DNA of 62,880 nt, the filler included, from Circinaria calcarea (lineage: Eukaryota): assembly GCA_051942165.1 (NCBI GenBank). It is 8 parts of 8 records of this genome, joined end to end, with 100 filler letters (N's around TTAATTAATTAA, not from the genome) between each part and the next. Parts side by side here need not be neighbours in the genome. Positions count along the whole stretch, not along the records: positions 7,890 to 15,675 come from JAVECS010001249.1; 7 more parts are not named here. The stretch is one strand, 5' to 3'. Numbering within the stretch: the stretch's first letter is position 1; each line of letters starts with the position of its first letter. The position numbers and the translations under genes were made by a program. Of the stretch, positions 1 to 62,880 are shown piece by piece. The notes below the pieces were generated by a model. The model was not told where the DNA came from and ran no database searches. It saw only the letters and a list, made by a program, of their open reading frames with translations.

Positions 1-1323
1 TTAACCTTGCCTACAACACTATCTTTCTTGGCGAGTAATTTCGCGACAGCTGCTGGATCGAGAAGGCTGGCTTCCGAGCTCGAAGCCACCGAGGACGCTG
101 CGTTGTCCGTTAGTTACCTCAGTCCCAGGCCAAGAAGCATAAGAGATTTTCAAGCATACCCCGTCCACTCGTATCGTTGGCCGCCATGCTGGAGGACAAC
201 ACCTCATGAAAGGTGGTTACACGCCTCCGCTCATCATTGAGTGTGGAGATGCTTTAAAGACAATTGCAAGTCATCTGCAAACATCCTCGGCCTTTCTTTC
301 GGACCGATGTGGTTGCCTGGCGTGCTAGCCATTTTTGTATTAGGGCCGCACGCAGTCTATATATTCGGACATGAGTGCGACAGTATGCTTCGGATTTATC
401 TATGAGATTGTATACGGTGTTGGCTAAAAGTGTCGCTAAGTTGTGTTGAGTAGTGTCTCATGTCTCTTTTATCCGCAGCGGGCCCAAAGATGTTTACCCG
501 GGTCCATCTACAGAGTACCACGATCTTGGTCTCCAGCTGTGTATCTGACTGGAGCGGGCAGGACATGCTGCAATATGATTTACTAGACCGGCCTTCTAGA
601 GAGCCTTATCAGTCGGATATCGATGGCATGGAAATGATCAATCTCAGGTCGGGCTTATCGACGAGCATATTCCCTCAGTGGCAATCCAATGGAGCGATGA
701 TGAAGCAAAGTCTGTTCTACAAATGCGGGAAGATAAGCTTCCACCGGAGCTTTTGCTGGGCTACACGCTACACCCAGCCCACCCCTTTCCTGCAGCCTTA
801 GCGTGAGGGGCTCGATGGATTCGCATGAATCTCGCTGCATATCTCGCTATCTCGCTAACACACAATACCACTGACGCCAGCGAGCTGGACAACGGTTAAG
901 CTAACCCACCTTTGACCACGGGCCCGATGGTGTCACTGATGGTTCCACCGGTTTCGAAGCATGTGGCCCGCTTTCCGATTGGGAGATGCCATACCGAACC
1001 ATGACTCTGTTGGATTCCTTTATCGACAGATGTAACAACTTTAATCCTGCGCTAAGGTGTTACTGCCAAGCATTCTTCGGATCTTATCCCCAAGTTAGAA
1101 GGACATAAGATTTTTGCCGGGTGGGTTCGGCTACACATGGCGATCAATGATGGATTGACCTTTCACTTCTGCCTTTGGGTGGCCCGGGAGCAGGATGCTG
1201 CGTCTTCCCCCGGCCGCTGCTATATATGCTCGCTATCCCCACCTCAGTCAAAACGCAGGTGCTGGGTGATACGTGAAGCAGTTCTTCGAGCCTTCTCTTG
1301 TGATCTCATCGTAAACAGACACA

Positions 1324-3926
1324 ATGGCGGCGGACCGTCACACTGCGGCCATGCCGTTGGGCCTTGGTTCCAACATTCTCGACGCAGCCCCGAACACAGA
1401 GAAAAGCCTCTTCGACAATGCCCGTGAACAAAGCGATAGTGGCAATGAAAAGTCAACAGCCTTCAAGGACGGCGTTGCTGTTGAGGTAGACGAGACCGAG
1501 GAAGACAAGCTTCCGGATCCCTATGTACCATTTCCCATTGACCCCGGGGCTCTAGAAGAAAAGAAGATCCTTAGGACTCGATCCATAGTCCTGGGCCTGA
1601 TTTGTGGATGTCTTGTGAATGCCTCAAACGTCTATCTTGGTACTGCTTCCCTGTATGCAGTCTTATGCATGCCATTGGACTGACGGTTTGACAGGTCTCA
1701 AGACCGGATGGACCTTCGGCGCGAATCTGTTTGGTGCAATTGTTGGCTTTGCAATTATCAAATTCTTTAGTGTAACTTTCGCCGAGAACTTCCCTATTCT
1801 TGGTGGAAAGTTCGGTCCCAAGGAGAACAACATCATTCAAACAACCGCTACGGCCGCCGGTGGTTTAGGCAACATTTTTGTTTCCGCCATTCCGGCACTG
1901 TATCAGCTCAAGCTGTTAAACGATCCGTCAAGTGATTTCTGGAGAATCGTTTCGTTTACAGCGGTGTGCGCGTACTTTGGTTTCTTCTTTGCCACACCTC
2001 GTATGTCCAACCTCTTATACTTTTTACTATAACGACGCCAACTGACTGTGGCTGCGTAGTGCGAAAGTTCTTCATCATTTATGTTGCCCGTGAGCTCTGC
2101 TTGATCTTCCCCACCGGGACTGCAACAGCAATGACCATTCAATCCATGCATGCAGCTACCGGGGGTGAAGCGGCTGCAAAGGCCAAGACCAAAGCACTTG
2201 GCATCGCCTTCAGCTGCGCCCTTGCTCTTCGTGTGGCTTCTCAATATGCTATTGGCATCCTATGGGACTGGCACATATTCACTTGGTTCTATATCTGGGG
2301 CCACTACAAAAACCTCGCCATCCACGTTGAAAATTGGGGTTGGTACCTCGAATTCACCCCAGCGTTTATCGGTAGCGGTATGATTGTCGGTTTGAATCCT
2401 GCCTACTCGTTCTTTGGAGGTAGCGTGCTCGCATGGGGTATCATCGGGCCAGCCCTGGTGCATAACGGAGCCGCATATGGCGTGCCGGCTGGACCAGATG
2501 GAGATGCCAATTGGTCCGACTATATGACCTTTGCTTCGTTCAAACTGGCGGATCCCAAACATCATCCTAGTCCAAGATACTGGCTTCTTTGGCCGTAAGT
2601 CATTTTGTGCAACAGGATGAGCTTATTCGCTAACCGCTTTTCCTGATACAGTGGTGTTTTGTGCATGATTGTCGTCTCCTTTACCGAACTTTTTTGTCAA
2701 TGGAGAATTATATACTTTGCTGGTCGATCCGTCGTGAAGGCTACCACCATGGCCTTAAACAAGGGACTTAAAATGGCGGGCAAGAACTCCCCGTACCTTG
2801 AACGCATGTCCGCCATCGAACAAAAACACCTCGTCGAGGATCCAGCAAGTGAGGAGGATCAAGTCAAATGGTGGATGTGGTTTCCAGGTTTGATCGTGGT
2901 CATCGTCATGACTTGCGTTGTGCTTGGCGTGCAATATGTGAGTGTTGCTACCCCTTAAGCTATAGCCCAAGCGGATTGCACCATGCGCTCCTTGGAAATA
3001 ATGTTAGGATTGGTCAAGTTTGGAGTGGACGAACCATTTCAATTGTCTATATTTTATGATAAGAGATATAACTGACATTACTCCAGGACATGCCGGTTGG
3101 AATGTCAATCCTTGCTATTCTCCTCGGCTTCATCTTTTCCTTCCTTGCTATTCAGTGCACTGGCGTTACAGACATCACACCTCTTACTGCCGCTTCGAAA
3201 GCATCGCAGCTCGTCCTAGGAGGCGCAACCAAGGGCGAGGGCTGGCCGATCGGGCAAGCACAACTCCTCAACCTCATAGGGGGTGCTGTTGCAAGTGGTG
3301 CTGCCAGTCAGTCCACAGATTTGGTAATCGACTTTCGAGTAGGATTTCTACTGCGGACGCCTCCCAAGCTGCAATGGGTGGCGCAAGGCATTGGGTCCAT
3401 TGCTGCCATTTTCCTCGCTCCTGGCATGTTTGTCCTCTTCGCCAAAGCTTATCCTTGCGTCATCGACCTCGAAATTGAGAAATGTGCCTTCGCAGCTCCC
3501 TCGGTTGGTGCATGGCGAGCCGTGGCGATAGCAGTAACGGATCCGAGCTTCCCCATCCCGTCCTCTGCTGGCATTTTTGCCATCTGCTTCTCGATCTTGG
3601 GGGCCATGACGATTCTCTTCAAGTATTACGTCCTAACTGGTTCAAGGGCGGGGTACCGTGAGTATGTCCCGAACATGATGGCCGTGGCCTTGGCTTTCGT
3701 ACTCCCTCAGACGCAGTACGGGACTGCTATGGTCATCGGGGCGACTATCTCGTACGTGTGGGCGAAGAGGAACGCAGCCCAGTTTGATATGTATTGCTAT
3801 GCGGTAGCCGCGGGCTTAATCTCAGGCGAGGGGATCGGAGGGGTCGTCAATGCAGTCTTCCAGATTGCGGGCATATCGGGGGATAAGTATGGCAGCAACA
3901 TTGCATGTCCAGGTGATGCTTGTTGA
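1324..3926 (+). CDS. OPT-superfamily oligopeptide/metal-chelate (YSL-like) transporter, 5 exons
   Basis: Motifs NASNVYLGLKTGWTFGA, FGPKENNIIQTTATAAGG, GVTDITPLTAASKASQL and AAGLISGEGIGG. Introns about 1640-1694, 2001-2059, 2595-2651 and 2938-3086 have GT..AG ends and branch sites and restore the frame. Confidence 0.93.
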
Positions 3927-5052
3927 TGGAATTGTCTATCCCTCAAGCTGGTCCCTTTGGCGCGGGTCAGTCGAAGGAATGCGCTGATAACATCCGACTT
4001 GCTTAACTGAGCGGGCAAGTCATTCCACTGAACTGTTTGTAGTGTGGATTTGGATATCATATAAGAACGAGGAGACGTCCAGCTGTATATATCGATGATT
4101 ACTGTATAGTCTACATGGCGATGTATTGAAAGTCGTCCATTTCTAAACTAGCAGTTTCCCGATTTCCTACTTCAATGAAAGCTCGAATAGGAATAGTGTC
4201 TCGAGTAGGGCTGAATAATGATGATTTATGAGGCGAGACAGAATTACTGCGAATGGATAGGGTTATTCCGGTGTTTCGATTTTGCCCAGTTCCCCTACTA
4301 CCACTTGCGATAATGTCTCCGTAGCAAAGCATGATGACGGCCTCGATCAAGGAAGCATCCAATGTCCCAGTGTGGACGAGGTCCAAAGTCGACTAAACCG
4401 ACTTTGGTGTAGCCGATCTTGTTTTTCCCACTTTCCCCAAGTTCCCAGGTTTCCCCTTCGATCCGCAGCCAACCAGCAGTCCCTCAGTCCCTCAGTCCCT
4501 GCCCCCGAAGCTGAAACCCGACCCAAGACGGCGTGTGCAAAGAGACGATGGACTGATTGTGGTTTGTGAGACCGAACAAGAAAGCCAGACCGGTTCTGTA
4601 GGGCAAGGGCACCGGCACCGGCACAGGCACATCGCTGAAGCCCCGGCTTACCGCTGATGCATTCCGCTTCTCGGCATCTCTCCCCCCATTTACACGCCGA
4701 GACCTCTTTGAACAACACGCGCGCCTCGACCCTCGTACCCAATGTGTGGTCGTAGCCTGGTATGTACCTTTTCTTCCTTTAGCCCTAACACATCGAGGCA
4801 TTCGCCAAACAATCTCTTCTTCCTGCCTCTCGCTCGGGGACCCTCCACCGTGGTCGACGCTTCGGCGTCCTCTACCATCCAAACTTGCGCGCACACATTC
4901 TTGATCAACCGACCATGGCCGCGTCAGTGTATTCAAGCGCAAGCGCTTTGCTAACGGGCCGCTGCTTGTTACAGTCTTCCTATCCTGTACGAATCGATGG
5001 TTGAGGCCGCTGGAGATCCCCAGCTGGCCATTCTTCTCCTCCTCCCACCGCG

Positions 5053-7789
5053 ATGATGCCGTCTCCGTACCCCGTTCAGCCTCAAGCGCCAAGCCCAGCC
5101 CGGAGCGAGAACACTCCCTCGTCCTTGTCACAGAATGGCATTGCCGTGAGAGACAGTTACGAGGCTACGCCGTCGACGGCCCCAGTAGCCAACGGCATTT
5201 CTCAGGTCGAGGGAACAGGCCTCAGCGAGACCCCTAACACCATCGAAGAAGGGAAGTTGAAGGCCAGGGCGGTAGTGGCTGCCTCTGGTCTCCCAGTCGC
5301 ATCATCCAATAACCCCCGAGCATCACCCGAGCCTCTCATTCCCCCGTCCACACACGAAGGGATAATCAATGGCGCGAGCCGGGGCAGGAAACGTTCGCGT
5401 TCCGGGACACGAATGCCACAAGCTGCCCAACAACCGGCCTTACCTGTGCGGACCAAGGAGACTGCGGACAAGGTGCTTTTGGAACAATATGTCAACCGCG
5501 ATCAAGTTCACTCGGCCGCCATGATTGTCGACAAGTTTGCGCAGGATCAGCTCATTCGGTCCAAGGTCGAAGAGACAGCGTCGTACAGTAAGCTCGGACG
5601 AGAACGACCAGGAACTGCCGCTGCAATCTTCGGCCACGGATACGCCGGATATGGGAATGGTGATACGAATGCGCAAACCAGAGGGTTGAAGGTGATTTAT
5701 CCTATGCAGCGCAGACGGCCGGGAGGGAGAAAATCAAGAGAATTGCGAGTAACTCGAAAAGAAGCAGCGGCTCAGGCAGAGCAACTGGATGAACTTGTAC
5801 CGATTCGATTGGACATTGAGTGGGACAAGATCAGATTGCGTGATACCTTCACTTGGAACATCCACGATCGAGTCGTGTCCCCTGAATTGTTTGCCGAGCA
5901 GATGGTGGAAGATTTCAAGCTACCCCTTGATCAATGTGGTTCCCTGGTCCAAAAGATATGTGAAAGTATACAAGAACAAGTCCACGACTTTCACCCGCAA
6001 GTCTTCATTGACGAGGAGGCACTCGATCCGCAATTGCCTTATCATGCTTACAAGAACGACGAGATGCGGATCATAATCAAGTTGAACATAACCATTGGTC
6101 AGCATACTCTTGTCGACCAATTTGAATGGGAAATCAACAGTCCGGTGAACTCACCAGAAGAATTTGCTAGACAAATGGCTCAGGACCTCTCCCTTAGCGG
6201 GGAATTCACAACTGCCATAGCGCACTCAATCCGCGAGCAAAGTCAATTATTCACCCGCAGTCTCTTTGTTACTGGTCATCCGTTTGATGGTCGTCCTATC
6301 GAAGACCCGGAGCTCAAGCAGGCCTTTTTGCCCTCTCCGTTAAACTCGCCCTTCCGTCCTTATCAAGCTGCCAAAGACTTCACCCCATATCTTTATGAGT
6401 TGAACGAGCTTGAGCTTGAGAAGACCGAGTTGTCATTATCAAGGGAAGAGCGCCGGCAGAAGCGTTCAGTCAACCGCCGGGGTGGGCCTGCACTTCCGGA
6501 CCTCAAAGACCGACGACGGACCATACGAACACTTGTGGTCTCTTCTATACTTCCAGGGGCTGCAGAAACGATGGAAGACAGTCGCATCTTCAAACGAACG
6601 GCGGTAGCGGCCGGTAAAGGTCGTCGACCAGGCCTTAATCCAAAAGATGGTGTTGAAGACTCTGAAGAGTCAGATAGTGGCGACTCGTCACCAGATTCAC
6701 CAGCTATTCCATCACATCTGCTTGCGGGTACTGCACGGACAAGAGGCATGAGAGGGGCGGCGTCTGCTGCGCAAGCAGCAATGCGTGCAAATATTGGTCG
6801 GTCAATTACACCAGAAATCTCTTCATTACATCATCACGAAACACGAACTTCTGGGCGAAGATTCGGTGGCAAAGACAACCGTGAGGAGAGTGCTGACTTA
6901 CCTACCTCTCTCATCGTCAAACTACCCATATCTCGAGACCGATACCAACAGTTCCTTCGAGACGAGCGAGCAAGAAGCAAAGGTGACTTGCTACAGCCGC
7001 ATACTATGCCATCTTCTCGGCTATCTCTAAGCACGATGTCAGGGATTGGAACGTCTACTCCAGGTTCAATGGGCCCTCCAACGACAACGACTCCACATTT
7101 ACAGCAACAGCATCCAGCTGCACAACAAAATGGAGATCCAAAGCTAGCGGAAGGGTCAGAAACGGACTTACGGCAGCAACAAAACCCTACCTTGCAGTTA
7201 GGTAGAGTGGATGCCTTGGGTCCACCTGGCCATGAATTCCCAATTGTACGTAGCTGATCGTTTCCTTTATCCTTATGTTTGACGCCCACCGCAAAGGCTG
7301 TTCCAGAGGTCCATTTGAGCCTGCGCTAAGATGTTGTGTCCTTATGATTCGTAGTACCCTCACCATGTGTCCTCACGTTGATGATTAGCTACTGGTTCCA
7401 TTCGATACTTGCGTATCACAGCTTCATTCCTCCATCTTTCTCATATTCTATCGGAGATCTGCCATGTCTCGCGATCAGCATATCAATCGGTGAGAGGGTT
7501 TGAGATGCTAATGTTACCGTTTTCAATAGCCAGCACCGCCTACCTTCCTAACAGCAGCTCTTGTGAAGCTGCAGGAAAGTTATCCTGACGACTCTTTTGA
7601 GGGAACAATGCGCTACACCGCCGTCTCCACTCTCACTGACACTCCTATAAGTTCCCGATCAGATACACCCTATCCGCCTGATACTAAATTTTGCTACTAC
7701 CCGCGAATTAAATGTAAAGATTGTCCTGGTAAGTTGTACACACCTGGTCCTGGCACGGGTGTGGATAATTTCGAGGTACATTTGAAGAA
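5053..7789 (+). CDS. SNF5: SWI/SNF chromatin remodelling subunit Snf5 (3' truncated by contig end)
   Basis: Snf5 repeats LVPIRLDIEWDKIRLRDTFTWN and IKLNITIGQHTLVDQFEWEI..SPEEFARQMAQDLSLSGEFTTAIAHSIREQ. Intron 7246-7529 leads to an exon with RIKCKDCPGKLY..NFEVHLK. Confidence 0.95.
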
Positions 7790-7889
7790 NNNNNNNNNNN
7801 NNNNNNNNNNNNNNNNNNNNNNNNNNNNNNNNNTTAATTAATTAANNNNNNNNNNNNNNNNNNNNNNNNNNNNNNNNNNNNNNNNNNNN
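7790..7889. other. Artificial contig spacer N44-TTAATTAATTAA-N44
   Basis: Exactly 100 bp with a six-frame-stop core; identical at all seven gaps. Confidence 0.98.
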
Positions 7890-8257
7890 AAGAGCTACCG
7901 TTGATGAGTATCTTCGTTTACTAATGTGCCGATGAATTCACGCACCAAGTAGCCCACTTTGACAGCCGCCAGGATTAAGGCAGGGTATCTTAAGTCATTC
8001 GGACCTATGTATGCCAATACCTCGAAGTCTTTCCCAGGGCCAAGTGTCTGATGCAGCCACCAGGCCATGCCATTGATAGCATTCGCAAATTCGCCATAAG
8101 TGATTTTGCGGTACCCTTGTGCATAGCTCAGTGTCGAGATCGGATATTCTGCATAGAGCTTATGGGGGTTAGTCCCAGCCAGGTGGTCGACTATGTCAGG
8201 AATAAGCCATTTGCGATAATCAGGACGCTCGACATTTTGTGCTGGATCCATAGCCAT
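7890..8257 (-). CDS. N-terminus of NRPS-like adenylating enzyme (A-T-R / carboxylic acid reductase type), truncated by contig end
   Basis: LIPDIVDHLAGTNPHKLYAEYPIS..GYRKITYGEFANAINGMAWWL..LAYIGPNDLRYPALILAAVKVGY is typical of fungal NRPS-like A domains. Intron 7945-7895 (GTGCGT..TAG). Confidence 0.85.
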
Positions 8258-8934
8258 GAGAGGCGATGGACCTGAGGCCTGAAATGATGAGGTGTAATAA
8301 GGATAAAGGCACTTGGTGATTACTGTGTTTGTATAGGACCATGCCGAACCCGGCAATTCAGATACTGACTGGATGACCCGACGATCTACGGAATACCCGA
8401 GTACGGTGGCATGAATGGACCTTACGGCAACAATAAATTTTTGAAAATTTTTTTTGAACTTTTGTTTTCGGAAAATCGCTTTTCGACTTCGCGCACGCCA
8501 GCTTCTGTCGTTTCTACCATAGTAATTACTACGGCAGCAGCGACAGCGCATGTAATTAGATAGGTAGCTTGAGATAATATTATTACGAAAACAAATCTCT
8601 ACCACTTGCGCTGTAGTCATTCACTCGTAGATTCATAATAAATTGCGAAACCTTCGCTGAATAATAAATAGTGTAACCGTAGAAACCAAAGCGGGGCGAA
8701 AACAATGGTTTGATTGGAAGCCCAACCTTTGCACTTTAACATAACTAGACCAATGTTTTTTCCATCGTACGCATATTATGGCTCGGAAACCAATTGATTT
8801 AGATCTGTATAAGGAGGAGATTACTCGAATGTTTCGCGCCGCGATAGGAGGAAGCCAAAACCAGGCGGGGAATTTTACGGGCCAACTCTTCAGGACAAAG
8901 GGTGTAGGCGGTGAGAAACTTACTCCAAATTAGG

Positions 8935-11900
8935 TCAGTGGGGCCGCTTTTGTAATTTCTTCTGTTGATGTCCAAATATAATCGCCCCTTGTTGCTCGAG
9001 ACTAGTGGCGGACTGCGGTCGTCTACAATTCTTTACCAGCTCCTGAGTGCGATGACATGGCGAACGATCGTCGTGGGTACAATCTGCAAATGAAGTATTT
9101 TCGTGACTAATCTGCCAAAACAGAGTACAGCCGAGCTTCGAGCAGGAGCCTGGTTCTTGGGAATGTTTGGACAACTGCGTAATACATTTCACGCTGGCTG
9201 TGAGATAGTCCTGATCTGTCGGTACTGACTCCCAAATCTTGCAGAGTTTCTGCGTGACTTTATTGGGAACAATGACCTCACCAAGCCCACTGCAAAGCAG
9301 GACAACCATATTCGGGTCACTTGCCAGGCCCTTCCAATTCCCTTTGAATGCACTGGTAGCTGGCTTTTTTGCTGTGCTGTAAGGATCCCGAGTCACAAGT
9401 TCTATCAAGTCCCAGCCGATCAAATAATCGCCTGAGGACTCGTGGTCTTTCTCGGCCACTATTACATTTTCCAACTCTATCCAATATTTTTTGACCAAGT
9501 CTTTCAGCGTATATGGCTTGTCGTTGTCCTTTGAATCATAGAGTCGGTGGCTACTGTTTTCGTAGATGACCTTCTGTGCCTCTCGACCAATGTCCCACGC
9601 AGCGTTTGCGTACGGCAATTCTGAGAGCGGTGTGGGAAAGCTATCCTTGTGCAGAAAAGCCCAGATGTGAATCATATGTAATATGACGCCCAGAGCTGGT
9701 ACCATCCAGGCTCGACGGCCAGAAGTATCGTAGAGTATTAGAGGCATACTGCTGCTATGAGACAGAATTTCTTCATACGAACGCTCTTCTCTTGTTAGAG
9801 ATAGTCTTTTCGGTTTTGTGAAAGTTACGGTGACGGAAGGTCCTCCAAATTTGGGTAAGGTGAAACCAAGAGTGAAACCCGAAAGTACTGGCCTTCGACT
9901 GGCAGGATTTGCTTGAGAGAATCCGATATCATTATAAGCTCCATCCTTGGTGCCGAGATGGATACTGACTTCCCTATAACAACCAAGGAAGGCCCTCCTT
10001 TGTGCTAGGATATTCAAGTCTGTTAGTGGCCATAGCGCTCTGCTACGCTCGTCAGCCAACAGTGCTAGTGATATCGGTGTTGGCTTTTGGTCATAAAGCA
10101 GATGCCATTGAACAGATTTTGCCTCTGAATTGACCATCCGAGGAAGGTGTTTCGGAAAAATGATTGTCGAAAATCCTTTAAGAACGAGGCCTCCTTTGTA
10201 CTCCATAGGACCAATGATTCCCGCAAAATATATCATTGCCTCGAAGGGAATCTCAACACCATATTCTTCATCCCTAGGTCTGATTGGAAATCCATATGCC
10301 AGCACTCCGTTTAGGAAAAGTGGGTGCCAGCAAGCTTGAGACGTTGCTCTAATGTCCTGAAGCTGGAGAAGCTTTAAGTCGAAAACTCCAGAATCTTTTG
10401 TTTCATTAAAAACGAACTTTGAACAGGCGAATTTCCCTTCACTTGGGACACGAAATGCTGTACTCAGCCAGGCAAGCTGTTGTGCTATGCCAATCACGTC
10501 TTCTCGGGAACCCTCTACAACAATAGTAGCTCTTTCTTTGGACTGGGAGACATCACTAGTCCATAATTGGCAAAAGATCGTCGTTCCTAAAGATGATGAT
10601 TCTTCTTGATCAAACGTTAGCTTCCAACTCCCAGGTAAAGAATATTGTACCCACCGTGCCGACCAGTTCTAAAAGCCTTTTCCAGTGCCATGACCATAAA
10701 TTCTCCAGTCGCGGGCCAGTTTCTGCGACAATAGTCCAGACACGACGACGCCTCGGCGTTTATGATGCCTCCACTTACTGTAAGCACATTTACAAACGTA
10801 TCACCCTCCTCAAGCTCGCTTTTGACATACTGTATTAGCTCCCACTGAACATGAAAAGTCGCCGAACACAACCCTGATGCGGGGAGTATCGGTTGCAGGA
10901 CATGGTGTATATATTGGAGAGGTGAGCAGATCTGCTTGACTATATTGTGCTTGAAATTGCGAAATGCGACACCCCTTGTCAGCCATAGGATGGTATCATC
11001 CGTCAGTGACTGAGGAATGCTGTCCGGTTCATCATCGGAGGTATCACTTGCACTACTTTGATCATCCATGTGCTCATCGCTAGCTAAGATGTTTCCTTGA
11101 CTCTCGTTTCTGGTATAATCTTCAGCATTTCTGTAGTCTGAGCCAGCCGTTTTTCCCAGTCTTATTCCATCTGTGGCCTCTACGGCGGCAGCGTCTTGCT
11201 GTGGCTGGACCGCATGGTGTAGATTCTGTGAATACGTTTCCACACCAGCTTCTACTGTCTGCTCCACTAGATCTTCTAGTTGCTCACCCTCCCTGCTTGT
11301 GGAAGGCTTCAACACTTCGCAAACACGAAAGGCGAAATAGGCGCTAAATCTGCGAAGGATCCAGATTGTACCTTTCTGAACGTCCGTTCGGTTTTCTCTG
11401 CTTAAGACAGAGCAAAACTCTCTTATTTTGCACTTAAAAATGCGTCTGAAAAGAGATTTCCCTTTGATCTCCAGCATTTTCTTACAGAGGTCTTTCAGGT
11501 CAGGATCCAAAAGAACTTCGAAAGTGAGGATTGTGAAAATGGCTTCTGGAAGCTTATTCTCGAGGACGCTGCCGTAATGCCCCAGCTTTGCGTTAACGTC
11601 CGCTCCGCTTTCCAGCAGCAATCGCACTACACTTTCATGGCCGCTATACGAGGCGACTTGAAGGGCGCTGTTGTTAGGGTACGCTCCCATCTCCAGCAGC
11701 ATTTGGACCACATCTTGATGACCGTCAATACAGGCAGCATGAAGGGCGCTGCCGTAATGCCCCAGCTTTGCGTTAATCTTCGCTCCGCTCTTCAGCAGTA
11801 ATCGCACCACACCTTCATGACCGCTAGCGGAGGCAGCTTGCAATGCGTAACCGAGCGTCTCTTCAGAATTAGTGTTCGCACCATTTTCTAACAACAGGCG

Positions 11901-13671
11901 GACCACCACAATGTGACCATGGTCCGCAGCTGTCTGCAATGCTTCCCTGTATTCCATTTTCGCGAAGTCTATCTTTATCCTTTTCTGTACTAGCTGTCGC
12001 ACCAGTTCCTCGCTGCCATGCAGTGCTGCCATTTGCAGTACGGCGTCATAGTTGCCGCTCAGCTTATCAGCGTCAATAGTACCGGTTTGAAACTTTGAGC
12101 TGTTAACGAGTATGGAAGTGAGGCTATCGAGGCATCTTTGAATGCCAGGAGACTCCGCATTTAACATTTTAGCTTGTTGGGTTACTGCGTATAAAAGCAA
12201 TTTCTCCGACTCAATATATTCGCCTTGAGATAGCAAAACATCACCTAGGCCCATAATTGAAATTAGTGTAGAGCGATCTTCTTTTCCCAACACCCTTTCC
12301 ATTACTGCCAATGTGTGCCGATAAATATCTTCAGCCTCCTGATATCGGCCCTGATTACTTAGCACTCCCGCCACATTATTCATAGTCGCTAGTACGTTAG
12401 GATGCTCCGGCCCCAGTACCTTTCCCATCACTGCTAATGCGTCTTGATATATTTTTTCAGCCTCCTGATACTTATCTTGATGGCTAAGCGCTCCCGCTAT
12501 ATTGCTCATACTCGTTAATACGTTAGGATGCTCTGGCCCCAGTACCTTTTCTATGACTGATAATGTGTGCCGATATATCCCTTCAGCCTCCTGATATCGG
12601 CCCTGATTACTTAGCACTCCCGCTGTATTGTTCATACTCGTTAATACGTCAGGATGCTCCTTACCTAATACTCTTTGTATCACCGCTAGTGCTTGTGAAT
12701 ACATAGCCTCTGCCCTTTTGTGCTGGCCTTGGTGGCTGAGCATGGACGCTAGATTTACTATACTGCTCAGCGTATCTGGATCTTCCTCGCCTAGTACACG
12801 CCTTCTAGTCTGGAGTACTGTCTCCCCTAGCTCCTCCGCCTCAGCCCGTTGGTTAATGAACGCCGCCGCTTGCGCAATTGCCAATGGCATGACCTCCTCC
12901 ATATGCTGCACCAAAGTCTTCGCATCCTCCACGCCTGCTGAAACTGTGAGCTTTTTACGCAGAAGAACTTGTGCTGTGTCTGAGTCCATCGGGCCCAACT
13001 CGATAATATGCTTTGCACTCCCAGTCAGCTGAACGGCTACCTCATGGTTGCGAGACGTTATCAGCGTAGATCCGTTAGCCGTCCTTGGAAGATAGTCCGA
13101 TAGTGACCGAGAGTCGTGACCAACCTGGTCGTATTGGCTTCTCCATAGGTGACAAACTACGTCCATATCGTCGGCATTATCAATAATCAGCACCCATGGA
13201 CCGTGGGTACCGAGCCAGTGGCCGACAACTTCCAGAATATTGGCATTCGCTTTATCCCAGCCCGGTGCGTGTGTTCTCTCTGCAATAATTCGGAACCATT
13301 TTTCCACCAGCGTCGTCGAGCTCGCGTCTACCCAAAACACCCAGATGCCTGGCCCCTCGTCTCGGATCCGATACGCATATTCAATGGCTAAGTGGGACTT
13401 CCTGTACACGTTGTCAGCTCAGATCCTCAATGTCGTGTGCTAGGATGGATATCACCCAACACCTCCTAATCCCACCAAAGCTACTCGAGAGGCGGAATCG
13501 TATCGTCGGCTCCAAAGCTGGTCAAGCTCATCTCGGTTTGTAAAGTTAGGGTCGCGATCGAAGGGTACGGTGGATGTGGGGCGTGACCATGGTTGCGCAG
13601 CGGCTGTCGAGGATGTCAGCGAAGGAATCTAGGGTAGTTTTGAAAAGGCTCTTACGGTTGATGCGAACCAT
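8935..13671 (-). CDS. NLR-like STAND protein: truncated NB-ARC + about 6 TPR + about 5 ankyrin repeats + large uncharacterised C-terminal domain (4 exons, about 1500 aa)
   Basis: ATG at 13671; introns 13655-13604, 13455-13402 and 10654-10605. Splicing gives VPFDRDPNFTNR, Walker A VGLGGVG|KSHLA, Walker B WVLIIDNADD, LITSRN and PLAIAQAAAFI. The third intron joins ORFs 10617-13409 and 8935-10497 in frame. Confidence 0.85.
11567..12050 (-). repeat. Coding ankyrin repeats
   Basis: ALQ.A...GH..VVRLLL..GA..N units; 30-nt exact duplicate at 11567 and 11747. Confidence 0.9.
12130..12845 (-). repeat. Coding tandem repeat, 126-bp (42-aa) TPR units
   Basis: Units like QEAE.IY..AL....VLG.EHP.VL..MNN.AGVLS.QG.Y; a 43-nt exact match at 12329 and 12581 (252 bp apart). 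Confidence 0.92.
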
Positions 13672-15419
13672 GGCTCGTTGCACCTGTAAGCTTGGGAGTT
13701 GTCATGGGAGAAATACCACCAAGGTGAATGGTTCTGGATGGAGGGGTTGTTGGGTGAGGTCGCTTCTCGACTTGGCTTTTAGATAGCTAACACGAGATCT
13801 ATTCCACGTCGAAGATCTCGGCTCATGGACGAGAAAGTGAGACACTGTGAGAAAAGCAGAGCATTACAGGGAGGGCACTACGTCTTTAAAAACGATGCAC
13901 AATGTAGCGGTGAAGTATGTATGGGTAAATGCTATGAAATAGGTTGTGCAATAAAGGGTGTGTGCATTTGTTCTATCCGTTGCAGAAAGGCTCGGGGGAT
14001 GGGTGAGATGGAGTGTTCTAATCGCTATTTGCGGCAAAGCCGGCTTTCACGGTGGGGCAGGACGCATGGAACAGTAACCTATCACCGATGGCCGTTATGC
14101 CGTTTGTGAGAGGGACGTAGAGGGGGTGGTGAATGTAGCGAGGTAGTACAGTGAACCTTGGCCATAACGAATTGATAAGTTGGAAACTTTTATTCGTTAT
14201 GAAGGAGTTCTCGTTAAGATTATATCCGTTATAGCTCGGAAAAGGAATGATATGTCGTGGCCGTGTATATTGGGCGAACACTAAGAGAGATATCTCTTTA
14301 AAGGTAAAACATCTTGGACCCAACAGTCTTGGATGAAATAGCCCCGGAAGGTGTAGGAAGGAATTTGTTAGCAGTACGGAGTACTGGTATTCGGGCTTTT
14401 TGACTGTCGGCCCGACCAAGCCCACTAACTTTAGGCTATAGCCCCTAAAGCCCGGACCGGATGGTCAGAATGCCCGAGTGGTCAGATTACAGGTAAGACC
14501 TTCTGTCTCAGAGGAGCGTAAACGGCATCTCGCACGTGTAAATTTCGGTAGCACCTCCAAGGTAAAGATAGCAACGACTCCCAAGACCACATTGTAGGCT
14601 ACATCTTGCGCGACCATCATCACCGGCCAAAGGTGACACCTCTATATCTGTTACCCGTCCACTTCACCTATGTACCTTTCGCAATCCTATCCATCCCCGG
14701 GTATATCCGGATCAAAGACTGAACCAGAACCGCAGTCGTACAGACACTGTCGCCTTCGCAAGATATCCCCCCCTCCAAATCATCTCCCTCATCCGACCGC
14801 GGCTCGAAGAACTTTACTAATTCCTAGACAACTCAGGCAGTAGCCAGCGTATCTACCCACAGCGTCACCTATTGTTGTTTCTTCTTCACATGGTTTGAGC
14901 AATAAGCATGAAATGATGTTTGCTTGAATCGTGCTCACAGGACACGATGTATTGAACATGTCCCCAATCACACATCCACAATATTCCTTGGCGGACTGCA
15001 ATAGGTCCCTGGAGAACCGACGGCCAGAAGCACGAGAAGATTCTCCGCACGCGGATGAGATGGTTGTTGGGGAATCGAAGGGAGCTTTGGACCAGCATGC
15101 GAGGAAATCAATGTTGTGGGAGATGCAAGTTTTCTGTATGGCCAATTAAGTCTATAGCTGCTTATGAGCTTGCCGCTATATGTAAAATGTAACACCTATC
15201 CCGCTTGTCTCGCACTTCTCCGTCTCCTTGTCACTTTACTGTTTAAAAGGGCACGCCCAGATTAGAACTAAGCGAGCGTGTGTAAATCCAAGCAAAGAAG
15301 AAAGTATCGAATACGCAATACTTTACTGTATGCTCCAACACATTTTATGATGAAGACGCGGGGAAAACAGCCATTCCTTGTGCAGTAGCCTTCATTCCTT
15401 CCGGCGTAAAGGATTGGTA

Positions 15420-15647
15420 ATGTCTAAGACTACCTTTCCTACCTCGGGTATCCAAGACGAAAACCGCTGGTCCGACGATCGTCGTATTGTTCGTATTGAT
15501 GGGGTTCGCTGCGTTTCCGGCGCTAGTGACGTACAAAAAGTCTCCGCCTGGAATGAAGTCAATGGCTCCTACGGTGCTAAGTCTGCTGAGGAATGTGCCA
15601 CTTTGGACGTCAACCGCGTAGGTGCTGTTGCCGAAAGGATCTGTTAT
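15420..15647 (+). CDS. Exon of an unknown protein, truncated by contig end (weak resemblance to RidA/YjgF-like N-terminus)
   Basis: ATG 15420, MSKTTFPTSGIQDENRWSDDRRIVRIDGVRCVSGASD...AERICY, followed by donor GTAACC (15648) and a TACTAAT branch-like site. Protein-like composition; the family call is only an impression. Confidence 0.5.
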
Positions 15648-15675
15648 GTAACCAGTTCCAGTCTTGGTACTAATC

Positions 15676-15775
15676 NNNNNNNNNNNNNNNNNNNNNNNNN
15701 NNNNNNNNNNNNNNNNNNNTTAATTAATTAANNNNNNNNNNNNNNNNNNNNNNNNNNNNNNNNNNNNNNNNNNNN
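15676..15775. other. Artificial contig spacer
   Basis: N44-TTAATTAATTAA-N44. Confidence 0.98.
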
Positions 15776-15788
15776 GCTCCCAACATCT

Positions 15789-18163
15789 CTAAACCCCCCT
15801 GGCCTTCTCGATATACTCCTGGCTCGCGGCCTCGTACTCGGCCGTGAAGAAGCGGGCGGAATTCTTGCCGAGCCACTGCGTCAGCTTGGCGAGTTCTTCG
15901 CGGAGGCGGTTGACGGCTTGCTGGTCCATGTTTGTCTGGGCGATGAGTTCGGGCATGGAGACTGGTGGGGGATGATGTTGTTAGTGATGAAAGAGGGGCT
16001 TTTGGGGGGAGGTTGGGTAGGTGGGTAGGAAGGAGGGGTAGGGGAGCAAATGTGTGTTGATGTGTTAGGAGGGAAAAGCAGCAAAGGATAGTGATAGTGA
16101 CAAACTTACCGAAAAGCCTACACAAGTGTTCGGCACCGTAGACGTCTCCCGCTCCTTTCCCCTCCCATTCCCCGGTACCGGCTTCCCAGAGCTGGCGGAT
16201 TTCGAAAAACTGTTCGCGTTCAAAGCGATAGAGCAAGATCCTCCCGAGACACTTCTCAAAGTACTCCTTTACGCCTACGACGACTTCCTCGAGGAGATCA
16301 GCGTCTGCGGAGCCGACTCGGCGCTTGCCTTTCTCTTCGTCAAAATACGTGTCGAGTATGACGTTAACGGGGGTCTTGGACGGAAGCGGGACAAGGGAGA
16401 GATTCTTGGTGACGTTCTCCCAGTCGTCGACCAGGATAGCTTTGAGGTGGTCGGGAACGAGGAGGCGGATCGCCGGGCGCGAGTGGAATGCTTCTTCCTG
16501 GAAGGGATTGTTAACATCGGTACTTTCCTGTCCATCTGTCGGGCCTCCAAATTGGGTCCTGGTGGGTTTGCTGCCGGCCTTGGGTGCGCGTAAAGGGTGA
16601 AGAGGTTGCTCCTTTCCATAACCGGCAATCATGAGCTTGAGGCTGGGTTCCTGGGCATAAAAGAACTGCCGCTTGGGTTCATTGCCGCCGTGCCTCTTGA
16701 ATTGAGGATGTTCTTTGACGAGCGTCAAGTTGGCTGGAAATGCAGGTTGAATGGAAAGCGTGTTTCCATTCCGGCCGCGATTTAATCGAGGCTCGCTTGG
16801 AGCTGGTACAGAGAGGATCTGTTCTGCGGTTTCCGTCACGCTGATTCCTGTCATGTCCTCCTGTTCTTTGGATTTGCTACTACGTCCGCGACGACTCTTG
16901 GGCAAGGGTTTGATCTTTGGAACGATATCTGGTTGCTTTTCTCCCGGAATAATAGGAGACGAGGATCCAAGTTCTGCAACGTGATCTGGATTGCTCTGAT
17001 CTGAAAGGGTTGGGGAGGAGGTTGTAAGGCCTGGGATGATATCCGGCTGGCTTTCCCTTGGAACGGTAGAGGAACGGGATTCAAGATCTGGAGTGATTTC
17101 CGGATGGCTTTTCCTTGAAACACTAGGGGACGGTGGATGAGAAGCCACGGTGCCGATGGAGTCCTCGGCTTTAACCTTGAGATTGGGGAATGTGGGAGAA
17201 GTTATGGTGGAAGAAGAAAGATGGGGAGCGGTAACATTGATGGGCCCATCAACCGTAGAAGGGATGGATTTGCTCCGTCTGGTGACCGGTTTGGCCATGG
17301 TGGTAGATGATGTTAAAAGAGATGTGCGGTTACCAACCTTGTCGATTTCGTAATCCCTCCCACGCTTCTGACCCCGTCCCATTGCAGGAACGGACGAGTG
17401 CCTCTCTTCGCTGCCACGAGTGGAGCTTAAATCTGAGCCGGCAGCTTTTTTCTTCGACGAGGTCATGGTTGGTTTTGGTGCTGCAGGTCGCTTCTGCATG
17501 TCAAGGTCCTTTTTCAAGTTGCGAGCCAGTTCTTTGTTCTCCTCTGTGAATTTCCGGAGCCGTGCCTCGTTGACCCAATCGTCCCACCTGAGGTGCGTTG
17601 GGTAGGAAGTTAGCTTAGTTTGCGGAAGACGCTACTCTGAGCAATGCAGGAAGGACAAAGATATGAAGGAGGAGGCGTCGAAAAGCTCGATTACGCGAAA
17701 GCTATCACCCCAATGAAGCTGATATACGAAGGAATCTTGAAGCTTGAGGTTTCAGTGCAGCACTGGAGACCAGTATAAGACAGTGAAAGGCTTTAGGTGC
17801 AAGAATCGTATCCAGTAGGCAGAGAGATGGTGTTCTGCCCCAGAACATCCGGGGCATGTAAGAAGAAGGAAAGGAGAATAGACGAGGCGAGACCTATGCT
17901 AAACTACTAGCGTCTATTTGTGTGAATAAAGTCCTATTACCCCTTACCCAGCAACAATCATGATTGACAATAGAAAGCAAAGCTGAAACGTACGTATTCT
18001 TCCAACCCCGATAATGGATCCTATACAGGAATTGGCTCTTCTTGTCGGTAGGATCCGATAGTTTGGAGTCCAATACTTTGGCCTCATACAGAAGCTCATG
18101 GTGGAAGCAGAGGATTTTCTCATCTTTACTATACGCCGGTTGCTGCGGCGCTGAAGGAGCCAT
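15789..18163 (-). CDS. EAF3: Chromodomain/MRG protein Eaf3 (NuA4/Rpd3S subunit)
   Basis: Chromo-barrel ILCFHHELLYEAKV..YRIHYRGWKNT|WDDWV and MRG domain LKAILVDDWENVTKN..ILLYRFEREQ..VYGAEHLCRLF|VSMPELIAQTNMD. Introns 17993-17588, 17337-16498 and 16109-15962; stop TAG ends at 15789. Confidence 0.95.
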
Positions 18164-18460
18164 ACTGCTATTTGGTAATTTAAGAGAAAGCAAGAGCCCA
18201 CGCGGCGCGATTTAGCTATCCAAGAAGGTAGCACAACGAAAGTTTGCGGCCGATGACTTATGTGTTATGCATTCCCCGTGTTGGCATCTCCGGGCAAACG
18301 ACCATCAATTCGCGACTCCCCGCCAAGACACGGGCTAAGGAGACGCGCCGTTAGCGAGCCCTAATATTCGACAGACAACTACAGATCGTGTTTATTGTAG
18401 TCCCTCTCCTCAACTCAGCTATTATATTGTGGTGTCACGGTCGCGCTATTTCGAGATCCC

Positions 18461-19107
18461 ATGGCCCCGACAGAATCTACAATCCTCACCAACTTCCTCC
18501 TTCCCCCGTCACCCCTGCCCACCATCCTCTCCCTCCAGAAATTCACCAGTCTCTTTCCCAAGGCTCAACGGTCGAATCCACAAGTCAAATACCTCTATCG
18601 CGAACTCCAGCATTTACGCGCCCTCGACATAGATGAGGTCAAACAGAACATCGTGCGGGAAGTCAAAGTAGGAGAAAAGCAAAGACGAGAGGTGGTAAGA
18701 GCAAGGAGGCGAGCGGACAAGGTGGAGATCGAGGGCTTTGACGAAAGAGAGGTAGAGATGGAGGCTCAGGTGAGATACAGGGTAGGTGGATCATTGGATT
18801 CAGGGAAGCTCACGAGGATTAGATGTTCGGGCATTCGTCAATCGAATCCGGCAAACAGCCGCACACATTGTCCAGTATCTTGCGGGGAATGGAACGTGCC
18901 TGTGCAGACATTGAAGAAGAGATTGAGGCCTCGGAGTCACAGATACAAAGTATCCTTCAGGATATCGAATCTACGGTGGGAGCCCTGAGTGATCTACGAT
19001 ACGGAAAGTTCAGTCAGCCATTGGGATTGGGGAATGATACTCGAGACAACGTCCTTGATGGTCTGCAGGCGCTTGAAAAGGTCTGCCTCACTAAGTTGAC
19101 TTCCTAA
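18461..19107 (+). CDS. NKP2: Kinetochore protein Cnl2/Nkp2 family, 2 exons
   Basis: MAPTESTILTNFLLPPSPLPTILSLQKFTSLFP..VKYLYRELQ and C-terminal VGALSDLRYGKF; intron 18770-18822. Confidence 0.85.
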
Positions 19108-19821
19108 GCTGGGGCCAAAGAAGAGTTCACATCATGGACAGCGCGAGAATCACGTCTTCTATACCGAGACGACGACGACGACGACGACGTGATACGTCAA
19201 CGTAATAGTAAAGTGATGTCTTTCCCTACTATTTCATGTTTAGCATTCCACGGCACGAATCTCATATACCATGGACAACTCGGAATTCGACCCGCTACGA
19301 CATATGATCTGACATATTAGGAGGAAGATGGAGTATAGTGCTCTCCACCGCGTGCTAATGTGGAGGCTATCATCATAAGTACATGTTTGATGCTTCCTAG
19401 GGTTAAAGCCCATCCTTTCTTAGTAAGCGTGAAATAAATCTAGGCAACCTTAGAACAGGTCTTGGATTGGGCAGGTTCCAATAATTATCACCGTTGCCAT
19501 ATATATACGCCAAAGGGTATCTTTCAAGTATCTTCCGAACGCCAGAGCACCATGCATGCCTCTAACGCCAAATAACCGTGTGTTGTTGTAAACGCTTGGT
19601 GCGGATGCTGAGATAAGTTTGTCTCCCATGGGAATGGATATCTTCAGGACGTCTCTGGCCTTTGGCATGTAACGGCAGTAAGCTCGCCAGACAGTTACTC
19701 TGCTTACTACCGGCTACCATCCGAATGACGGCAGAAGTCCATTTAGTCCATAGGCAATGAATAGTATTTCAAAGCCACCATCAATTCTAGAAACATTTCA
19801 ACCATTTGATTCCGTCAAAGG

Positions 19822-22800
19822 TTAGTTACTCTGATCCGTGGCGATCAAGGTCTGTTTGGAAGCTTCAGGCTCATCTGCAATGGCAAACCGTGCCGTCTTC
19901 TTCGGTTTCCTGCGGGGACCCTTGGGTTGTGCCATGAGTATGCCTTCAGCTGTCTGGAAAGCAACGGGCTCAGTCTTCCGTCTCTTACTTGGGGTGTTTC
20001 CTGCACTTTCCAGGAGGAGTTCCGGCTCAAGCTCAAGGGGAAACGTTGCTTTTCTTTTGCCATTGGATGCTTTTGACCTCACCTCTGGTCCTCCTGCTGG
20101 CAAAATCAGATCGGCATCGGCATTGTGCAGGCCTGGAATCTCCGTTGAATTGCGATTGAACAAATGTTGAGGAGCCACAAGCGGGGCCATCTGCTTCTCT
20201 ACATCGTGCATCTCGTCTTCGGAGATTGCGATAAATGTCGCATTTTTGATAATGTCGCTCATTGTCGAATCATCCAAAAGGCTCTTTTGAGCTTTTTGGT
20301 GTTCCTGGGATGTCATGGCTTTACGTCTTTGCAGCATCTGGTCTTCTAGTGTGTCCTTCAACACCAGTGTCTCGACGTAGACAGGCCGCATTTGCCCGAT
20401 CCGATGAGTACGCTTGATCGCTTGTGCTTCAATGTTAGGTTGCCATACCGGGTTCACGAAGAAAACACGGGAGGCACAAGCAACATGAAGTCCATGGGCG
20501 GCTTGACGCAAATCCATGATCATAACTCGAAACGTTTCTGTGGTGTTGAATGTTGTCATGTACGCACTTCGTCGATCAACTGTCAAACCGCTTGCGTAGA
20601 TCAAGTGCTGGACGCCTATAATCTCGAGGGCTTGAGCGATATAGTACGCAATGTGATCGCCTTCGTAGAAGATCAGGATTTTTTCCTCGTGATGGAGTGC
20701 ACTGACTTTATCGAGTAGATAACTCAGTTTTGCAGAAGCCGTCCCAGAGAGCCTCGTGCGGTTTAATGGCGATTCCGGCAATACCGCAGTAGATGATGAA
20801 GGTGCGGACCGTTTGAGGGCAGATTTTAGGATTGGAGACTTAGGAACAAAATCCGCATCATGCTCTTCAGGACTAATGTGTGCTTGAGGAGTTCTTTCGG
20901 GAAGAGATATGATCCGTGATTTAGTATGTTTGCTATTGACTGGGGGTGCATTCATGACACTCGAACTTGGAATCCCTGTTTTCTCGTGAGGGCCGAGTTT
21001 TGTGGGTTTCTTGGGACTGCATTTCTCTACTTTTGCTACCGACCGTCTCTGCGCATTGGTCCAAGCCTTCTCCATTGCTGCTATACCTGCTGCAGCTAAT
21101 CCATGAGTTGGATCCGATGCGTAGAGATGCTCGTTCACATATTTCTGGGCTAAGCCCAGCTGAGTGGCCCCAGTAAACAGAGGACGCGAGCTTACGTCGG
21201 TGGACAGTGCCCATGAACTTCGAGCTGCCGACGGAAAATCCTCTACGCACAATCCAATCTCGTTGAGTTCACCGAAGATCTTCCATAACGGAGAATCAAA
21301 GGAGATGCGACCCACGTCAATTGCTTTTTCTAGTAACGTACGATCTTGTTCGTCCGGATTGCTCTCTTTTTTGTCTAGGTAACCCTGACTGACTCTAAGG
21401 GTCTCGGTAACATCGTGGGCTGTAAAGCCCGTCCAGTAAAAGCCCGACTGTCTTAGATTCATGATCAAGTGATCTAAGGCTTTCCGGTTGTTGGGATGAA
21501 ACATATAGTCCTGGTCAACTCGCTCCGAAGTGATGGCATTAGCCGTGAGGACCATGAGGAAAAGGTTGATGGAAAGTTTGTCGAAAAAGCAAGGTTGTAG
21601 ATGCACCACACGATTATTCAAGGGGGGCAATTGAAGGTCCATCTCGACGTCTTCAATGCGATGACGCACGACAAGGCTTGCTAGAGTGCTCTTCAAGGCC
21701 TTGACTTTTCGCTCGCCATCCTTGGTCGGCATTACATACTTGTGCCATGAGGCGTAATCCTCTCCAGCCCTCAGATTTGCCCACGGCTTCAGTCCCAGAA
21801 AGTCGGCAACAATGTACCCTAGCTTCACAAGGTCTTTGCGTTCTTCTGCCAAAGCAATGTTCTTTCTTTGAGCATGGAGGCTTTGTTGATTTGACGTGGC
21901 TCTGGTACTGAGATCTGCGTCCCGGGTCTCATTTGCCGCGATACCCACCTCGATACCCAGTAGGCCATTAGCTGGAGTACCGCTAACTATCCATCGTCGT
22001 TCCACGTGAAGATTATGTAGGACATGAATAGCATTGCTTTTTGTTCCAGATGCAAAATTGTGGCCTTCATCCACAATGAGACGAAGGAAACGTAGATCCC
22101 TCAAGGGAGAGCGATACGGTACGATGGGTGGACAATCGCAGTTACGGTTGGAACAGGTACATGGACTTGCCTTTTTCTGCTTGTTCAAAGCAGCCTCGGT
22201 GGAAAGTACCTCTCGTTCGAAGCGCTGTCTATGCATCAATATTATATCGTACTGAAGGAGTTCAGCGGCGGAGGGGAGCTGCTGTTGTAGAGAATCAACC
22301 ACTAGAACAGCTAGGCTGTCTTCATCGATGTGGGTTGAGATTTCCTGCTGCCACTGGGCAATCAGATTGGGAGGAACTATGATTAGAGTGGCTGGACACA
22401 GACGGATCGTCTCTCCATCCGGTATTGCTGAAGGTCGTCGCCCACCTCTGGGTACCCGCCCAGGAAGTTTGTACGAGCCAATATTCTCCTCCAAAGCCTT
22501 AAGGCACGAATCATAATCTTCTCCTGCGTTTGAAAAACGCTCAAAATGAGCTTTCCACGGGATCTGCATGCGTCCAACAGTTGCAGCCGCCATTTGGACC
22601 AGCGAACCGACTTTAGGTCGGACAGGATGAAGACCCAAGGAGTGTTCTGGAGGAATCTGTGGCCAATGTCCTTTGGTTGAGAGAATGGTTGCTAAACAAA
22701 TTAACGTTTTACCGAAACCCATGGTCTCTGCTAGGATCCCGCCCCTGGCTTCATCGTACTCCCGCTTATCAATTCGGATCTGACCAGCTTCCGTGTCGTA

Positions 22801-23554
22801 GTAGAAAGTCTTTCCTGTAGGCCCCGTACGCTCTTCAAGTCGTGGATCGAGGCCTCGAGCCGGTTGAGTCTCTCTCTGTACCATGATGGCTGCCGAGCGT
22901 TGTTGGTACGGGTATAGCTTGGTTTTGAGACCCGAGACCATTGGTGTTTGTTGAAGCAGTTCCTCGACCGCAACTCTAGAGTGAATGTTGGAGATCTTGG
23001 TGGGGTCCGGACAGGGGGATGCGAGAGTATTAAACAGGTAAAAGAGGGAATCGTCCTCATGAGTCTCCTTATCGTATGACGTTATCGGTGTCTCTACAGA
23101 CCCGAGCCCTTGCCAAGCATGCCTCGATTTGTCAAGGACCTCAATCAGGTTCAGCAAGGCCTTTCTCGGTTTGAGTTCGTCCCTCGGTAGGTATCGCCGC
23201 CCAACGTCGTCCGGGAGCACATATATTCTGATTGCCCCCAGTTTGTGGTCCGACTGGTGCCTCCGGGAGAAAATCCGGATCCATTCTGCGCGTAACAGAG
23301 TCCGGAGATCGGCCCAGAGGGAGTGATCTGGTGGGACTGGCACCTGAATGCCAGTCGACTCCACCCAGTCATCACTGAAGTCTGTCACAGTTTTGGGAAC
23401 TATTGTGAGACTGCCCAGTGGCATATAGTCGTCGCCGCGAAGGTACTTCCATGCCCGGTACTTTGAATCGTGTTGGCTGCGGGCCAAATACTCCGATGGT
23501 TGGGTTTCGGGCGGCGGAGAACTGAGGAAATCTCCGCTGGGAGAAGGGATCGAC
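19822..23554 (-). CDS. SNF2-family (Rad5/Rad16-like) helicase/ATPase, 5' probably truncated
   Basis: LYPYQQRS, GGILAETMGFGKT, LIVDEGH, RWIVSGTP and VFFVNPVWQPNIEAQAIKRTHRIGQ; the frame stays open to the contig end. Confidence 0.9.
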
Positions 23555-23654
23555 NNNNNNNNNNNNNNNNNNNNNNNNNNNNNNNNNNNNNNNNNNNNTT
23601 AATTAATTAANNNNNNNNNNNNNNNNNNNNNNNNNNNNNNNNNNNNNNNNNNNN
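23555..23654. other. Artificial contig spacer
   Basis: N44-TTAATTAATTAA-N44. Confidence 0.98.
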
Positions 23655-23770
23655 CCCCAGAAATACTCCCAATAAAGAGCAAGCCCCCCCATCTCCGCAT
23701 GAACACAACCCAACCGAGCCGGCAACCACATCTTCCAACGCCTACGAGAACAAATCTCCACCCATCTATC

Positions 23771-26588
23771 CTACACCTTCACGATCTTATAACTCCCGCC
23801 CACAACCTCCAGCCTCCCCTCCAGCACCATCCTGCCCAAAAATTCCTTGAGCTCCTCATTCCCATACGGGAACCCTCCGGGGACCGCAATCTTCAACATC
23901 ATGACGATGCGCGCCAGCGACATGGCGCCCTGGTTTGTCAGCATGCCGACGATAAACTGCCAGAAGACGGTCATTTTCTCCGAGGCGACGTCTGCCTCGG
24001 AGCGGATGGCCGAGGTCGTGGCGGCGGAGGCGACAGCGTCAGCGGCCGCCGCGGCTTGCGCGGCTTGGTTGGTGCCGTCCTGGTGATTGAGGTCGGTGGC
24101 GGTGAGGGTCTCGAGGACGGTGTAGGTGCCCGGTGGGGATTCGCGCAGGACAAGCTTGCTGACCCAGAAGGTGAGAGCGCTGAGGACGAGGGCTTTCTCC
24201 ATAGCCAGCCTGTCGATGATTTGGTCGACGGTCAACTGCACGGGATTGGCGGCATGGCTATCGGAATCGTGGAAGGCGTTGATGACCGTGGCTTGCGATG
24301 TCGACACCTCTTCGGTAACGGTGCGATCGTCGAGGTGGATTTCGACGGTGACTTGACCGAGGGCGGGCAACCAAGTGAGTTTACGGGACTGCTTGAGGGT
24401 TTCGAAGCCTTCGGAGTAGCGGGTCTGCAGAGCTTCGATTTGGGAGGGGACGCAGAAATCTTCGCCGTGGAGAGCGGGCCAGAAGAGGCGGGAGAGGATT
24501 TTGCTGTGGAATTCGGGTGCCGGCTGGGCATTTATGGGTCGGTCGAGCTGTTGGTCTTTGTGAATGACGGCGTCGACACGGCGAGAGTCGAGAACGTCTC
24601 GAAGCATGACTTCGCAGGCTTGAAGCGCTGGTTCACCAAAACGCAGTTTTAGCAGCTCGAGTACACGGATCTGGAAGACAGATATCAGTAAGAAGATCAT
24701 AACGAGGATAACAGACATCGGACATACCTCTTTGTCGAATTCAAAGTCCCTTTTCAACAGGCGCTCCGCCATCATGTTTTGGAACTCCTTTACAAAAATG
24801 TCTTTGCTTTCGAATATACTGATGAGTGTACCTATTACGTCCAAGTTCTTCGACTTTTGAAAATCTGTAGACCCGGTTAGTGACTGTATCGAGAGATTGT
24901 AACAGGTACAAAACCCGTAGGATCCTTACCAGGCCCGGCATCCACAGGATCAGGTAGCCAGGACATATCGTCCCAATCGAGCTCTCCATCGTCATCGTCC
25001 GCGGCTGAAATTTCTGTGATCTTGTTTAGTTCAACAGCCAATTCTACGAAAGTGTCTGGAGTATTGGAATCGCTATCGGCATCTGCCAACAAGCCGCCAA
25101 CAATGACCTTGACCGTATCATCACGCTCTCGGAGATATCTTCGTATAGGCCGTGCTAGACGCTCTAGTAGTACTCCTTTTGGATCCAAGGCTGCGAATGC
25201 ACGGATGATGCACGTGTACATCTGCAATATCTCGGTAGTGGATGCTCCAGGCTGCAATAGGCGATTCGAGATAACACCAGAGAAATAATTCGTAAGATGA
25301 ACCCTTGCAGTAGGAGTCGTAACGTAGTGCTTCAGATCCTCAATCGCACCTTTACTATCATTATCCCAAGCGACGACTATGTCGAAAAGTTCCTTGAGCC
25401 TAAGTGTCCCAAGGTCGCAGATTGCCCTTTGTTGCCAGCTTATAACGTCAGCAAAGGTAATTTGAAATCGCGGATCGGCAGTGGGTCCTATGCCACCGTT
25501 GAGGATTATCAGCATCTCTATGACGAATCGGGCAAAATGGTTTTCAACCCAGTCTCGTAGCTGTTCGGGAATGGTTGATGGTGATGTCCATTTACCAGCA
25601 TAATTGGAGTTGATGTACTCTGTTAGTAGTTCACTCATGACCTCAGCAAAAATCCGCTGGGCATAAGCACCCCCCAACCCTACCTCCTCAACAGCCTTGA
25701 TGTTGGTTGCTTGGGTACCTCGTAGTTCCGCGATGGCAACTGCATGGTCCTCCTCCATGGCATCCTCGTCTGTAATAAGCCCAGAGGGTTTATAACTTAG
25801 TAAAGCAGAACCGGTTCGCAAGAAAAAGTTGCGAAGATATTCCGTGAATCCGTTATGGCAGAGTAACTTGGCTACCAGTGCATGGTGGCGTTGTAGGAAT
25901 GAAGTTTCGAGGAAACTGGCCAGCTCGCGATGACCCGTGGAAGACAAAACCGGCAGAATGTAAGCTTTGAGCGGAGCTATATACATGGCTTGCACTGCGG
26001 TAAGAATTGAAAGCACATCGTCAAGGATGGCCGATACTGCATGCTCAGGGGGGAACATGCGTATGTCCGTGAGACGCGTTGAGGGTTTGGAAGAATGTAG
26101 TAGCTACAGGAGTTAGCTTTATCTTCATGTTTCCCCAACAGTACCGCTCTCACCTTAATTATTACGGGAAGCTGTACATCCACGAAGTGTTTACCCACTT
26201 CATGGGCGTACCAATCTATAATATCATCCTGATTATCAGAAACCTTTGATAGGGTTCTTTGTGGCCGCGTGGAAAGCAGGTGGATAATGCTAGCTGATAT
26301 CTCTTGAGTGTAGGGTTTGGGCCATCTGGCTTTGACGGAATGCCTTTCACCCGCTGTCACTGGCTGATCAGGTAGGCTTAGAAAGGCGGTGACATTGTGC
26401 CATGCCCGCTCCTTTCTAATTGTTTCAGCTACCGCAGATTCTTCATTTCCCGGGAAGACACCTGTAGAAAACGAAGGTGATCCCAGAAATGGAGATGAGC
26501 CTAATACGGGTGTGGCAGTTGGAGTTGGTGTCGTGGTGTTTGTGAAAGAGGGGAAAACCTCACTGAAGACGTGCTTTCGAGGTGCCAT
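23771..26588 (-). CDS. APC2: Anaphase-promoting complex subunit 2 (cullin-like), multi-exon
   Basis: RLKELFDIV..W, RLLQPGAST.EIL, YLRERDDTV, WLPDPVDAGP, LELLKLRFGE..LQACEVMLRDV, ILSRLFWP, RKLTWLPALGQV and a C-terminal FWQFIVGMLTN winged helix. Confidence 0.95.
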
Positions 26589-27307
26589 GCCCAGTGATAT
26601 TAAGTGGGCTTAAGCTTCGAGATTTCTCAATGATGTGTAAGACATTCAGCGTACGACTTGCCGCCTTCCTACTCACGAGTTGAAGCATACTTCCTCTGCG
26701 TTCAGGTCGCCCACCGATGTGTTTGGTAACATTTCGACGTAAGTTTCAGACGACATTCATATTCCTTCCACTTCATCAAGCAAAACTCCATGTGTTAGGA
26801 AGAGCAAACTAATACGTTTCGATTCCTATTCATATAATTCAACAGGAAAAAGTTCTAGAGTGTAGTGGTGCTCTTGTGTACAGCATGAAGTCCGTATTAC
26901 AGTTTTAGGGTTCTAATGTTCTGGTTCCAGATCTAGCCCCTTTTACCATGAGATGTTTACAATGGCTCTAAGTACCATCTAACCTGGCGAATGGGTGATT
27001 GCCTTCCACAGAAAGTCAAGATTCTGCCAGTTAGGACCCAGACTACGGCAGCTCGACAGCATTTCAAACGACACGGACTATGGAAAACTTTTCCAACACT
27101 GCTAAGATATCCCCCTCTGGTACTTTCTTGTCCCTTCGGATAGCCATAATGCGCGGCGTGGGTTAAGAGTAACATCCATACCAACGAAGTGATAAGGCGT
27201 GAGTGTGATGATCGGTATCAGGCGAAACAGCTTGCATCGGTGCCTTGGCTTACTCCCTTCTGTTATATCCCAGCTTGAGCTACACCTGAAGATACCAAGG
27301 TGGTGCT

Positions 27308-29444
27308 TCAGCACTTCATCTTTATACCATGCCGTAGCTCATGCTCTCTAAGCTCAAACATGAATTGAACACCAGTAAATAGCGATGCACAGGCCGTAAT
27401 CATAAAGATAAGGCCTAGTTGTGTCTGTTAGCAGTTATCACTGTCAGCTGAATTCTAGGGAACTTACCAGAGTAGGATCCTACTATTCCGTGCACTAAAC
27501 CTTTCAGCCCATCTAGGCCGACTGCAAATCCTACAAGGTTGGCGGCCATCATCATCAAAACATTACCCGTGCCCCCTATTCCGCAAATGACTCGGTAAGC
27601 ATTCCTGCGACTTTGCCACTTTCGCTTAGGAAACAGAAACCCTGCAAGGGCTTCAGGTAGAATGAACAACGAGATCAACCACCCCCAAGCTAATAACCTT
27701 AGACTTATGTCATGCCACAATGCAACAAACGTGAAAACGGCAAGGTAGTTGATGGCGGCTCTAGCCTTGCCCCAATTGCCGGTAGTACCACTACCACCTA
27801 ATGGGATATATATGTATCTTATAATCCAGCGATTAAAGCTTCGATGCCAGCCGCGCCAGAATGCTAATGCTGAATAGTTGTCTGACATGCATCGCACCAT
27901 ATTCTCGGGTGGATCAATGCCATCCAGCAAGGCCCAAAGCCTAAAGAAGCGCCATGGGAGAAGTAGCTTCAGCCAGATGTGGTGAAGATTGAAGTAACCA
28001 AGCATACTGAGCTGAAACGGAGAGTAGATTTCCCAGGCCGGGTTAGCTTTGCAAATTGCAACGGCGTAAACGAAATGCATCATAACCTCCATTGTTAGAA
28101 GACAGATGAGAAATCGGGCACCATAGAGTAGAGTTCTACTCAGGGTGATGCTTTTAGGAGGATATCGCAGTTGCGAAATGTAGTCGTTGAAAGTAATGAT
28201 GGGGCCGGTAAGGTAAAGCGGTGCATACAACGCGTATGTTAGATAGTTGCGGAAAGAATAATCTTCGGTCTTCGCTGGCAAATCTACTCGATCACGCTCG
28301 GAGAGATTTGAAGGGTCAAGTTGCTTCTTCTTATTTTGATCAGTTTTGTGTCCATTGAAACGGAAAAGGTGAATCTCAATTACAACGAACCTCAATGGGA
28401 CTAGCTCCACCTCTGTCGAGACTCCAGCAATAATCTAAGTTGAAACTGATGAGTCGGAGTACTGTAATGTTAAACAAAACCTCCCATCGAGAGATCAAAC
28501 CCCCATAGCTATCTAGTATCGAACCCCAGTTGTTCTGGATTCTGACACCTGCTTCGGAACCTTTCGAGTTTGCTGAAGGCATGATGAACACAGCCAAAGT
28601 AGCGAAAGGATAGCCCTTGAATAGCTCATTGGCGAACAATATCCCAATGTTGAACATCCAGGTGAATGTCGGTACATAACCTTTTGGCAACCGTTTTGCA
28701 ACTGTAAAATTGGCATAAAGAATCAAAAAGACTTTCAGGGCCGAAAAGCCATGCAGAGCAGTAATAAAAACCAAAGAAAAATACAAGTCGAATGTGACTC
28801 GCTGGTTCAGACGGGAATCTGCTGTTGAGGTCGCTAAAGAACGGGATGAATGACCATTGGTTTTGGAGTCTGCTGAAGAAACCGACGGGGTTTTTTGTAG
28901 CGGTTGTAGTGATTCATAAGCCTTTCGTAACAATGGGTGAAGTGTAAGTAGGATGAACATATATGGAACATTGCCACGGAACGTCGAATACTGATCATCC
29001 GAGTTGTCGACTTTCCGACCAGGTATCCATCCAGGCGAGAGTAGACTAACGTATTGGCTGTAATTTGGGTGAGAAGCTTGTGAGAATGTCAGAATGTAAC
29101 GATGTCACCAATGCTATTGAAGGCCCGTCTACGAACAGCAAACCGAGCTAGAAAAACGTACGTTTCGAGACATCAAAAGCCACCTTGAACATCTTTATCA
29201 GGGACACTATGATAATCACATAGTACACATAGTACTCTGCCGTTCCCCATCTGGAGGGGGACGGCCCGCTATTCTGCCTGCTGGTATCGAACCCGGTTCC
29301 AGCTACATTACCGGATCTCTCCTCTTTCGAGGAGGGTTTCACGGGGTCTTCCTGTGCAGCAAAAGGACTTTTCGAACTTGTGATGAATCGCGTATCGAGT
29401 GTGTCCAAAGAATACAGCTTGTAAACATAATGTAGGATCGTCAT
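27308..29444 (-). CDS. GUP1: MBOAT-family O-acyltransferase Gup1, multi-exon
   Basis: YSLDTLDTRF, LSPGWIPGRKVDNSD, RWEVLFNITVLRLISFNLDY, YAPLYLTGPIITFNDY, PPENMVRCMSDNYS..FWRGWHRSFNRW and FVALWHD; last exon ends GIKMKC* at 27308. Confidence 0.95.
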
Positions 29445-29723
29445 TTCGGGATGTCATTGTATCGAGTAGTGAGTACTCTGCTACCCATCCCGTTGTGGAT
29501 TTGGGTACGTTTGGCGAGGCACTGGGATTAGGGGCTGTCCGCCTTACAGGGCTTGGCTTGGCGCTATCATACGGGAGATCGCCGCTGCAGGAACAGAACC
29601 ATAAATCCATCAATCGACCTGCACGAACTGCAGAGGATGGCAACAATTGCAGCTCGTTGCGTTTGATTGCGGTAATTGGTTGGGCATACCTCTGGCGCAG
29701 TGGCGTCATAAGCTCCCTCTGAC

Positions 29724-31405
29724 ATGGCCGCTCAGAGCTCGACCATCCCCCCTTCCCAGGCTGAATATGGAGGAGGTTGATCCCCTTTCAACGTCCCAAG
29801 ACCTTTGCTGACGGTTGGAACCAGATGAGATATCGGCTCTGGTTCTCGATCCTGGTTACTCGACAACGCGTGCGGGGTTTGCAGGAGAAGATGTGCCCAA
29901 GTCCGTGACCTCCTCCTACTACGGCCGAGTCCCAATAGATAACGGCCATAAATATCTCTATGGAGATAACTCAATACACATACCTACACCTGGAATATCA
30001 ATACGGAATCCAATGGCAAAGGATGGAACGGTGGAAGATTGGGACACAGCTACGAATTTATGGGAATACGCAATCACATCACGCCTTACGAACCCGAAGC
30101 CACGAAATCCGTTAACGAATGGACTGAATAATGACCCAGGGCAGTTCCCCTTTACGGATGAGGATAAAGCGACTGACGTAGAAGAGCTGGAAAAGCCTTT
30201 GGAGGAAAACCCCCTTCTCATGACAGAAACGGGGTGGAATTCGGGAAAAGGACGCGAGAGGGGTATCGAGATCGCCATGGAGAATTGGGGATGTCCAGCG
30301 TACTGGCTTGCGCGAAATGGGGTACTAGCAGCGTGAGTAGTCCGTCAACAACTGTTTCCGCTGTTCGAATCCCAAACTCACAAACGGCCCAAACCTTCAG
30401 CTTCGCCGCCGGCAAACCCTCCGCCCTCGTCGTCGACCTAGGCGCATCCAGCATCTCCATCACCCCCGTCCACGACGGCCTCATCCTCAAAAAAGGCGTC
30501 ATGCGCTCCCCCCTCGCCGGCAACTTCATCTCCGACCAGCTGCGCCTCCTCTTCTCCACCTCGCAGCCACCCATTCCCTTAACCCCGCACTACCTCGTTA
30601 CGTCCAAAACCCCCGTCGACGCCGGCAGCCCCTCGCAAGCTACCTACCGCTCCTTCGCCCCCAACGCCGCCCCCCACGATTCCTTCCGCCGGCTGCAAGA
30701 AGAGCGCGTCCTTACCGAGTTCAAAGAAAGCGTCGTGCAGGTCTGGCCCGGCCCCGGCAAGTTAGCCGGACAAAGCCCGCAAGGCGCGCCGAACGAAGAA
30801 GTGGCCAAGCTTCAACCGGGTCGTCCTTTTGAGATGCCGGACGGCTGGAACCAAATCTTTGGTGTGGAACGCTACCGCGCCGCCGAGGGCATCTTCGACA
30901 TCAGCGCCGTGCTTTCCGATGCCGCGAACCCGGCACCTCAGGCAAGCTTGACACTTCCCGCCATCATCCAGCAGTCGCTCTCGCAGGTCGATGTGGACAT
31001 CCGCCCGCACCTGCTCGGCAATATTGTCGTCACGGGCGGCACATCCCTGCTGCAGGGTTTCACGGACCGCTTGAACTACGAGATCACGACTGCGTTTCCG
31101 AGTCCCCGCGTCCGGTTGAGTGCGCCGGGCCGGGTGGAGGAGAGGAAGTTTTCGTCGTGGATCGGGGGCAGCATCCTGGCGAGTTTGGGGACGTTTCATC
31201 AGGTAAGAGTCTTCTCCTCCCATTTTTTTTTTCCTTTTCTTTTATTTTTTTTCTTGGTGAACTTTGAAGGGGGTGGTTAGAAAGGAAAGGCGTACAAGGG
31301 GATTTAGATCCTTTGACTGATGGAACTGACTGGTCACAGATGTGGATTTCCAAAAAGGAGTACGAGGAGCATGGAGCTGGGATCGTGGAGAAGAGGTGCA
31401 AGTAG
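29724..31405 (+). CDS. ARP4: Nuclear actin-related protein Arp4, 4 exons
   Basis: [58 protein letters not shown] and [35 protein letters not shown]. Confidence 0.95.
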
Positions 31406-31431
31406 AGAAAGGAATTTTTTTTGGGGGGGGG

Positions 31432-31531
31432 NNNNNNNNNNNNNNNNNNNNNNNNNNNNNNNNNNNNNNNNNNNNTTAATTAATTAANNNNNNNNNNNNN
31501 NNNNNNNNNNNNNNNNNNNNNNNNNNNNNNN
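31432..31531. other. Artificial contig spacer
   Basis: N44-TTAATTAATTAA-N44. Confidence 0.98.
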
Positions 31532-33451
31532 ACCGTCTTGACTTCCAACATCGGGTGGGACCTTGTACACCTGCTCCTCCCACTACTTCCTGCTTCAGAA
31601 CAATGCCTATACGACGTAGCGCGTTTGGGGAATCCGAGGGAGGTGGTTTTGAAAGTCACAGAGCTTCTTGAAGCTATCACACATGAGGAAAACGGTAGTG
31701 GCCGCGAGCAGGAAGATGCAACAGATGAAGAAAACGAACACATTGGATCCGGCGCCGACGAAGGAGGGATCGGAGTGGACTCGAATGCACATGTGAACGC
31801 GGAGACCGCAATCGACTTGTCACAACATGCGGGACATCCACGACCAGTCCCCCCTTCTTCCGCGATGAAGTTCTGCAGCCTCCTCAGCATGCTTTCAATT
31901 CTACATCCACGAATCAAGACCAAACACCCTAGTCGCTTTCTATCGACTTCGCTCCACGCCATGTTGCCAGCGTACACGCAGGTTGCGCGAGATGAGCTGG
32001 CTACTGATGCCGTGTTGAGCTTTCTCAAAACCATCACGGGCTCCAAGAGGCCTAAACTCCCACCACGTATGAGTAGTACAGCGGTGCCTATGCGACAGAA
32101 CATTCAATCTGCTCCGGATCCAGAAGCAGGCCCCGAGACACCTGGCACGGAAGATGCTGCTCTCCAGATTCGTCTTTTGCAGTCATTCTTGACATATGTC
32201 ATAGAAGCCTACGTTGATTCCTTAACATCGATTAATAATGATTCAGCCTTTGCATGGACTAGCCGTCTACAAGAAAAATTGCATCCACAGAAGATCATAC
32301 CGCACCGTACGGCATTCGGCGCCATATTTGCAGAGACCGAGCATCTACAACGAAGGGATACCACTATTGGTCAGATGATAGTAAGTTAGATGGGCCCAGC
32401 ATCGATGTTTGCCAGTAACGTACCTGGAGGACTGATTGAACAGGCACTTGCCCGCGATCTCAATATTCATCCCCTGGAGTTAATAGTAGTAATATCGCAT
32501 GTGGAAGTCGAGGCAGCCGGGAACGAAAATGAAATCGCCTCGTCGCCATCTGATATTCATCTTTCACACACGGGTTCCCTTTACCTTTTCGCTGCTATGC
32601 AGGCGTCATGTGTTCTCTTCGACGCGCCCTCCTTACTCCACCTTGATATTTTCCCTAATCACTCGCGCATCCTTGAGAGCTTCATTGGTGATGCTAACAT
32701 GAACGGCATTGGAGCAGAGCGTGGTTCTTTAGTTGACGCTGTTTTATTGCTCGGATTTGTTGCTTTGCAGGAGCCATCTCTCGGGGAATTGGGAGAGAAT
32801 GAGGACTTTAACAGATATCTGCAGCGACTTTCGGTGCTATCAGCCAATACGCCGTCGCCTAGTCTCCGATATCATGCTCATATTCTTACAACTGCCGTCT
32901 TACACGCGCACCCAAATGCGCAGGCACGGTTTGATTTTATTCGGGATACCTTGGATCAATGTCCTTATGAAAGTTTAAAGGCCAGCGCCGTCGGTTGGTT
33001 CAAAGATGAAGTACTGTCCGCTTTTGAAGATACGAGAGGGGGAGATCCGCTTGACAAGCATGCAGAGTCCCCACACTTCGGATCAGCACATGCTCTGGAT
33101 GCGATAGCCCCATCGCTGTTTTTGGTCGATGTACCTTCGTCTGCCGAGCGAAACGCGCTCTCCTTGCAGATGCCCTTTTTCCTTTCCATTCTCAACCTTT
33201 ACTATCTATTGTGCTCGTCACAACCACTGCGGGATCGTCTGTGTGTCGCGACAGCAACAACTCGGTACGACATCCTTGGTAACTTCATAGGGCCATTGCG
33301 CGAGTTAGTGAAAGAGGCCCGGCTGAATCCAGACGTCCAAGCATTGAATCTGGAGGAGGCGGAGCCAACATTAGTCGGTAGAGCGGATATAGATCTTTTG
33401 GATGAAGCGCTGGAACGGGTGGAGACTGCAATGCATTCTCTTGATTTCTAA
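31532..33451 (+). CDS. YAP-binding/ALF4/glomulin family protein (Ybp1-like), 5' truncated
   Basis: IGWDLVHLLLP..CL.DVARLGNPREVVLKV, RIKTKHPSRFLSTSL and FIRDTLDQCPYESLKASAVGWFKDE; intron about 32381-32443. Confidence 0.8.
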
Positions 33452-34704
33452 ATCAATGATAAGGAACCGGGTGTTATTGGCATAGAAGTGAGCCATATTC
33501 ACGACCTGGTGGATGACCGTGGCGTTGAGGCGTGTATATTTGGCGTTAGGAGGTCAAAGATACCCCACTACATTTAGATATTCGGAAGGAAGGAAACTTG
33601 TATTTTTTTTGCACATTTGGGACGTTGTGTCGCATTGTGCCGGGACACGCGAAAGACTCAGTCCATTGTCCACTAAAGCCCCTTGGTCTTGTTCTACCCC
33701 CCTCCCCATTCCAGGCAAGTCCCCAGCACCTACCACATACATACATACCCTTCAGTATCACTTTCCCACAGAGGAAGCATAAAGTTCACCAATCAGCCGC
33801 AGGCAACTACATACACACGCACTCGATAAGTTTAACGTCAGTCGGTCAGGTGCATCAACGAGCTTAGGATCATTGTCTCAAGAAGCGATCTTGTATTAAA
33901 ATAGAAAGGCCACCACCGCACCATCGGGCTGCCTAACCCCCGGCCATCCCATTCAGGCTAGCTAGACCCTTCAGGGAGGGGAGGGGAGGACATATTTTGA
34001 CGATGGCGACGGCCTCTAGATTAATGAGATCAGAAAAGAGCGGAGGTGGGTTATTAAGGAAAGGCAAGGCAAGAATTCGTAAATGGGAAGGAAATACATG
34101 ATGTTGGGGTGCCCCGCCGACTCCGGTTGGGGGTGGAGGGGGTACAAACAGAGAACCGGAAAAGGAAAGGGAAGAGCAAAAAAGGAGTGGGAGCGGAGTG
34201 GCTTGTCCCGTGCCAAACGTCGTTTCCTTCCTTCCTGCCCGCCCGTCAGAGCTGTAACCCGAAAAAACCCCCGTGGCGGTCGGTTCTATTCTCGTCTGGG
34301 TGGTTGAGAAGGTAGAATGGAAAGAAGACAGTGGGTCTTAGGGGTACAGAGGAGGAAGGAAAAGGAAGACCGAGCTGCAGGGTTGGAAATTTATTAAAGA
34401 CAGGTGAAACGAGCAGTACAAAGCATCCCCAAGGCCCCTGCATAAGGAGGTCAAAAAATCAAAAAACAAAAAACTCCGGGGGTGGAAAATAAAAACAAGA
34501 TGTGTGTGCTAGACAGGCCACGCCACCTGAGTCCTCTCCGGGTTCCAGCATTCCTTCTGTTGGCTTGGAATCTCCAAGTTCTGTGTTACAGCGGCTATCG
34601 CAAAGGCAAGTCGGTGGCGCAAAAAGGATAAGAGTGCGGAAGACGCGGGAAAGAGAACGTCAATGACGCGTTCTGCTGCCATTGTATTGCGTGGTGAACC
34701 CGCT

Positions 34705-34908
34705 CTACATGACTGTGCAGCCGTAGTAGGGGTTACCTGTGACGGAATGTCAGTAATACTCAAGTGTGCGAGGATAGAGGGGATGGGTATAAGGGAGCGG
34801 GAGCCGGGGTAACTTACCACGAGCGTCCTTTGGCTGCTCTTGATCTTGTGCGGCAGAAGATGAGACTGGGGCCGCAGGTGCGGAAGCAGTGTAATTGATA
34901 GGAGACAT
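34705..34908 (-). CDS. Putative a-factor-type (CaaX, farnesylated) mating pheromone precursor, 40 aa, 2 coding exons
   Basis: Exon 34908-34818, 81-nt intron 34817-34737 (GTAAGT..ACTGAC..CAG), exon 34736-34705. Product MSPINYTASAPAAPVSSSAAQDQEQPKDARGNPYYGCTVM*. A-rich leader ending ACAAAATG; 5'-UTR intron 35043-34954. Confidence 0.85.
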
Positions 34909-35117
34909 TTTGTTCGTTGGTTTGGTTGTTGTTTGATTTGGTGGTTTGAAGATCTAGTTGGGCGGAAAGATGATGTTAGCAATGAACGTCGAATGAGGGA
35001 GAAGTGAGGGTAGGGAAGAGCAAGGCAAAGGGAAGAGACTTACTGTGCGAGCAATGAATGTGGAGAATGTAAATTGATTACGGGTGAGGATCGAAGTCAT
35101 GGGCTGCCACGCTGAGC

Positions 35118-35280
35118 TTTTATAGCTGTCTTTGACGGACGACAACATCGCCATTGCTTGGGGGCTTTGAGTTTGTAACTGAGAACGTGTAGTGTCGATT
35201 CTTTGTGCGTTCAAGCTGATGGAGCGTGGTGGAAGTACGTGTGGATTGCTTAGTATTGTACTGCCTTAGTATTGTTGCTT
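35118..35280 (-). promoter_or_regulatory. Promoter of the pheromone-like micro-gene: TATA box plus HMG-box-like sites
   Basis: TATAAAA on the minus strand at 35124-35118; ACAAAGAA (plus strand TTCTTTGT, 35199-35206); two TAGTATTGT copies (ACAAT cores) near 35251 and 35267. Confidence 0.6.
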
Positions 35281-36463
35281 GTTAAAGCTGTGAAAGAACG
35301 GGGAATGTCGGGAATGGGAGAGAGATGGGATGAGAGGACGTTGGAGGAGGCATGATACCGTCATAGTGAGAATGCTGCAATTCAATTGGTGTGAATGCGA
35401 TCCGATGGCTGGCAAAAGCAAGTGGTATTTGTATACGCTCTGGCATTCTAGGTGGAGATGCAGATAAGACACTCATACAATGCAGACAGCATTGGTCGCT
35501 AGGAGCCCTTCACAATGATAATACGATGACAGTTGGACATTCATCTCGGCTAAATTAACTCTTGACCAGGAGGATTTGTCATGGATTGATCAACTGGCTC
35601 TGATAGTAGAAAACCCAAGGAAGGGTGTACGTACTTTCTGAGCGAGAAAGTATGGAAACTAAAGCAACAGAGACTTGAGGAACCTGTCGATCTGTGAAGT
35701 ATACGCTTCAAAGCTCTAGTATAGTGACTTGGTTGAGTACTTAGAGAATATTGCGGCAGATGATAGAAAGTGAAGCTCGTGACAGGATCCTGAAGGCTGA
35801 CGATTCAAGTTTGCCCGCTTCTCCAGCCATTTTGAAGCTCTACTCTTCCTAGCAGTGGTAAGAGTTTAGCATGCCATTACTCGATATCAGGCGCATCACA
35901 AGCACAGTCGGAGGCTTGTATCATTCCGACGACCAATCTCTCAAACAGCCTTGAGGCTATCGGGACAAATCAGGTGCTAGAGGTATACACATAATCCAGC
36001 GAGTTTGCACAGACAGCTCACCGTCGACCGCTTGAAAGAGAAGTACTATTGGCTTACTCTGATTGTCCTCAGAATGTAAAGGACGGGATGTGGTTGAGCG
36101 CATTCGGCGCTAGGACGCTTTTGGGATAGCGGTCAGACCAAAGAGGCCTTGGTATTGTTCCCAGACACATATACTCTAAGGCACATGGACAAGAGCAGTG
36201 TTTTTAGTGTTGATGCCTTTGCCAGCCGGATCTGGTTCAAGGACATTATCGATAAAGCATCTAGTTGGTGCCAACAAGACTCTGCCAAATTGCACATAAC
36301 CTCTCAGACACCAGGTTTCCAACGTAAGATCGGCTCTATTCCAGGAGATTTTCACATATCCAAAGCCAATTTCCCAGACTTGATCAGATTTTTAAACTCA
36401 CACCCTTACTTATTCCCATCGCATCGACATTCTTCGATAGACAATCTCAAGAGAAGGCATCGT

Positions 36464-39306
36464 CTAGGTGTATATCACCTCCGTAAAGGCGTTGAGGCTC
36501 AAGCCTTCCTTGGCAATGTCTTCTTTGATCAGGAAAAGCAGCGGCATCTCGACCAGAGTCCCCTTGACGGTACTCAACAGATCCTTCATCTCCCGGACAC
36601 CCTGCTCCCCTGGCGAGAAGTTCTCTGCGACGACATGGCCCCATCGATACTTGGCAGGAACCTTGGTTCCTTCCTTTCCCTCCACTTCCTGGTCTGCTTC
36701 GTGAAAGAAGCGCTCATAGAAGGCATCATAGTCTTTCCACGTTCGCACATCATCATGGGGAACTGGGTGGAAGATCTTACCAAAGGCCTCGGTATTCTGC
36801 TTTGCTCTCCCATTCCAGAAATTGAGGAATTTGTCCGACAACGGGTCCGCCACGGCCAGGTCCTCAGCAGACCCAAAGTCGTAGATATTGGGCACCCCAA
36901 TCGGCTCAAAGTTCGGATCCGGCCACTCCATGTCCTGTGAGGGGATCAAGCCAAGGTGCTTTCGAAAGAGCTGTCTCCGTAATGTGGCTGCGAACTTTGA
37001 TGCTTCCCAAGGGCGCCCATTCATATAAGAGTCTAGTGGAGTAGGATCCTCGATGATCAGTGCGATTTCGGAGTCGTGGTCGCCTAATTGAGAGCGGTCG
37101 TTGAGATTTGCTGAGCCGCAGACCACAATTCGATCATCCGCGATCAACACCTGTAAGCCCTAGTTAGCACTTGCTAGTGGTCAATGTGAGGTTGCCTGCC
37201 TTGGAATGGATGTAGAGTTCTTCGCTAACAAAAGCATCCATTTCAGTCAAGTCCCCTTCATCCCAAGGAACTGTTCGGATGTCTTGTCCACCTAACATGT
37301 AGCATTCACTGACGGTATCCCAGCGATTATTCCCTAGTCCTTTTCGATCCGATATAGTACTTGCCGCCTGCTGATATCGTTGATAGAATTGGCTCGAGCC
37401 GTTGTAGTCTCCTGGAGCCCCTTGAGCGAGGTACCCAGTCAAATCAACATTTACATCGTGCTGCCTTCGTGCCGTTTCGTAATCAACGCCACTTTTTTGC
37501 TCGGCTTCTCGCATCGAGGCACTCGCATTGATCCTATCGTAGTTCCGCAGGTTGTAAAACCGAATGTAGTCCGTCGGCTCAAAGCCGGCTTTCGCAATCG
37601 ACTCCATGATGCTATGGCCGCCACGGTTGATCGAGTTGTATTGAAATTCCATGATGGCGCGAGTCCCAAGACTTGCCTCGTCCTTGAGATCGCCCGCAAA
37701 TGCCGGTATTGCTGGCATAAGGACGATGACCTTGTATTTCTGCCCAGCCCTCGCAGCTCGGAGAATGCGTTCGACAATGGCTCCGCCAATTTTGTTCCTC
37801 ACCGGGTGTTGGGCGTTGGAGGTGGCGGTGATGAAAAACTGGTTTTCGATATACACAAAGTGCTGGCTGTTCTCTATGATACTGATATATGCATTGGCGA
37901 CGGAGTGTTCCGTAGGTACATTGTGGCTCCATTTGCTGCAACTTCGCACTACCTGGCATGAGATACCACCTTCCTCGCCGCCGCCAAGGTACTGGTCTTG
38001 AACTTCCTGCATGCCTTGCTCCAATCGGTCCTCGAACCTTTCCTTCAGATCATGCACCCTGTGATGGCGTCCATGGTGAGATGCGTGAAAACCGAATCCG
38101 CTGTTATCGCCTGTTTGGCTGGATTCGTTGCCTCGGGACTGCGATGAGAATGGGTTTTGCATTAAGGAGAGCCGCGAGTACCTCGTGTCCTGTCTTACAT
38201 CGTACTTCTCGTTGTAAATGAAATTCCAGCGGTCCACAAAGTGTTCCCTGAGGTCCTTGACCACTGGACCACGTAGACTGATTGAAATATCCGACCACCC
38301 CATCCTTGAACTCTCCTTCCTATCAAGTTTGTTGTTTTCCCAGTGAACAACATCAGAGAAGTCCATGATCCTCGCGTTGTTGAAATCCTGACCGGGAAAG
38401 ACAATCTCGTCCAGATTGCCCGGATGGGCATCTGCAATCGGGTGTTGATTCGTGTCCCAGCGACCATAGCAGAGATCCAGTCCTCCCATGAACGCTATTT
38501 TGCTATCCACTATGCATAGCTTCTCATGATGGGCCCAGTACAATATGACGTCGTCATTCATCCCATAGACGGCCTTAAGCGCATCGCCAGGCAACTTGGA
38601 TACAGTTGCGGCATTCAATGATAGGTTTCGTAGCGAAGATACAAAGCTAGACTCAAAGGTGGTCCTATCCGGTAGATGGTCCGGATGACGGAACACGCAA
38701 ATGTTCGGATGGAGATCTTCCAACGCGTGCTTGGTGTGGCTAGATGACACTGGCACCGGTGGCGCTATCAGCGGGTTCTCTGCTTCCTGATACTCGAGAG
38801 ATTTGAATATCGCAGCCAGCCCAAGTCCACTGAGAGTCCTTGTGACAGGGTCGGTGTGGCCGGGGAGAAGGGAATGGAGATAATTGGGTAACGTTGGAGA
38901 TAAGTACTTACGTGTCAGGGCTTGGGTGACTTCCTTGTAGACAATAATGTTAACTTTGGCACCTCGCTGAGCTGCTGCCAGGAGCATCCGGTCGATTCGG
39001 TATTGTTCATTCCTCGAAGGGGGTCTGCGGAGATACAGCTCCGGGGATAACCACCCTAGATTATCAGCGACATTGCTAGATCTGTAGACATATCTCACAA
39101 TCGAGGATCCAGATGCTTTCTCGGGCTCGCTCGAGGGCTGTGGACACGGCCCACATGTAGCTGCATCCGTCGACGTGCCATTTCACGTCGTTGCCATCCC
39201 TTGGATGAGCGAAACTTCCATAACGATGGGATGAATGGAGGGTCCCGTCGGAACCTTCTGTGTTGGCATGCGTATCGTCGACTCTATTGACTAGCTCTGC
39301 TCCAAC
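36464..39306 (-). CDS. Phospholipase D (two HKD motifs), 5' truncated
   Basis: ILDWWLSPELYLRRP, YWAHHEKLCIVD, FMGGLDLCYGRWDT, FVYIENQFFI and ELYIHSK|VLIADDRIVVCGSANLNDRSQLGDHDSE. Confidence 0.95.
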
Positions 39307-39406
39307 NNNNNNNNNNNNNNNNNNNNNNNNNNNNNNNNNNNNNNNNNNNNTTAATTAATTAANNNNNNNNNNNNNNNNNNNNNNNNNNNNNNNNNNNNNN
39401 NNNNNN
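39307..39406. other. Artificial contig spacer
   Basis: N44-TTAATTAATTAA-N44. Confidence 0.98.
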
Positions 39407-39407
39407 C

Positions 39408-40628
39408 TGCAAGGCAGATCTGGCCCGTACCGTCTCCGTGTTACCAAATCTGCAATATGTGGATCTACCCGAAGGATTCTACAGCGACGATCCATCTTCA
39501 AGCACCCTGAAGCAAGAACTGCTGCATCGGTGTCCAGACATCCGAAAGATGAAATCTGTAGCCGGTTCGGAAGGGAGCTTTACAATGCTCGCCCATACAC
39601 GCCAATGGCAAAGCCTCGAGATACTCGAACTATCGGGTCTTCGAGTCGAGCCAGACATACTGCTTTACGTTCTAGCATCCTTCCCCATCCTCCATGAAAT
39701 CGTTCTCGGTGATATTCCCTGTCTTGAAGATTCCATCTTCATGCCGAGCAATACCTTACCCCCATTCCCACAACTCACGATTCTTGCTCTCCAAAACTGT
39801 CCTGCGGTTACTGCCGACGGTCTTGTTGCGTATCTTTCCAGGGCTGAGACTCGCGAAACCCTTACAGAACTGCGTCTTTCCCAGACAGGCGTCCAGGCTT
39901 CAACGCTCCACGAGATCCTTCGTGTGGCGCCATATCTAAGAAATCTTACAATAAGCGAAACGGTGTCTCGCTCATTCCCACTAACGCCAGTCCCTCCGCT
40001 GGCTTCTCAGTCCCTTCGCACCCTTCGTTACGAAATCCTACCTGCAACCAATTTACCCAACCCTCCCTCAGAAACATACTACACGTATCTTGCAACTTCA
40101 ATCCTCTCGAGATCATTACCATCCTTGACGGAGTTATATGCCTTTTGCCCCTCTCTTCCGGATCTGCTCCTCTATCCACCAGCTGCCCCTTTCACTACTC
40201 CTTCAAGTCCGAACAATCGAAGTCGGTTTTCCGCATACTCGATCGATTCCTCGTACACATCACCGAATCACGCACAACCACCCTACGCCAAATCAACTAC
40301 CCTCTCGGGGTTAATCTCTCCACTGGATCTATATACTAAATCAGCTTCTGCACCCGAACTCGAATGGTCGTTCACGTACATTGAACCTCCCAATGCGAGC
40401 AATGGACGACGAGGAAGCGTGACTGCCACACGACCACTTAGCATGGTTGCGAACGATGGGCAGTTGAGTCCGCGCGGCTGGGGTACTAAGGGGCGAGATA
40501 GCACTCTAGTGGGAAACGGATTCGGCGGGTTCCTGGCCGTTCCCAATGAAGATAATGGGGGAGGTGGACCATTATCATCCCATGGCCACAAGAGATCGGG
40601 TAGCAAGGGAAATCAGTGGATGGGTTAG
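39408..40628 (+). CDS. RNI-like leucine-rich repeat protein, probably the C-terminal part of a fungal F-box protein; 5' truncated
   Basis: CKADLARTVSVLPNLQYVDLPEGF, LRR-like units (LEILELSGL, LTILALQNCPAVTADGL, LTELRLSQT) and a C-terminal GNGFGGFLAVP motif. Confidence 0.7.
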   Translation, partial: CKADLARTVSVLPNLQYVDLPEGFYSDDPSSSTLKQELLHRCPDIRKMKSVAGSEGSFTMLAHTRQWQSLEILELSGLRVEPDILLYVLASFPILHEIVLGDIPCLEDSIFMPSNTLPPFPQLTILALQNCPAVTADGLVAYLSRAETRETLTELRLSQTGVQASTLHEILRVAPYLRNLTISETVSRSFPLTPVPPLASQSLRTLRYEILPATNLPNPPSETYYTYLATSILSRSLPSLTELYAFCPSLPDLLLYPPAAPFTTPSSPNNRSRFSAYSIDSSYTSPNHAQPPYAKSTTLSGLISPLDLYTKSASAPELEWSFTYIEPPNASNGRRGSVTATRPLSMVANDGQLSPRGWGTKGRDSTLVGNGFGGFLAVPNEDNGGGGPLSSHGHKRSGSKGNQWMG

Positions 40629-41553
40629 GAAAATCCGATTATTCCAAGGTATCAGATGGCGTAAAAGATAGGCCTAAAGCCTGCAGTCCCACACCTTTAG
40701 TAATGTATGGTGTGAAGGAAGATGCTGAGTGGCGGTGGAGATTAGTGTACGGGCATGATGGGGAAATGGGGTGTTCGGGGTGGCCAGTGATTATATTCTA
40801 CCAATCAATTGCGTCACGAAGGATATTTCTGCAGGCAGATTTCGACTTAGTGGTATACCCAAGAGAGAAGATTTGAAAAGGTTTCTTTAAGATTATATTG
40901 CCTTGCCGCTCCGCCATATTCTTGGCTCAATGAGATTGTGAGATATAGGACTTTCTCTCTACAACTACCTATGCTAAAATCGTTTATTTTATAACGGCCC
41001 AGGAAAGCACCTTATTCTACCTAGGTAATCAGTATCCATTGGGGTGTTCGCTCGAGCAGAAATAACTGTGCAAACCCAGCTTTGGCCGATCCAAGGAATG
41101 CACTATTCATTCCGCCTCAACAGACCCTTCGGGATACTGTAGAATGTGAGCGAATAATATACTATGCCCGATTCCGGTTGCTGAAACAATATAACCATTC
41201 AGTTCATGTATCTACACTGTCACATAGGTGTAGAATAGTAGCTATGGTAGGTATTGAGAGTGACAGCTCATACTCCTATGATAGAGGCTGTATATATTTA
41301 CGGTGTGTTGCAATTGAATAGGTGGGTGGTCGTATCAATCCCAATTCGGCCTGGACCTGCATCTCCACGTGCAGCCTTGTCATATGATCGTTTCTTAGCG
41401 TTGTCGATCAGTGACTTGGATGCTGCCTTTGGGTTCCAACCGTCTCTCAAATATTTGACTAACTACTGGCGACGCGCTAGGTGTAGAGGACGTGAAGCAC
41501 CGCTCTCCCTTCATGCCTCAAAGTAAAACGACTTTTTCAAGGCTACTTACAAG

Positions 41554-43647
41554 ATGGAGACAGAAGTACAAGCACCTAGCTATCCCAAATTCTCTCGATA
41601 TCGGACCGTGAGGAATGCACTCAAAAGGAACGAAGCGAAACCAGCCCTGCCACTACCTCAATTAACCTCTACAACCGAAGACCCCAGGCAGGAGAAGTCT
41701 CGACACAGGCATATCTCTAGTAGGGTGGAAGTACCTGGCGAAACCTATAGTCACCATCACCAGCAACAGCAAGTCCGAGCTACAGCAATTGACGCAAGAG
41801 GGACGTCCCAAGTGTATTTACCATCGCGGGAGCGTGAAGACATAGAAAAAGGGATCCGTCCAAGTTGGAGTGCGGAGCTTGACCACTTTTCACCAGTTAG
41901 TACATTTACAAAATATTGGCCGCTGTGCCAAGGCAAGGCTCTGGTTAACAGGTTCTTATAGAATGCGGATAAAACGGTTCTGTATCGACAAAGGACTACC
42001 AGCAACGATGTGAATCTAAGTCAAGGCCCTTCTCCACATGAGAGGACGATTGATTCCCATTTACCAGATTCTCATCATGCCCGTGATCCGCATCGCAGAC
42101 GGAGGCCACGTGCGAGACAGCCAGAGGAGCATTCCAGACCTTTAGTAACCGATAAACATGATTCTTCATCTCACAATTCTTATGGAAAAGCTAGCGAAGA
42201 TATGAGACCGGCGTTACCAAGAACCACCAATTTCGAGGGAATTTCGAAAGACATGATCTCTTTGCCAATTGGCATTCAGCAAGGTGGAGAAGGAACTGTC
42301 CCAGGAATCGATGCTCCATTGTCCGCCGTCAATGCTGGAGAACGAAAAGTAAGGGTGGTCTACAAGAACTATTCGATACCAGTGCCAGTCTCGCCATCTA
42401 CGAAGACAGTCGACATTATTCGCTCCGCTGCGGATGTAGTAGCTGACAATGACTTCAACGCTGGGACAATTGACGTGGTAGAGCATTTCAAACAACTAGG
42501 ACTAGAAAGAGCTATTCGGCCCTATGAAGACATCCGCGACGTCCTAAACAGTTGGGGTCAAGATGATCAGAACACGCTTATCCTGCAACCCACGGGTAAA
42601 GGCGACAATGAAGATATAGATTTGAACAAGATACCAGTGCGACAGCCCATTGAGACATCTGCCTGGATGTACTATTCGAACAAGCCTGACTCGTGGGACA
42701 AACGCATCATCACTCTACGATCAGACGGGCAGATCGTGATAGCGAAGCAGGAACATAAAGATACAAAGAACCTTTGCCATATGAGGGACTTTGACATATA
42801 TGTTCCCACTCGCCGCCAAATCAAGGAGAGTTTGAGACCGCCCAAGAAGATATGCTTCGCCATCAAAAGCCAACATAAGTCAAGCATGTTTGTGAGTACA
42901 GAGAACTTTGTACACTTCTTCGCTACGAGGGACAAGATCGTGGCTGCGTCATGGTTCAAAGCTGTTCAATCGTGGCGGAGTTGGCACCTGGTACACGTTA
43001 TGGGGAAACTTCAAAAAAAGTCTCTTACCCCAGCAACTTCCAGAGAAGCTATGGTGGACGCAAGAACTTTGAAAGCACAAAACAGGGCAGCTTGCAAGAA
43101 CTCAGGACTACCACGGCCACCATCGCCGCCACCACCGCCGTCGTATTCCAACCACCACGCCAAAGACACGTATCCTGGTGCTGTTTCCGCAGGAAATGTC
43201 ATCCGAGATCCCACATTGGTGCAGCACAATGCATCCCGGTCGGTAGAACAAGATCAGGGACCTTTTATGGCTACAGGTCTCCTTGGCAGAGCATATACCC
43301 AGCGGCGAAGGGTACAGCAACAGCGGGGGCACACCTCAGTAGCAGAACCTAGACCAGCTTTGCCTGCACCCGTACCGAACGCATACACGTCCGGTCGTAC
43401 AATGTCCATGAGACATGGGAATAACGAATTCTCTAACTCGAAAAGAGGATCAGGACAACATCAGAGGCATAAACCGTTGGTGGACCTAACTCCAGAATTC
43501 CGGGAGCCACCGCAGCACGTGAGAAAGGGACGAGGGGTAGTGCCTGAGCTAATGCCGGCGGGAGGTCTCATTGATATAGCAACGAGCCCTGAGATTGCCA
43601 TCCCGGTCCCCCCCGCGACTACTTGGCGAAGGCCCGTCAGTCAATAA
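41554..43647 (+). CDS. Ras-association-like plus PH-domain protein, 2 exons
   Basis: Intron 41896-41961 joins the two ORFs in frame. Motifs DAPLSAVNAGERKVRV, LGLERAIRPYEDIRDVLNSW, and PH-like WDKRIITLRSDGQ..FDIYVPT..CFAIKSQHKSSMF..FVHFFAT..W. Confidence 0.75.
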
Positions 43648-44624
43648 TGGTGAGATGCTAGGGAGATGAACCAGATCAAGAGTGCAAGCTATGCAACGCA
43701 GACTGGCTTGTTACAGGAGAAGGTGTGGGTAATGATGAGCACGGCGGGCTGATATCTGATTTCCTGCACACGCTCTCGGTAGTTTATGGCGCCTCACAAT
43801 GCAGAATGTCAAAATTCTCCGCCTCATCCTATATGATGTGACTTATGAGATTTTCCCCGATCCAATTCCAATCGTGTCTGTTGTCTTTGATCACGGGAGT
43901 GTTTCTGTGCTTTTTTGGGGGGGGGTTTCTCGGTGCGTAACTGCGACACGGAAATCTTGGAATTGCGAAAAGGTCTCTCTCGCAAAAAGGCAGTTGATTC
44001 GTCATGGCTTACCTCCTTGATGAACACGACTATATATTGGTAATCCGAAGCTTCCTTTGCTGCTAGCAACTCCCTGTTCTGCTCTTTTTGCCTCGGTCCG
44101 CAGCGCTTGCCTATGCCGCGACCAGCCGCTTTGTGCATGATATACATCTTTTCAAGTTTTATGCAATTGCATCCGGGGATTCCACCGGGTAAGTGAAACC
44201 GGATCCAGCTTAGCTCGGTGACTAAGCGGTAAACCTTATCTCGCACAACGGGCCATGACGGGTACACGGCACCCTAGCGGCATGTCCCTGACTCGTTACC
44301 CGATTCGTTGTTCGGGGATGTCGTCAGTCTGGATTTATCGGATTTAAGTATCTTCACCTTAGTCAAGTTTCGGGAATTCTGCGGAAGCTCGACGTTCCCC
44401 GTTGCCGAGAGCGAAGAAAACTCCGATGACCTGCATCTATGAATATATAAGGTACTGCTGTTGGCTCTTCTATATTTTCAATTCGCCTTTCTTTTATCTC
44501 TACGAACGCTGTCTTCAATTTGTGACTGCCGAGTAGCTGGACTTGTATCCGTTTCCGACTCATCTTTAGTATTGCTATTCCAACAGTGCACACCCAATTG
44601 TATTGCCAACGGCCCATTTCCATC

Positions 44625-46374
44625 ATGGACAGCGAAAGCTCTTCGCACACCCTCGCCGAGCCCTCTCAATCCCTGGAAACAAAGCGTCCGTCCCATCTCC
44701 GGATAGTAGCCTCACACTCGCTGGTCACCGAAGCCGTCCTCAACCATGACTATGAAGGATCGGGTACGGAAGAGGATCCCTATGTCGTCGAGTTCATACC
44801 CGACGACCCTCGAGACCCGATGGGCTTTTCGATGCTGAAGAAGTGGACCCTCACCATTCTAGTTGCCTTTGCCACTCTAGCGGTGTCGTTCGTCTCGTCG
44901 GCGTATACAGGGGGAGTCCGGGAGATATTAGTGCAGTTTCAAGTGAGCACGGAAGTGGTAACTTTGGGCGTCAGCTTGTTTGTGCTGGGGTTTGCCATTG
45001 GACCTTTGCTATGGTGAGATCGTTGCGATGAGTATGTACACAATTGAGGCTGACAGTAGTTGCAGGGCACCTTTGTCCGAACTCTATGGTCGGCAGGTCT
45101 TGTTCATAGGCACCTATGGCGCCTTGACCGCTTTCAACGCCGGTGCGGCTGGATCTCAAAACATCCAGACTTTGCTCATCCTTCGGTTTTTCGCCGGAGC
45201 GTTTGGTTCTTCTCCCCTGACGAATGCCGGAGGAGTTATTGCAGATATCTTCCCGGCGTCGCATCGTGGTCTGGCAATGTCTGTGTTTTCGGCTGCCCCG
45301 TTCATGGGTCCGACTATCGGTCCCATCGTGGGCGGTTTCGTAGGCGAGACTGTGGGATGGCGCTGGGTGGAAGGTGTGATGGCTATCTTCACCGGCGTTG
45401 TCTGGCTCGTTGGAGCGACATTCATTCCCGAAACCTACCCTCCTGTTCTCCTCCGCAAACGCGCCGCCGCGCTATCGAACATCACCGGAAAAGTCTATCG
45501 ATCCAAGATGGAGGTTGACACAGGCGCGCGACCGAGTGTTATACAGGCGTTCAAGACCGCCCTTTCCCGGCCTTGGGTGCTGCTTTTGAGAGAACCCATT
45601 GTCCTCCTGCTCAGTATTTACATGGCCATCATCTACGGCACCCTCTACATGATGTTTTCTGGATTCCCCATCGTGTATCAGCAGCAGCGCGGTTGGAGCG
45701 AAGGTATTGGCGGCTTAGCCTTTATCGGTGTCGCCATCGGCATGCTCGCCGCCGTCATCTACACTATCCCGGATAACCATCGGTACAACCGTGTTGCTGC
45801 TGCCGCTGAAGCGAAGGGTGAAATGGGGGCGCCTCCCGAAGCGAGATTGCCACCTAGCTTGGTCGGATGTATCTGTCTCCCCGTCGGTCTGTTCTGGTTC
45901 GCATGGACCAACTCGCCTTCCATCCACTGGATCGTCTCCATTATCGGCACGGCACCTTTCGGTTTCGGCATGGTTCTGGTCTTTTTGAGCATCTCGAATT
46001 ACCTCATCGACTCGTATACCATGTACGCCGCCTCCGTCCTTGCGGCCAACAGCGTCCTCCGTTCTCTCTTCGGGGCTGCCTTCCCTCTCTTCACAGGCCA
46101 CATGTACCAGAACCTCGGCATCCACTGGGCCAGCAGCATCCCCGCGTTCTTGGCCCTCGCCTGTGTACCGTTCCCGTTTCTCTTCTATAGGTACGGCGCT
46201 GCTATCCGGCGGCGGTGCAAGTTTGCAAGAGAAGCGGAAGATGCGATGGTGAAGATGAGGGGGAAGGCGAGGGGTAAGACTGTGGGGGCAGAAAAGGCGG
46301 ATCCGAGGGTACAGGCGAGGGAGGAAGAGGAAACAAAGGAACTGGATAAGGATCTGGAGAAAGGGGAAAGGTAA
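44625..46374 (+). CDS. MFS drug:H+ antiporter (DHA1 family), 2 exons
   Basis: [78 protein letters not shown] and [15 protein letters not shown]. Confidence 0.95.
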
Positions 46375-46639
46375 TTTGTACTACCAGCCTTGTTCTCCAC
46401 CTTCCAGCTTCCAATTTCTCACCGAAGCGTCCCGTCTTGGGATTTGTCTTTTGCATTGCAAAGTACCTTTAGCGTCGCATGGAGCCTGGGCGTTTTGATT
46501 TTACAGCATGGGATATACCCTCGGAAAGGAAAAAGCATAGACACTGCGCACTGCGCACTTTTACGCTAGCATAATAATGATTACGTTTTTTAATAGAATA
46601 CACGATATATACATGTACATCCATACCGTTTGAACAAAC

Positions 46640-47140
46640 AAACCTACCTCCATTTTTCCTCTTCCTTCGTTCCTTTCACCCCTTTTTTCCTTTTTCGCTA
46701 AAGCCATCAATCATTCTCCTCATGCCCATACGGTATACCTATCCCAACTAAATCCAAATCCTAATCCTAATCCTAATCCTACCTTTATCTCCACCTCGTC
46801 CTCGTCCTCATCCTCGCCCCCTTACTTAAACTACCGGAATCCTCTACGTTTTCCCTCTCCCCTCACTCTTCCACTGCAGTTCAAGTAAACTACAAGTAAA
46901 CTACAAGTACACTGCAAGGACATTTCCTACTACTTACTCACGCTCGGTTTTTTTCGAAAATATCCTTCCATCACCCATCCCCAGCACCCATCCCCAGCAC
47001 TTCTACTCTGCTCTACCCTACCCTACTGACCGCCCCTTCTCCCACCCTTCTTGCCACATATCACATCTCTTTTCCTTTGCCATCTTTATCCATCTCTCCA
47101 GTACACCCAGAGCAGAGCAGAGCAGAAGAAGAGAAGAGAC
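46640..47140. repeat. Pyrimidine-rich low-complexity tract with microsatellites
   Basis: (AATCCT)n, (TCCTCG/A)n, (CAAGTAAACTA)2, (CACCCATCCCCAG)2 and (AGAGC)n near the contig end. Confidence 0.75.
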
Positions 47141-47173
47141 CAAGTCGCTTTTCAAACTGGAATTCGGCTCGTT

Positions 47174-47273
47174 NNNNNNNNNNNNNNNNNNNNNNNNNNN
47201 NNNNNNNNNNNNNNNNNTTAATTAATTAANNNNNNNNNNNNNNNNNNNNNNNNNNNNNNNNNNNNNNNNNNNN
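47174..47273. other. Artificial contig spacer
   Basis: N44-TTAATTAATTAA-N44. Confidence 0.98.
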
Positions 47274-47291
47274 ACTTAGAAGATCCCGTGC

Positions 47292-49970
47292 TTACTCCAC
47301 CAACCCCACCACCCTCCCAATCTTTCCCCTCAACTCCTCCCTCTCCCTCTCCCTCCGTTCCTCCTCCCGCCGAGCCCTCCTCTTCCCAAGTCCATCTCTC
47401 ACCTGCCGACCCAAGCTCACAAGACTCACCTGATACCCGAATCTCGGCCCGGCGCCTCGCAGACCTCTGTTCCGATTTTCCTGAACAAAGTCGTAACTTT
47501 TCCGTCGGCGCAACGTGTTAAATCGAGTATTTGCATTTGGAGGACTGGAGGTGGAGCGACGACTAGGGAGACGCAACGATCCGAATGTCCTCGAGAGAGT
47601 CGATGATCGTTTCGTGATTGGCGACGGCGGGGCTCTGGCTCTTCGGGGCATATCGTTGCCGAAATCGCTTTCGCTGTCGGAGAGATCGTTCCAGAATCCG
47701 CGGGGACGCCAGAACGGAGAAAGCTTGTTATCGGCTGTTTGATCGTCTATCGCGGGGCGATGGTGGTTGAGGGTGTTGCGACGGTTGAGGGAGCGCGTAA
47801 TCGGAATGATGAAGGAGTCGGAGTAGCGACGGGCTGAGAAGGCGCGCTTGAGCGTGGATAGACGGCGGCTGCTACTGCTGCCTGTTGCTGGGGGTGCTTC
47901 GGTTGTTGGGGTTGCTAGAGGTGGGATGGGCGTTGGCGGGATGATGGTAAGGGCAGGAGGTTGGGGCGCATCACGAGGGTGACGCAAAGGCGAATCGACC
48001 GGCTGAGGTTGGTGAATGGCAGGAGGTGAGTGGTCGGTATGAGGTATAGAGGTTAAAGTAGTCTCTGCTGTTGTGCTATGCGTTTCCGGTCGTTGCTGTG
48101 AGCCTCGTCTAGCAGTTTGCTCAACAATAAAGATCGACTTGTTGTTGTGAGGATATAGATTCACTATTTTAGCTTCATTTACCTCGAGGGTACCAGGTGT
48201 TGATGATTGAGCCGAAAGCATGGAAAATGGAGTCACGAGCCGTGATTGAGGTTGTAATGCAGATAAATCATCTGGACTCAACTTCTCTGAGCATTCACTG
48301 TGGTGGTCCTCATCCGGAGTAAGCTCGATAGTCAATCGAGGTTGATTGTACCGAAGGTCCTGCTGCACATCATGTGCATGTAAACTGGTAGATGTTAATG
48401 ATGTTGTACGAGATACGTTTTTGCTGGTTGGTGCAGATAGAGAAGAGCTACGAGTAGGAATCACATGAGTGTTCTCCCTAGGCTTCACGCCTCCCGATCT
48501 CAATATTGTCGAAGATGCAATCGAACCAGCTTTTGGCCGAAGCTTACCAACTGGTAGACAGTATGTATCTGCTGCATTTGCAGGCCTGGAAGAGTTCCCG
48601 GACCCAGCTGTGGGTGACAATGCTCTAGAATGGCGTTTCTTACTCGAAGACCTAAGGGATGATCGACGCGAGGGGATCACCGGCTGTGGTACCATTTGCA
48701 AACGGGTTTTCGCAGAGCCTGAATCAGTGTTTGCAATAATATCAGATGCTGTACTAGATCTGTTGTCTCTCGATATGTGTTGAGTGGTTCTAGGTGCATG
48801 CTGCCGCATTGAATCGTCCGAAACTAGTGAACTTCGATTAGACACGTCCTGAGGCAGGCTTACGGTTCGAAGTGAGACATTCTTATTGGTGTGTCGTAAT
48901 GTGTGTTGACGCCGGGGTGATGTGTCGACTACCATGGCCTCAACAACGGTAGATGTAGCACTCATCTGGGAAAGCCTTCGATTATCAATTTGACGCATCT
49001 TCGTGTCAATATTAACACTGTCATGTGTAGGCCAGTGAATTTGTTCAGCGAACCGCTCTATGGACGCAGCCGGGGGACTATGTTTATTCTTCTGAATTCT
49101 TTCACGGAGAGATGGACCCCGTCTTATGGAGAAGTCGTCCAGTTTGGGAGGAGAACTGCGAGGCGCATTGTGTACAGTTCGCTGTTCCATTGAGAGATTC
49201 CATCGAAGACTCCTACTATGCTGGGGCCCTAGTTCAGTCGCGCTCGATGAGTTGTCGTTTACTTCTTCTGCGTTACTGCCCCACGCAACATCAAATAGGC
49301 CCAGTTGCCGACCACTGGGAACCACCTGTTGCGTGCTTATCGTAGGTGGTTTATTTTTGATGGGTTCCAGATCCAGGCCAAGCCCCACTGTCCTTGGTAT
49401 CCCAGCTTCCGTATGGTGTAACCACCTCTCCCTCAGAGATCTTTCGAGTGGCGGAGACGTTTGGCGGTCCTCATCGTCAGACTCCGAAGAGAGTTGTTCA
49501 CGAGCGGTTTTGAAAGATTCGGCGCGGGAGGATAGTAACAGTGACGTCGTAGGTGGTGTCGACTTCTTCGACCGAGGACGTCTTCCGGGAGGTGTGACCT
49601 CTGGAGTGGGGGGACTCTGCTGATTCACAGGTGTACTTGGTTCACAGCTCCGACCAGGGTGATCAATGAGGATTTCAGATCCTGTAAACCTCGACGGTTT
49701 TCGCGAATCTGGGCCTTCATTGTCTCTGTTGAGCGGGGGTGGCGTCAGTGGAAGGCGCGGAATGTCATTAACCTCCATATGTGGTGGTTCTGGAATCCAT
49801 GATTGAATTTGCCAAGACCGATCGCGTGCCGGGTAAGTCTTTCGCCTGGCAGTCTCCAGTTCTAATTCTTCTAATGACCACCTCAACGCCTTATCCGACC
49901 AGACCTGCCTCCTTGGTAGCGATTTATGGGAGGTGAGTGCCGCAGATTTGGGGAACGCAACGACCTCCAT
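47292..49970 (-). CDS. Hypothetical Ser/Pro/Arg-rich, largely disordered protein (892 aa)
   Basis: Long uninterrupted ATG-started ORF with short ordered-looking islands (EVNEAKIVNLYPHNNKSIFIVEQ, NKLSPFWRPRGFWNDLSD) and a C-terminal R/E coiled coil. Confidence 0.8.
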   Translation of the reverse strand: MEVVAFPKSAALTSHKSLPRRQVWSDKALRWSLEELELETARRKTYPARDRSWQIQSWIPEPPHMEVNDIPRLPLTPPPLNRDNEGPDSRKPSRFTGSEILIDHPGRSCEPSTPVNQQSPPTPEVTPPGRRPRSKKSTPPTTSLLLSSRAESFKTAREQLSSESDDEDRQTSPPLERSLRERWLHHTEAGIPRTVGLGLDLEPIKNKPPTISTQQVVPSGRQLGLFDVAWGSNAEEVNDNSSSATELGPQHSRSLRWNLSMEQRTVHNAPRSSPPKLDDFSIRRGPSLRERIQKNKHSPPAASIERFAEQIHWPTHDSVNIDTKMRQIDNRRLSQMSATSTVVEAMVVDTSPRRQHTLRHTNKNVSLRTVSLPQDVSNRSSLVSDDSMRQHAPRTTQHISRDNRSSTASDIIANTDSGSAKTRLQMVPQPVIPSRRSSLRSSSKKRHSRALSPTAGSGNSSRPANAADTYCLPVGKLRPKAGSIASSTILRSGGVKPRENTHVIPTRSSSLSAPTSKNVSRTTSLTSTSLHAHDVQQDLRYNQPRLTIELTPDEDHHSECSEKLSPDDLSALQPQSRLVTPFSMLSAQSSTPGTLEVNEAKIVNLYPHNNKSIFIVEQTARRGSQQRPETHSTTAETTLTSIPHTDHSPPAIHQPQPVDSPLRHPRDAPQPPALTIIPPTPIPPLATPTTEAPPATGSSSSRRLSTLKRAFSARRYSDSFIIPITRSLNRRNTLNHHRPAIDDQTADNKLSPFWRPRGFWNDLSDSESDFGNDMPRRARAPPSPITKRSSTLSRTFGSLRLPSRRSTSSPPNANTRFNTLRRRKSYDFVQENRNRGLRGAGPRFGYQVSLVSLGRQVRDGLGKRRARREEERREREREELRGKIGRVVGLVE

Positions 49971-52282
49971 AGCAACCTCGGTACGCGATCACAGAAGCGT
50001 CGACTGTTCTGAAAAAAAGTGACAGCGCTTCTCAATAGTGGTGCATCAGCTATTTCGACAGTTTTCTTTATTCCTGTGGTTTAAGCCGCACGAGTATCTC
50101 ATGTACCGTGGATGGAAAGTAGCAGGTTGCTTGCGTCGCAGTTTTCGGGGATACCTGAAAGCACTCGTCATGCAAACCTGGCAAGGGGGCGTCAACCTGT
50201 GCTCCTTGGATCATAGATTCGAAGGCGTCTCTCACGGTTATCGTGCATACATACGAGTCGCCGGGTAACCACTGTAATAATCCGCACGAATATGTTTAGG
50301 GAGGACAAATAGAGGCCGTTAGGTGAAGCTGCTTGTCTGCCGATAAATGGAGTCATGAGATGGCATGCAACAAGCATGCGACTACGAGGAACGCGCGTTA
50401 AAGATAGCCGCCTCTAGCAGAAGCTTAAATCATCTACATCACCACGATCACACTTTTCGTCCCTTCATCCAGTCAGAGGCAGCCTCGGACATTTTCAATT
50501 TCTAGCCTCGGAATATCAATACACCATCTCAATCCCAAAAGCCGTCCCCTGGCAAAGTTCGCGTGGAATACGATAGAACGTTTGGATGTTCCGAATAATC
50601 TTATTTACTCGAGCTACTAGTCTACAGGGGTATTGATTGCTAACCCATTATTCAATCTCCCCGTATATAATCTACAATATAAGTGAATATTTTCAAGGAA
50701 AAGATTACTTCTGACATTAGGTCTATCCTCTAAATATGTTCCAGCTGTTCTTTCAGTTAAAACATAACTTGTGTTCGGTATAGGAATTTCGGAGAGACTG
50801 CGCTAACAGTTAATATCCTTGCGGACCAGTAAAGACAAGGACCCTGTAATAGAGATTACCTACCAAGCCATTTGTTAGTGAAACAAATTCAATGAGGCAC
50901 CAAGAATCTGAGACAGTACATTGACTCAATTACGATCAATCGTACGTGGGGAGTAAAACGGTGTAACTCAAAAGGCAAGCAGTCTTTAACAGGCTGACAT
51001 CACCGGGAGAAGGATCTATGGATGACTCCAACCATACAGTGTGTAGCTGACTGAGAATCGTGCGTACTATGATTGCGTGCTTATACCCTCATATCAAAGT
51101 CACCGTCGGGCATAGGATCAATATAAAGTATTCGTCTTCTACATTTCAATCACCATCGATTCGAGCAGTAGCTCGTATCTACCCAGCAGTATAATCCCCG
51201 GGCGTCAAGCTGGGCACCGATCAGGGATAAACATGGGCCTTTTGGCACTAGGGATATCCGGCAGATGATAGGGCCGAGTTCGGGCTTGTAGATCAGCCTG
51301 AGACGTCATAGGCTTCCACGCGCTCCCCCATCCAAATCCAAGAAATCGGGTCGAGTGGCTTTTGGCTTTTGGGGGCTTTTTGGATTGGGGCTTTGATCTG
51401 ACAGGATGACGTAGCATGATTTCATATCTCGCGTTGATCCTTTGTGCTTGGCTGTCGAAACGCCCATCACCGCACTGGACAACTTCTGACACAGCGTACA
51501 TAGCTGGTAGTAAAGCCATGAAGGGTTGGTTGGCTTACTCGACGTGTCTCTTGAAAAGTACTCGCATTTCTGACCAAACACCGGGGACTTGGAAGCGCAT
51601 CATTCTTCTCCCCTTTTTCTTCGCCTGTTCGGTTTTCCATCTTCTGAGCAAGCTCGGGAAAAGCCAACGTCATGCTGCATATAAACCAAGCCGCGTCCCC
51701 CACCACCGAACCTGAACAAAGAAACAGGTCTGGTACACAGCAGAAGCAGCAAGCTGGAAAGGTGCTACCGATAATCCTGTCACGCGTACGGAAGGAATAG
51801 CATATCAAATACATTTAATCCTCTGAAATCTGCACCCCCTTTCTCCACCCAATGACCACCGCCAAGACCCTCGGCATGTATGACACAAGGTAGATCGTTC
51901 GCTTAGGGAAGGTTTGGCAGAGAGGGTCCCGGCGTCAGGGTCGTCATTTTTAAACCCGCACATCGTCGATCTTCCAACTCAGATCTGCACGATATCGTAA
52001 CCAATCCCAAGGTCCAAGGTCGGGGACTCGGACCCAAAGACTCGAGTGTGTGTGCCAGAGCTGTATCATACGCACGTTTCGACCCTCTCGACTTCTCCTA
52101 AATCTCCTCTGTCCAACATCTAAGCCGGTGCATCGTGCATCTGACACGACCGAACACATTCCTTTGTCATTCATCTGTCCGTCATCACTCCACGTCATCC
52201 AGCTCAGGCTTTCGTCTCCAGCACCAGCACCAGCACCGGCTCCTTGCTTGACCGCGACGGTCGAATCACGACCTCAGGCACC

Positions 52283-54629
52283 ATGTCCACGATACAGAAC
52301 CTCAAAAATTTCATTCGGCACGGCAAGCAAGCTCGAGCGTCGAATTCTCCCCACGGTGATCCGACCACCAACATTTCCCCCGTGCACGCGCAACAGCAAC
52401 GACACAGCGGCGCCCAGCAGCAGAATCACCATGGCATCAGCGAGCCGAATCTAGCGGACCACAAGCCACTCCAGGCGGCACATGTACCAGGTGGAGACTA
52501 CTCCGTCGCGAACATGGATAACCGTAATGTGGTCGCCCGGGCTGGAGGGGTGGCTGCCAAACAAGTCGGGGACAACCAAAGGATCGGTAACGGAGGCTCG
52601 ATAGAACGGAAAAAAGACTACGACCCGTTGGTGATTGAGCGGATAGTCGCAGAGGAGCGAGAGAGCAAGGGAAAGCTACCGAGGTATCCAGGGCTGGAAC
52701 GCTATAGACTGATTGAGAAAATGGGAGACGGGGCTTTCAGCAACGTGTATCGAGCCAAGGATCTCAATGGGGAATACGACGAAGTCGCTGTCAAGGTTGT
52801 CCGCAAATTCGAGATGAATTCAAGCCAGGTTAGTACGGAGTGCAAACTCAATCCTGCCGGTTCAGGACCAATGTCTTTTCTTTTGGGTTTTCCACGTATC
52901 TATTTCTAAACATTGCCTGAATTTCCTGCAATGACTTTACAACTTTTACCAACACCGAGTCGTTTTAGGGCGACAACCACTTGCATCCGGACTTCAAAAA
53001 GCAGCCAAAGGTCGTCGAGGTGCGCATTAACCTCCCACCATTATAGCCCATATCGTATTCCATCATTTCTTTATATCTTAACCCTACCAAGTTTCGGAAG
53101 ACGGGAGATATGCTGACCCTAGTCGTTGCTAACAGCGAGCCAATATACTCAAAGAAGTACAAATAATGCGACAATTAGATCATCCCAACATCGTCAAGCT
53201 CGTCAGCTTCTCCGAATCAAGCCAATACTATTTCATCGTCCTTGAGCTTTGTCCTGGTGGAGAGCTCTTCCATCAAATCGTCAGGTTGACCTATTTCAGC
53301 GAAGACCTGAGTCGACATGTTATCACCCAGGTCGCAAAGGCACTGGAGTATCTGCATGAGGAAAAAGGCGTCGTGCATCGGTATAAAGCTCGTTTCTTAA
53401 AGTCATCAATACGCTATATTGCAGAAGCTAATTACTTGAGCAGTGATATTAAGCCAGAAAACCTGCTCTTTTATCCTGTACCCTTCATACCCACAAGAAA
53501 CCCGAAACCCAAATCCGCAGAGGATGAGGACAAGGCTGACGAAGGCGAATTCATCCAGGGTGTTGGAGCTGGTGGTATCGGACAGATCAAGATTGCTGAC
53601 TTTGGTTTGTCCAAGGTCGTCTGGGACAGTGTGACTATGACACCTTGCGGTACGGTAGGTTACACAGCACCAGAGATTGTCAAGGATGAGCGTTATTCCA
53701 AGAGTGTTGACATGTGGGCAATGGGATGTGTCCTGTACACACTGCTATGTGGATTTCCACCGTTTTATGACGAGAGCATCCAGGTCCTTACGGAGAAAGT
53801 TGCCCGAGGCCAGTATACGTTCCTGTCGCCATGGTGGGACGATATTTCCAAATCGGCCCAGGATCTTGTATCCCACCTTCTTACCGTCGATCCCGACAAG
53901 AGATATACCATCCAGCAGTTCCTTGCACATCCATGGATCCGACAATCGAACGAGGAAACATATGCGGCTGCCGATGCACCTCCACTTGCTACCCCTCTAT
54001 ACCAGCGCCAGAAGGAGTATGGATTCCACCAAAAGGTTGGTGATCATGAACCTATATCCGCTCAGTTCCTCGAAACACCTGGAGGTGGCATGCGACGCAA
54101 CGATTTCAGATCTCCTGGAGCGGTTAACTTGCGGGAAGTATTTGACGTCGGTTACGCCGTCCACCGCCAAGAAGAAGAAAACAAACGTCGTAAGAATTTC
54201 AAACAAGGCTACCGTGGCGCTGCAGGCATCAACGGCTTGAATCCACTAGACGAAAACGACGATGATTATGAGGATGGACAGGATGATTCTTTGGCCTATA
54301 ACGGTGCGCAACAAAACCCTCCTGCCAAACTCCCCAAATCTCACGGCGCGGGCCCAGATGTTACTGGCGTAGAGCAAAAGATGCGGAACACGAATTTAGG
54401 TGCACATGCTCAGCCAAGTGCGGCGGCTCAAGCCCGACAAGCCGCAGCACCGCCGAGGCAACAAGAACGAGGGTACGGTCAACACAGTCCTGCGGTAGCG
54501 GCAGCGGCGAAGCAGCAAGTTAGGAAGAACCGGGGAGCGTTCGAGCTGAGCTTGGACAACGCGACGCTGTTGGGGAGGAGAGGGAAGGGTGGACCGGAGA
54601 GTAAGCTTCGCGAACAGATTGTTTCATAG
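52283..54629 (+). CDS. SRK1: CAMK-group MAPK-activated protein kinase (Srk1/Rck2 family), 4 exons
   Basis: MSTIQNLKNFIRHGKQA, KMGDGAFSNVY, VAVKVVRK, HR|DIKPENLL, IKIADFGLSK and TPCGTVGYTAPE. Introns 52829-52968, 53020-53135 and 53381-53443. Confidence 0.93.
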
Positions 54630-55028
54630 ACCCGGCCGGGAAACATTGTTATCGGTTGATTTTTTTCACTGGCTTTACTTTTTGGCTCAGTTGGCATTTG
54701 CAGGAGAAACTACCTTGCCTTTATGGCAAATTTTGCTCGGGTTGCATGGTACATGGAAAAGAGTTTGCTCGGTTCATTTGGCTCGTACATCCAAAGAGGT
54801 ACTACTAGCTAGTGAAGTACCCCAATCTAAATCGCTTCATGCACCTCTTCTCGTCCCCTCGGCGTCGCAGCCCGCAGGCGAATCCATTCATCCTACCATT
54901 CCTACCACTTGGCGGATAACTGAAAATTTCCCCCCTACAGCAAAAGAACAAATCTCCACGCCTAATCCCCCTTCCTTCCTTCCTCTCTCCCTCCCTCCCT
55001 GCCTGCCTAATCCTCCTTCCTCTCCCCC

Positions 55029-55128
55029 NNNNNNNNNNNNNNNNNNNNNNNNNNNNNNNNNNNNNNNNNNNNTTAATTAATTAANNNNNNNNNNNNNNNN
55101 NNNNNNNNNNNNNNNNNNNNNNNNNNNN
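55029..55128. other. Artificial contig spacer
   Basis: N44-TTAATTAATTAA-N44. Confidence 0.98.
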
Positions 55129-55677
55129 TCGCAAAAGTGGCAGATATCCCCCCCCCCCCCTCTTCCCTGCCGTGCCACATTCTTCGACGGAAAGCCTTTC
55201 TCCTCGTAGGAGATTGCACTCCAAGCATTTTTGACCCTCAACGTAGCATCTAGCAGCAATCAAGCAGCACTTTCATGCATTATTACTCGAGGAAATCTGG
55301 ACGGCTTGAACCTATGACTTTACTCATCATCGGTCGCGTTGTTACGAAACTATCGCTTATCGGTTGCGTCAAGCGTCGACTATGGTGGTGATGTAACGTT
55401 TGTTAGTGTTTTCTCATCTTATTTGAGATGGATACACCAGCGGCGGCCCATCAAGCGAGATATAATTGGCCGGTTACGTTTTGAGAGAAACGGTTGAGAT
55501 AAGAACTGGGCTGTTGAGGCATAGGATTAACAGAGATTGTTTTGGAATTGCTGACTTTCGTGTACCCTTGAATACATGAAATAGAATGCAAATTTACTAG
55601 ATATTTACAACCGAGGCTCGAATCAGATGCGCCATTAAGAATATTCTAGATGTCTGTTGTTTTGTGACCCTTGGCTG

Positions 55678-57582
55678 CTAAGAGTTGCTGCTTAGAGACG
55701 TCGATGTAGGATGCAAACGGCCCACGCGTTTTCCATCCTCCGTTTTCATAATATCCGGTGTGAACACCAGCCGGCGAAGCACATGCCCTTTCCATGCCAA
55801 TAAAAGTATGAGCATCATGGCAAACAAAGAGAAGAACGCCGCCATGCCAAATAACCAACCGACCCCGACTTTGTCGGACCAAGAAACGAAGAAGAAGGTG
55901 ACAGCAAGTCCGAGGGCTAGCCGATATATATTCATACAAACAGAAACTTCAATCGGATAATCGACAAAGCATTCGACCACATAATTAATGCAGACGGGCA
56001 CACACAAGAGAGCAGAGAAATTGACTAAGAAGGTACCCAAGGCGAGCACCATAAAATGTAGGTGGTATTGTAGGCCGGCACCAAATATGCCGAGTCCGAT
56101 TGGAGACAGAATTGCGGGTAGAAACATACTCCAGAGGCGATATTCTGGATGCCAGATGCTGCGTCCAATACGTTGAGAAGCCCAGAGAGGAATTCTATCG
56201 TTGAACAGAGTACCGGTGAGTTGAGCAGCAAGCAAAGCTGTCCAAATGGTGAAGGTGACTAGCAGGGTGGGGAGTAAGCCCAATTTTCCCCCCATTGAGT
56301 TTTGGGAATTCAGGTAAATTTTCTAGGATCGTGATCCACTTACAGGCCGCATTTTTGTAAGGCGTGAAGCCATAGCCTCCTTCACTGGTAGGTGTTTGAA
56401 GGAAGATGGTGAGCTCGGTACTTATTAAAATACTCCAGGCAAAAGTAATCAACGTATATGAGCCAGCAAGAATGGTCACCGGCACGATACCGATTACGAA
56501 AGGCAGGCTAGCAGATTTGAGCTTCCTTGACGTTAGCATTGGACATTCTCAATCCACCATTGCTTCCGCAAACCCACCAAAGCAGACCTCTGTATTTTGG
56601 GCACGACGGACGTTCCTAAAAGATAGGTTCTAACTCGATTGGGGAAAAACGATACTGGTATAGCAGGATAAGACATTTGATTTTCTCCTCGTGAAAAGCC
56701 GGTTTCTTCAACCAAGCAAAAAACTAGGATTACTGCTGCTCCCAGGGGAGCCAGCGTCCACCAGAAAATATCCGGCCATGGCCTCGAGTTCACAATAAAA
56801 CCTCCAATGGTTGGGCTGGCAATTACACCGAGCAATAGACTGAGTTCGTAACAGGCGAATGCTCTACGGCAAAATGTCAGCTAATAATCGTAGCGATGCC
56901 GCTTATAACAGGAAATTCGGAGTTTTACTTTCCACGCTGGTGTAAGAAGAACACGTCCATAATATATCCACTTCCCAAGATAGTAGGGATCGATCCAAAC
57001 ATCCCGGCAAACAGACGCGATATGACGAACGAAATATAATCATTCTGGCCGGTCATCCTTGCAGCCCATACTTGTGTAGCAATAGTACCTAGTAAGCTCC
57101 AAAAAATCGTCGAACTGCGGCCGATGAGACGAGCAAGCGGTGTAAATAGCACAGGACCGGCCAGGAGCCCTGCGACCGCAGCAGATATGGAATATGACAG
57201 TTGAGTCGGCGTTTTATGGTATGTGTACGAAATGACAACAAATCCAGTCTGGTGCGCGGTTGGCGCTGTGGCGCCAGCAAAGGCGGCGAAGCACAGCACG
57301 AACAACATGGCGTACTTTTTGCCGAGAGGCCAGTTCTGCGAGGAGGTTGGGTCGAAGGGTCAGCCATTGCATCCCGGATTCTGCGCCCGATTCTGACTGT
57401 CTTTTCGCCAGAAAATGCTTTGGTGGAGAACGTACCAGAGGATCTCTTGGATCATCACTTGGCCGTGGGATCAAAATAATCGTGCCTTGCCCACCCTTTC
57501 TTGGCCTGACCTGCAGCTCCGAGTCCTCCACCCCAACGACTTTGGGCTCGAATGCGGGCGAGGGATCTGCGGCGGCCGGCAT
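55678..57582 (-). CDS. MFS transporter (HOL1-like), multi-exon
   Basis: LIPRPSDDPRDPL, PLARLIGRS, IMDVFFLHQRGK, VEETGF and WHPEYRLW; many hydrophobic segments. Confidence 0.88.
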
Positions 57583-58358
57583 ATTGAGCGCGCCTTGGGT
57601 TTCCTACCGATGAATTGAAAACCGAACGTGAGCAGCTGCAATGGCCCTAGTAAGCAGAGATTGAACTTGGAGTGTTCGTGGGCCAGAACGAGAGGGGAGC
57701 TCGGTCTGTATATCTGGGCTGAGAGTGGAGGGACAGCCCCCAACCGGAAGGAATGATCAAGCCCGTCTCAGTGGCGGGCATCTACGCAGTGAGCCGCGTT
57801 GTCGGTAGGGAAAGCTGGCCTCTCTTTCGGCTTTTTGGGGGTGGGTCAGGCGATCTGCACATACTCGGCCGGCTCGAGCTCTACCATTTCAGATTTGCTT
57901 TTCGTCGTCGGCATTGCCTGGATTGGCATTTCCCGCCCAAACTCCGTTATCTGCCAGAGTCGCAGCGAAGTCGGGTATACATGCTACTTTCCCAATTTAG
58001 CCGAATCTCGCCGGTCTCAATTCCAAACAGCATTAGATTCGTCCTCGCTTAAGAATCGACGCTACTTCCCAAGCTACAGACCCCTTTTCCCAGGCTGTGG
58101 AGTGGAGAGCACATGGGGATGCGGGATTTACGAAGCCCCCGATTCACCGTCTTTCCTCCCACGAAAGTAAAGACTTGACAGCCGGGGAGGTATGATCGGT
58201 TCTGCCCATGGTTCGTGGGGATAAGAGCCAAAGTCGCTCTCGGAGAATGAAAAAAGCGCAGAAGCACAGAGCGTCTACCGCCTGCAGTTCTGCCAGATCG
58301 TCCCTTGATCATACTATTCAGGAGCGATCGCTAGTCGGCATTACTTCTACAGTCAAGC

Positions 58359-59682
58359 TCAGACCGGGATTCTATCCCCAAAAGTACCCTGCTCGAGACG
58401 GCCATCTTTTCGGGCTCTATCCAAGATATCAACTTGGACTTCAGTGGTCTTTCGAACACCGAAACTTCCCATCGGAATGAGGTCCTCCTTACTTCCAGTA
58501 CTACCTTGGCCGGCCCTTGTTGGTACCGCTGCGGCTCGTCGGGGACTATTGTTTGGAGGGTAGGTGTTTGCCGATGTGGATTTCCGACTCCACACAAACA
58601 GTTGCCTTAAAGCAGGCATCGAAGCGACGATGATGCCAACCTGGTCCTCAAGTCTGATTGCGAGATTAGGTCTTACATTCTTCGTATCCGGTGATGTGGA
58701 AACCTACAGAGACCAGATTTCAACGTGTACCAGATCTCCTAAATGGCGCTTATCAGCTCGACTTCTTCAGAGATGAGTAGCGGACATACTTGTGATATCG
58801 GAACTTACGAAGTTGGTCGTCACTGTTTTCCCAATAGATGTTGCGGCAGTACTAGAAGTATATAAGCATGTATAGCAGTGATACTACTGAATGCCATACA
58901 AAAACCCGAGACCCATAATCATACACAGCGCAATTTTGGTCTGTAGATTCATCTGCAGGCCTTGTAGAATAAACACGGGTAGGGCGGCGGTAATGAAATC
59001 AGTAATAACGCTTAATACTAAGTTCAAGGTCAGTATGCTGTAATTCTCCAGATAGATATAAAGTACCCCCATATGCTCTGGTAATTTGCGTGACTGTCCC
59101 GCTGGAGATACATCGTGGGTTTAGACTTTTGTTCCAGATCCCTTCGAAGGGCGTACACTGCACACCTAACGTAATAACAGCAACAGCTGTGATAAGAAAA
59201 AATATCGTTATAGTGGCCCAAATGACGATTCTCACGGCTCTATGAGTGCCTGCAACCATCCTCAGGATGAACAAACAGATTGAGGTCTTTACGAAAAAGA
59301 CGGCGATTTCATTAGACATCTCCGTCAAGGTCGACCATTTCAGCACCTGCGAAATCTGCTCACTGGTGAGGTAAAATACATGTCTCCCGAAGCCGTTCTG
59401 GACCTGCAGGTGGTTCAAAGCGGCGGTGTAGATTGTCACGCCCTGGAACTGTCTCAGCAAATCTTATACCGTTTGCTGCGAAATGAGCGTCCGGACTGTT
59501 CATACCAGTGCCACACAGATCAGATAGTCATCCCAATAGATATGGCGGTGGATGTAAATTCTTGTATACATGCGCATACACACGAGGACTATGCCGGGTA
59601 CCAGCGTGACCCACAAGATAACCAGCAGTGCCGTGGCACTGCTCGTGTCCGGGGGGAGAGGATTCGGCCTTGGATTATCCAT
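58359..59682 (-). CDS. PTH11-like integral membrane (fungal rhodopsin-domain) receptor without CFEM, about 6 exons
   Basis: RMYTR..WDDYLI, GFGRH, FVKTSICLFILR, QCTPFEGIWN..C, TDFITAALP..L..LQM..TKI and IWSLLEDQVGIIVASMPALRQLF after splicing. Confidence 0.88.
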
Positions 59683-60515
59683 CAGGAATGCCTTTCAAGG
59701 AAAAATCTATTACTTGCGAGGCAAATTCTCGATAAAAATATATGCGGGGTGAACGCTTCCAACAAGGAATCATGGACAAAAAACAATGGACGGGATTGTT
59801 GGAAGTTGACGCAGCAGGGCCTGTAGCAGAGGCATATACTGGCAGTCCGAGAAGACAGTCACACTGCGTACTCTGCAATATTGCTCCTGATGAGCACCCA
59901 CACTTACCCTCTTGTCTAGGCACGACGTAACATCTCACACGCCGCAGCCATTTGCGATGGCCGATTTCCAATTGCTTTAGAATATAGGAACAAAGGATCG
60001 AAAAAACACCCCCAATGTCATCGGTAAAGCAGTGCCACTAATAAGGCAGATCGAGCTGTCTTCCGAGAATTTGACCAACGATCATCTTAAACTTGACTTT
60101 GTATAGAAGGTGACACCAGCTTTTAGATTGCGGCTGACAGTGCAGCAGATCCAATCCTGTGGCCATCCCGGCGTTAAGCCCGGTCAGACTTATTTGCTCG
60201 CCCCGAGTCCGAAAAGTAAGGCGCATCGCACGCTGCCCGAGAAGGAGCTGGATCCGAGAAGCAAACGAGCGGCCCGTGGGTTGAGAAACCGTGGCATTCA
60301 TATCGCGCTCAAGCGGGCCCGTGTCAACGAGGACCACTGTAAAACGTTCTTAGATACGATTGCGGATTTGGTTGAAGCATGGCGGCTTCGACCAAACTTT
60401 AGGCGAGGTGACTTTTTGGAGGATTGTCTTATGTCATCTAACCGGGCTCCTGTTTGCTTCTTCACCAACAGCAAGTTTACAGGTGAAATCAAGCCGGCCA
60501 GGTCATTTAGGAAGA

Positions 60516-61369
60516 ATGGAAGTTTTGGTACTCGGCCTCTGTCGGACGGGGACAACTTGTAGGCAAAGCTGGTCGACCTAGCAAAAGGGACTTTTCGCTG
60601 ATGTATACAAAGCAATGACAGTAGCGTTGCAAGATCTTGGCTATCAGAATGTATACCACATGAGAACTGCCTATGCGAGTGAAAGGGATGTCGAACAGTG
60701 GATAAAAGCCCTGGAAGCCAAATACGAAGCCAAGGGAGCTCCATTCACCAGAGAACAGTGGGATCAGCTACTCGGCCAATATAAGGTATTTGGATTCCCC
60801 CCTCTACGCTAGTAATAACATCGTCGCAGGCGGTCACAGATATCCCTTGCGCATTCTTCGCCGAAGAGCTTATTGAAGCATATCCGGAGGCCAAGGTGAT
60901 TTTGACGACTAGAAGTCCAGACAGCTGGTACGGATCAATGATGCAAACAGCATGGGCCGTTTACCAAGACCGTCTGCGTTGGATTGCCGCCAAGTTCGAT
61001 GGTCCGACTTCGCGACGGCGACGCTTGAGCGACTTGTTCTTCCAGCATTTCTTTCGAAACGATTTCCCACGCTTAGGTAAGACAGTCTTCATCGAACACA
61101 ATGATAACGTCCGGAGGCTTGTGCCACCGGAACGTTTCCTCGAGCATCAAGCCAGAGACGGCTGGGATCCTCTATGCAAGTTTCTGGGAAAGGAAGTCCC
61201 TCGGAATACACCCTACCCCAAAACAAATGACGTGAAGACGTTCCGTGCAAGATTTGAAGCGATGAATCGGGATGTCTTCAATCAGGTCATGAAAGCAGTA
61301 ACCACCAAAGCGATACCAGTGTTACTGGTCGCTAGCATAATATGCTGGAAAGCGTGGGGGAAGACATGA
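60516..61369 (+). CDS. P-loop sulfotransferase-like protein (often annotated as NAD-dependent epimerase), 3 exons
   Basis: MEVLVLGLCRTGT, LGYQNVYHM, AVTDIPC..F.EEL..AYPEAKVILTTR..DSWYGS, HNDNVRRLVPPERFL and DGWDPLCKFLGKEVP. Confidence 0.88.
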
Positions 61370-61506
61370 TATTCCGGGATTTGTTTTACAACTATTCCCA
61401 GTGGTTGATTCAGTGGCTAAATTAGAATGCAGCCAAGTCCGGAAAAGACATATTTTGTCCAGAGTAATGTCCAGATATCTCATATCTAGCGTCGACTCAT
61501 GAATTC

Positions 61507-62662
61507 TTAGGATTGTTTTCTTGCAATGACAGTAACCCGGTCCTGATTAATCGCCACGCCTCTCCTACACTCTGCATCTGCTTTGCCAAGGCTTTCTCGG
61601 AGGGCTTGCCCTCGACCTTCACCCAGACGGTCTAAAGCTCGATAACTCATCTCGTCAAGTGCTAGTAGGATAACGTCATTGTGTAGCAGTATGTGACTAA
61701 GTTCCGTCTCTTTTCGATGCTCGATCACATCAATCAAGCCGCTTTCACGGAAAGTTTTCGAGAGATCGGCGACCCATCTAGGAAATTTAGAATCTGCAAG
61801 TAGAACCATTGGATTAAAAAGGGGATTTCTCACGTTGGGTGCATACGGGCATCTTTCTGCCCAGTCGTAGCATTGATCGCGACTGTTAGGTTTTCAGAAG
61901 AGTTGGATGGTTGGGCGTGGACGATGCTATAAACAAGTCTAGACTGCGGTCTCGCGACAGACTTTGAAAGTTTGAGCTACTCACTATCTAGAAGCAAGGT
62001 CGTATTCACCCCACTGGATATAGCCTCCCGGCTCTACCGGTGTTTCCTTGGTCAGCGAATCTATGCCGTATAGATATTTTCCACGATCCAACGGGGAATA
62101 AATCGAAATACATACTGAGCATTCGGATAAAGTTTTTCAAGATAGGTGTTGGGTCATTGTTCTGGACAATAAGAAGAAAGAGTCGAGCATGGATAACATC
62201 ATACTTCCCAACCAAATCATCTGGAAGTTCTTCGAATACATCGAGTTTATACATGTTCACATTCTTAGGTAACCACTCTTTCGGTGGAGATTGGGAGAGG
62301 TCGATATCGAAGCCATCCAGCTGAGCAGAGGATGACAGATCTCTGGCCAACTCGAGAAGCCAAATCCTGTCTCGCCACCATTTTCATCAGCTCTGAACCA
62401 TACATCGTGCGGCGAAATAGCCGCGAAAAATAGGGAACGCATACCCTGTTCCGGTACCGACATCGGCGATTTTGATCTCTGGATTTGACGTTGGAATACT
62501 CGGGTGTAGATTGTACCCGAGCTGATCTTTCCAGAAAAAGTGCTGCAAATTTAACCTGTACGGGATTAATTGAGGCGCAATATGACATGGCGGAAAGTAG
62601 CCAGACCTCGCACTCCCCTGGTAGCCCCTGACCAACATGTAATCGTCTGAGTTGCTCACCAT
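61507..62662 (-). CDS. SAM-dependent methyltransferase (class I, fungal LaeA/UMTA-like group), multi-exon
   Basis: RLNLQHFFWK, KIADVGTGTG, QLDGFDI, GKYDVIHARL and PGGYIQW-type motif. Confidence 0.88.
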
Positions 62663-62880
62663 TGTTTATGCTTGAAGACTGAACAATGGCAAGTGGAAAT
62701 CCATAGAAGCAACCTTTTGACGTCTTACCTGGACCCTTTCACGCGCTTGACAAAAAACTTTGCAACCCCCGACCGTAACTTCTCGCTAAACAATAACCTC
62801 TAACTTTGTAGGACCCCTCTAATGCTGGTGGTCCTGCGCCTGAATCTTAGGCTGGAAGGGTCAGTAACTACGGCTGGGGG

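Follow-up and report, generated by a model that had tools for sequence, protein, structure and literature searches.

A PF28131-bearing NB-ARC/TPR/ankyrin gene with in-frame deletions in the lichen-forming fungus Circinaria calcarea

Gene structure and the join across intron 3

One real protein-coding gene of the lichen-forming ascomycete Circinaria calcarea lies on the minus strand, at 13671-8935 of the window (the whole 62,880-nt stretch of DNA that was analysed). The gene has four exons, separated by introns of 52, 54, and 50 nt. Two long minus-strand ORFs, at 10617-13418 (933 codons) and 8935-10668 (577 codons), mark the locus. Joining and translating exons 13671-13656, 13603-13456, 13401-10655, and 10604-8935 gives a 4581-nt coding sequence with no stop inside the frame, and its translation matches P0001, the deposited 1526-aa hypothetical protein of Circinaria calcarea, letter for letter. 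All three introns are bounded by GT..AG and carry, near their 3′ ends, CTGAC (introns 1 and 2) or CTAAC (intron 3). The preliminary description had assembled one gene from three short introns, and the canonical splice sites and the identity with P0001 bear this out. The gene and its product are laid out as follows.

13656..13671, minus strand: predicted exon 1 (ATG + 5 codons, MVRIN); coding sequence as in P0001, the weakest part of the model
13604..13655, minus strand: intron 1, 52 nt, GTAAGA..CTGAC..CAG, from the sequence
13456..13603, minus strand: exon 2, with the pre-NOD linker (TSTVPFDRDPNF) and the first half of the P-loop (GLGGVG), aligned to relatives
13402..13455, minus strand: intron 2, 54 nt, splitting the P-loop codons between GVG and KS, from the sequence
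12849..13401, minus strand: NB-ARC-type nucleotide-binding domain and first helical domain; 838 relatives at E ≤ 1e-3
12846..12849, minus strand: deletion junction, ∼182 aa absent in frame (alignment A2 and tblastn)
12081..12845, minus strand: TPR_10/TPR_12 array, 5-6 units (Pfam TPR_12 E 3e-63, TPR_10 E 8e-63)
11559..12056, minus strand: ankyrin array, five repeats and a truncated sixth (Pfam Ank_2 E 4e-27, Ank E 3e-25)
11301..11558, minus strand: helical bundle of six predicted helices (model 1 residues 8-118, pLDDT about 90)
11007..11300, minus strand: acidic low-complexity linker, predicted to be disordered (model 1 residues 107-175, pLDDT < 50)
10655..11006, minus strand: N-terminal part of the conserved C-terminal module (FHVQWE.., VLTVSGG.., WPATGE), a small alpha/beta unit
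10605..10654, minus strand: intron 3, 50 nt, phase 1, GTGGGT..CTAAC..AAG, inside the conserved module (sequence and relatives)
8935..10604, minus strand: PF28131 core and stop codon (precomputed PF28131; model 2 pLDDT 83.6)

The weak point of the model is the start codon, which rests on a five-codon exon without independent support. A search for sequencing runs over 8935-13671 turned up none, and no transcript of the gene came to light. The linker in exon 2 aligns with its counterpart downstream of SesA in relatives including P0165, and ORF-limited gene models of relatives begin within the equivalent of intron 2 (MYRK...).

Intron 3 is flanked on either side by family-conserved columns, and comparison with related sequences supports the join across it. 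The related locus L001 has a 51-nt intron at the same place and phase. A second related locus, L002, is visibly frameshifted and truncated, and carries the exact spliced junction (TAT C/AG GAA) in a frame that is uninterrupted there, a precise intron loss. P0281 (921 aa; core 71% identical) holds the linker, bundle, N-terminal part, and core in a single frame and reads a 17-codon equivalent of the intron through in frame. The competing reading, that a gene predictor wrongly fused an NLR remnant with a separate PF28131 gene, is highly improbable. It draws on ORF-level public models of relatives that split at the intron 3 position: P0161-P0163 extend through the bundle and N-terminal part and end at the intron, and many models of 520-580 aa consist of the core alone. 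(P0179 ends earlier, within the N-terminal part.) These split models, however, reflect ORF-limited calling and start at assorted internal methionines or with none, while the same module has conserved columns on the upstream side of the intron and the downstream ORF (8935-10668) has no ATG near its start. On these grounds, together with L002 and P0281, we reject the two-gene reading; the earlier proposal that the 50-nt intron (10654-10605) joins both large ORFs in frame agrees with the L001 intron and the spliced junction of L002.

An incomplete NOD and two repeat arrays

The predicted protein begins 44 aa ahead of the P-loop. Walker A (GLGGVGKS, aa 50-57, split by intron 2) and Walker B (VLIIDNADD, aa 125-133; 13193-13167) are both intact, and exon 3 encodes, besides the rest of the P-loop and Walker B, the NOD motifs LITSRN (13064-13047) and MPLAIAQAAAFINQ (12890-12849). 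In a Pfam scan of the window NOD, NB-ARC stayed below threshold, and NACHT, with 19.4 bits and E about 1e-3, also missed its cut-off. A phmmer search with the NOD returned 838 relatives at E ≤ 1e-3, many of them with precomputed PF00931.

The NOD is incomplete, as its winged-helix domain (ARC2; DUF7779/PF25000 in this clade) is absent. Alignment A2 identifies the missing ∼182 aa with P0161 aa 187-368, the winged-helix/DUF7779 region. Likewise, tblastn HSPs of P0161, P0162, and P0163 break at the 12849/12846 junction, and PF25000 is precomputed on relatives and not on P0001. Because this part of the NOD is missing, whether the window copy can still act as a STAND switch is doubtful. Nor could any effector domain be detected at its N-terminus. 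Searching by tblastn with the N-terminal 300 aa of seven SesA-bearing relatives found no SesA-like sequence or homology upstream of ∼13622, and a SesA remnant upstream was rejected on this result.

Two types of C-terminal superstructure-forming repeats are present, as in P0161-P0163 and P0179. Pfam reports five stretches each of TPR_10 and TPR_12, and by eye 5-6 units span aa 241-∼490. The ankyrin array comprises four Ank and two Ank_2 stretches by Pfam, and its sixth repeat is cut between HYGSVLE and NKLPEAIF (11559/11558). At this point ∼84 aa are absent relative to the related proteins, which carry the full repeat and a Ser-rich linker. Every deletion in the window copy is in frame. As the source record is a metagenome-assembled genome, misassembly could account for the deletion junctions. 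Pfam and by-eye counts agree with the layout drawn initially, which ran from NOD to TPR, ankyrin, and a large extra region, began almost at the NB-ARC with no recognisable effector, and contained about six TPRs and about five ankyrins with a sixth broken off.

That layout had been called unusual, and the combination of dual repeats with a C-terminal region stands, although it is not unique. A search for the same architecture elsewhere, as had been suggested, found TPR, ankyrin, and the same C-terminal region in four of the 119 other NOD relatives listed (P0161, P0162, P0163, and P0179), a count that is a lower bound since many database relatives are ORF-limited fragments, among which apparently ‘stand-alone’ members may be truncated. 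These four close relatives combine NB-ARC, DUF7779, TPR, and ankyrin, and are 57-59% identical to the window protein over the whole of alignment A2 and 64-71% in the NOD part; SesA-bearing relatives are 42-52% identical to it in the NOD part. The ‘odd’ features of the window copy come from deletions relative to relatives of the P0161/P0162/P0163/P0179 type.

The C-terminal region and family PF28131

The helical bundle that follows the cut ankyrin is conserved in lichen-clade relatives (P0002, P0003, P0161-P0163, L001, and L002). Beyond the linker and N-terminal part, the core had been characterised as an unrelated region; it is in fact a member of a large family that Pfam already lists as PF28131, and this annotation (precomputed) stands on P0001 and on every homologue hit. 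The motifs reported earlier sit where they had been placed: IAQQLAWL at 10488-10465, CWHPLF at 10332-10315, QWHLL at 10110-10096, and the Cys/His tail at ∼9090-9043. Invariant positions of PF28131 are C1062-W1063, G1086, Q1136-W1137-H1138, W1394, C1425, and C1487, and D1263, H1280, and C1479 are near-invariant. The window core keeps 56 of 56 family-conserved columns, compared with a median of three deviations in the other 73 sequences.

Homologues of the core number 2188, 1207, and 335 clusters (representatives at 50% identity) at E ≤ 1e-3, 1e-10, and 1e-30, respectively, and the 150 core matches listed range from E = 0 to 1e-45. Matches this strong and this many (E = 0 for the best, 2188 clusters within E ≤ 1e-3) exclude chance as the source of the core homology. 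Cores that are 55-62% identical stand behind differing N-terminal parts, namely NB-ARC-TPR-Ank in the window, NACHT-Ank in P0003, an NB-ARC fragment in P0002, and a sesB-like domain with ankyrins in L001. A NACHT-ankyrin-PF28131 order is found in P0003 and P0010. L001 is adjoined by a divergent NB-ARC-TPR neighbour.

Fold comparison of the C-terminal region, an earlier suggestion, produced confident models and no match. The models were compared whole, each exceeding 400 residues and with the halves of the core not folded singly, and matched no solved fold; ‘no known fold’ for PF28131 therefore means that none was found, not proof of none. A likeness to YfbR (E 0.07 over 70 residues, profile of A1 against PDB sequences) was taken as chance. 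The ESM Atlas gave no usable match for the core, and for P0286 it offered only unnamed eukaryotic clusters scoring 0.88, short of the level required. PADLOC and NCBIfam gave no noteworthy matches, and literature searches found no paper on the PF28131 family.

PF28131 lies C-terminal to domains that also stand at the head of fungal NLRs (SesA, patatin, PNP_UDP, alpha/beta-hydrolase, kinase), often without a NOD, and the set of its fusion partners overlaps that of the effector domains of fungal NLRs. Partner domains were detected in 20 of 41 long members scanned: NACHT/NPHP3_N with Ank, TPR, PNP_UDP with Ank, patatin, Abhydrolase_2, SesA, Pkinase, ULD_2, DUF7580, KilA-N, CRC_subunit, PAH, REC, and SH3. 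Among 42 mid-length members two have partners (GRF and Zn_clus). A NACHT-type domain is present in two of the 83 members scanned and was not seen in the other 81, though many of the gene models are truncated. CRC_subunit occurs twice in this set and a homeobox is found on P0322. The DNA-binding partners, GRF, Zn_clus, KilA-N, homeobox, PAH, and Rsc7-like, are not of immune type.

Interpretation and comparison with known systems

We favour, as the probable explanation, an NLR-derived, deletion-bearing member of a shuffled subfamily in which PF28131 is the constant part. An NB-ARC/TPR/ankyrin NLR chassis bears at its C-terminus a cassette made up of the helical bundle, the acidic linker, and PF28131, and elsewhere the same cassette follows NACHT-ankyrin, a sesB-like hydrolase with ankyrins, an NB-ARC fragment, or a kinase. 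The window copy is a deletion derivative, with no detectable N-terminal effector, that has lost the winged helix and the end of the ankyrin array and that retains the P-loop, Walker B, an uninterrupted 1526-codon frame, and all conserved PF28131 positions. The window gene would then belong to a small recurrent subfamily. Since the STAND ADP/ATP switch can hardly work without a winged helix, it is most likely the PF28131 module that carries the selected activity of the window copy, the TPR and ankyrin repeats serving as binding surfaces.

A smaller but appreciable probability attaches to a paralogue in decay, that is, an NLR-family gene nearing pseudogenisation that has lost one or more 5′ effector exons, the winged helix, and some repeats, whose predicted protein is not expressed and whose frame stays open only owing to the recency of the losses. 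PMC4986451 describes birth-and-death evolution as typical for the NLRs of fungi, and the copy shows three losses relative to its close relatives (N-terminal domain, winged helix, ankyrin end), a first exon predicted at five codons with ∼2 kb of non-homologous sequence upstream, and a related locus, L002, that is frameshifted and truncated. Yet the 4581-nt frame is stop-free over four exons with canonical introns, each deletion is in frame, P-loop and Walker B are intact, and the PF28131 core has no deviation at 56 conserved columns, below the family median. Less probable again, and in our view improbable, is an integrated decoy as in plant NLR-IDs, in which PF28131 proteins would be ordinary, perhaps chromatin- or DNA-associated, targets of antagonists and the NLR-fused copy a bait. 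Most scanned members indeed have no NOD (NACHT-type in just two of 83), several partners are DNA- or chromatin-binding (GRF, Zn_clus, KilA-N, CRC_subunit in two cases, PAH, and the homeobox of P0322), and C-terminal extras of Sordariales NLRs are proposed as decoys in the available part of PMC12258605. A bait nevertheless requires a working switch, whereas this copy has no winged helix; it leaves unexplained the direct joining of PF28131 to SesA, patatin, PNP_UDP, and kinases without a NOD; and no paired helper NLR adjoins the gene in the window, where the neighbours are housekeeping (SNF5, an ORF without Pfam match, MRG, and SNF2 genes) and no helper stands head to head with it.

Returning to the deletion-bearing subfamily member, what its constant module does can be suggested in graded terms. 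Tentatively, PF28131 may be a conserved ligand-binding or switch module controlling the death or enzymatic domains fused to it, a sensor/switch reading drawn from domain order and partners only. Next, with a lesser chance, comes an enzymatic reading, in which PF28131 would depend on Cys and His residues and serve as an executioner at the C-terminus. The abundance of invariant polar residues (C, H, Q, D, R, E, S, Y) fits an enzyme at least as well as a switch. Bolder, and rather unlikely as a whole, is the conjecture that PF28131 is a fold-novel fungal immune/cell-death module, either a NOD-independent switch or a Cys/His C-terminal executioner, that replaces or supplements NOD and repeats behind SesA, patatin, PNP_UDP, hydrolase, and kinase domains and has been captured repeatedly by lichen-fungal NLR chassis in an NLRP1-like layout. 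If this were true, the window copy, with effector and winged helix shed and PF28131 perfectly conserved, would point to the C-terminal module as the part that counts.

Fungi carry large NLR repertoires, most of whose members have no assigned function; partner recognition is central to lichen symbiosis, which makes lichen fungi of special interest. The finding ties an NLR chassis to a very large family with confident models and no fold match. Should PF28131 be a switch or an executioner, it would extend fungal innate immunity by a new module and be a clear candidate for structural work and cell-death assays. Otherwise, the locus is a clean case of an NLR subfamily shaped by modular shuffling and in-frame erosion, with precise intron loss in a relative.

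Animal NLRP1/CARD8 resemble the window gene in the order of parts alone, with a possible output module after the repeats and a dispensable or variable N-terminal part; neither FIIND/ZU5-UPA nor CARD was found in the window protein by sequence or fold, and the likeness is an analogy, with no membership claimed. Plant NLR-IDs share with it a NOD, repeats, and then an unrelated domain that is found in non-NLR proteins too. They differ in that the window gene has no paired helper and that PF28131 is also fused to death or enzymatic domains without a NOD.

Closer to hand, a C-terminal extra domain on a fungal NLR, which the preliminary description treated as unusual, has a precedent: the available text of PMC12258605 gives non-canonical C-terminal domains after the repeats in ∼8% of Sordariales NLRs, including zinc finger, SPRY after ankyrin, and PKinase, and discusses them as sensors or integrated decoys. 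Those proteins share with the window gene an extra non-repeat domain after canonical repeats; the window gene differs in that its extra domain is PF28131, of ∼640 aa and with no known fold match, and in its incomplete NOD, and PF28131 is not named in the available text of that paper (PMC12258605). The SesA/NB-ARC/TPR NLRs (P0165, P0166, Geoglossum; ‘kinesin light chain-like’ TPR_10/TPR_12) have a homologous nucleotide-binding domain and first helical domain, and the pre-P-loop linker and TPR_10/TPR_12 repeats are common to both. The window gene lacks their SesA and DUF7779/winged-helix domains, and adds an ankyrin array and the 860-aa C-terminal region.

Gene structure and the join across intron 3

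The minus strand carries two long open frames, 10617–13418 (933 codons) and 8935–10668 (577 codons), within the gene at 13671–8935. Joining four exons gives a 4581-nt CDS whose translation shows no difference from P0001, the stored 1526-aa protein (‘MAG: hypothetical protein Q9187_005387 [Circinaria calcarea]’). The one-gene model with three short introns in the preliminary description is therefore the deposited automatic annotation, and the four-exon structure is predicted in both. The introns measure 52, 54 and 50 nt, all three are bounded by GT..AG, and CTGAC, CTGAC and CTAAC lie near the 3′ ends of introns 1, 2 and 3, respectively.

Predicted features of the gene
13671–13656, 13603–13456, 13401–10655, 10604–8935, minus: exons of the CDS
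minus: predicted first exon of five codons, then a short linker
minus: NB-ARC-type nucleotide-binding domain with P-loop GLGGVGKS (split by intron 2), Walker B VLIIDNADD, LITSRN and MPLAIAQAAAFINQ
minus: five to six TPR_10/TPR_12 units (Pfam E about 1e-63)
minus: five ankyrin repeats and a sixth ending after HYGSVLE at 11559 (Pfam E about 1e-27)

The TPR and ankyrin matches and the break after HYGSVLE bear out the order described earlier: NB-ARC, TPRs, ankyrins with the sixth broken, and an extra region. These 860 residues beyond the ankyrins had no match in the local Pfam copy, which is without the model for PF28131, the entry for the region's conserved core.

Four lines of sequence evidence indicate that the join across intron 3 (10654–10605) is real. 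Family-conserved columns of alignment A1 (W242, G266, Y279 and W284) precede the intron and the remainder of the conserved domain follows it; no ATG is found close to where the downstream frame begins. At L001, a related metagenome locus, the homologous position holds a 51-nt intron (GTATGT..TTCAG) of matching phase. The frame of a second locus, L002, is uninterrupted there and its DNA matches the spliced L001 product exactly (TAT C|AG GAA ACC); the intron has been precisely lost. Finally, P0281 (921 aa; core 71% identical) reads through a 17-codon intron equivalent in frame and thus carries both halves. On this evidence we rejected two separate genes split at intron 3, and the earlier claim of an in-frame join holds. 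The models of P0161–P0163 stop at the intron position and many public models of 520–580 aa hold the core only; such half-length models begin at varied internal Met codons or have no initial Met, a pattern that fits ORF-limited gene calling.

Spread, partners and models of the PF28131 module

Precomputed annotation places PF28131 in P0001 and every homologue. An exhaustive phmmer search with the last exon against 1.84 billion cluster representatives returned 2188 proteins at E ≤ 1e-3, 1207 at E ≤ 1e-10 and 335 at E ≤ 1e-30. By source name, members belong to Lecanoromycetes, Leotiomycetes, Sordariomycetes, Orbiliomycetes and Dothideomycetes. Invariant positions (P0001 numbering) are C1062-W1063, G1086, Q1136-W1137-H1138, W1394, C1425 and C1487; D1263, H1280 and C1479 are near-invariant. 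At each of the 56 columns with ≥ 85% conservation P0001 carries the consensus residue; among the 73 other sequences the median number of departures is 3.

We scanned 41 long members, comprising 37 of the 150 listed phmmer matches (length ≥ 965 aa) and P0006, P0009, P0010 and P0011. Other Pfam domains (E ≤ 1e-5) occur in 20 and none in 21; since many database proteins are fragments, the partner counts given here are lower bounds.

Pfam partners of PF28131 in long members
NPHP3_N/NACHT and ankyrin: P0003, P0010
Ankyrin only: P0057, P0115
PNP_UDP and ankyrin: P0028
TPR: P0009, P0024
Patatin: P0039
Abhydrolase_2: P0025
SesA and CRC_subunit: P0092
CRC_subunit: P0053
Pkinase: P0006, P0079
ULD_2: P0032
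DUF7580: P0127, P0149
KilA-N: P0046
Response_reg: P0072
SH3: P0143
PAH and PNP_UDP: P0011

Among 42 members of 700–960 aa, 40 have no partner, one has a GRF zinc ribbon and one a Zn(2)Cys(6) cluster; P0322 has a homeobox in precomputed annotation. Lichen-clade cores 55–62% identical to that of P0001 follow differing N-terminal parts:

P0003: NACHT-ankyrin
P0002: NB-ARC fragment without repeats
L001: sesB-like hydrolase motif and ankyrin
L002: degenerate TPRs and ankyrin; frameshifted, truncated

Thus a cassette of helical bundle, acidic linker and PF28131 is constant and its N-terminal context is shuffled.

At L001 (1037–9610) the module belongs to a head-to-head gene pair with a gap of about 500 bp, a divergent layout that recalls plant sensor/helper NLR pairs.

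Genes of the L001 pair
minus: sesB-like hydrolase motif 5153–4665, NB-ARC 4015–3353, long TPR array 2695–1037
plus: sesB-like motif 5680–5988, ankyrin 6452–6910, helical bundle, PF28131 (to 9610)

Just downstream of the PF28131 gene, overlapping minus-strand ORFs (9765–10249) hold a tandem unit of ~17 aa (NPLFLQIPCSFKSPVPS). L002 (2428–5307) nearly duplicates the L001 gene but has degenerate TPR units where that gene has the sesB-like part. Most of its acidic linker is absent, its frame breaks near 5017–5032 and no homology extends past 5307; probably this locus is a pseudogene or else arose by retro-copy-mediated conversion.

AlphaFold2 modelled the 860-residue region from a 42-row alignment (mean pLDDT 75.7) as a bundle of six helices, a disordered acidic linker and alpha/beta structure over ~640 residues. 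Modelled by itself from 74 rows, the last exon reached pLDDT 83.6, with 307 of 555 residues ≥ 90. Nothing convincing emerged from Foldseek with both models against the PDB (best E 0.36 and 0.25), BFVD (best E 0.12) or a profile against PDB sequences (E 0.07); PADLOC and NCBIfam scans gave no match of note and the ESM Atlas no usable one. With models as large as these two, single-domain matches can go unnoticed, so the fold result reads ‘none found’.

Relatives and losses in the Circinaria gene

A search with residues 1–262 of P0001, which cover its nucleotide-binding part (NOD), found 838 relatives. The architecture had been called unusual; TPRs, ankyrins and the same C-terminal region recur in four of the 119 other relatives among the matches listed (P0161, P0162, P0163 and P0179; 57–59% identity when aligned with P0001). 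P0161–P0163 run from NB-ARC through a DUF7779 (PF25000) winged-helix region, TPRs, ankyrins, a Ser-rich linker and the bundle to the start of the C-terminal module, reaching the intron 3 position; P0179 ends sooner, within the module's first part. Against these, P0001 has two in-frame gaps: AAAFINQ is followed directly by a TPR unit, leaving P0161 residues 187–368 without a counterpart, and the stretch from the sixth ankyrin to the bundle is shorter by about 84 residues. In P0165, P0166 and other, more distant NOD relatives, a SesA domain precedes the linker that P0001 still carries. The reported lack of an N-terminal effector was upheld: with the N-terminal 300 residues of seven SesA-bearing relatives as tblastn queries, homology lay only from about 13622 onwards and the 2 kb upstream gave nothing. 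Compared with relatives, the three features first thought odd are therefore losses, and without a winged helix in its NOD the protein is not classed as a complete NLR.

P0002 (1072 aa) fuses an NB-ARC fragment (Walker B to winged-helix start) straight to bundle and PF28131 with zero repeats, giving this subfamily a second, independent derivative of the deletion type.

No obvious NLR cluster surrounds the gene in the window. Housekeeping genes (SNF5, MRG, SNF2-family helicase, APC2 (cullin + ANAPC2), MBOAT and an actin-family protein) lie around it, in ORFs at 5005–7257, 15724–17631, 19822–23598, 23771–26103, 27415–28434 and 30177–31280. Long ORFs at 37164–39182, 39363–40628, 41962–43647 and 47292–49988 (672, 421, 561 and 898 codons) had no Pfam match at E ≤ 1e-5, nor had the 241-codon minus-strand ORF directly downstream of the NLR-derived gene (7895–8620), whose C-terminal part may resemble the start of an adenylate-forming enzyme.

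Possible working and known fungal NLRs

What the sequences show is an intact, conserved C-terminal module, an eroded NOD and recurrent fusion. The nucleotide-dependent closed/open switch of STAND proteins is established for Apaf-1 and NLRs; since P0001 has no winged helix, it would be unlikely to operate here. Selected function would then most likely reside within PF28131, and the TPR and ankyrin arrays may be binding surfaces.

PF28131 lies C-terminal to the death and enzymatic domains that head fungal NLRs, often without a NOD, which suggests a module controlling those domains; we tentatively favour a switch or ligand-binding role, at somewhat under an even chance. An enzyme serving as C-terminal executioner is the next, somewhat less probable reading. 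DNA-binding partners in some members suggest it, as do the many polar residues that never vary (Cys, His, Gln, Asp, Arg, Glu, Ser, Tyr); C1425/C1479/C1487 would then be a possible structural zinc site. An integrated decoy, an improbable reading, agrees with the many NOD-less members and is at odds with direct fusions to SesA, patatin and PNP_UDP and with the crippled NOD of P0001. A serious rival, if still an unlikely one, is that the locus as a whole is a decaying paralogue: one relative is visibly a pseudogene, and the Circinaria gene itself is a predicted one. Overall, the observations of the preliminary description stand and its chimeric receptor is partly supported: the gene is NLR-derived and carries an uncharacterised PF28131 module. 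Should PF28131 turn out to be a new signalling or executioner module of fungal immunity, the gene would gain in interest.

A literature search on PF28131 found no paper; supplementary tables of PMC12258605 may list such regions as undetermined. Published accounts describe the tripartite plan and unstable repeat number of fungal NLRs (PMC4986451) and non-canonical domains in 8% of Sordariales NLRs, with zinc fingers, SPRY (always after ankyrin) and C-terminal kinases discussed as extra sensors or integrated decoys and a ‘mixed’ class of several canonical domains (PMC12258605). In a Xanthoria parietina preprint (10.1101/2024.08.16.608140), one lichen NLR is noted to end in a papain-like protease, and several NLRs show raised expression in thalli. 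Fungal NLRs with an added C-terminal domain are therefore familiar in kind; the new elements here are the particular domain, PF28131, with no known fold found, its size and spread, and its fusion partners.

Follow-up and report, generated by a model that had tools for sequence, protein, structure and literature searches.

An unannotated two-exon gene lies on the minus strand between a phospholipase D (PLD) gene and a Ybp1/Ybp2-type gene, and it probably encodes a cytosolic precursor, 40 residues long, for a lipopeptide mating pheromone of the a-factor type. The gene was found in what we call the window, the whole stretch of 62,880 nucleotides analysed here. Few fungal genes are harder to find than those of this type, which are tiny, fast-evolving and rarely annotated; beyond a small number of model fungi they have seldom been found, and according to the available portion of Wilson et al. 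2023 (PMC10569646), no a-factor gene was known in Pezizomycotina outside the Sordariomycetes.

Structure of the gene and its predicted product

The features of the interval, in window coordinates, are the following.

31865..33451, plus strand: Ybp1/Ybp2-type gene (PF08568), the convergent neighbour and a syntenic anchor in 16 of 80 loci
34705..34736, minus strand: coding exon 2, 29 nt plus the stop TAG (34707-34705), encoding (G)NPYYG-CTVM-stop, the putative mature unit and CaaX box
34737..34817, minus strand: predicted coding intron, 81 nt, phase 1, with donor GTAAGT at 34817, branch ACTGAC and acceptor CAG ending at 34737
34818..34908, minus strand: coding exon 1, 91 nt, encoding Met and an S/T/P/A-rich hydrophilic pro-region that ends KDAR, plus the first base of the Gly codon
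34909..34953, minus strand: A/C-rich leader, ending CAAA just before the ATG
34954..35043, minus strand: predicted 5'-UTR intron, 90 nt, from sequence signals only (GTAAGT at 35043-35038, GCTAAC at 34980-34975, TAG ending at 34954)
35118..35124, minus strand: candidate TATA box TATAAAA at -216 from the ATG, likewise a sequence signal only
35249..35259, minus strand: promoter element ACAATACTAAG, copy 2, at -351 from the ATG, a direct repeat 16 nt after copy 1
35265..35275, minus strand: promoter element ACAATACTAAG, copy 1, at -367 from the ATG
36464..39182, minus strand: PLD gene (PF00614), the upstream neighbour and a syntenic anchor, ending at 36464

When the 81-nt consensus intron was removed by coordinates, the minus-strand ATG at 34908 together with the 32-nt terminal exon gave a 40-aa peptide with one Cys, MSPINYTASAPAAPVSSSAAQDQEQPKDAR followed by GNPYYGCTVM and the stop. 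Without splicing, the same ATG opens a 52-aa open reading frame (34750..34908) that has no CaaX box. The first-pass annotation had placed the gene between a YBP1-like gene and PLD, and the matches to PF08568 and PF00614 bore this out. Reading of the sequence also located the TATA box, both sets of intron signals, the leader, the ATG and the stop exactly where that annotation had put them on the minus strand, and translation of the spliced product agreed with its claim that the only Cys falls in the terminal CTVM, directly ahead of the stop TAG.

The peptide has the make-up that defines the precursor class. It is shorter than 100 aa (40 aa), and its C-terminus is exactly a CaaX box followed by the stop (CTVM-TAG). 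CTVM is a CaaX box of the farnesylation type (X = M, S, Q, A or C), and a CaaX box with X = M directs farnesylation. The N-terminal extension is hydrophilic: A, S, P and Q are abundant in the first 30 residues, the mean Kyte-Doolittle value of the precursor is -0.57, and there is no hydrophobic stretch. Since the highest value of any 9-residue window is 0.82, the precursor is predicted to carry no signal peptide, again as in the class.

Yeast a-factor undergoes CaaX processing, then N-terminal proteolysis, and is exported by a non-classical route, as described in the available text of PMC2134810 and PMC2148179. By analogy with that pathway, we propose that the Cys of CTVM would be farnesylated, TVM would be cleaved off and the new C-terminus would be methyl-esterified, while the hydrophilic pro-region would be removed at or near the acidic-x-Arg site that directly precedes the intron. 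The mature product would be roughly G-N-P-Y-Y-G-C(farnesyl)-OMe. It would leave the cell through a Ste6-type ABC transporter, not the secretory pathway, and would be sensed by the Ste3/PRE1-type receptor of the partner. Transcription would probably be driven by the paired ACAATAYTAAG elements.

Conservation in PLD-anchored relatives

As relatives we used 80 fungal metagenome loci, retrieved via the conserved C-terminal PLD exon (57-82% PLD identity) and set with PLD on the plus strand. In 31 of the 80, a short same-strand gene ending C-x-[VI]-M lies downstream of PLD, with a single unit and a CaaX-stop in 29, five units in L032 and four in L056. Within the PLD clade of the window (27 rows, support 97/84), the gene is present in 22 of 22 loci with sufficient flank; the four gene-less loci of this clade have only 331-1,564 nt of downstream flank. 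In the sister clade (9 rows, support 100/100) it is present in 8 of 8 loci with sufficient flank, and in the other PLD clades the loci carried no such gene downstream of PLD. The distance from PLD to the micro-gene is 1.0-2.5 kb, or 6-7 kb in four loci. CxxM-stops number 37 per 232 kb in the same-strand zone downstream of PLD versus 27 per 1,776 kb elsewhere. The gene belongs to an orthologous family that is kept downstream of PLD in the sister clade and between PLD and a Ybp-type gene in the clade of the window, probably Lecanoromycetes. Some loci have a second CxxM-stop (GCGLM and PLCSLM types), which we took as chance, there being no gene model or similarity. The endings of the 31 genes are as follows.

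GQPGYG-CTVM: 9 loci
GSPGFG-CCIM: 7 loci, four of them at 6-7 kb
GSPGYS-CCVM: 3 loci
HPGWSA-CSVM: 3 loci
VSPGGG-CTVM: 3 loci
ASPG[AG]G-CVVM and AAPGGG-CVVM: 3 loci
GSTGQ-CIVM: L073
Multi-unit forms: L032 and L056

In these 31 of 80 loci the CaaX-stop and the unit are kept while the remainder diverges, which is another mark of the class. A blastn comparison of the 1-kb micro-gene region with the 80 loci gave no alignment except one 28-nt stretch, and this stretch is the promoter element pair. An exact degenerate pattern for NPYYGCTVM-stop had 0 matches in the metagenome contigs. The first-pass annotation had named loss of the CaaX-stop in relatives as a result that would count against the gene; the CaaX-stop was found in the 31 loci, with a last exon of 32 nt in 11 of the 13 single-unit models.

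The gene structure itself is conserved. Of 13 single-unit models, 11 (the window, L002, L005, L014, L016, L015, L024, L018, L022, L049 and L055) have a last exon of exactly 32 nt, with the intron following Arg or Lys, and by manual reading the last exon is also 32 nt in L053 and L054. The phase-1 intron of the relatives is 51-130 nt long. Their ATG lies in a CAAA or AAAA context, preceded, as in the window, by A/C-rich leaders that end AAA or ACA, and the peptides open MSP, MQP or MPA and continue into a pro-region in which T, S, A and P are abundant. In the clade of the window this pro-region closes with acidic-x-Arg (QEAR, QDNR, QDGR, VDER; KDAR in the window). The acidic-x-R/K site is followed by a seven-residue unit, [GAV]-x-[PN]-[GY]-[YFG]-[GS]-C, and the CaaX box is C[TSVC][VI]M. 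The group formed by L008, L012 and L077 deviates: its last exon measures 41 nt, and the unit is not preceded by a basic residue. A candidate 5'-UTR intron bounded by consensus signals occurs at a similar place in 5 of 12 lineages (the window, L002, L014, L015 and L018). The group A loci share 92% overall identity, and a GC donor occurs in one of them.

L008 and L012 encode an identical 30-aa peptide; their last exons show three synonymous changes, and their introns are 130 and 70 nt long. L014 and L016 differ by one synonymous change. Because these pairs differ synonymously, the comparison indicates that constraint acts at the protein level.

Two relatives carry the mature unit in tandem, which is a further feature of the class. 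After the conserved intron, L032 carries GQNGYGC plus T/S-x-M five times with K spacers; the copies differ from one another synonymously, and the array ends in a CaaX-stop. L056 has four K-spaced copies of APGGGC plus VVM and a short tail beyond the last CaaX. In L054, its nearest relative, there is one unit, ASPGGGC-VVM, and the gene of the window likewise has a single unit. The repeats of L032 and L056, each made of a 7-residue unit, a CaaX box and a Lys, set the unit boundary at the Gly after the basic residue. This supports a mature unit of seven residues ending in Cys, predicted to be G-N-P-Y-Y-G-C for the window, and it is in line with the mature peptide of about GNPYYGC that had been suggested at first. 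Variation of copy number among close relatives is expected of the precursor of a diffusible peptide, and it offers material for studies of pheromone precursor evolution.

The L032 repeat exon, searched with HMMER against the whole library, gave 71 matches, low-complexity ones included. Twelve of the 71 were inspected: by manual reading six are multi-unit CaaX peptides (P0130, P0139, P0144, P0147, P0163 and P0172), all without a protein name, and the other six are unrelated repeat proteins. P0163 has four K-ASPGGGC-xVM units, and P0172 opens MPSN and closes CTIM. The L032 repeat exon had no homologue at E <= 1 among proteins of 29-93 aa, and the 52-aa unspliced reading frame had neither a candidate nor a word-sharing homologue among proteins of 28-91 aa. 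The link to characterised a-factors rests on architecture and motifs, the peptides being too short for statistically significant homology.

The Ybp exon of the window has at most 51% identity to any protein in the collection compared, and its best named matches are from lichen fungi, Xylona and Dothideomycetes at 38-44% identity. The group A and group B loci are closest to Lecanora and Dirinaria (52-56% identity). In a quick Ybp tree the window joins named Lecanoromycetes, at moderate support (SH-aLRT 89). A search of the ESM Atlas with the PLD exon yielded no informative taxon. On account of the Ybp identities and the Ybp tree, the window probably comes from a lichen-type Lecanoromycete that has no close relative among sequenced fungi.

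Comparison with known pheromone precursors

For comparison we used the known a-factor precursor sequences in S2 File of Wilson et al. 2023 (PMC10569646), as far as this source was available. Like the mfa-1/ppg2 precursors of the Sordariomycetes Neurospora crassa, Sordaria macrospora and Gibberella zeae, the peptide of the window is short, has no signal peptide and has an S/T/P-rich pro-region, and Gly or an aromatic residue stands ahead of a single Cys. The Sordariomycete CaaX is CVVM or CTVM: the N. crassa mfa-1 and S. macrospora ppg2 precursors end CVVM, and G. zeae ppg2 ends PGYPLSCTVM (PMC10569646, the same portion), against GQPGYGCTVM in relatives of the window; the CTVM of the window is the same tetrapeptide as that of G. 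zeae Ppg2. The Sordariomycete precursors start MPS where ours starts MSP, and they are 21-24 aa long as against 40 aa here. The phase-1 intron ahead of the mature unit is a feature of the family of the window, and in the sources consulted no statement of such an intron was seen for the Sordariomycete genes. The Sordariomycete a-type locus lies beside a cyanate lyase gene, according to the available text of PMC3068285, whereas here the gene occupies the PLD-Ybp interval.

The tandem members have counterparts among multi-unit (h-type) precursors. HPP1 of Trichoderma reesei has three (LI)GC(TS)VM motifs, and male fertility depends on it (PMC3068285, in the portion available), and the a-factor precursors of Verticillium and Huntiella repeat a unit plus CaaX with K or R spacers (PMC10569646, likewise in part). 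In these precursors the repeated units end C-[TS]-[VIL]-M with K or R between them, an architecture that L032 and L056 share; the Huntiella units open R-G as does the R-G junction in the window, and the CTVM of the window fits the CaaX of the HPP1 motif. The gene of the window differs from these precursors in its single unit; the units show no detailed relation in sequence, and neither the lineage nor the synteny is the same.

Aspergillus fumigatus PpgB is by its title an a-factor-like pheromone, recently reported (Krappmann et al. 2025, Curr Biol 35:2414). It resembles the present gene in being an a-factor-like pheromone of a non-Sordariomycete Pezizomycotina; it is known here by title alone, and the VSPGGGCTVM and ASPGGGCVVM genes of the sister clade may be its orthologues. 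The Leotiomycete putative a-factor family of BCIN_13g03330 comprises proteins of 45-64 aa with an S/T-rich N-terminus and usually a CTVM end, which are usually unannotated (S10 File of Wilson et al. 2023, PMC10569646, as available). That family is Cys-rich, ends ...CDGYECCCIPIPCTVM and is nearly invariant across its class, whereas the family of the window has one Cys or two adjacent ones and changes fast. No sequence relation was visible between the two families. Membership of the window peptide in the BCIN_13g03330 family was rejected, since the peptide has a single Cys and is without the Cys-rich block ...CDGYECCCIPIPC plus CaaX.

The Saccharomyces cerevisiae MFA1/MFA2 precursors are similar in length (about 36 aa), in an MQP start and in a hydrophilic pro-region, as given in the accessible parts of PMC2134810 and PMC2148179. 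Beyond these class features they have no sequence similarity to the peptide of the window. The mature yeast a-factor is a 12-mer with a CVIA CaaX box, and to our knowledge the yeast MFA genes have no intron.

The same architecture could belong to a conserved small prenylated peptide outside mating, either a membrane-anchored micro-protein or a lipopeptide signal in vegetative development or symbiosis, which would use the same CaaX pathway and would not be sensed by Ste3 in mating. Conservation, the CaaX box, the intron and the promoter element prove a constrained coding gene, not its biological role. Conservation plus CaaX is no proof of pheromone function, because the Leotiomycete CTVM protein is conserved and yet its expression does not depend on mating type (Wilson et al. 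2023, PMC10569646, in the portion available), and the same portion of that source reviews non-mating uses of pheromones in Neurospora and Fusarium. We nevertheless consider a non-mating role unlikely. Tandem 7-residue units of varying copy number (L054 versus L056; L032) typify precursors of diffusible peptides and are unexpected for a membrane-anchored protein; the unit diverges among lineages while the processing features are fixed, as the available text of PMC3068285 describes for a-type pheromones; and the architecture matches that of the named a-factor precursors (the available part of S2 File, PMC10569646).

The preferred reading, a precursor of a mating pheromone, had been put forward as undescribed for its lineage, and this fits the literature searched, including Wilson et al. 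2023 (PMC10569646) so far as it was available, with PpgB known by title alone. The full-text search found no match to the peptide motifs of this family, no lichen pheromone gene and no a-factor-like pheromone of Eurotiomycetes. With A. fumigatus PpgB considered by title alone, this is probably the first a-factor-type pheromone precursor gene for a lichen-type lineage. At about even odds, we further propose that the gene may encode the long-missing a-pheromone of lichen-forming Lecanoromycetes and that PLD, the pheromone gene and the convergent Ybp gene may form one ancient orthologous locus common to that class and a sister class, defined by a phase-1 intron at the junction of pro-region and mature unit, a farnesylated heptapeptide and paired HMG-type ACAATAYTAAG elements. 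If this joint reading is true, synteny could reveal a-pheromone genes in hundreds of genomes in which homology search fails, and mate recognition of unculturable lichen fungi could be tested with synthetic peptides. The sexual cycle of lichen fungi cannot be run in the laboratory; with the predicted lipidated heptapeptide and its receptor, their mate recognition could be studied in a yeast reporter. The fixed address, the fixed intron and the promoter element provide a practical way to locate such genes in lichen-type fungi and the sister clade.

Chance, the extent of the gene and its promoter

A two-exon CaaX model finder was run over the whole window on both strands, with 30 Markov-2 simulated windows as controls. 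In the window it yielded this gene alone, and exon 2 carries the only family-like CxxM-stop of the window. The simulated windows contained on average 0.47 any-CxxX two-exon models per 62.9 kb (n = 30), and a C-[TSVCAIL]-[VILM]-M two-exon site in 0 of 30. Because models with any CxxX arise at this rate and this narrower type did not arise at all, the gene signals by themselves are only moderately unlikely by chance, suggestive and not decisive. What makes the gene real is its conservation in relatives.

Splice-like signals that fall by chance next to a CaaX-stop, whether in intergenic DNA without coding function or in a non-coding RNA, would thus agree with the random occurrence of two-exon CxxX models in the simulations. 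The absence of the C-aliphatic-aliphatic-M type from all 30 simulations speaks against this explanation, as does a search of 33400-36500 with Rfam, in which no family matched at E <= 1. The comparative data contradict it: 31 of 80 loci with unalignable DNA share the model, with equal exon length and synonymous changes, and the related loci are not near-identical copies of one sequence. We regard chance as highly improbable.

It is just as improbable that the reading has caught the terminal exon or exons of a longer gene with missed upstream exons, such as the CaaX end of a small GTPase or a G-gamma subunit, even though CaaX tails are common on these proteins and candidate intron signals lie upstream of the ATG: the MSP/MQP/MPA start and the CAAA/AAAA context of the ATG are kept across lineages, an A/C-rich leader stands ahead of it, the analyses brought out no conserved coding exon further upstream, the unspliced reading frame has no Pfam match, the PLD-to-Ybp gap spans only 2.2-3.0 kb and includes the promoter element, and the multi-unit relatives cannot be GTPase tails.

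The promoter of the two-exon gene extends at least to 35275, the far end of the element that a k-mer comparison across 12 lineages, covering the 700 nt ahead of the ATG, gave as ACAATA[CT]TAAG (ACAATAYTAAG). Its AACAAT core presumably resembles HMG-box sites, and the conserved element may in this way hint indirectly at expression linked to mating type or mating stage. A MAT1-1-1 alpha-box site was rejected, the opposite strand reading TATTGT, outside the published consensus (T/C)(T/C)ATTGA(G/T/C) given in the available text of PMC8022922. Ste12-type TGAAACA was rejected as a shared element, being present in 1 of 12 promoters.

ACAATAYTAAG is nearly specific to this gene. The two copies listed above are the only ones in the window on either strand, as against 0.03 expected by chance. 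Across 1.07 Mb (the 80 loci plus the window, both strands) the element occurs 47 times, and 33 of these 47 occurrences lie within 800 nt upstream of mapped micro-gene ATGs. It stands upstream of the micro-gene ATG in 21 of 26 sequences with a mapped ATG, and an exact copy was found in 10 of 12 representative lineages. In the relatives it often forms a direct pair with the copies 16-34 nt apart (L014, L018 and L007).

Multi-unit micro-genes in relatives

Two of the fungal metagenome loci fetched through the neighbouring PLD gene carry micro-genes with several units, each a seven-residue presumed mature peptide ending in Cys plus CaaX:
L032:2449-2739, multi-unit micro-gene, five units spaced by Lys
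L056:1561-1800, multi-unit micro-gene, four units spaced by Lys

In the L056 micro-gene, the last CaaX is not terminal and is followed by four additional residues; its nearest relative, L054, has a single unit. Tandem CaaX pheromone-like units also lie inside six unnamed proteins of 82-167 aa (P0163, P0172, P0147, P0139, P0144 and P0130), matched by HMMER with the L032 repeat exon, and in several of these the CaaX is not C-terminal. The six proteins are over-extended gene calls, and the stretch ahead of their CaaX units looks like translated 5' leader.

Distance from PLD and additional promoter elements

The micro-gene follows PLD by 6.2-7.4 kb in L015, L024, L025 and L026, compared with about 1.6 kb in L014, L016 and L017; about 5 kb of additional DNA separates the two genes in the former sub-lineage. 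In some loci, further copies of the promoter element ACAATAYTAAG occur just past the PLD stop codon, farther upstream than the main pair:
L014, L016 and L017, about -1238 from the micro-gene ATG
L018, L019 and L022, about -1300 from the micro-gene ATG
L007:7630-7656
L010:7279

Other features of the window

Beginning upstream of the TATA box, a 66-aa ATG open reading frame (34954-35154, minus strand) spans the predicted 5'-UTR intron; it was treated as non-coding. Runs of 44 N occur in pairs, spaced by about 7.9 kb across the window:
7790-7889, paired 44-N runs
15676-15775, paired 44-N runs
23555-23654, paired 44-N runs
31432-31531, paired 44-N runs
39307-39406, paired 44-N runs
47174-47273, paired 44-N runs
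55029-55128, paired 44-N runs

These pairs have the appearance of regular masking, not of assembly gaps, and one of them lies within the Ybp-type gene.
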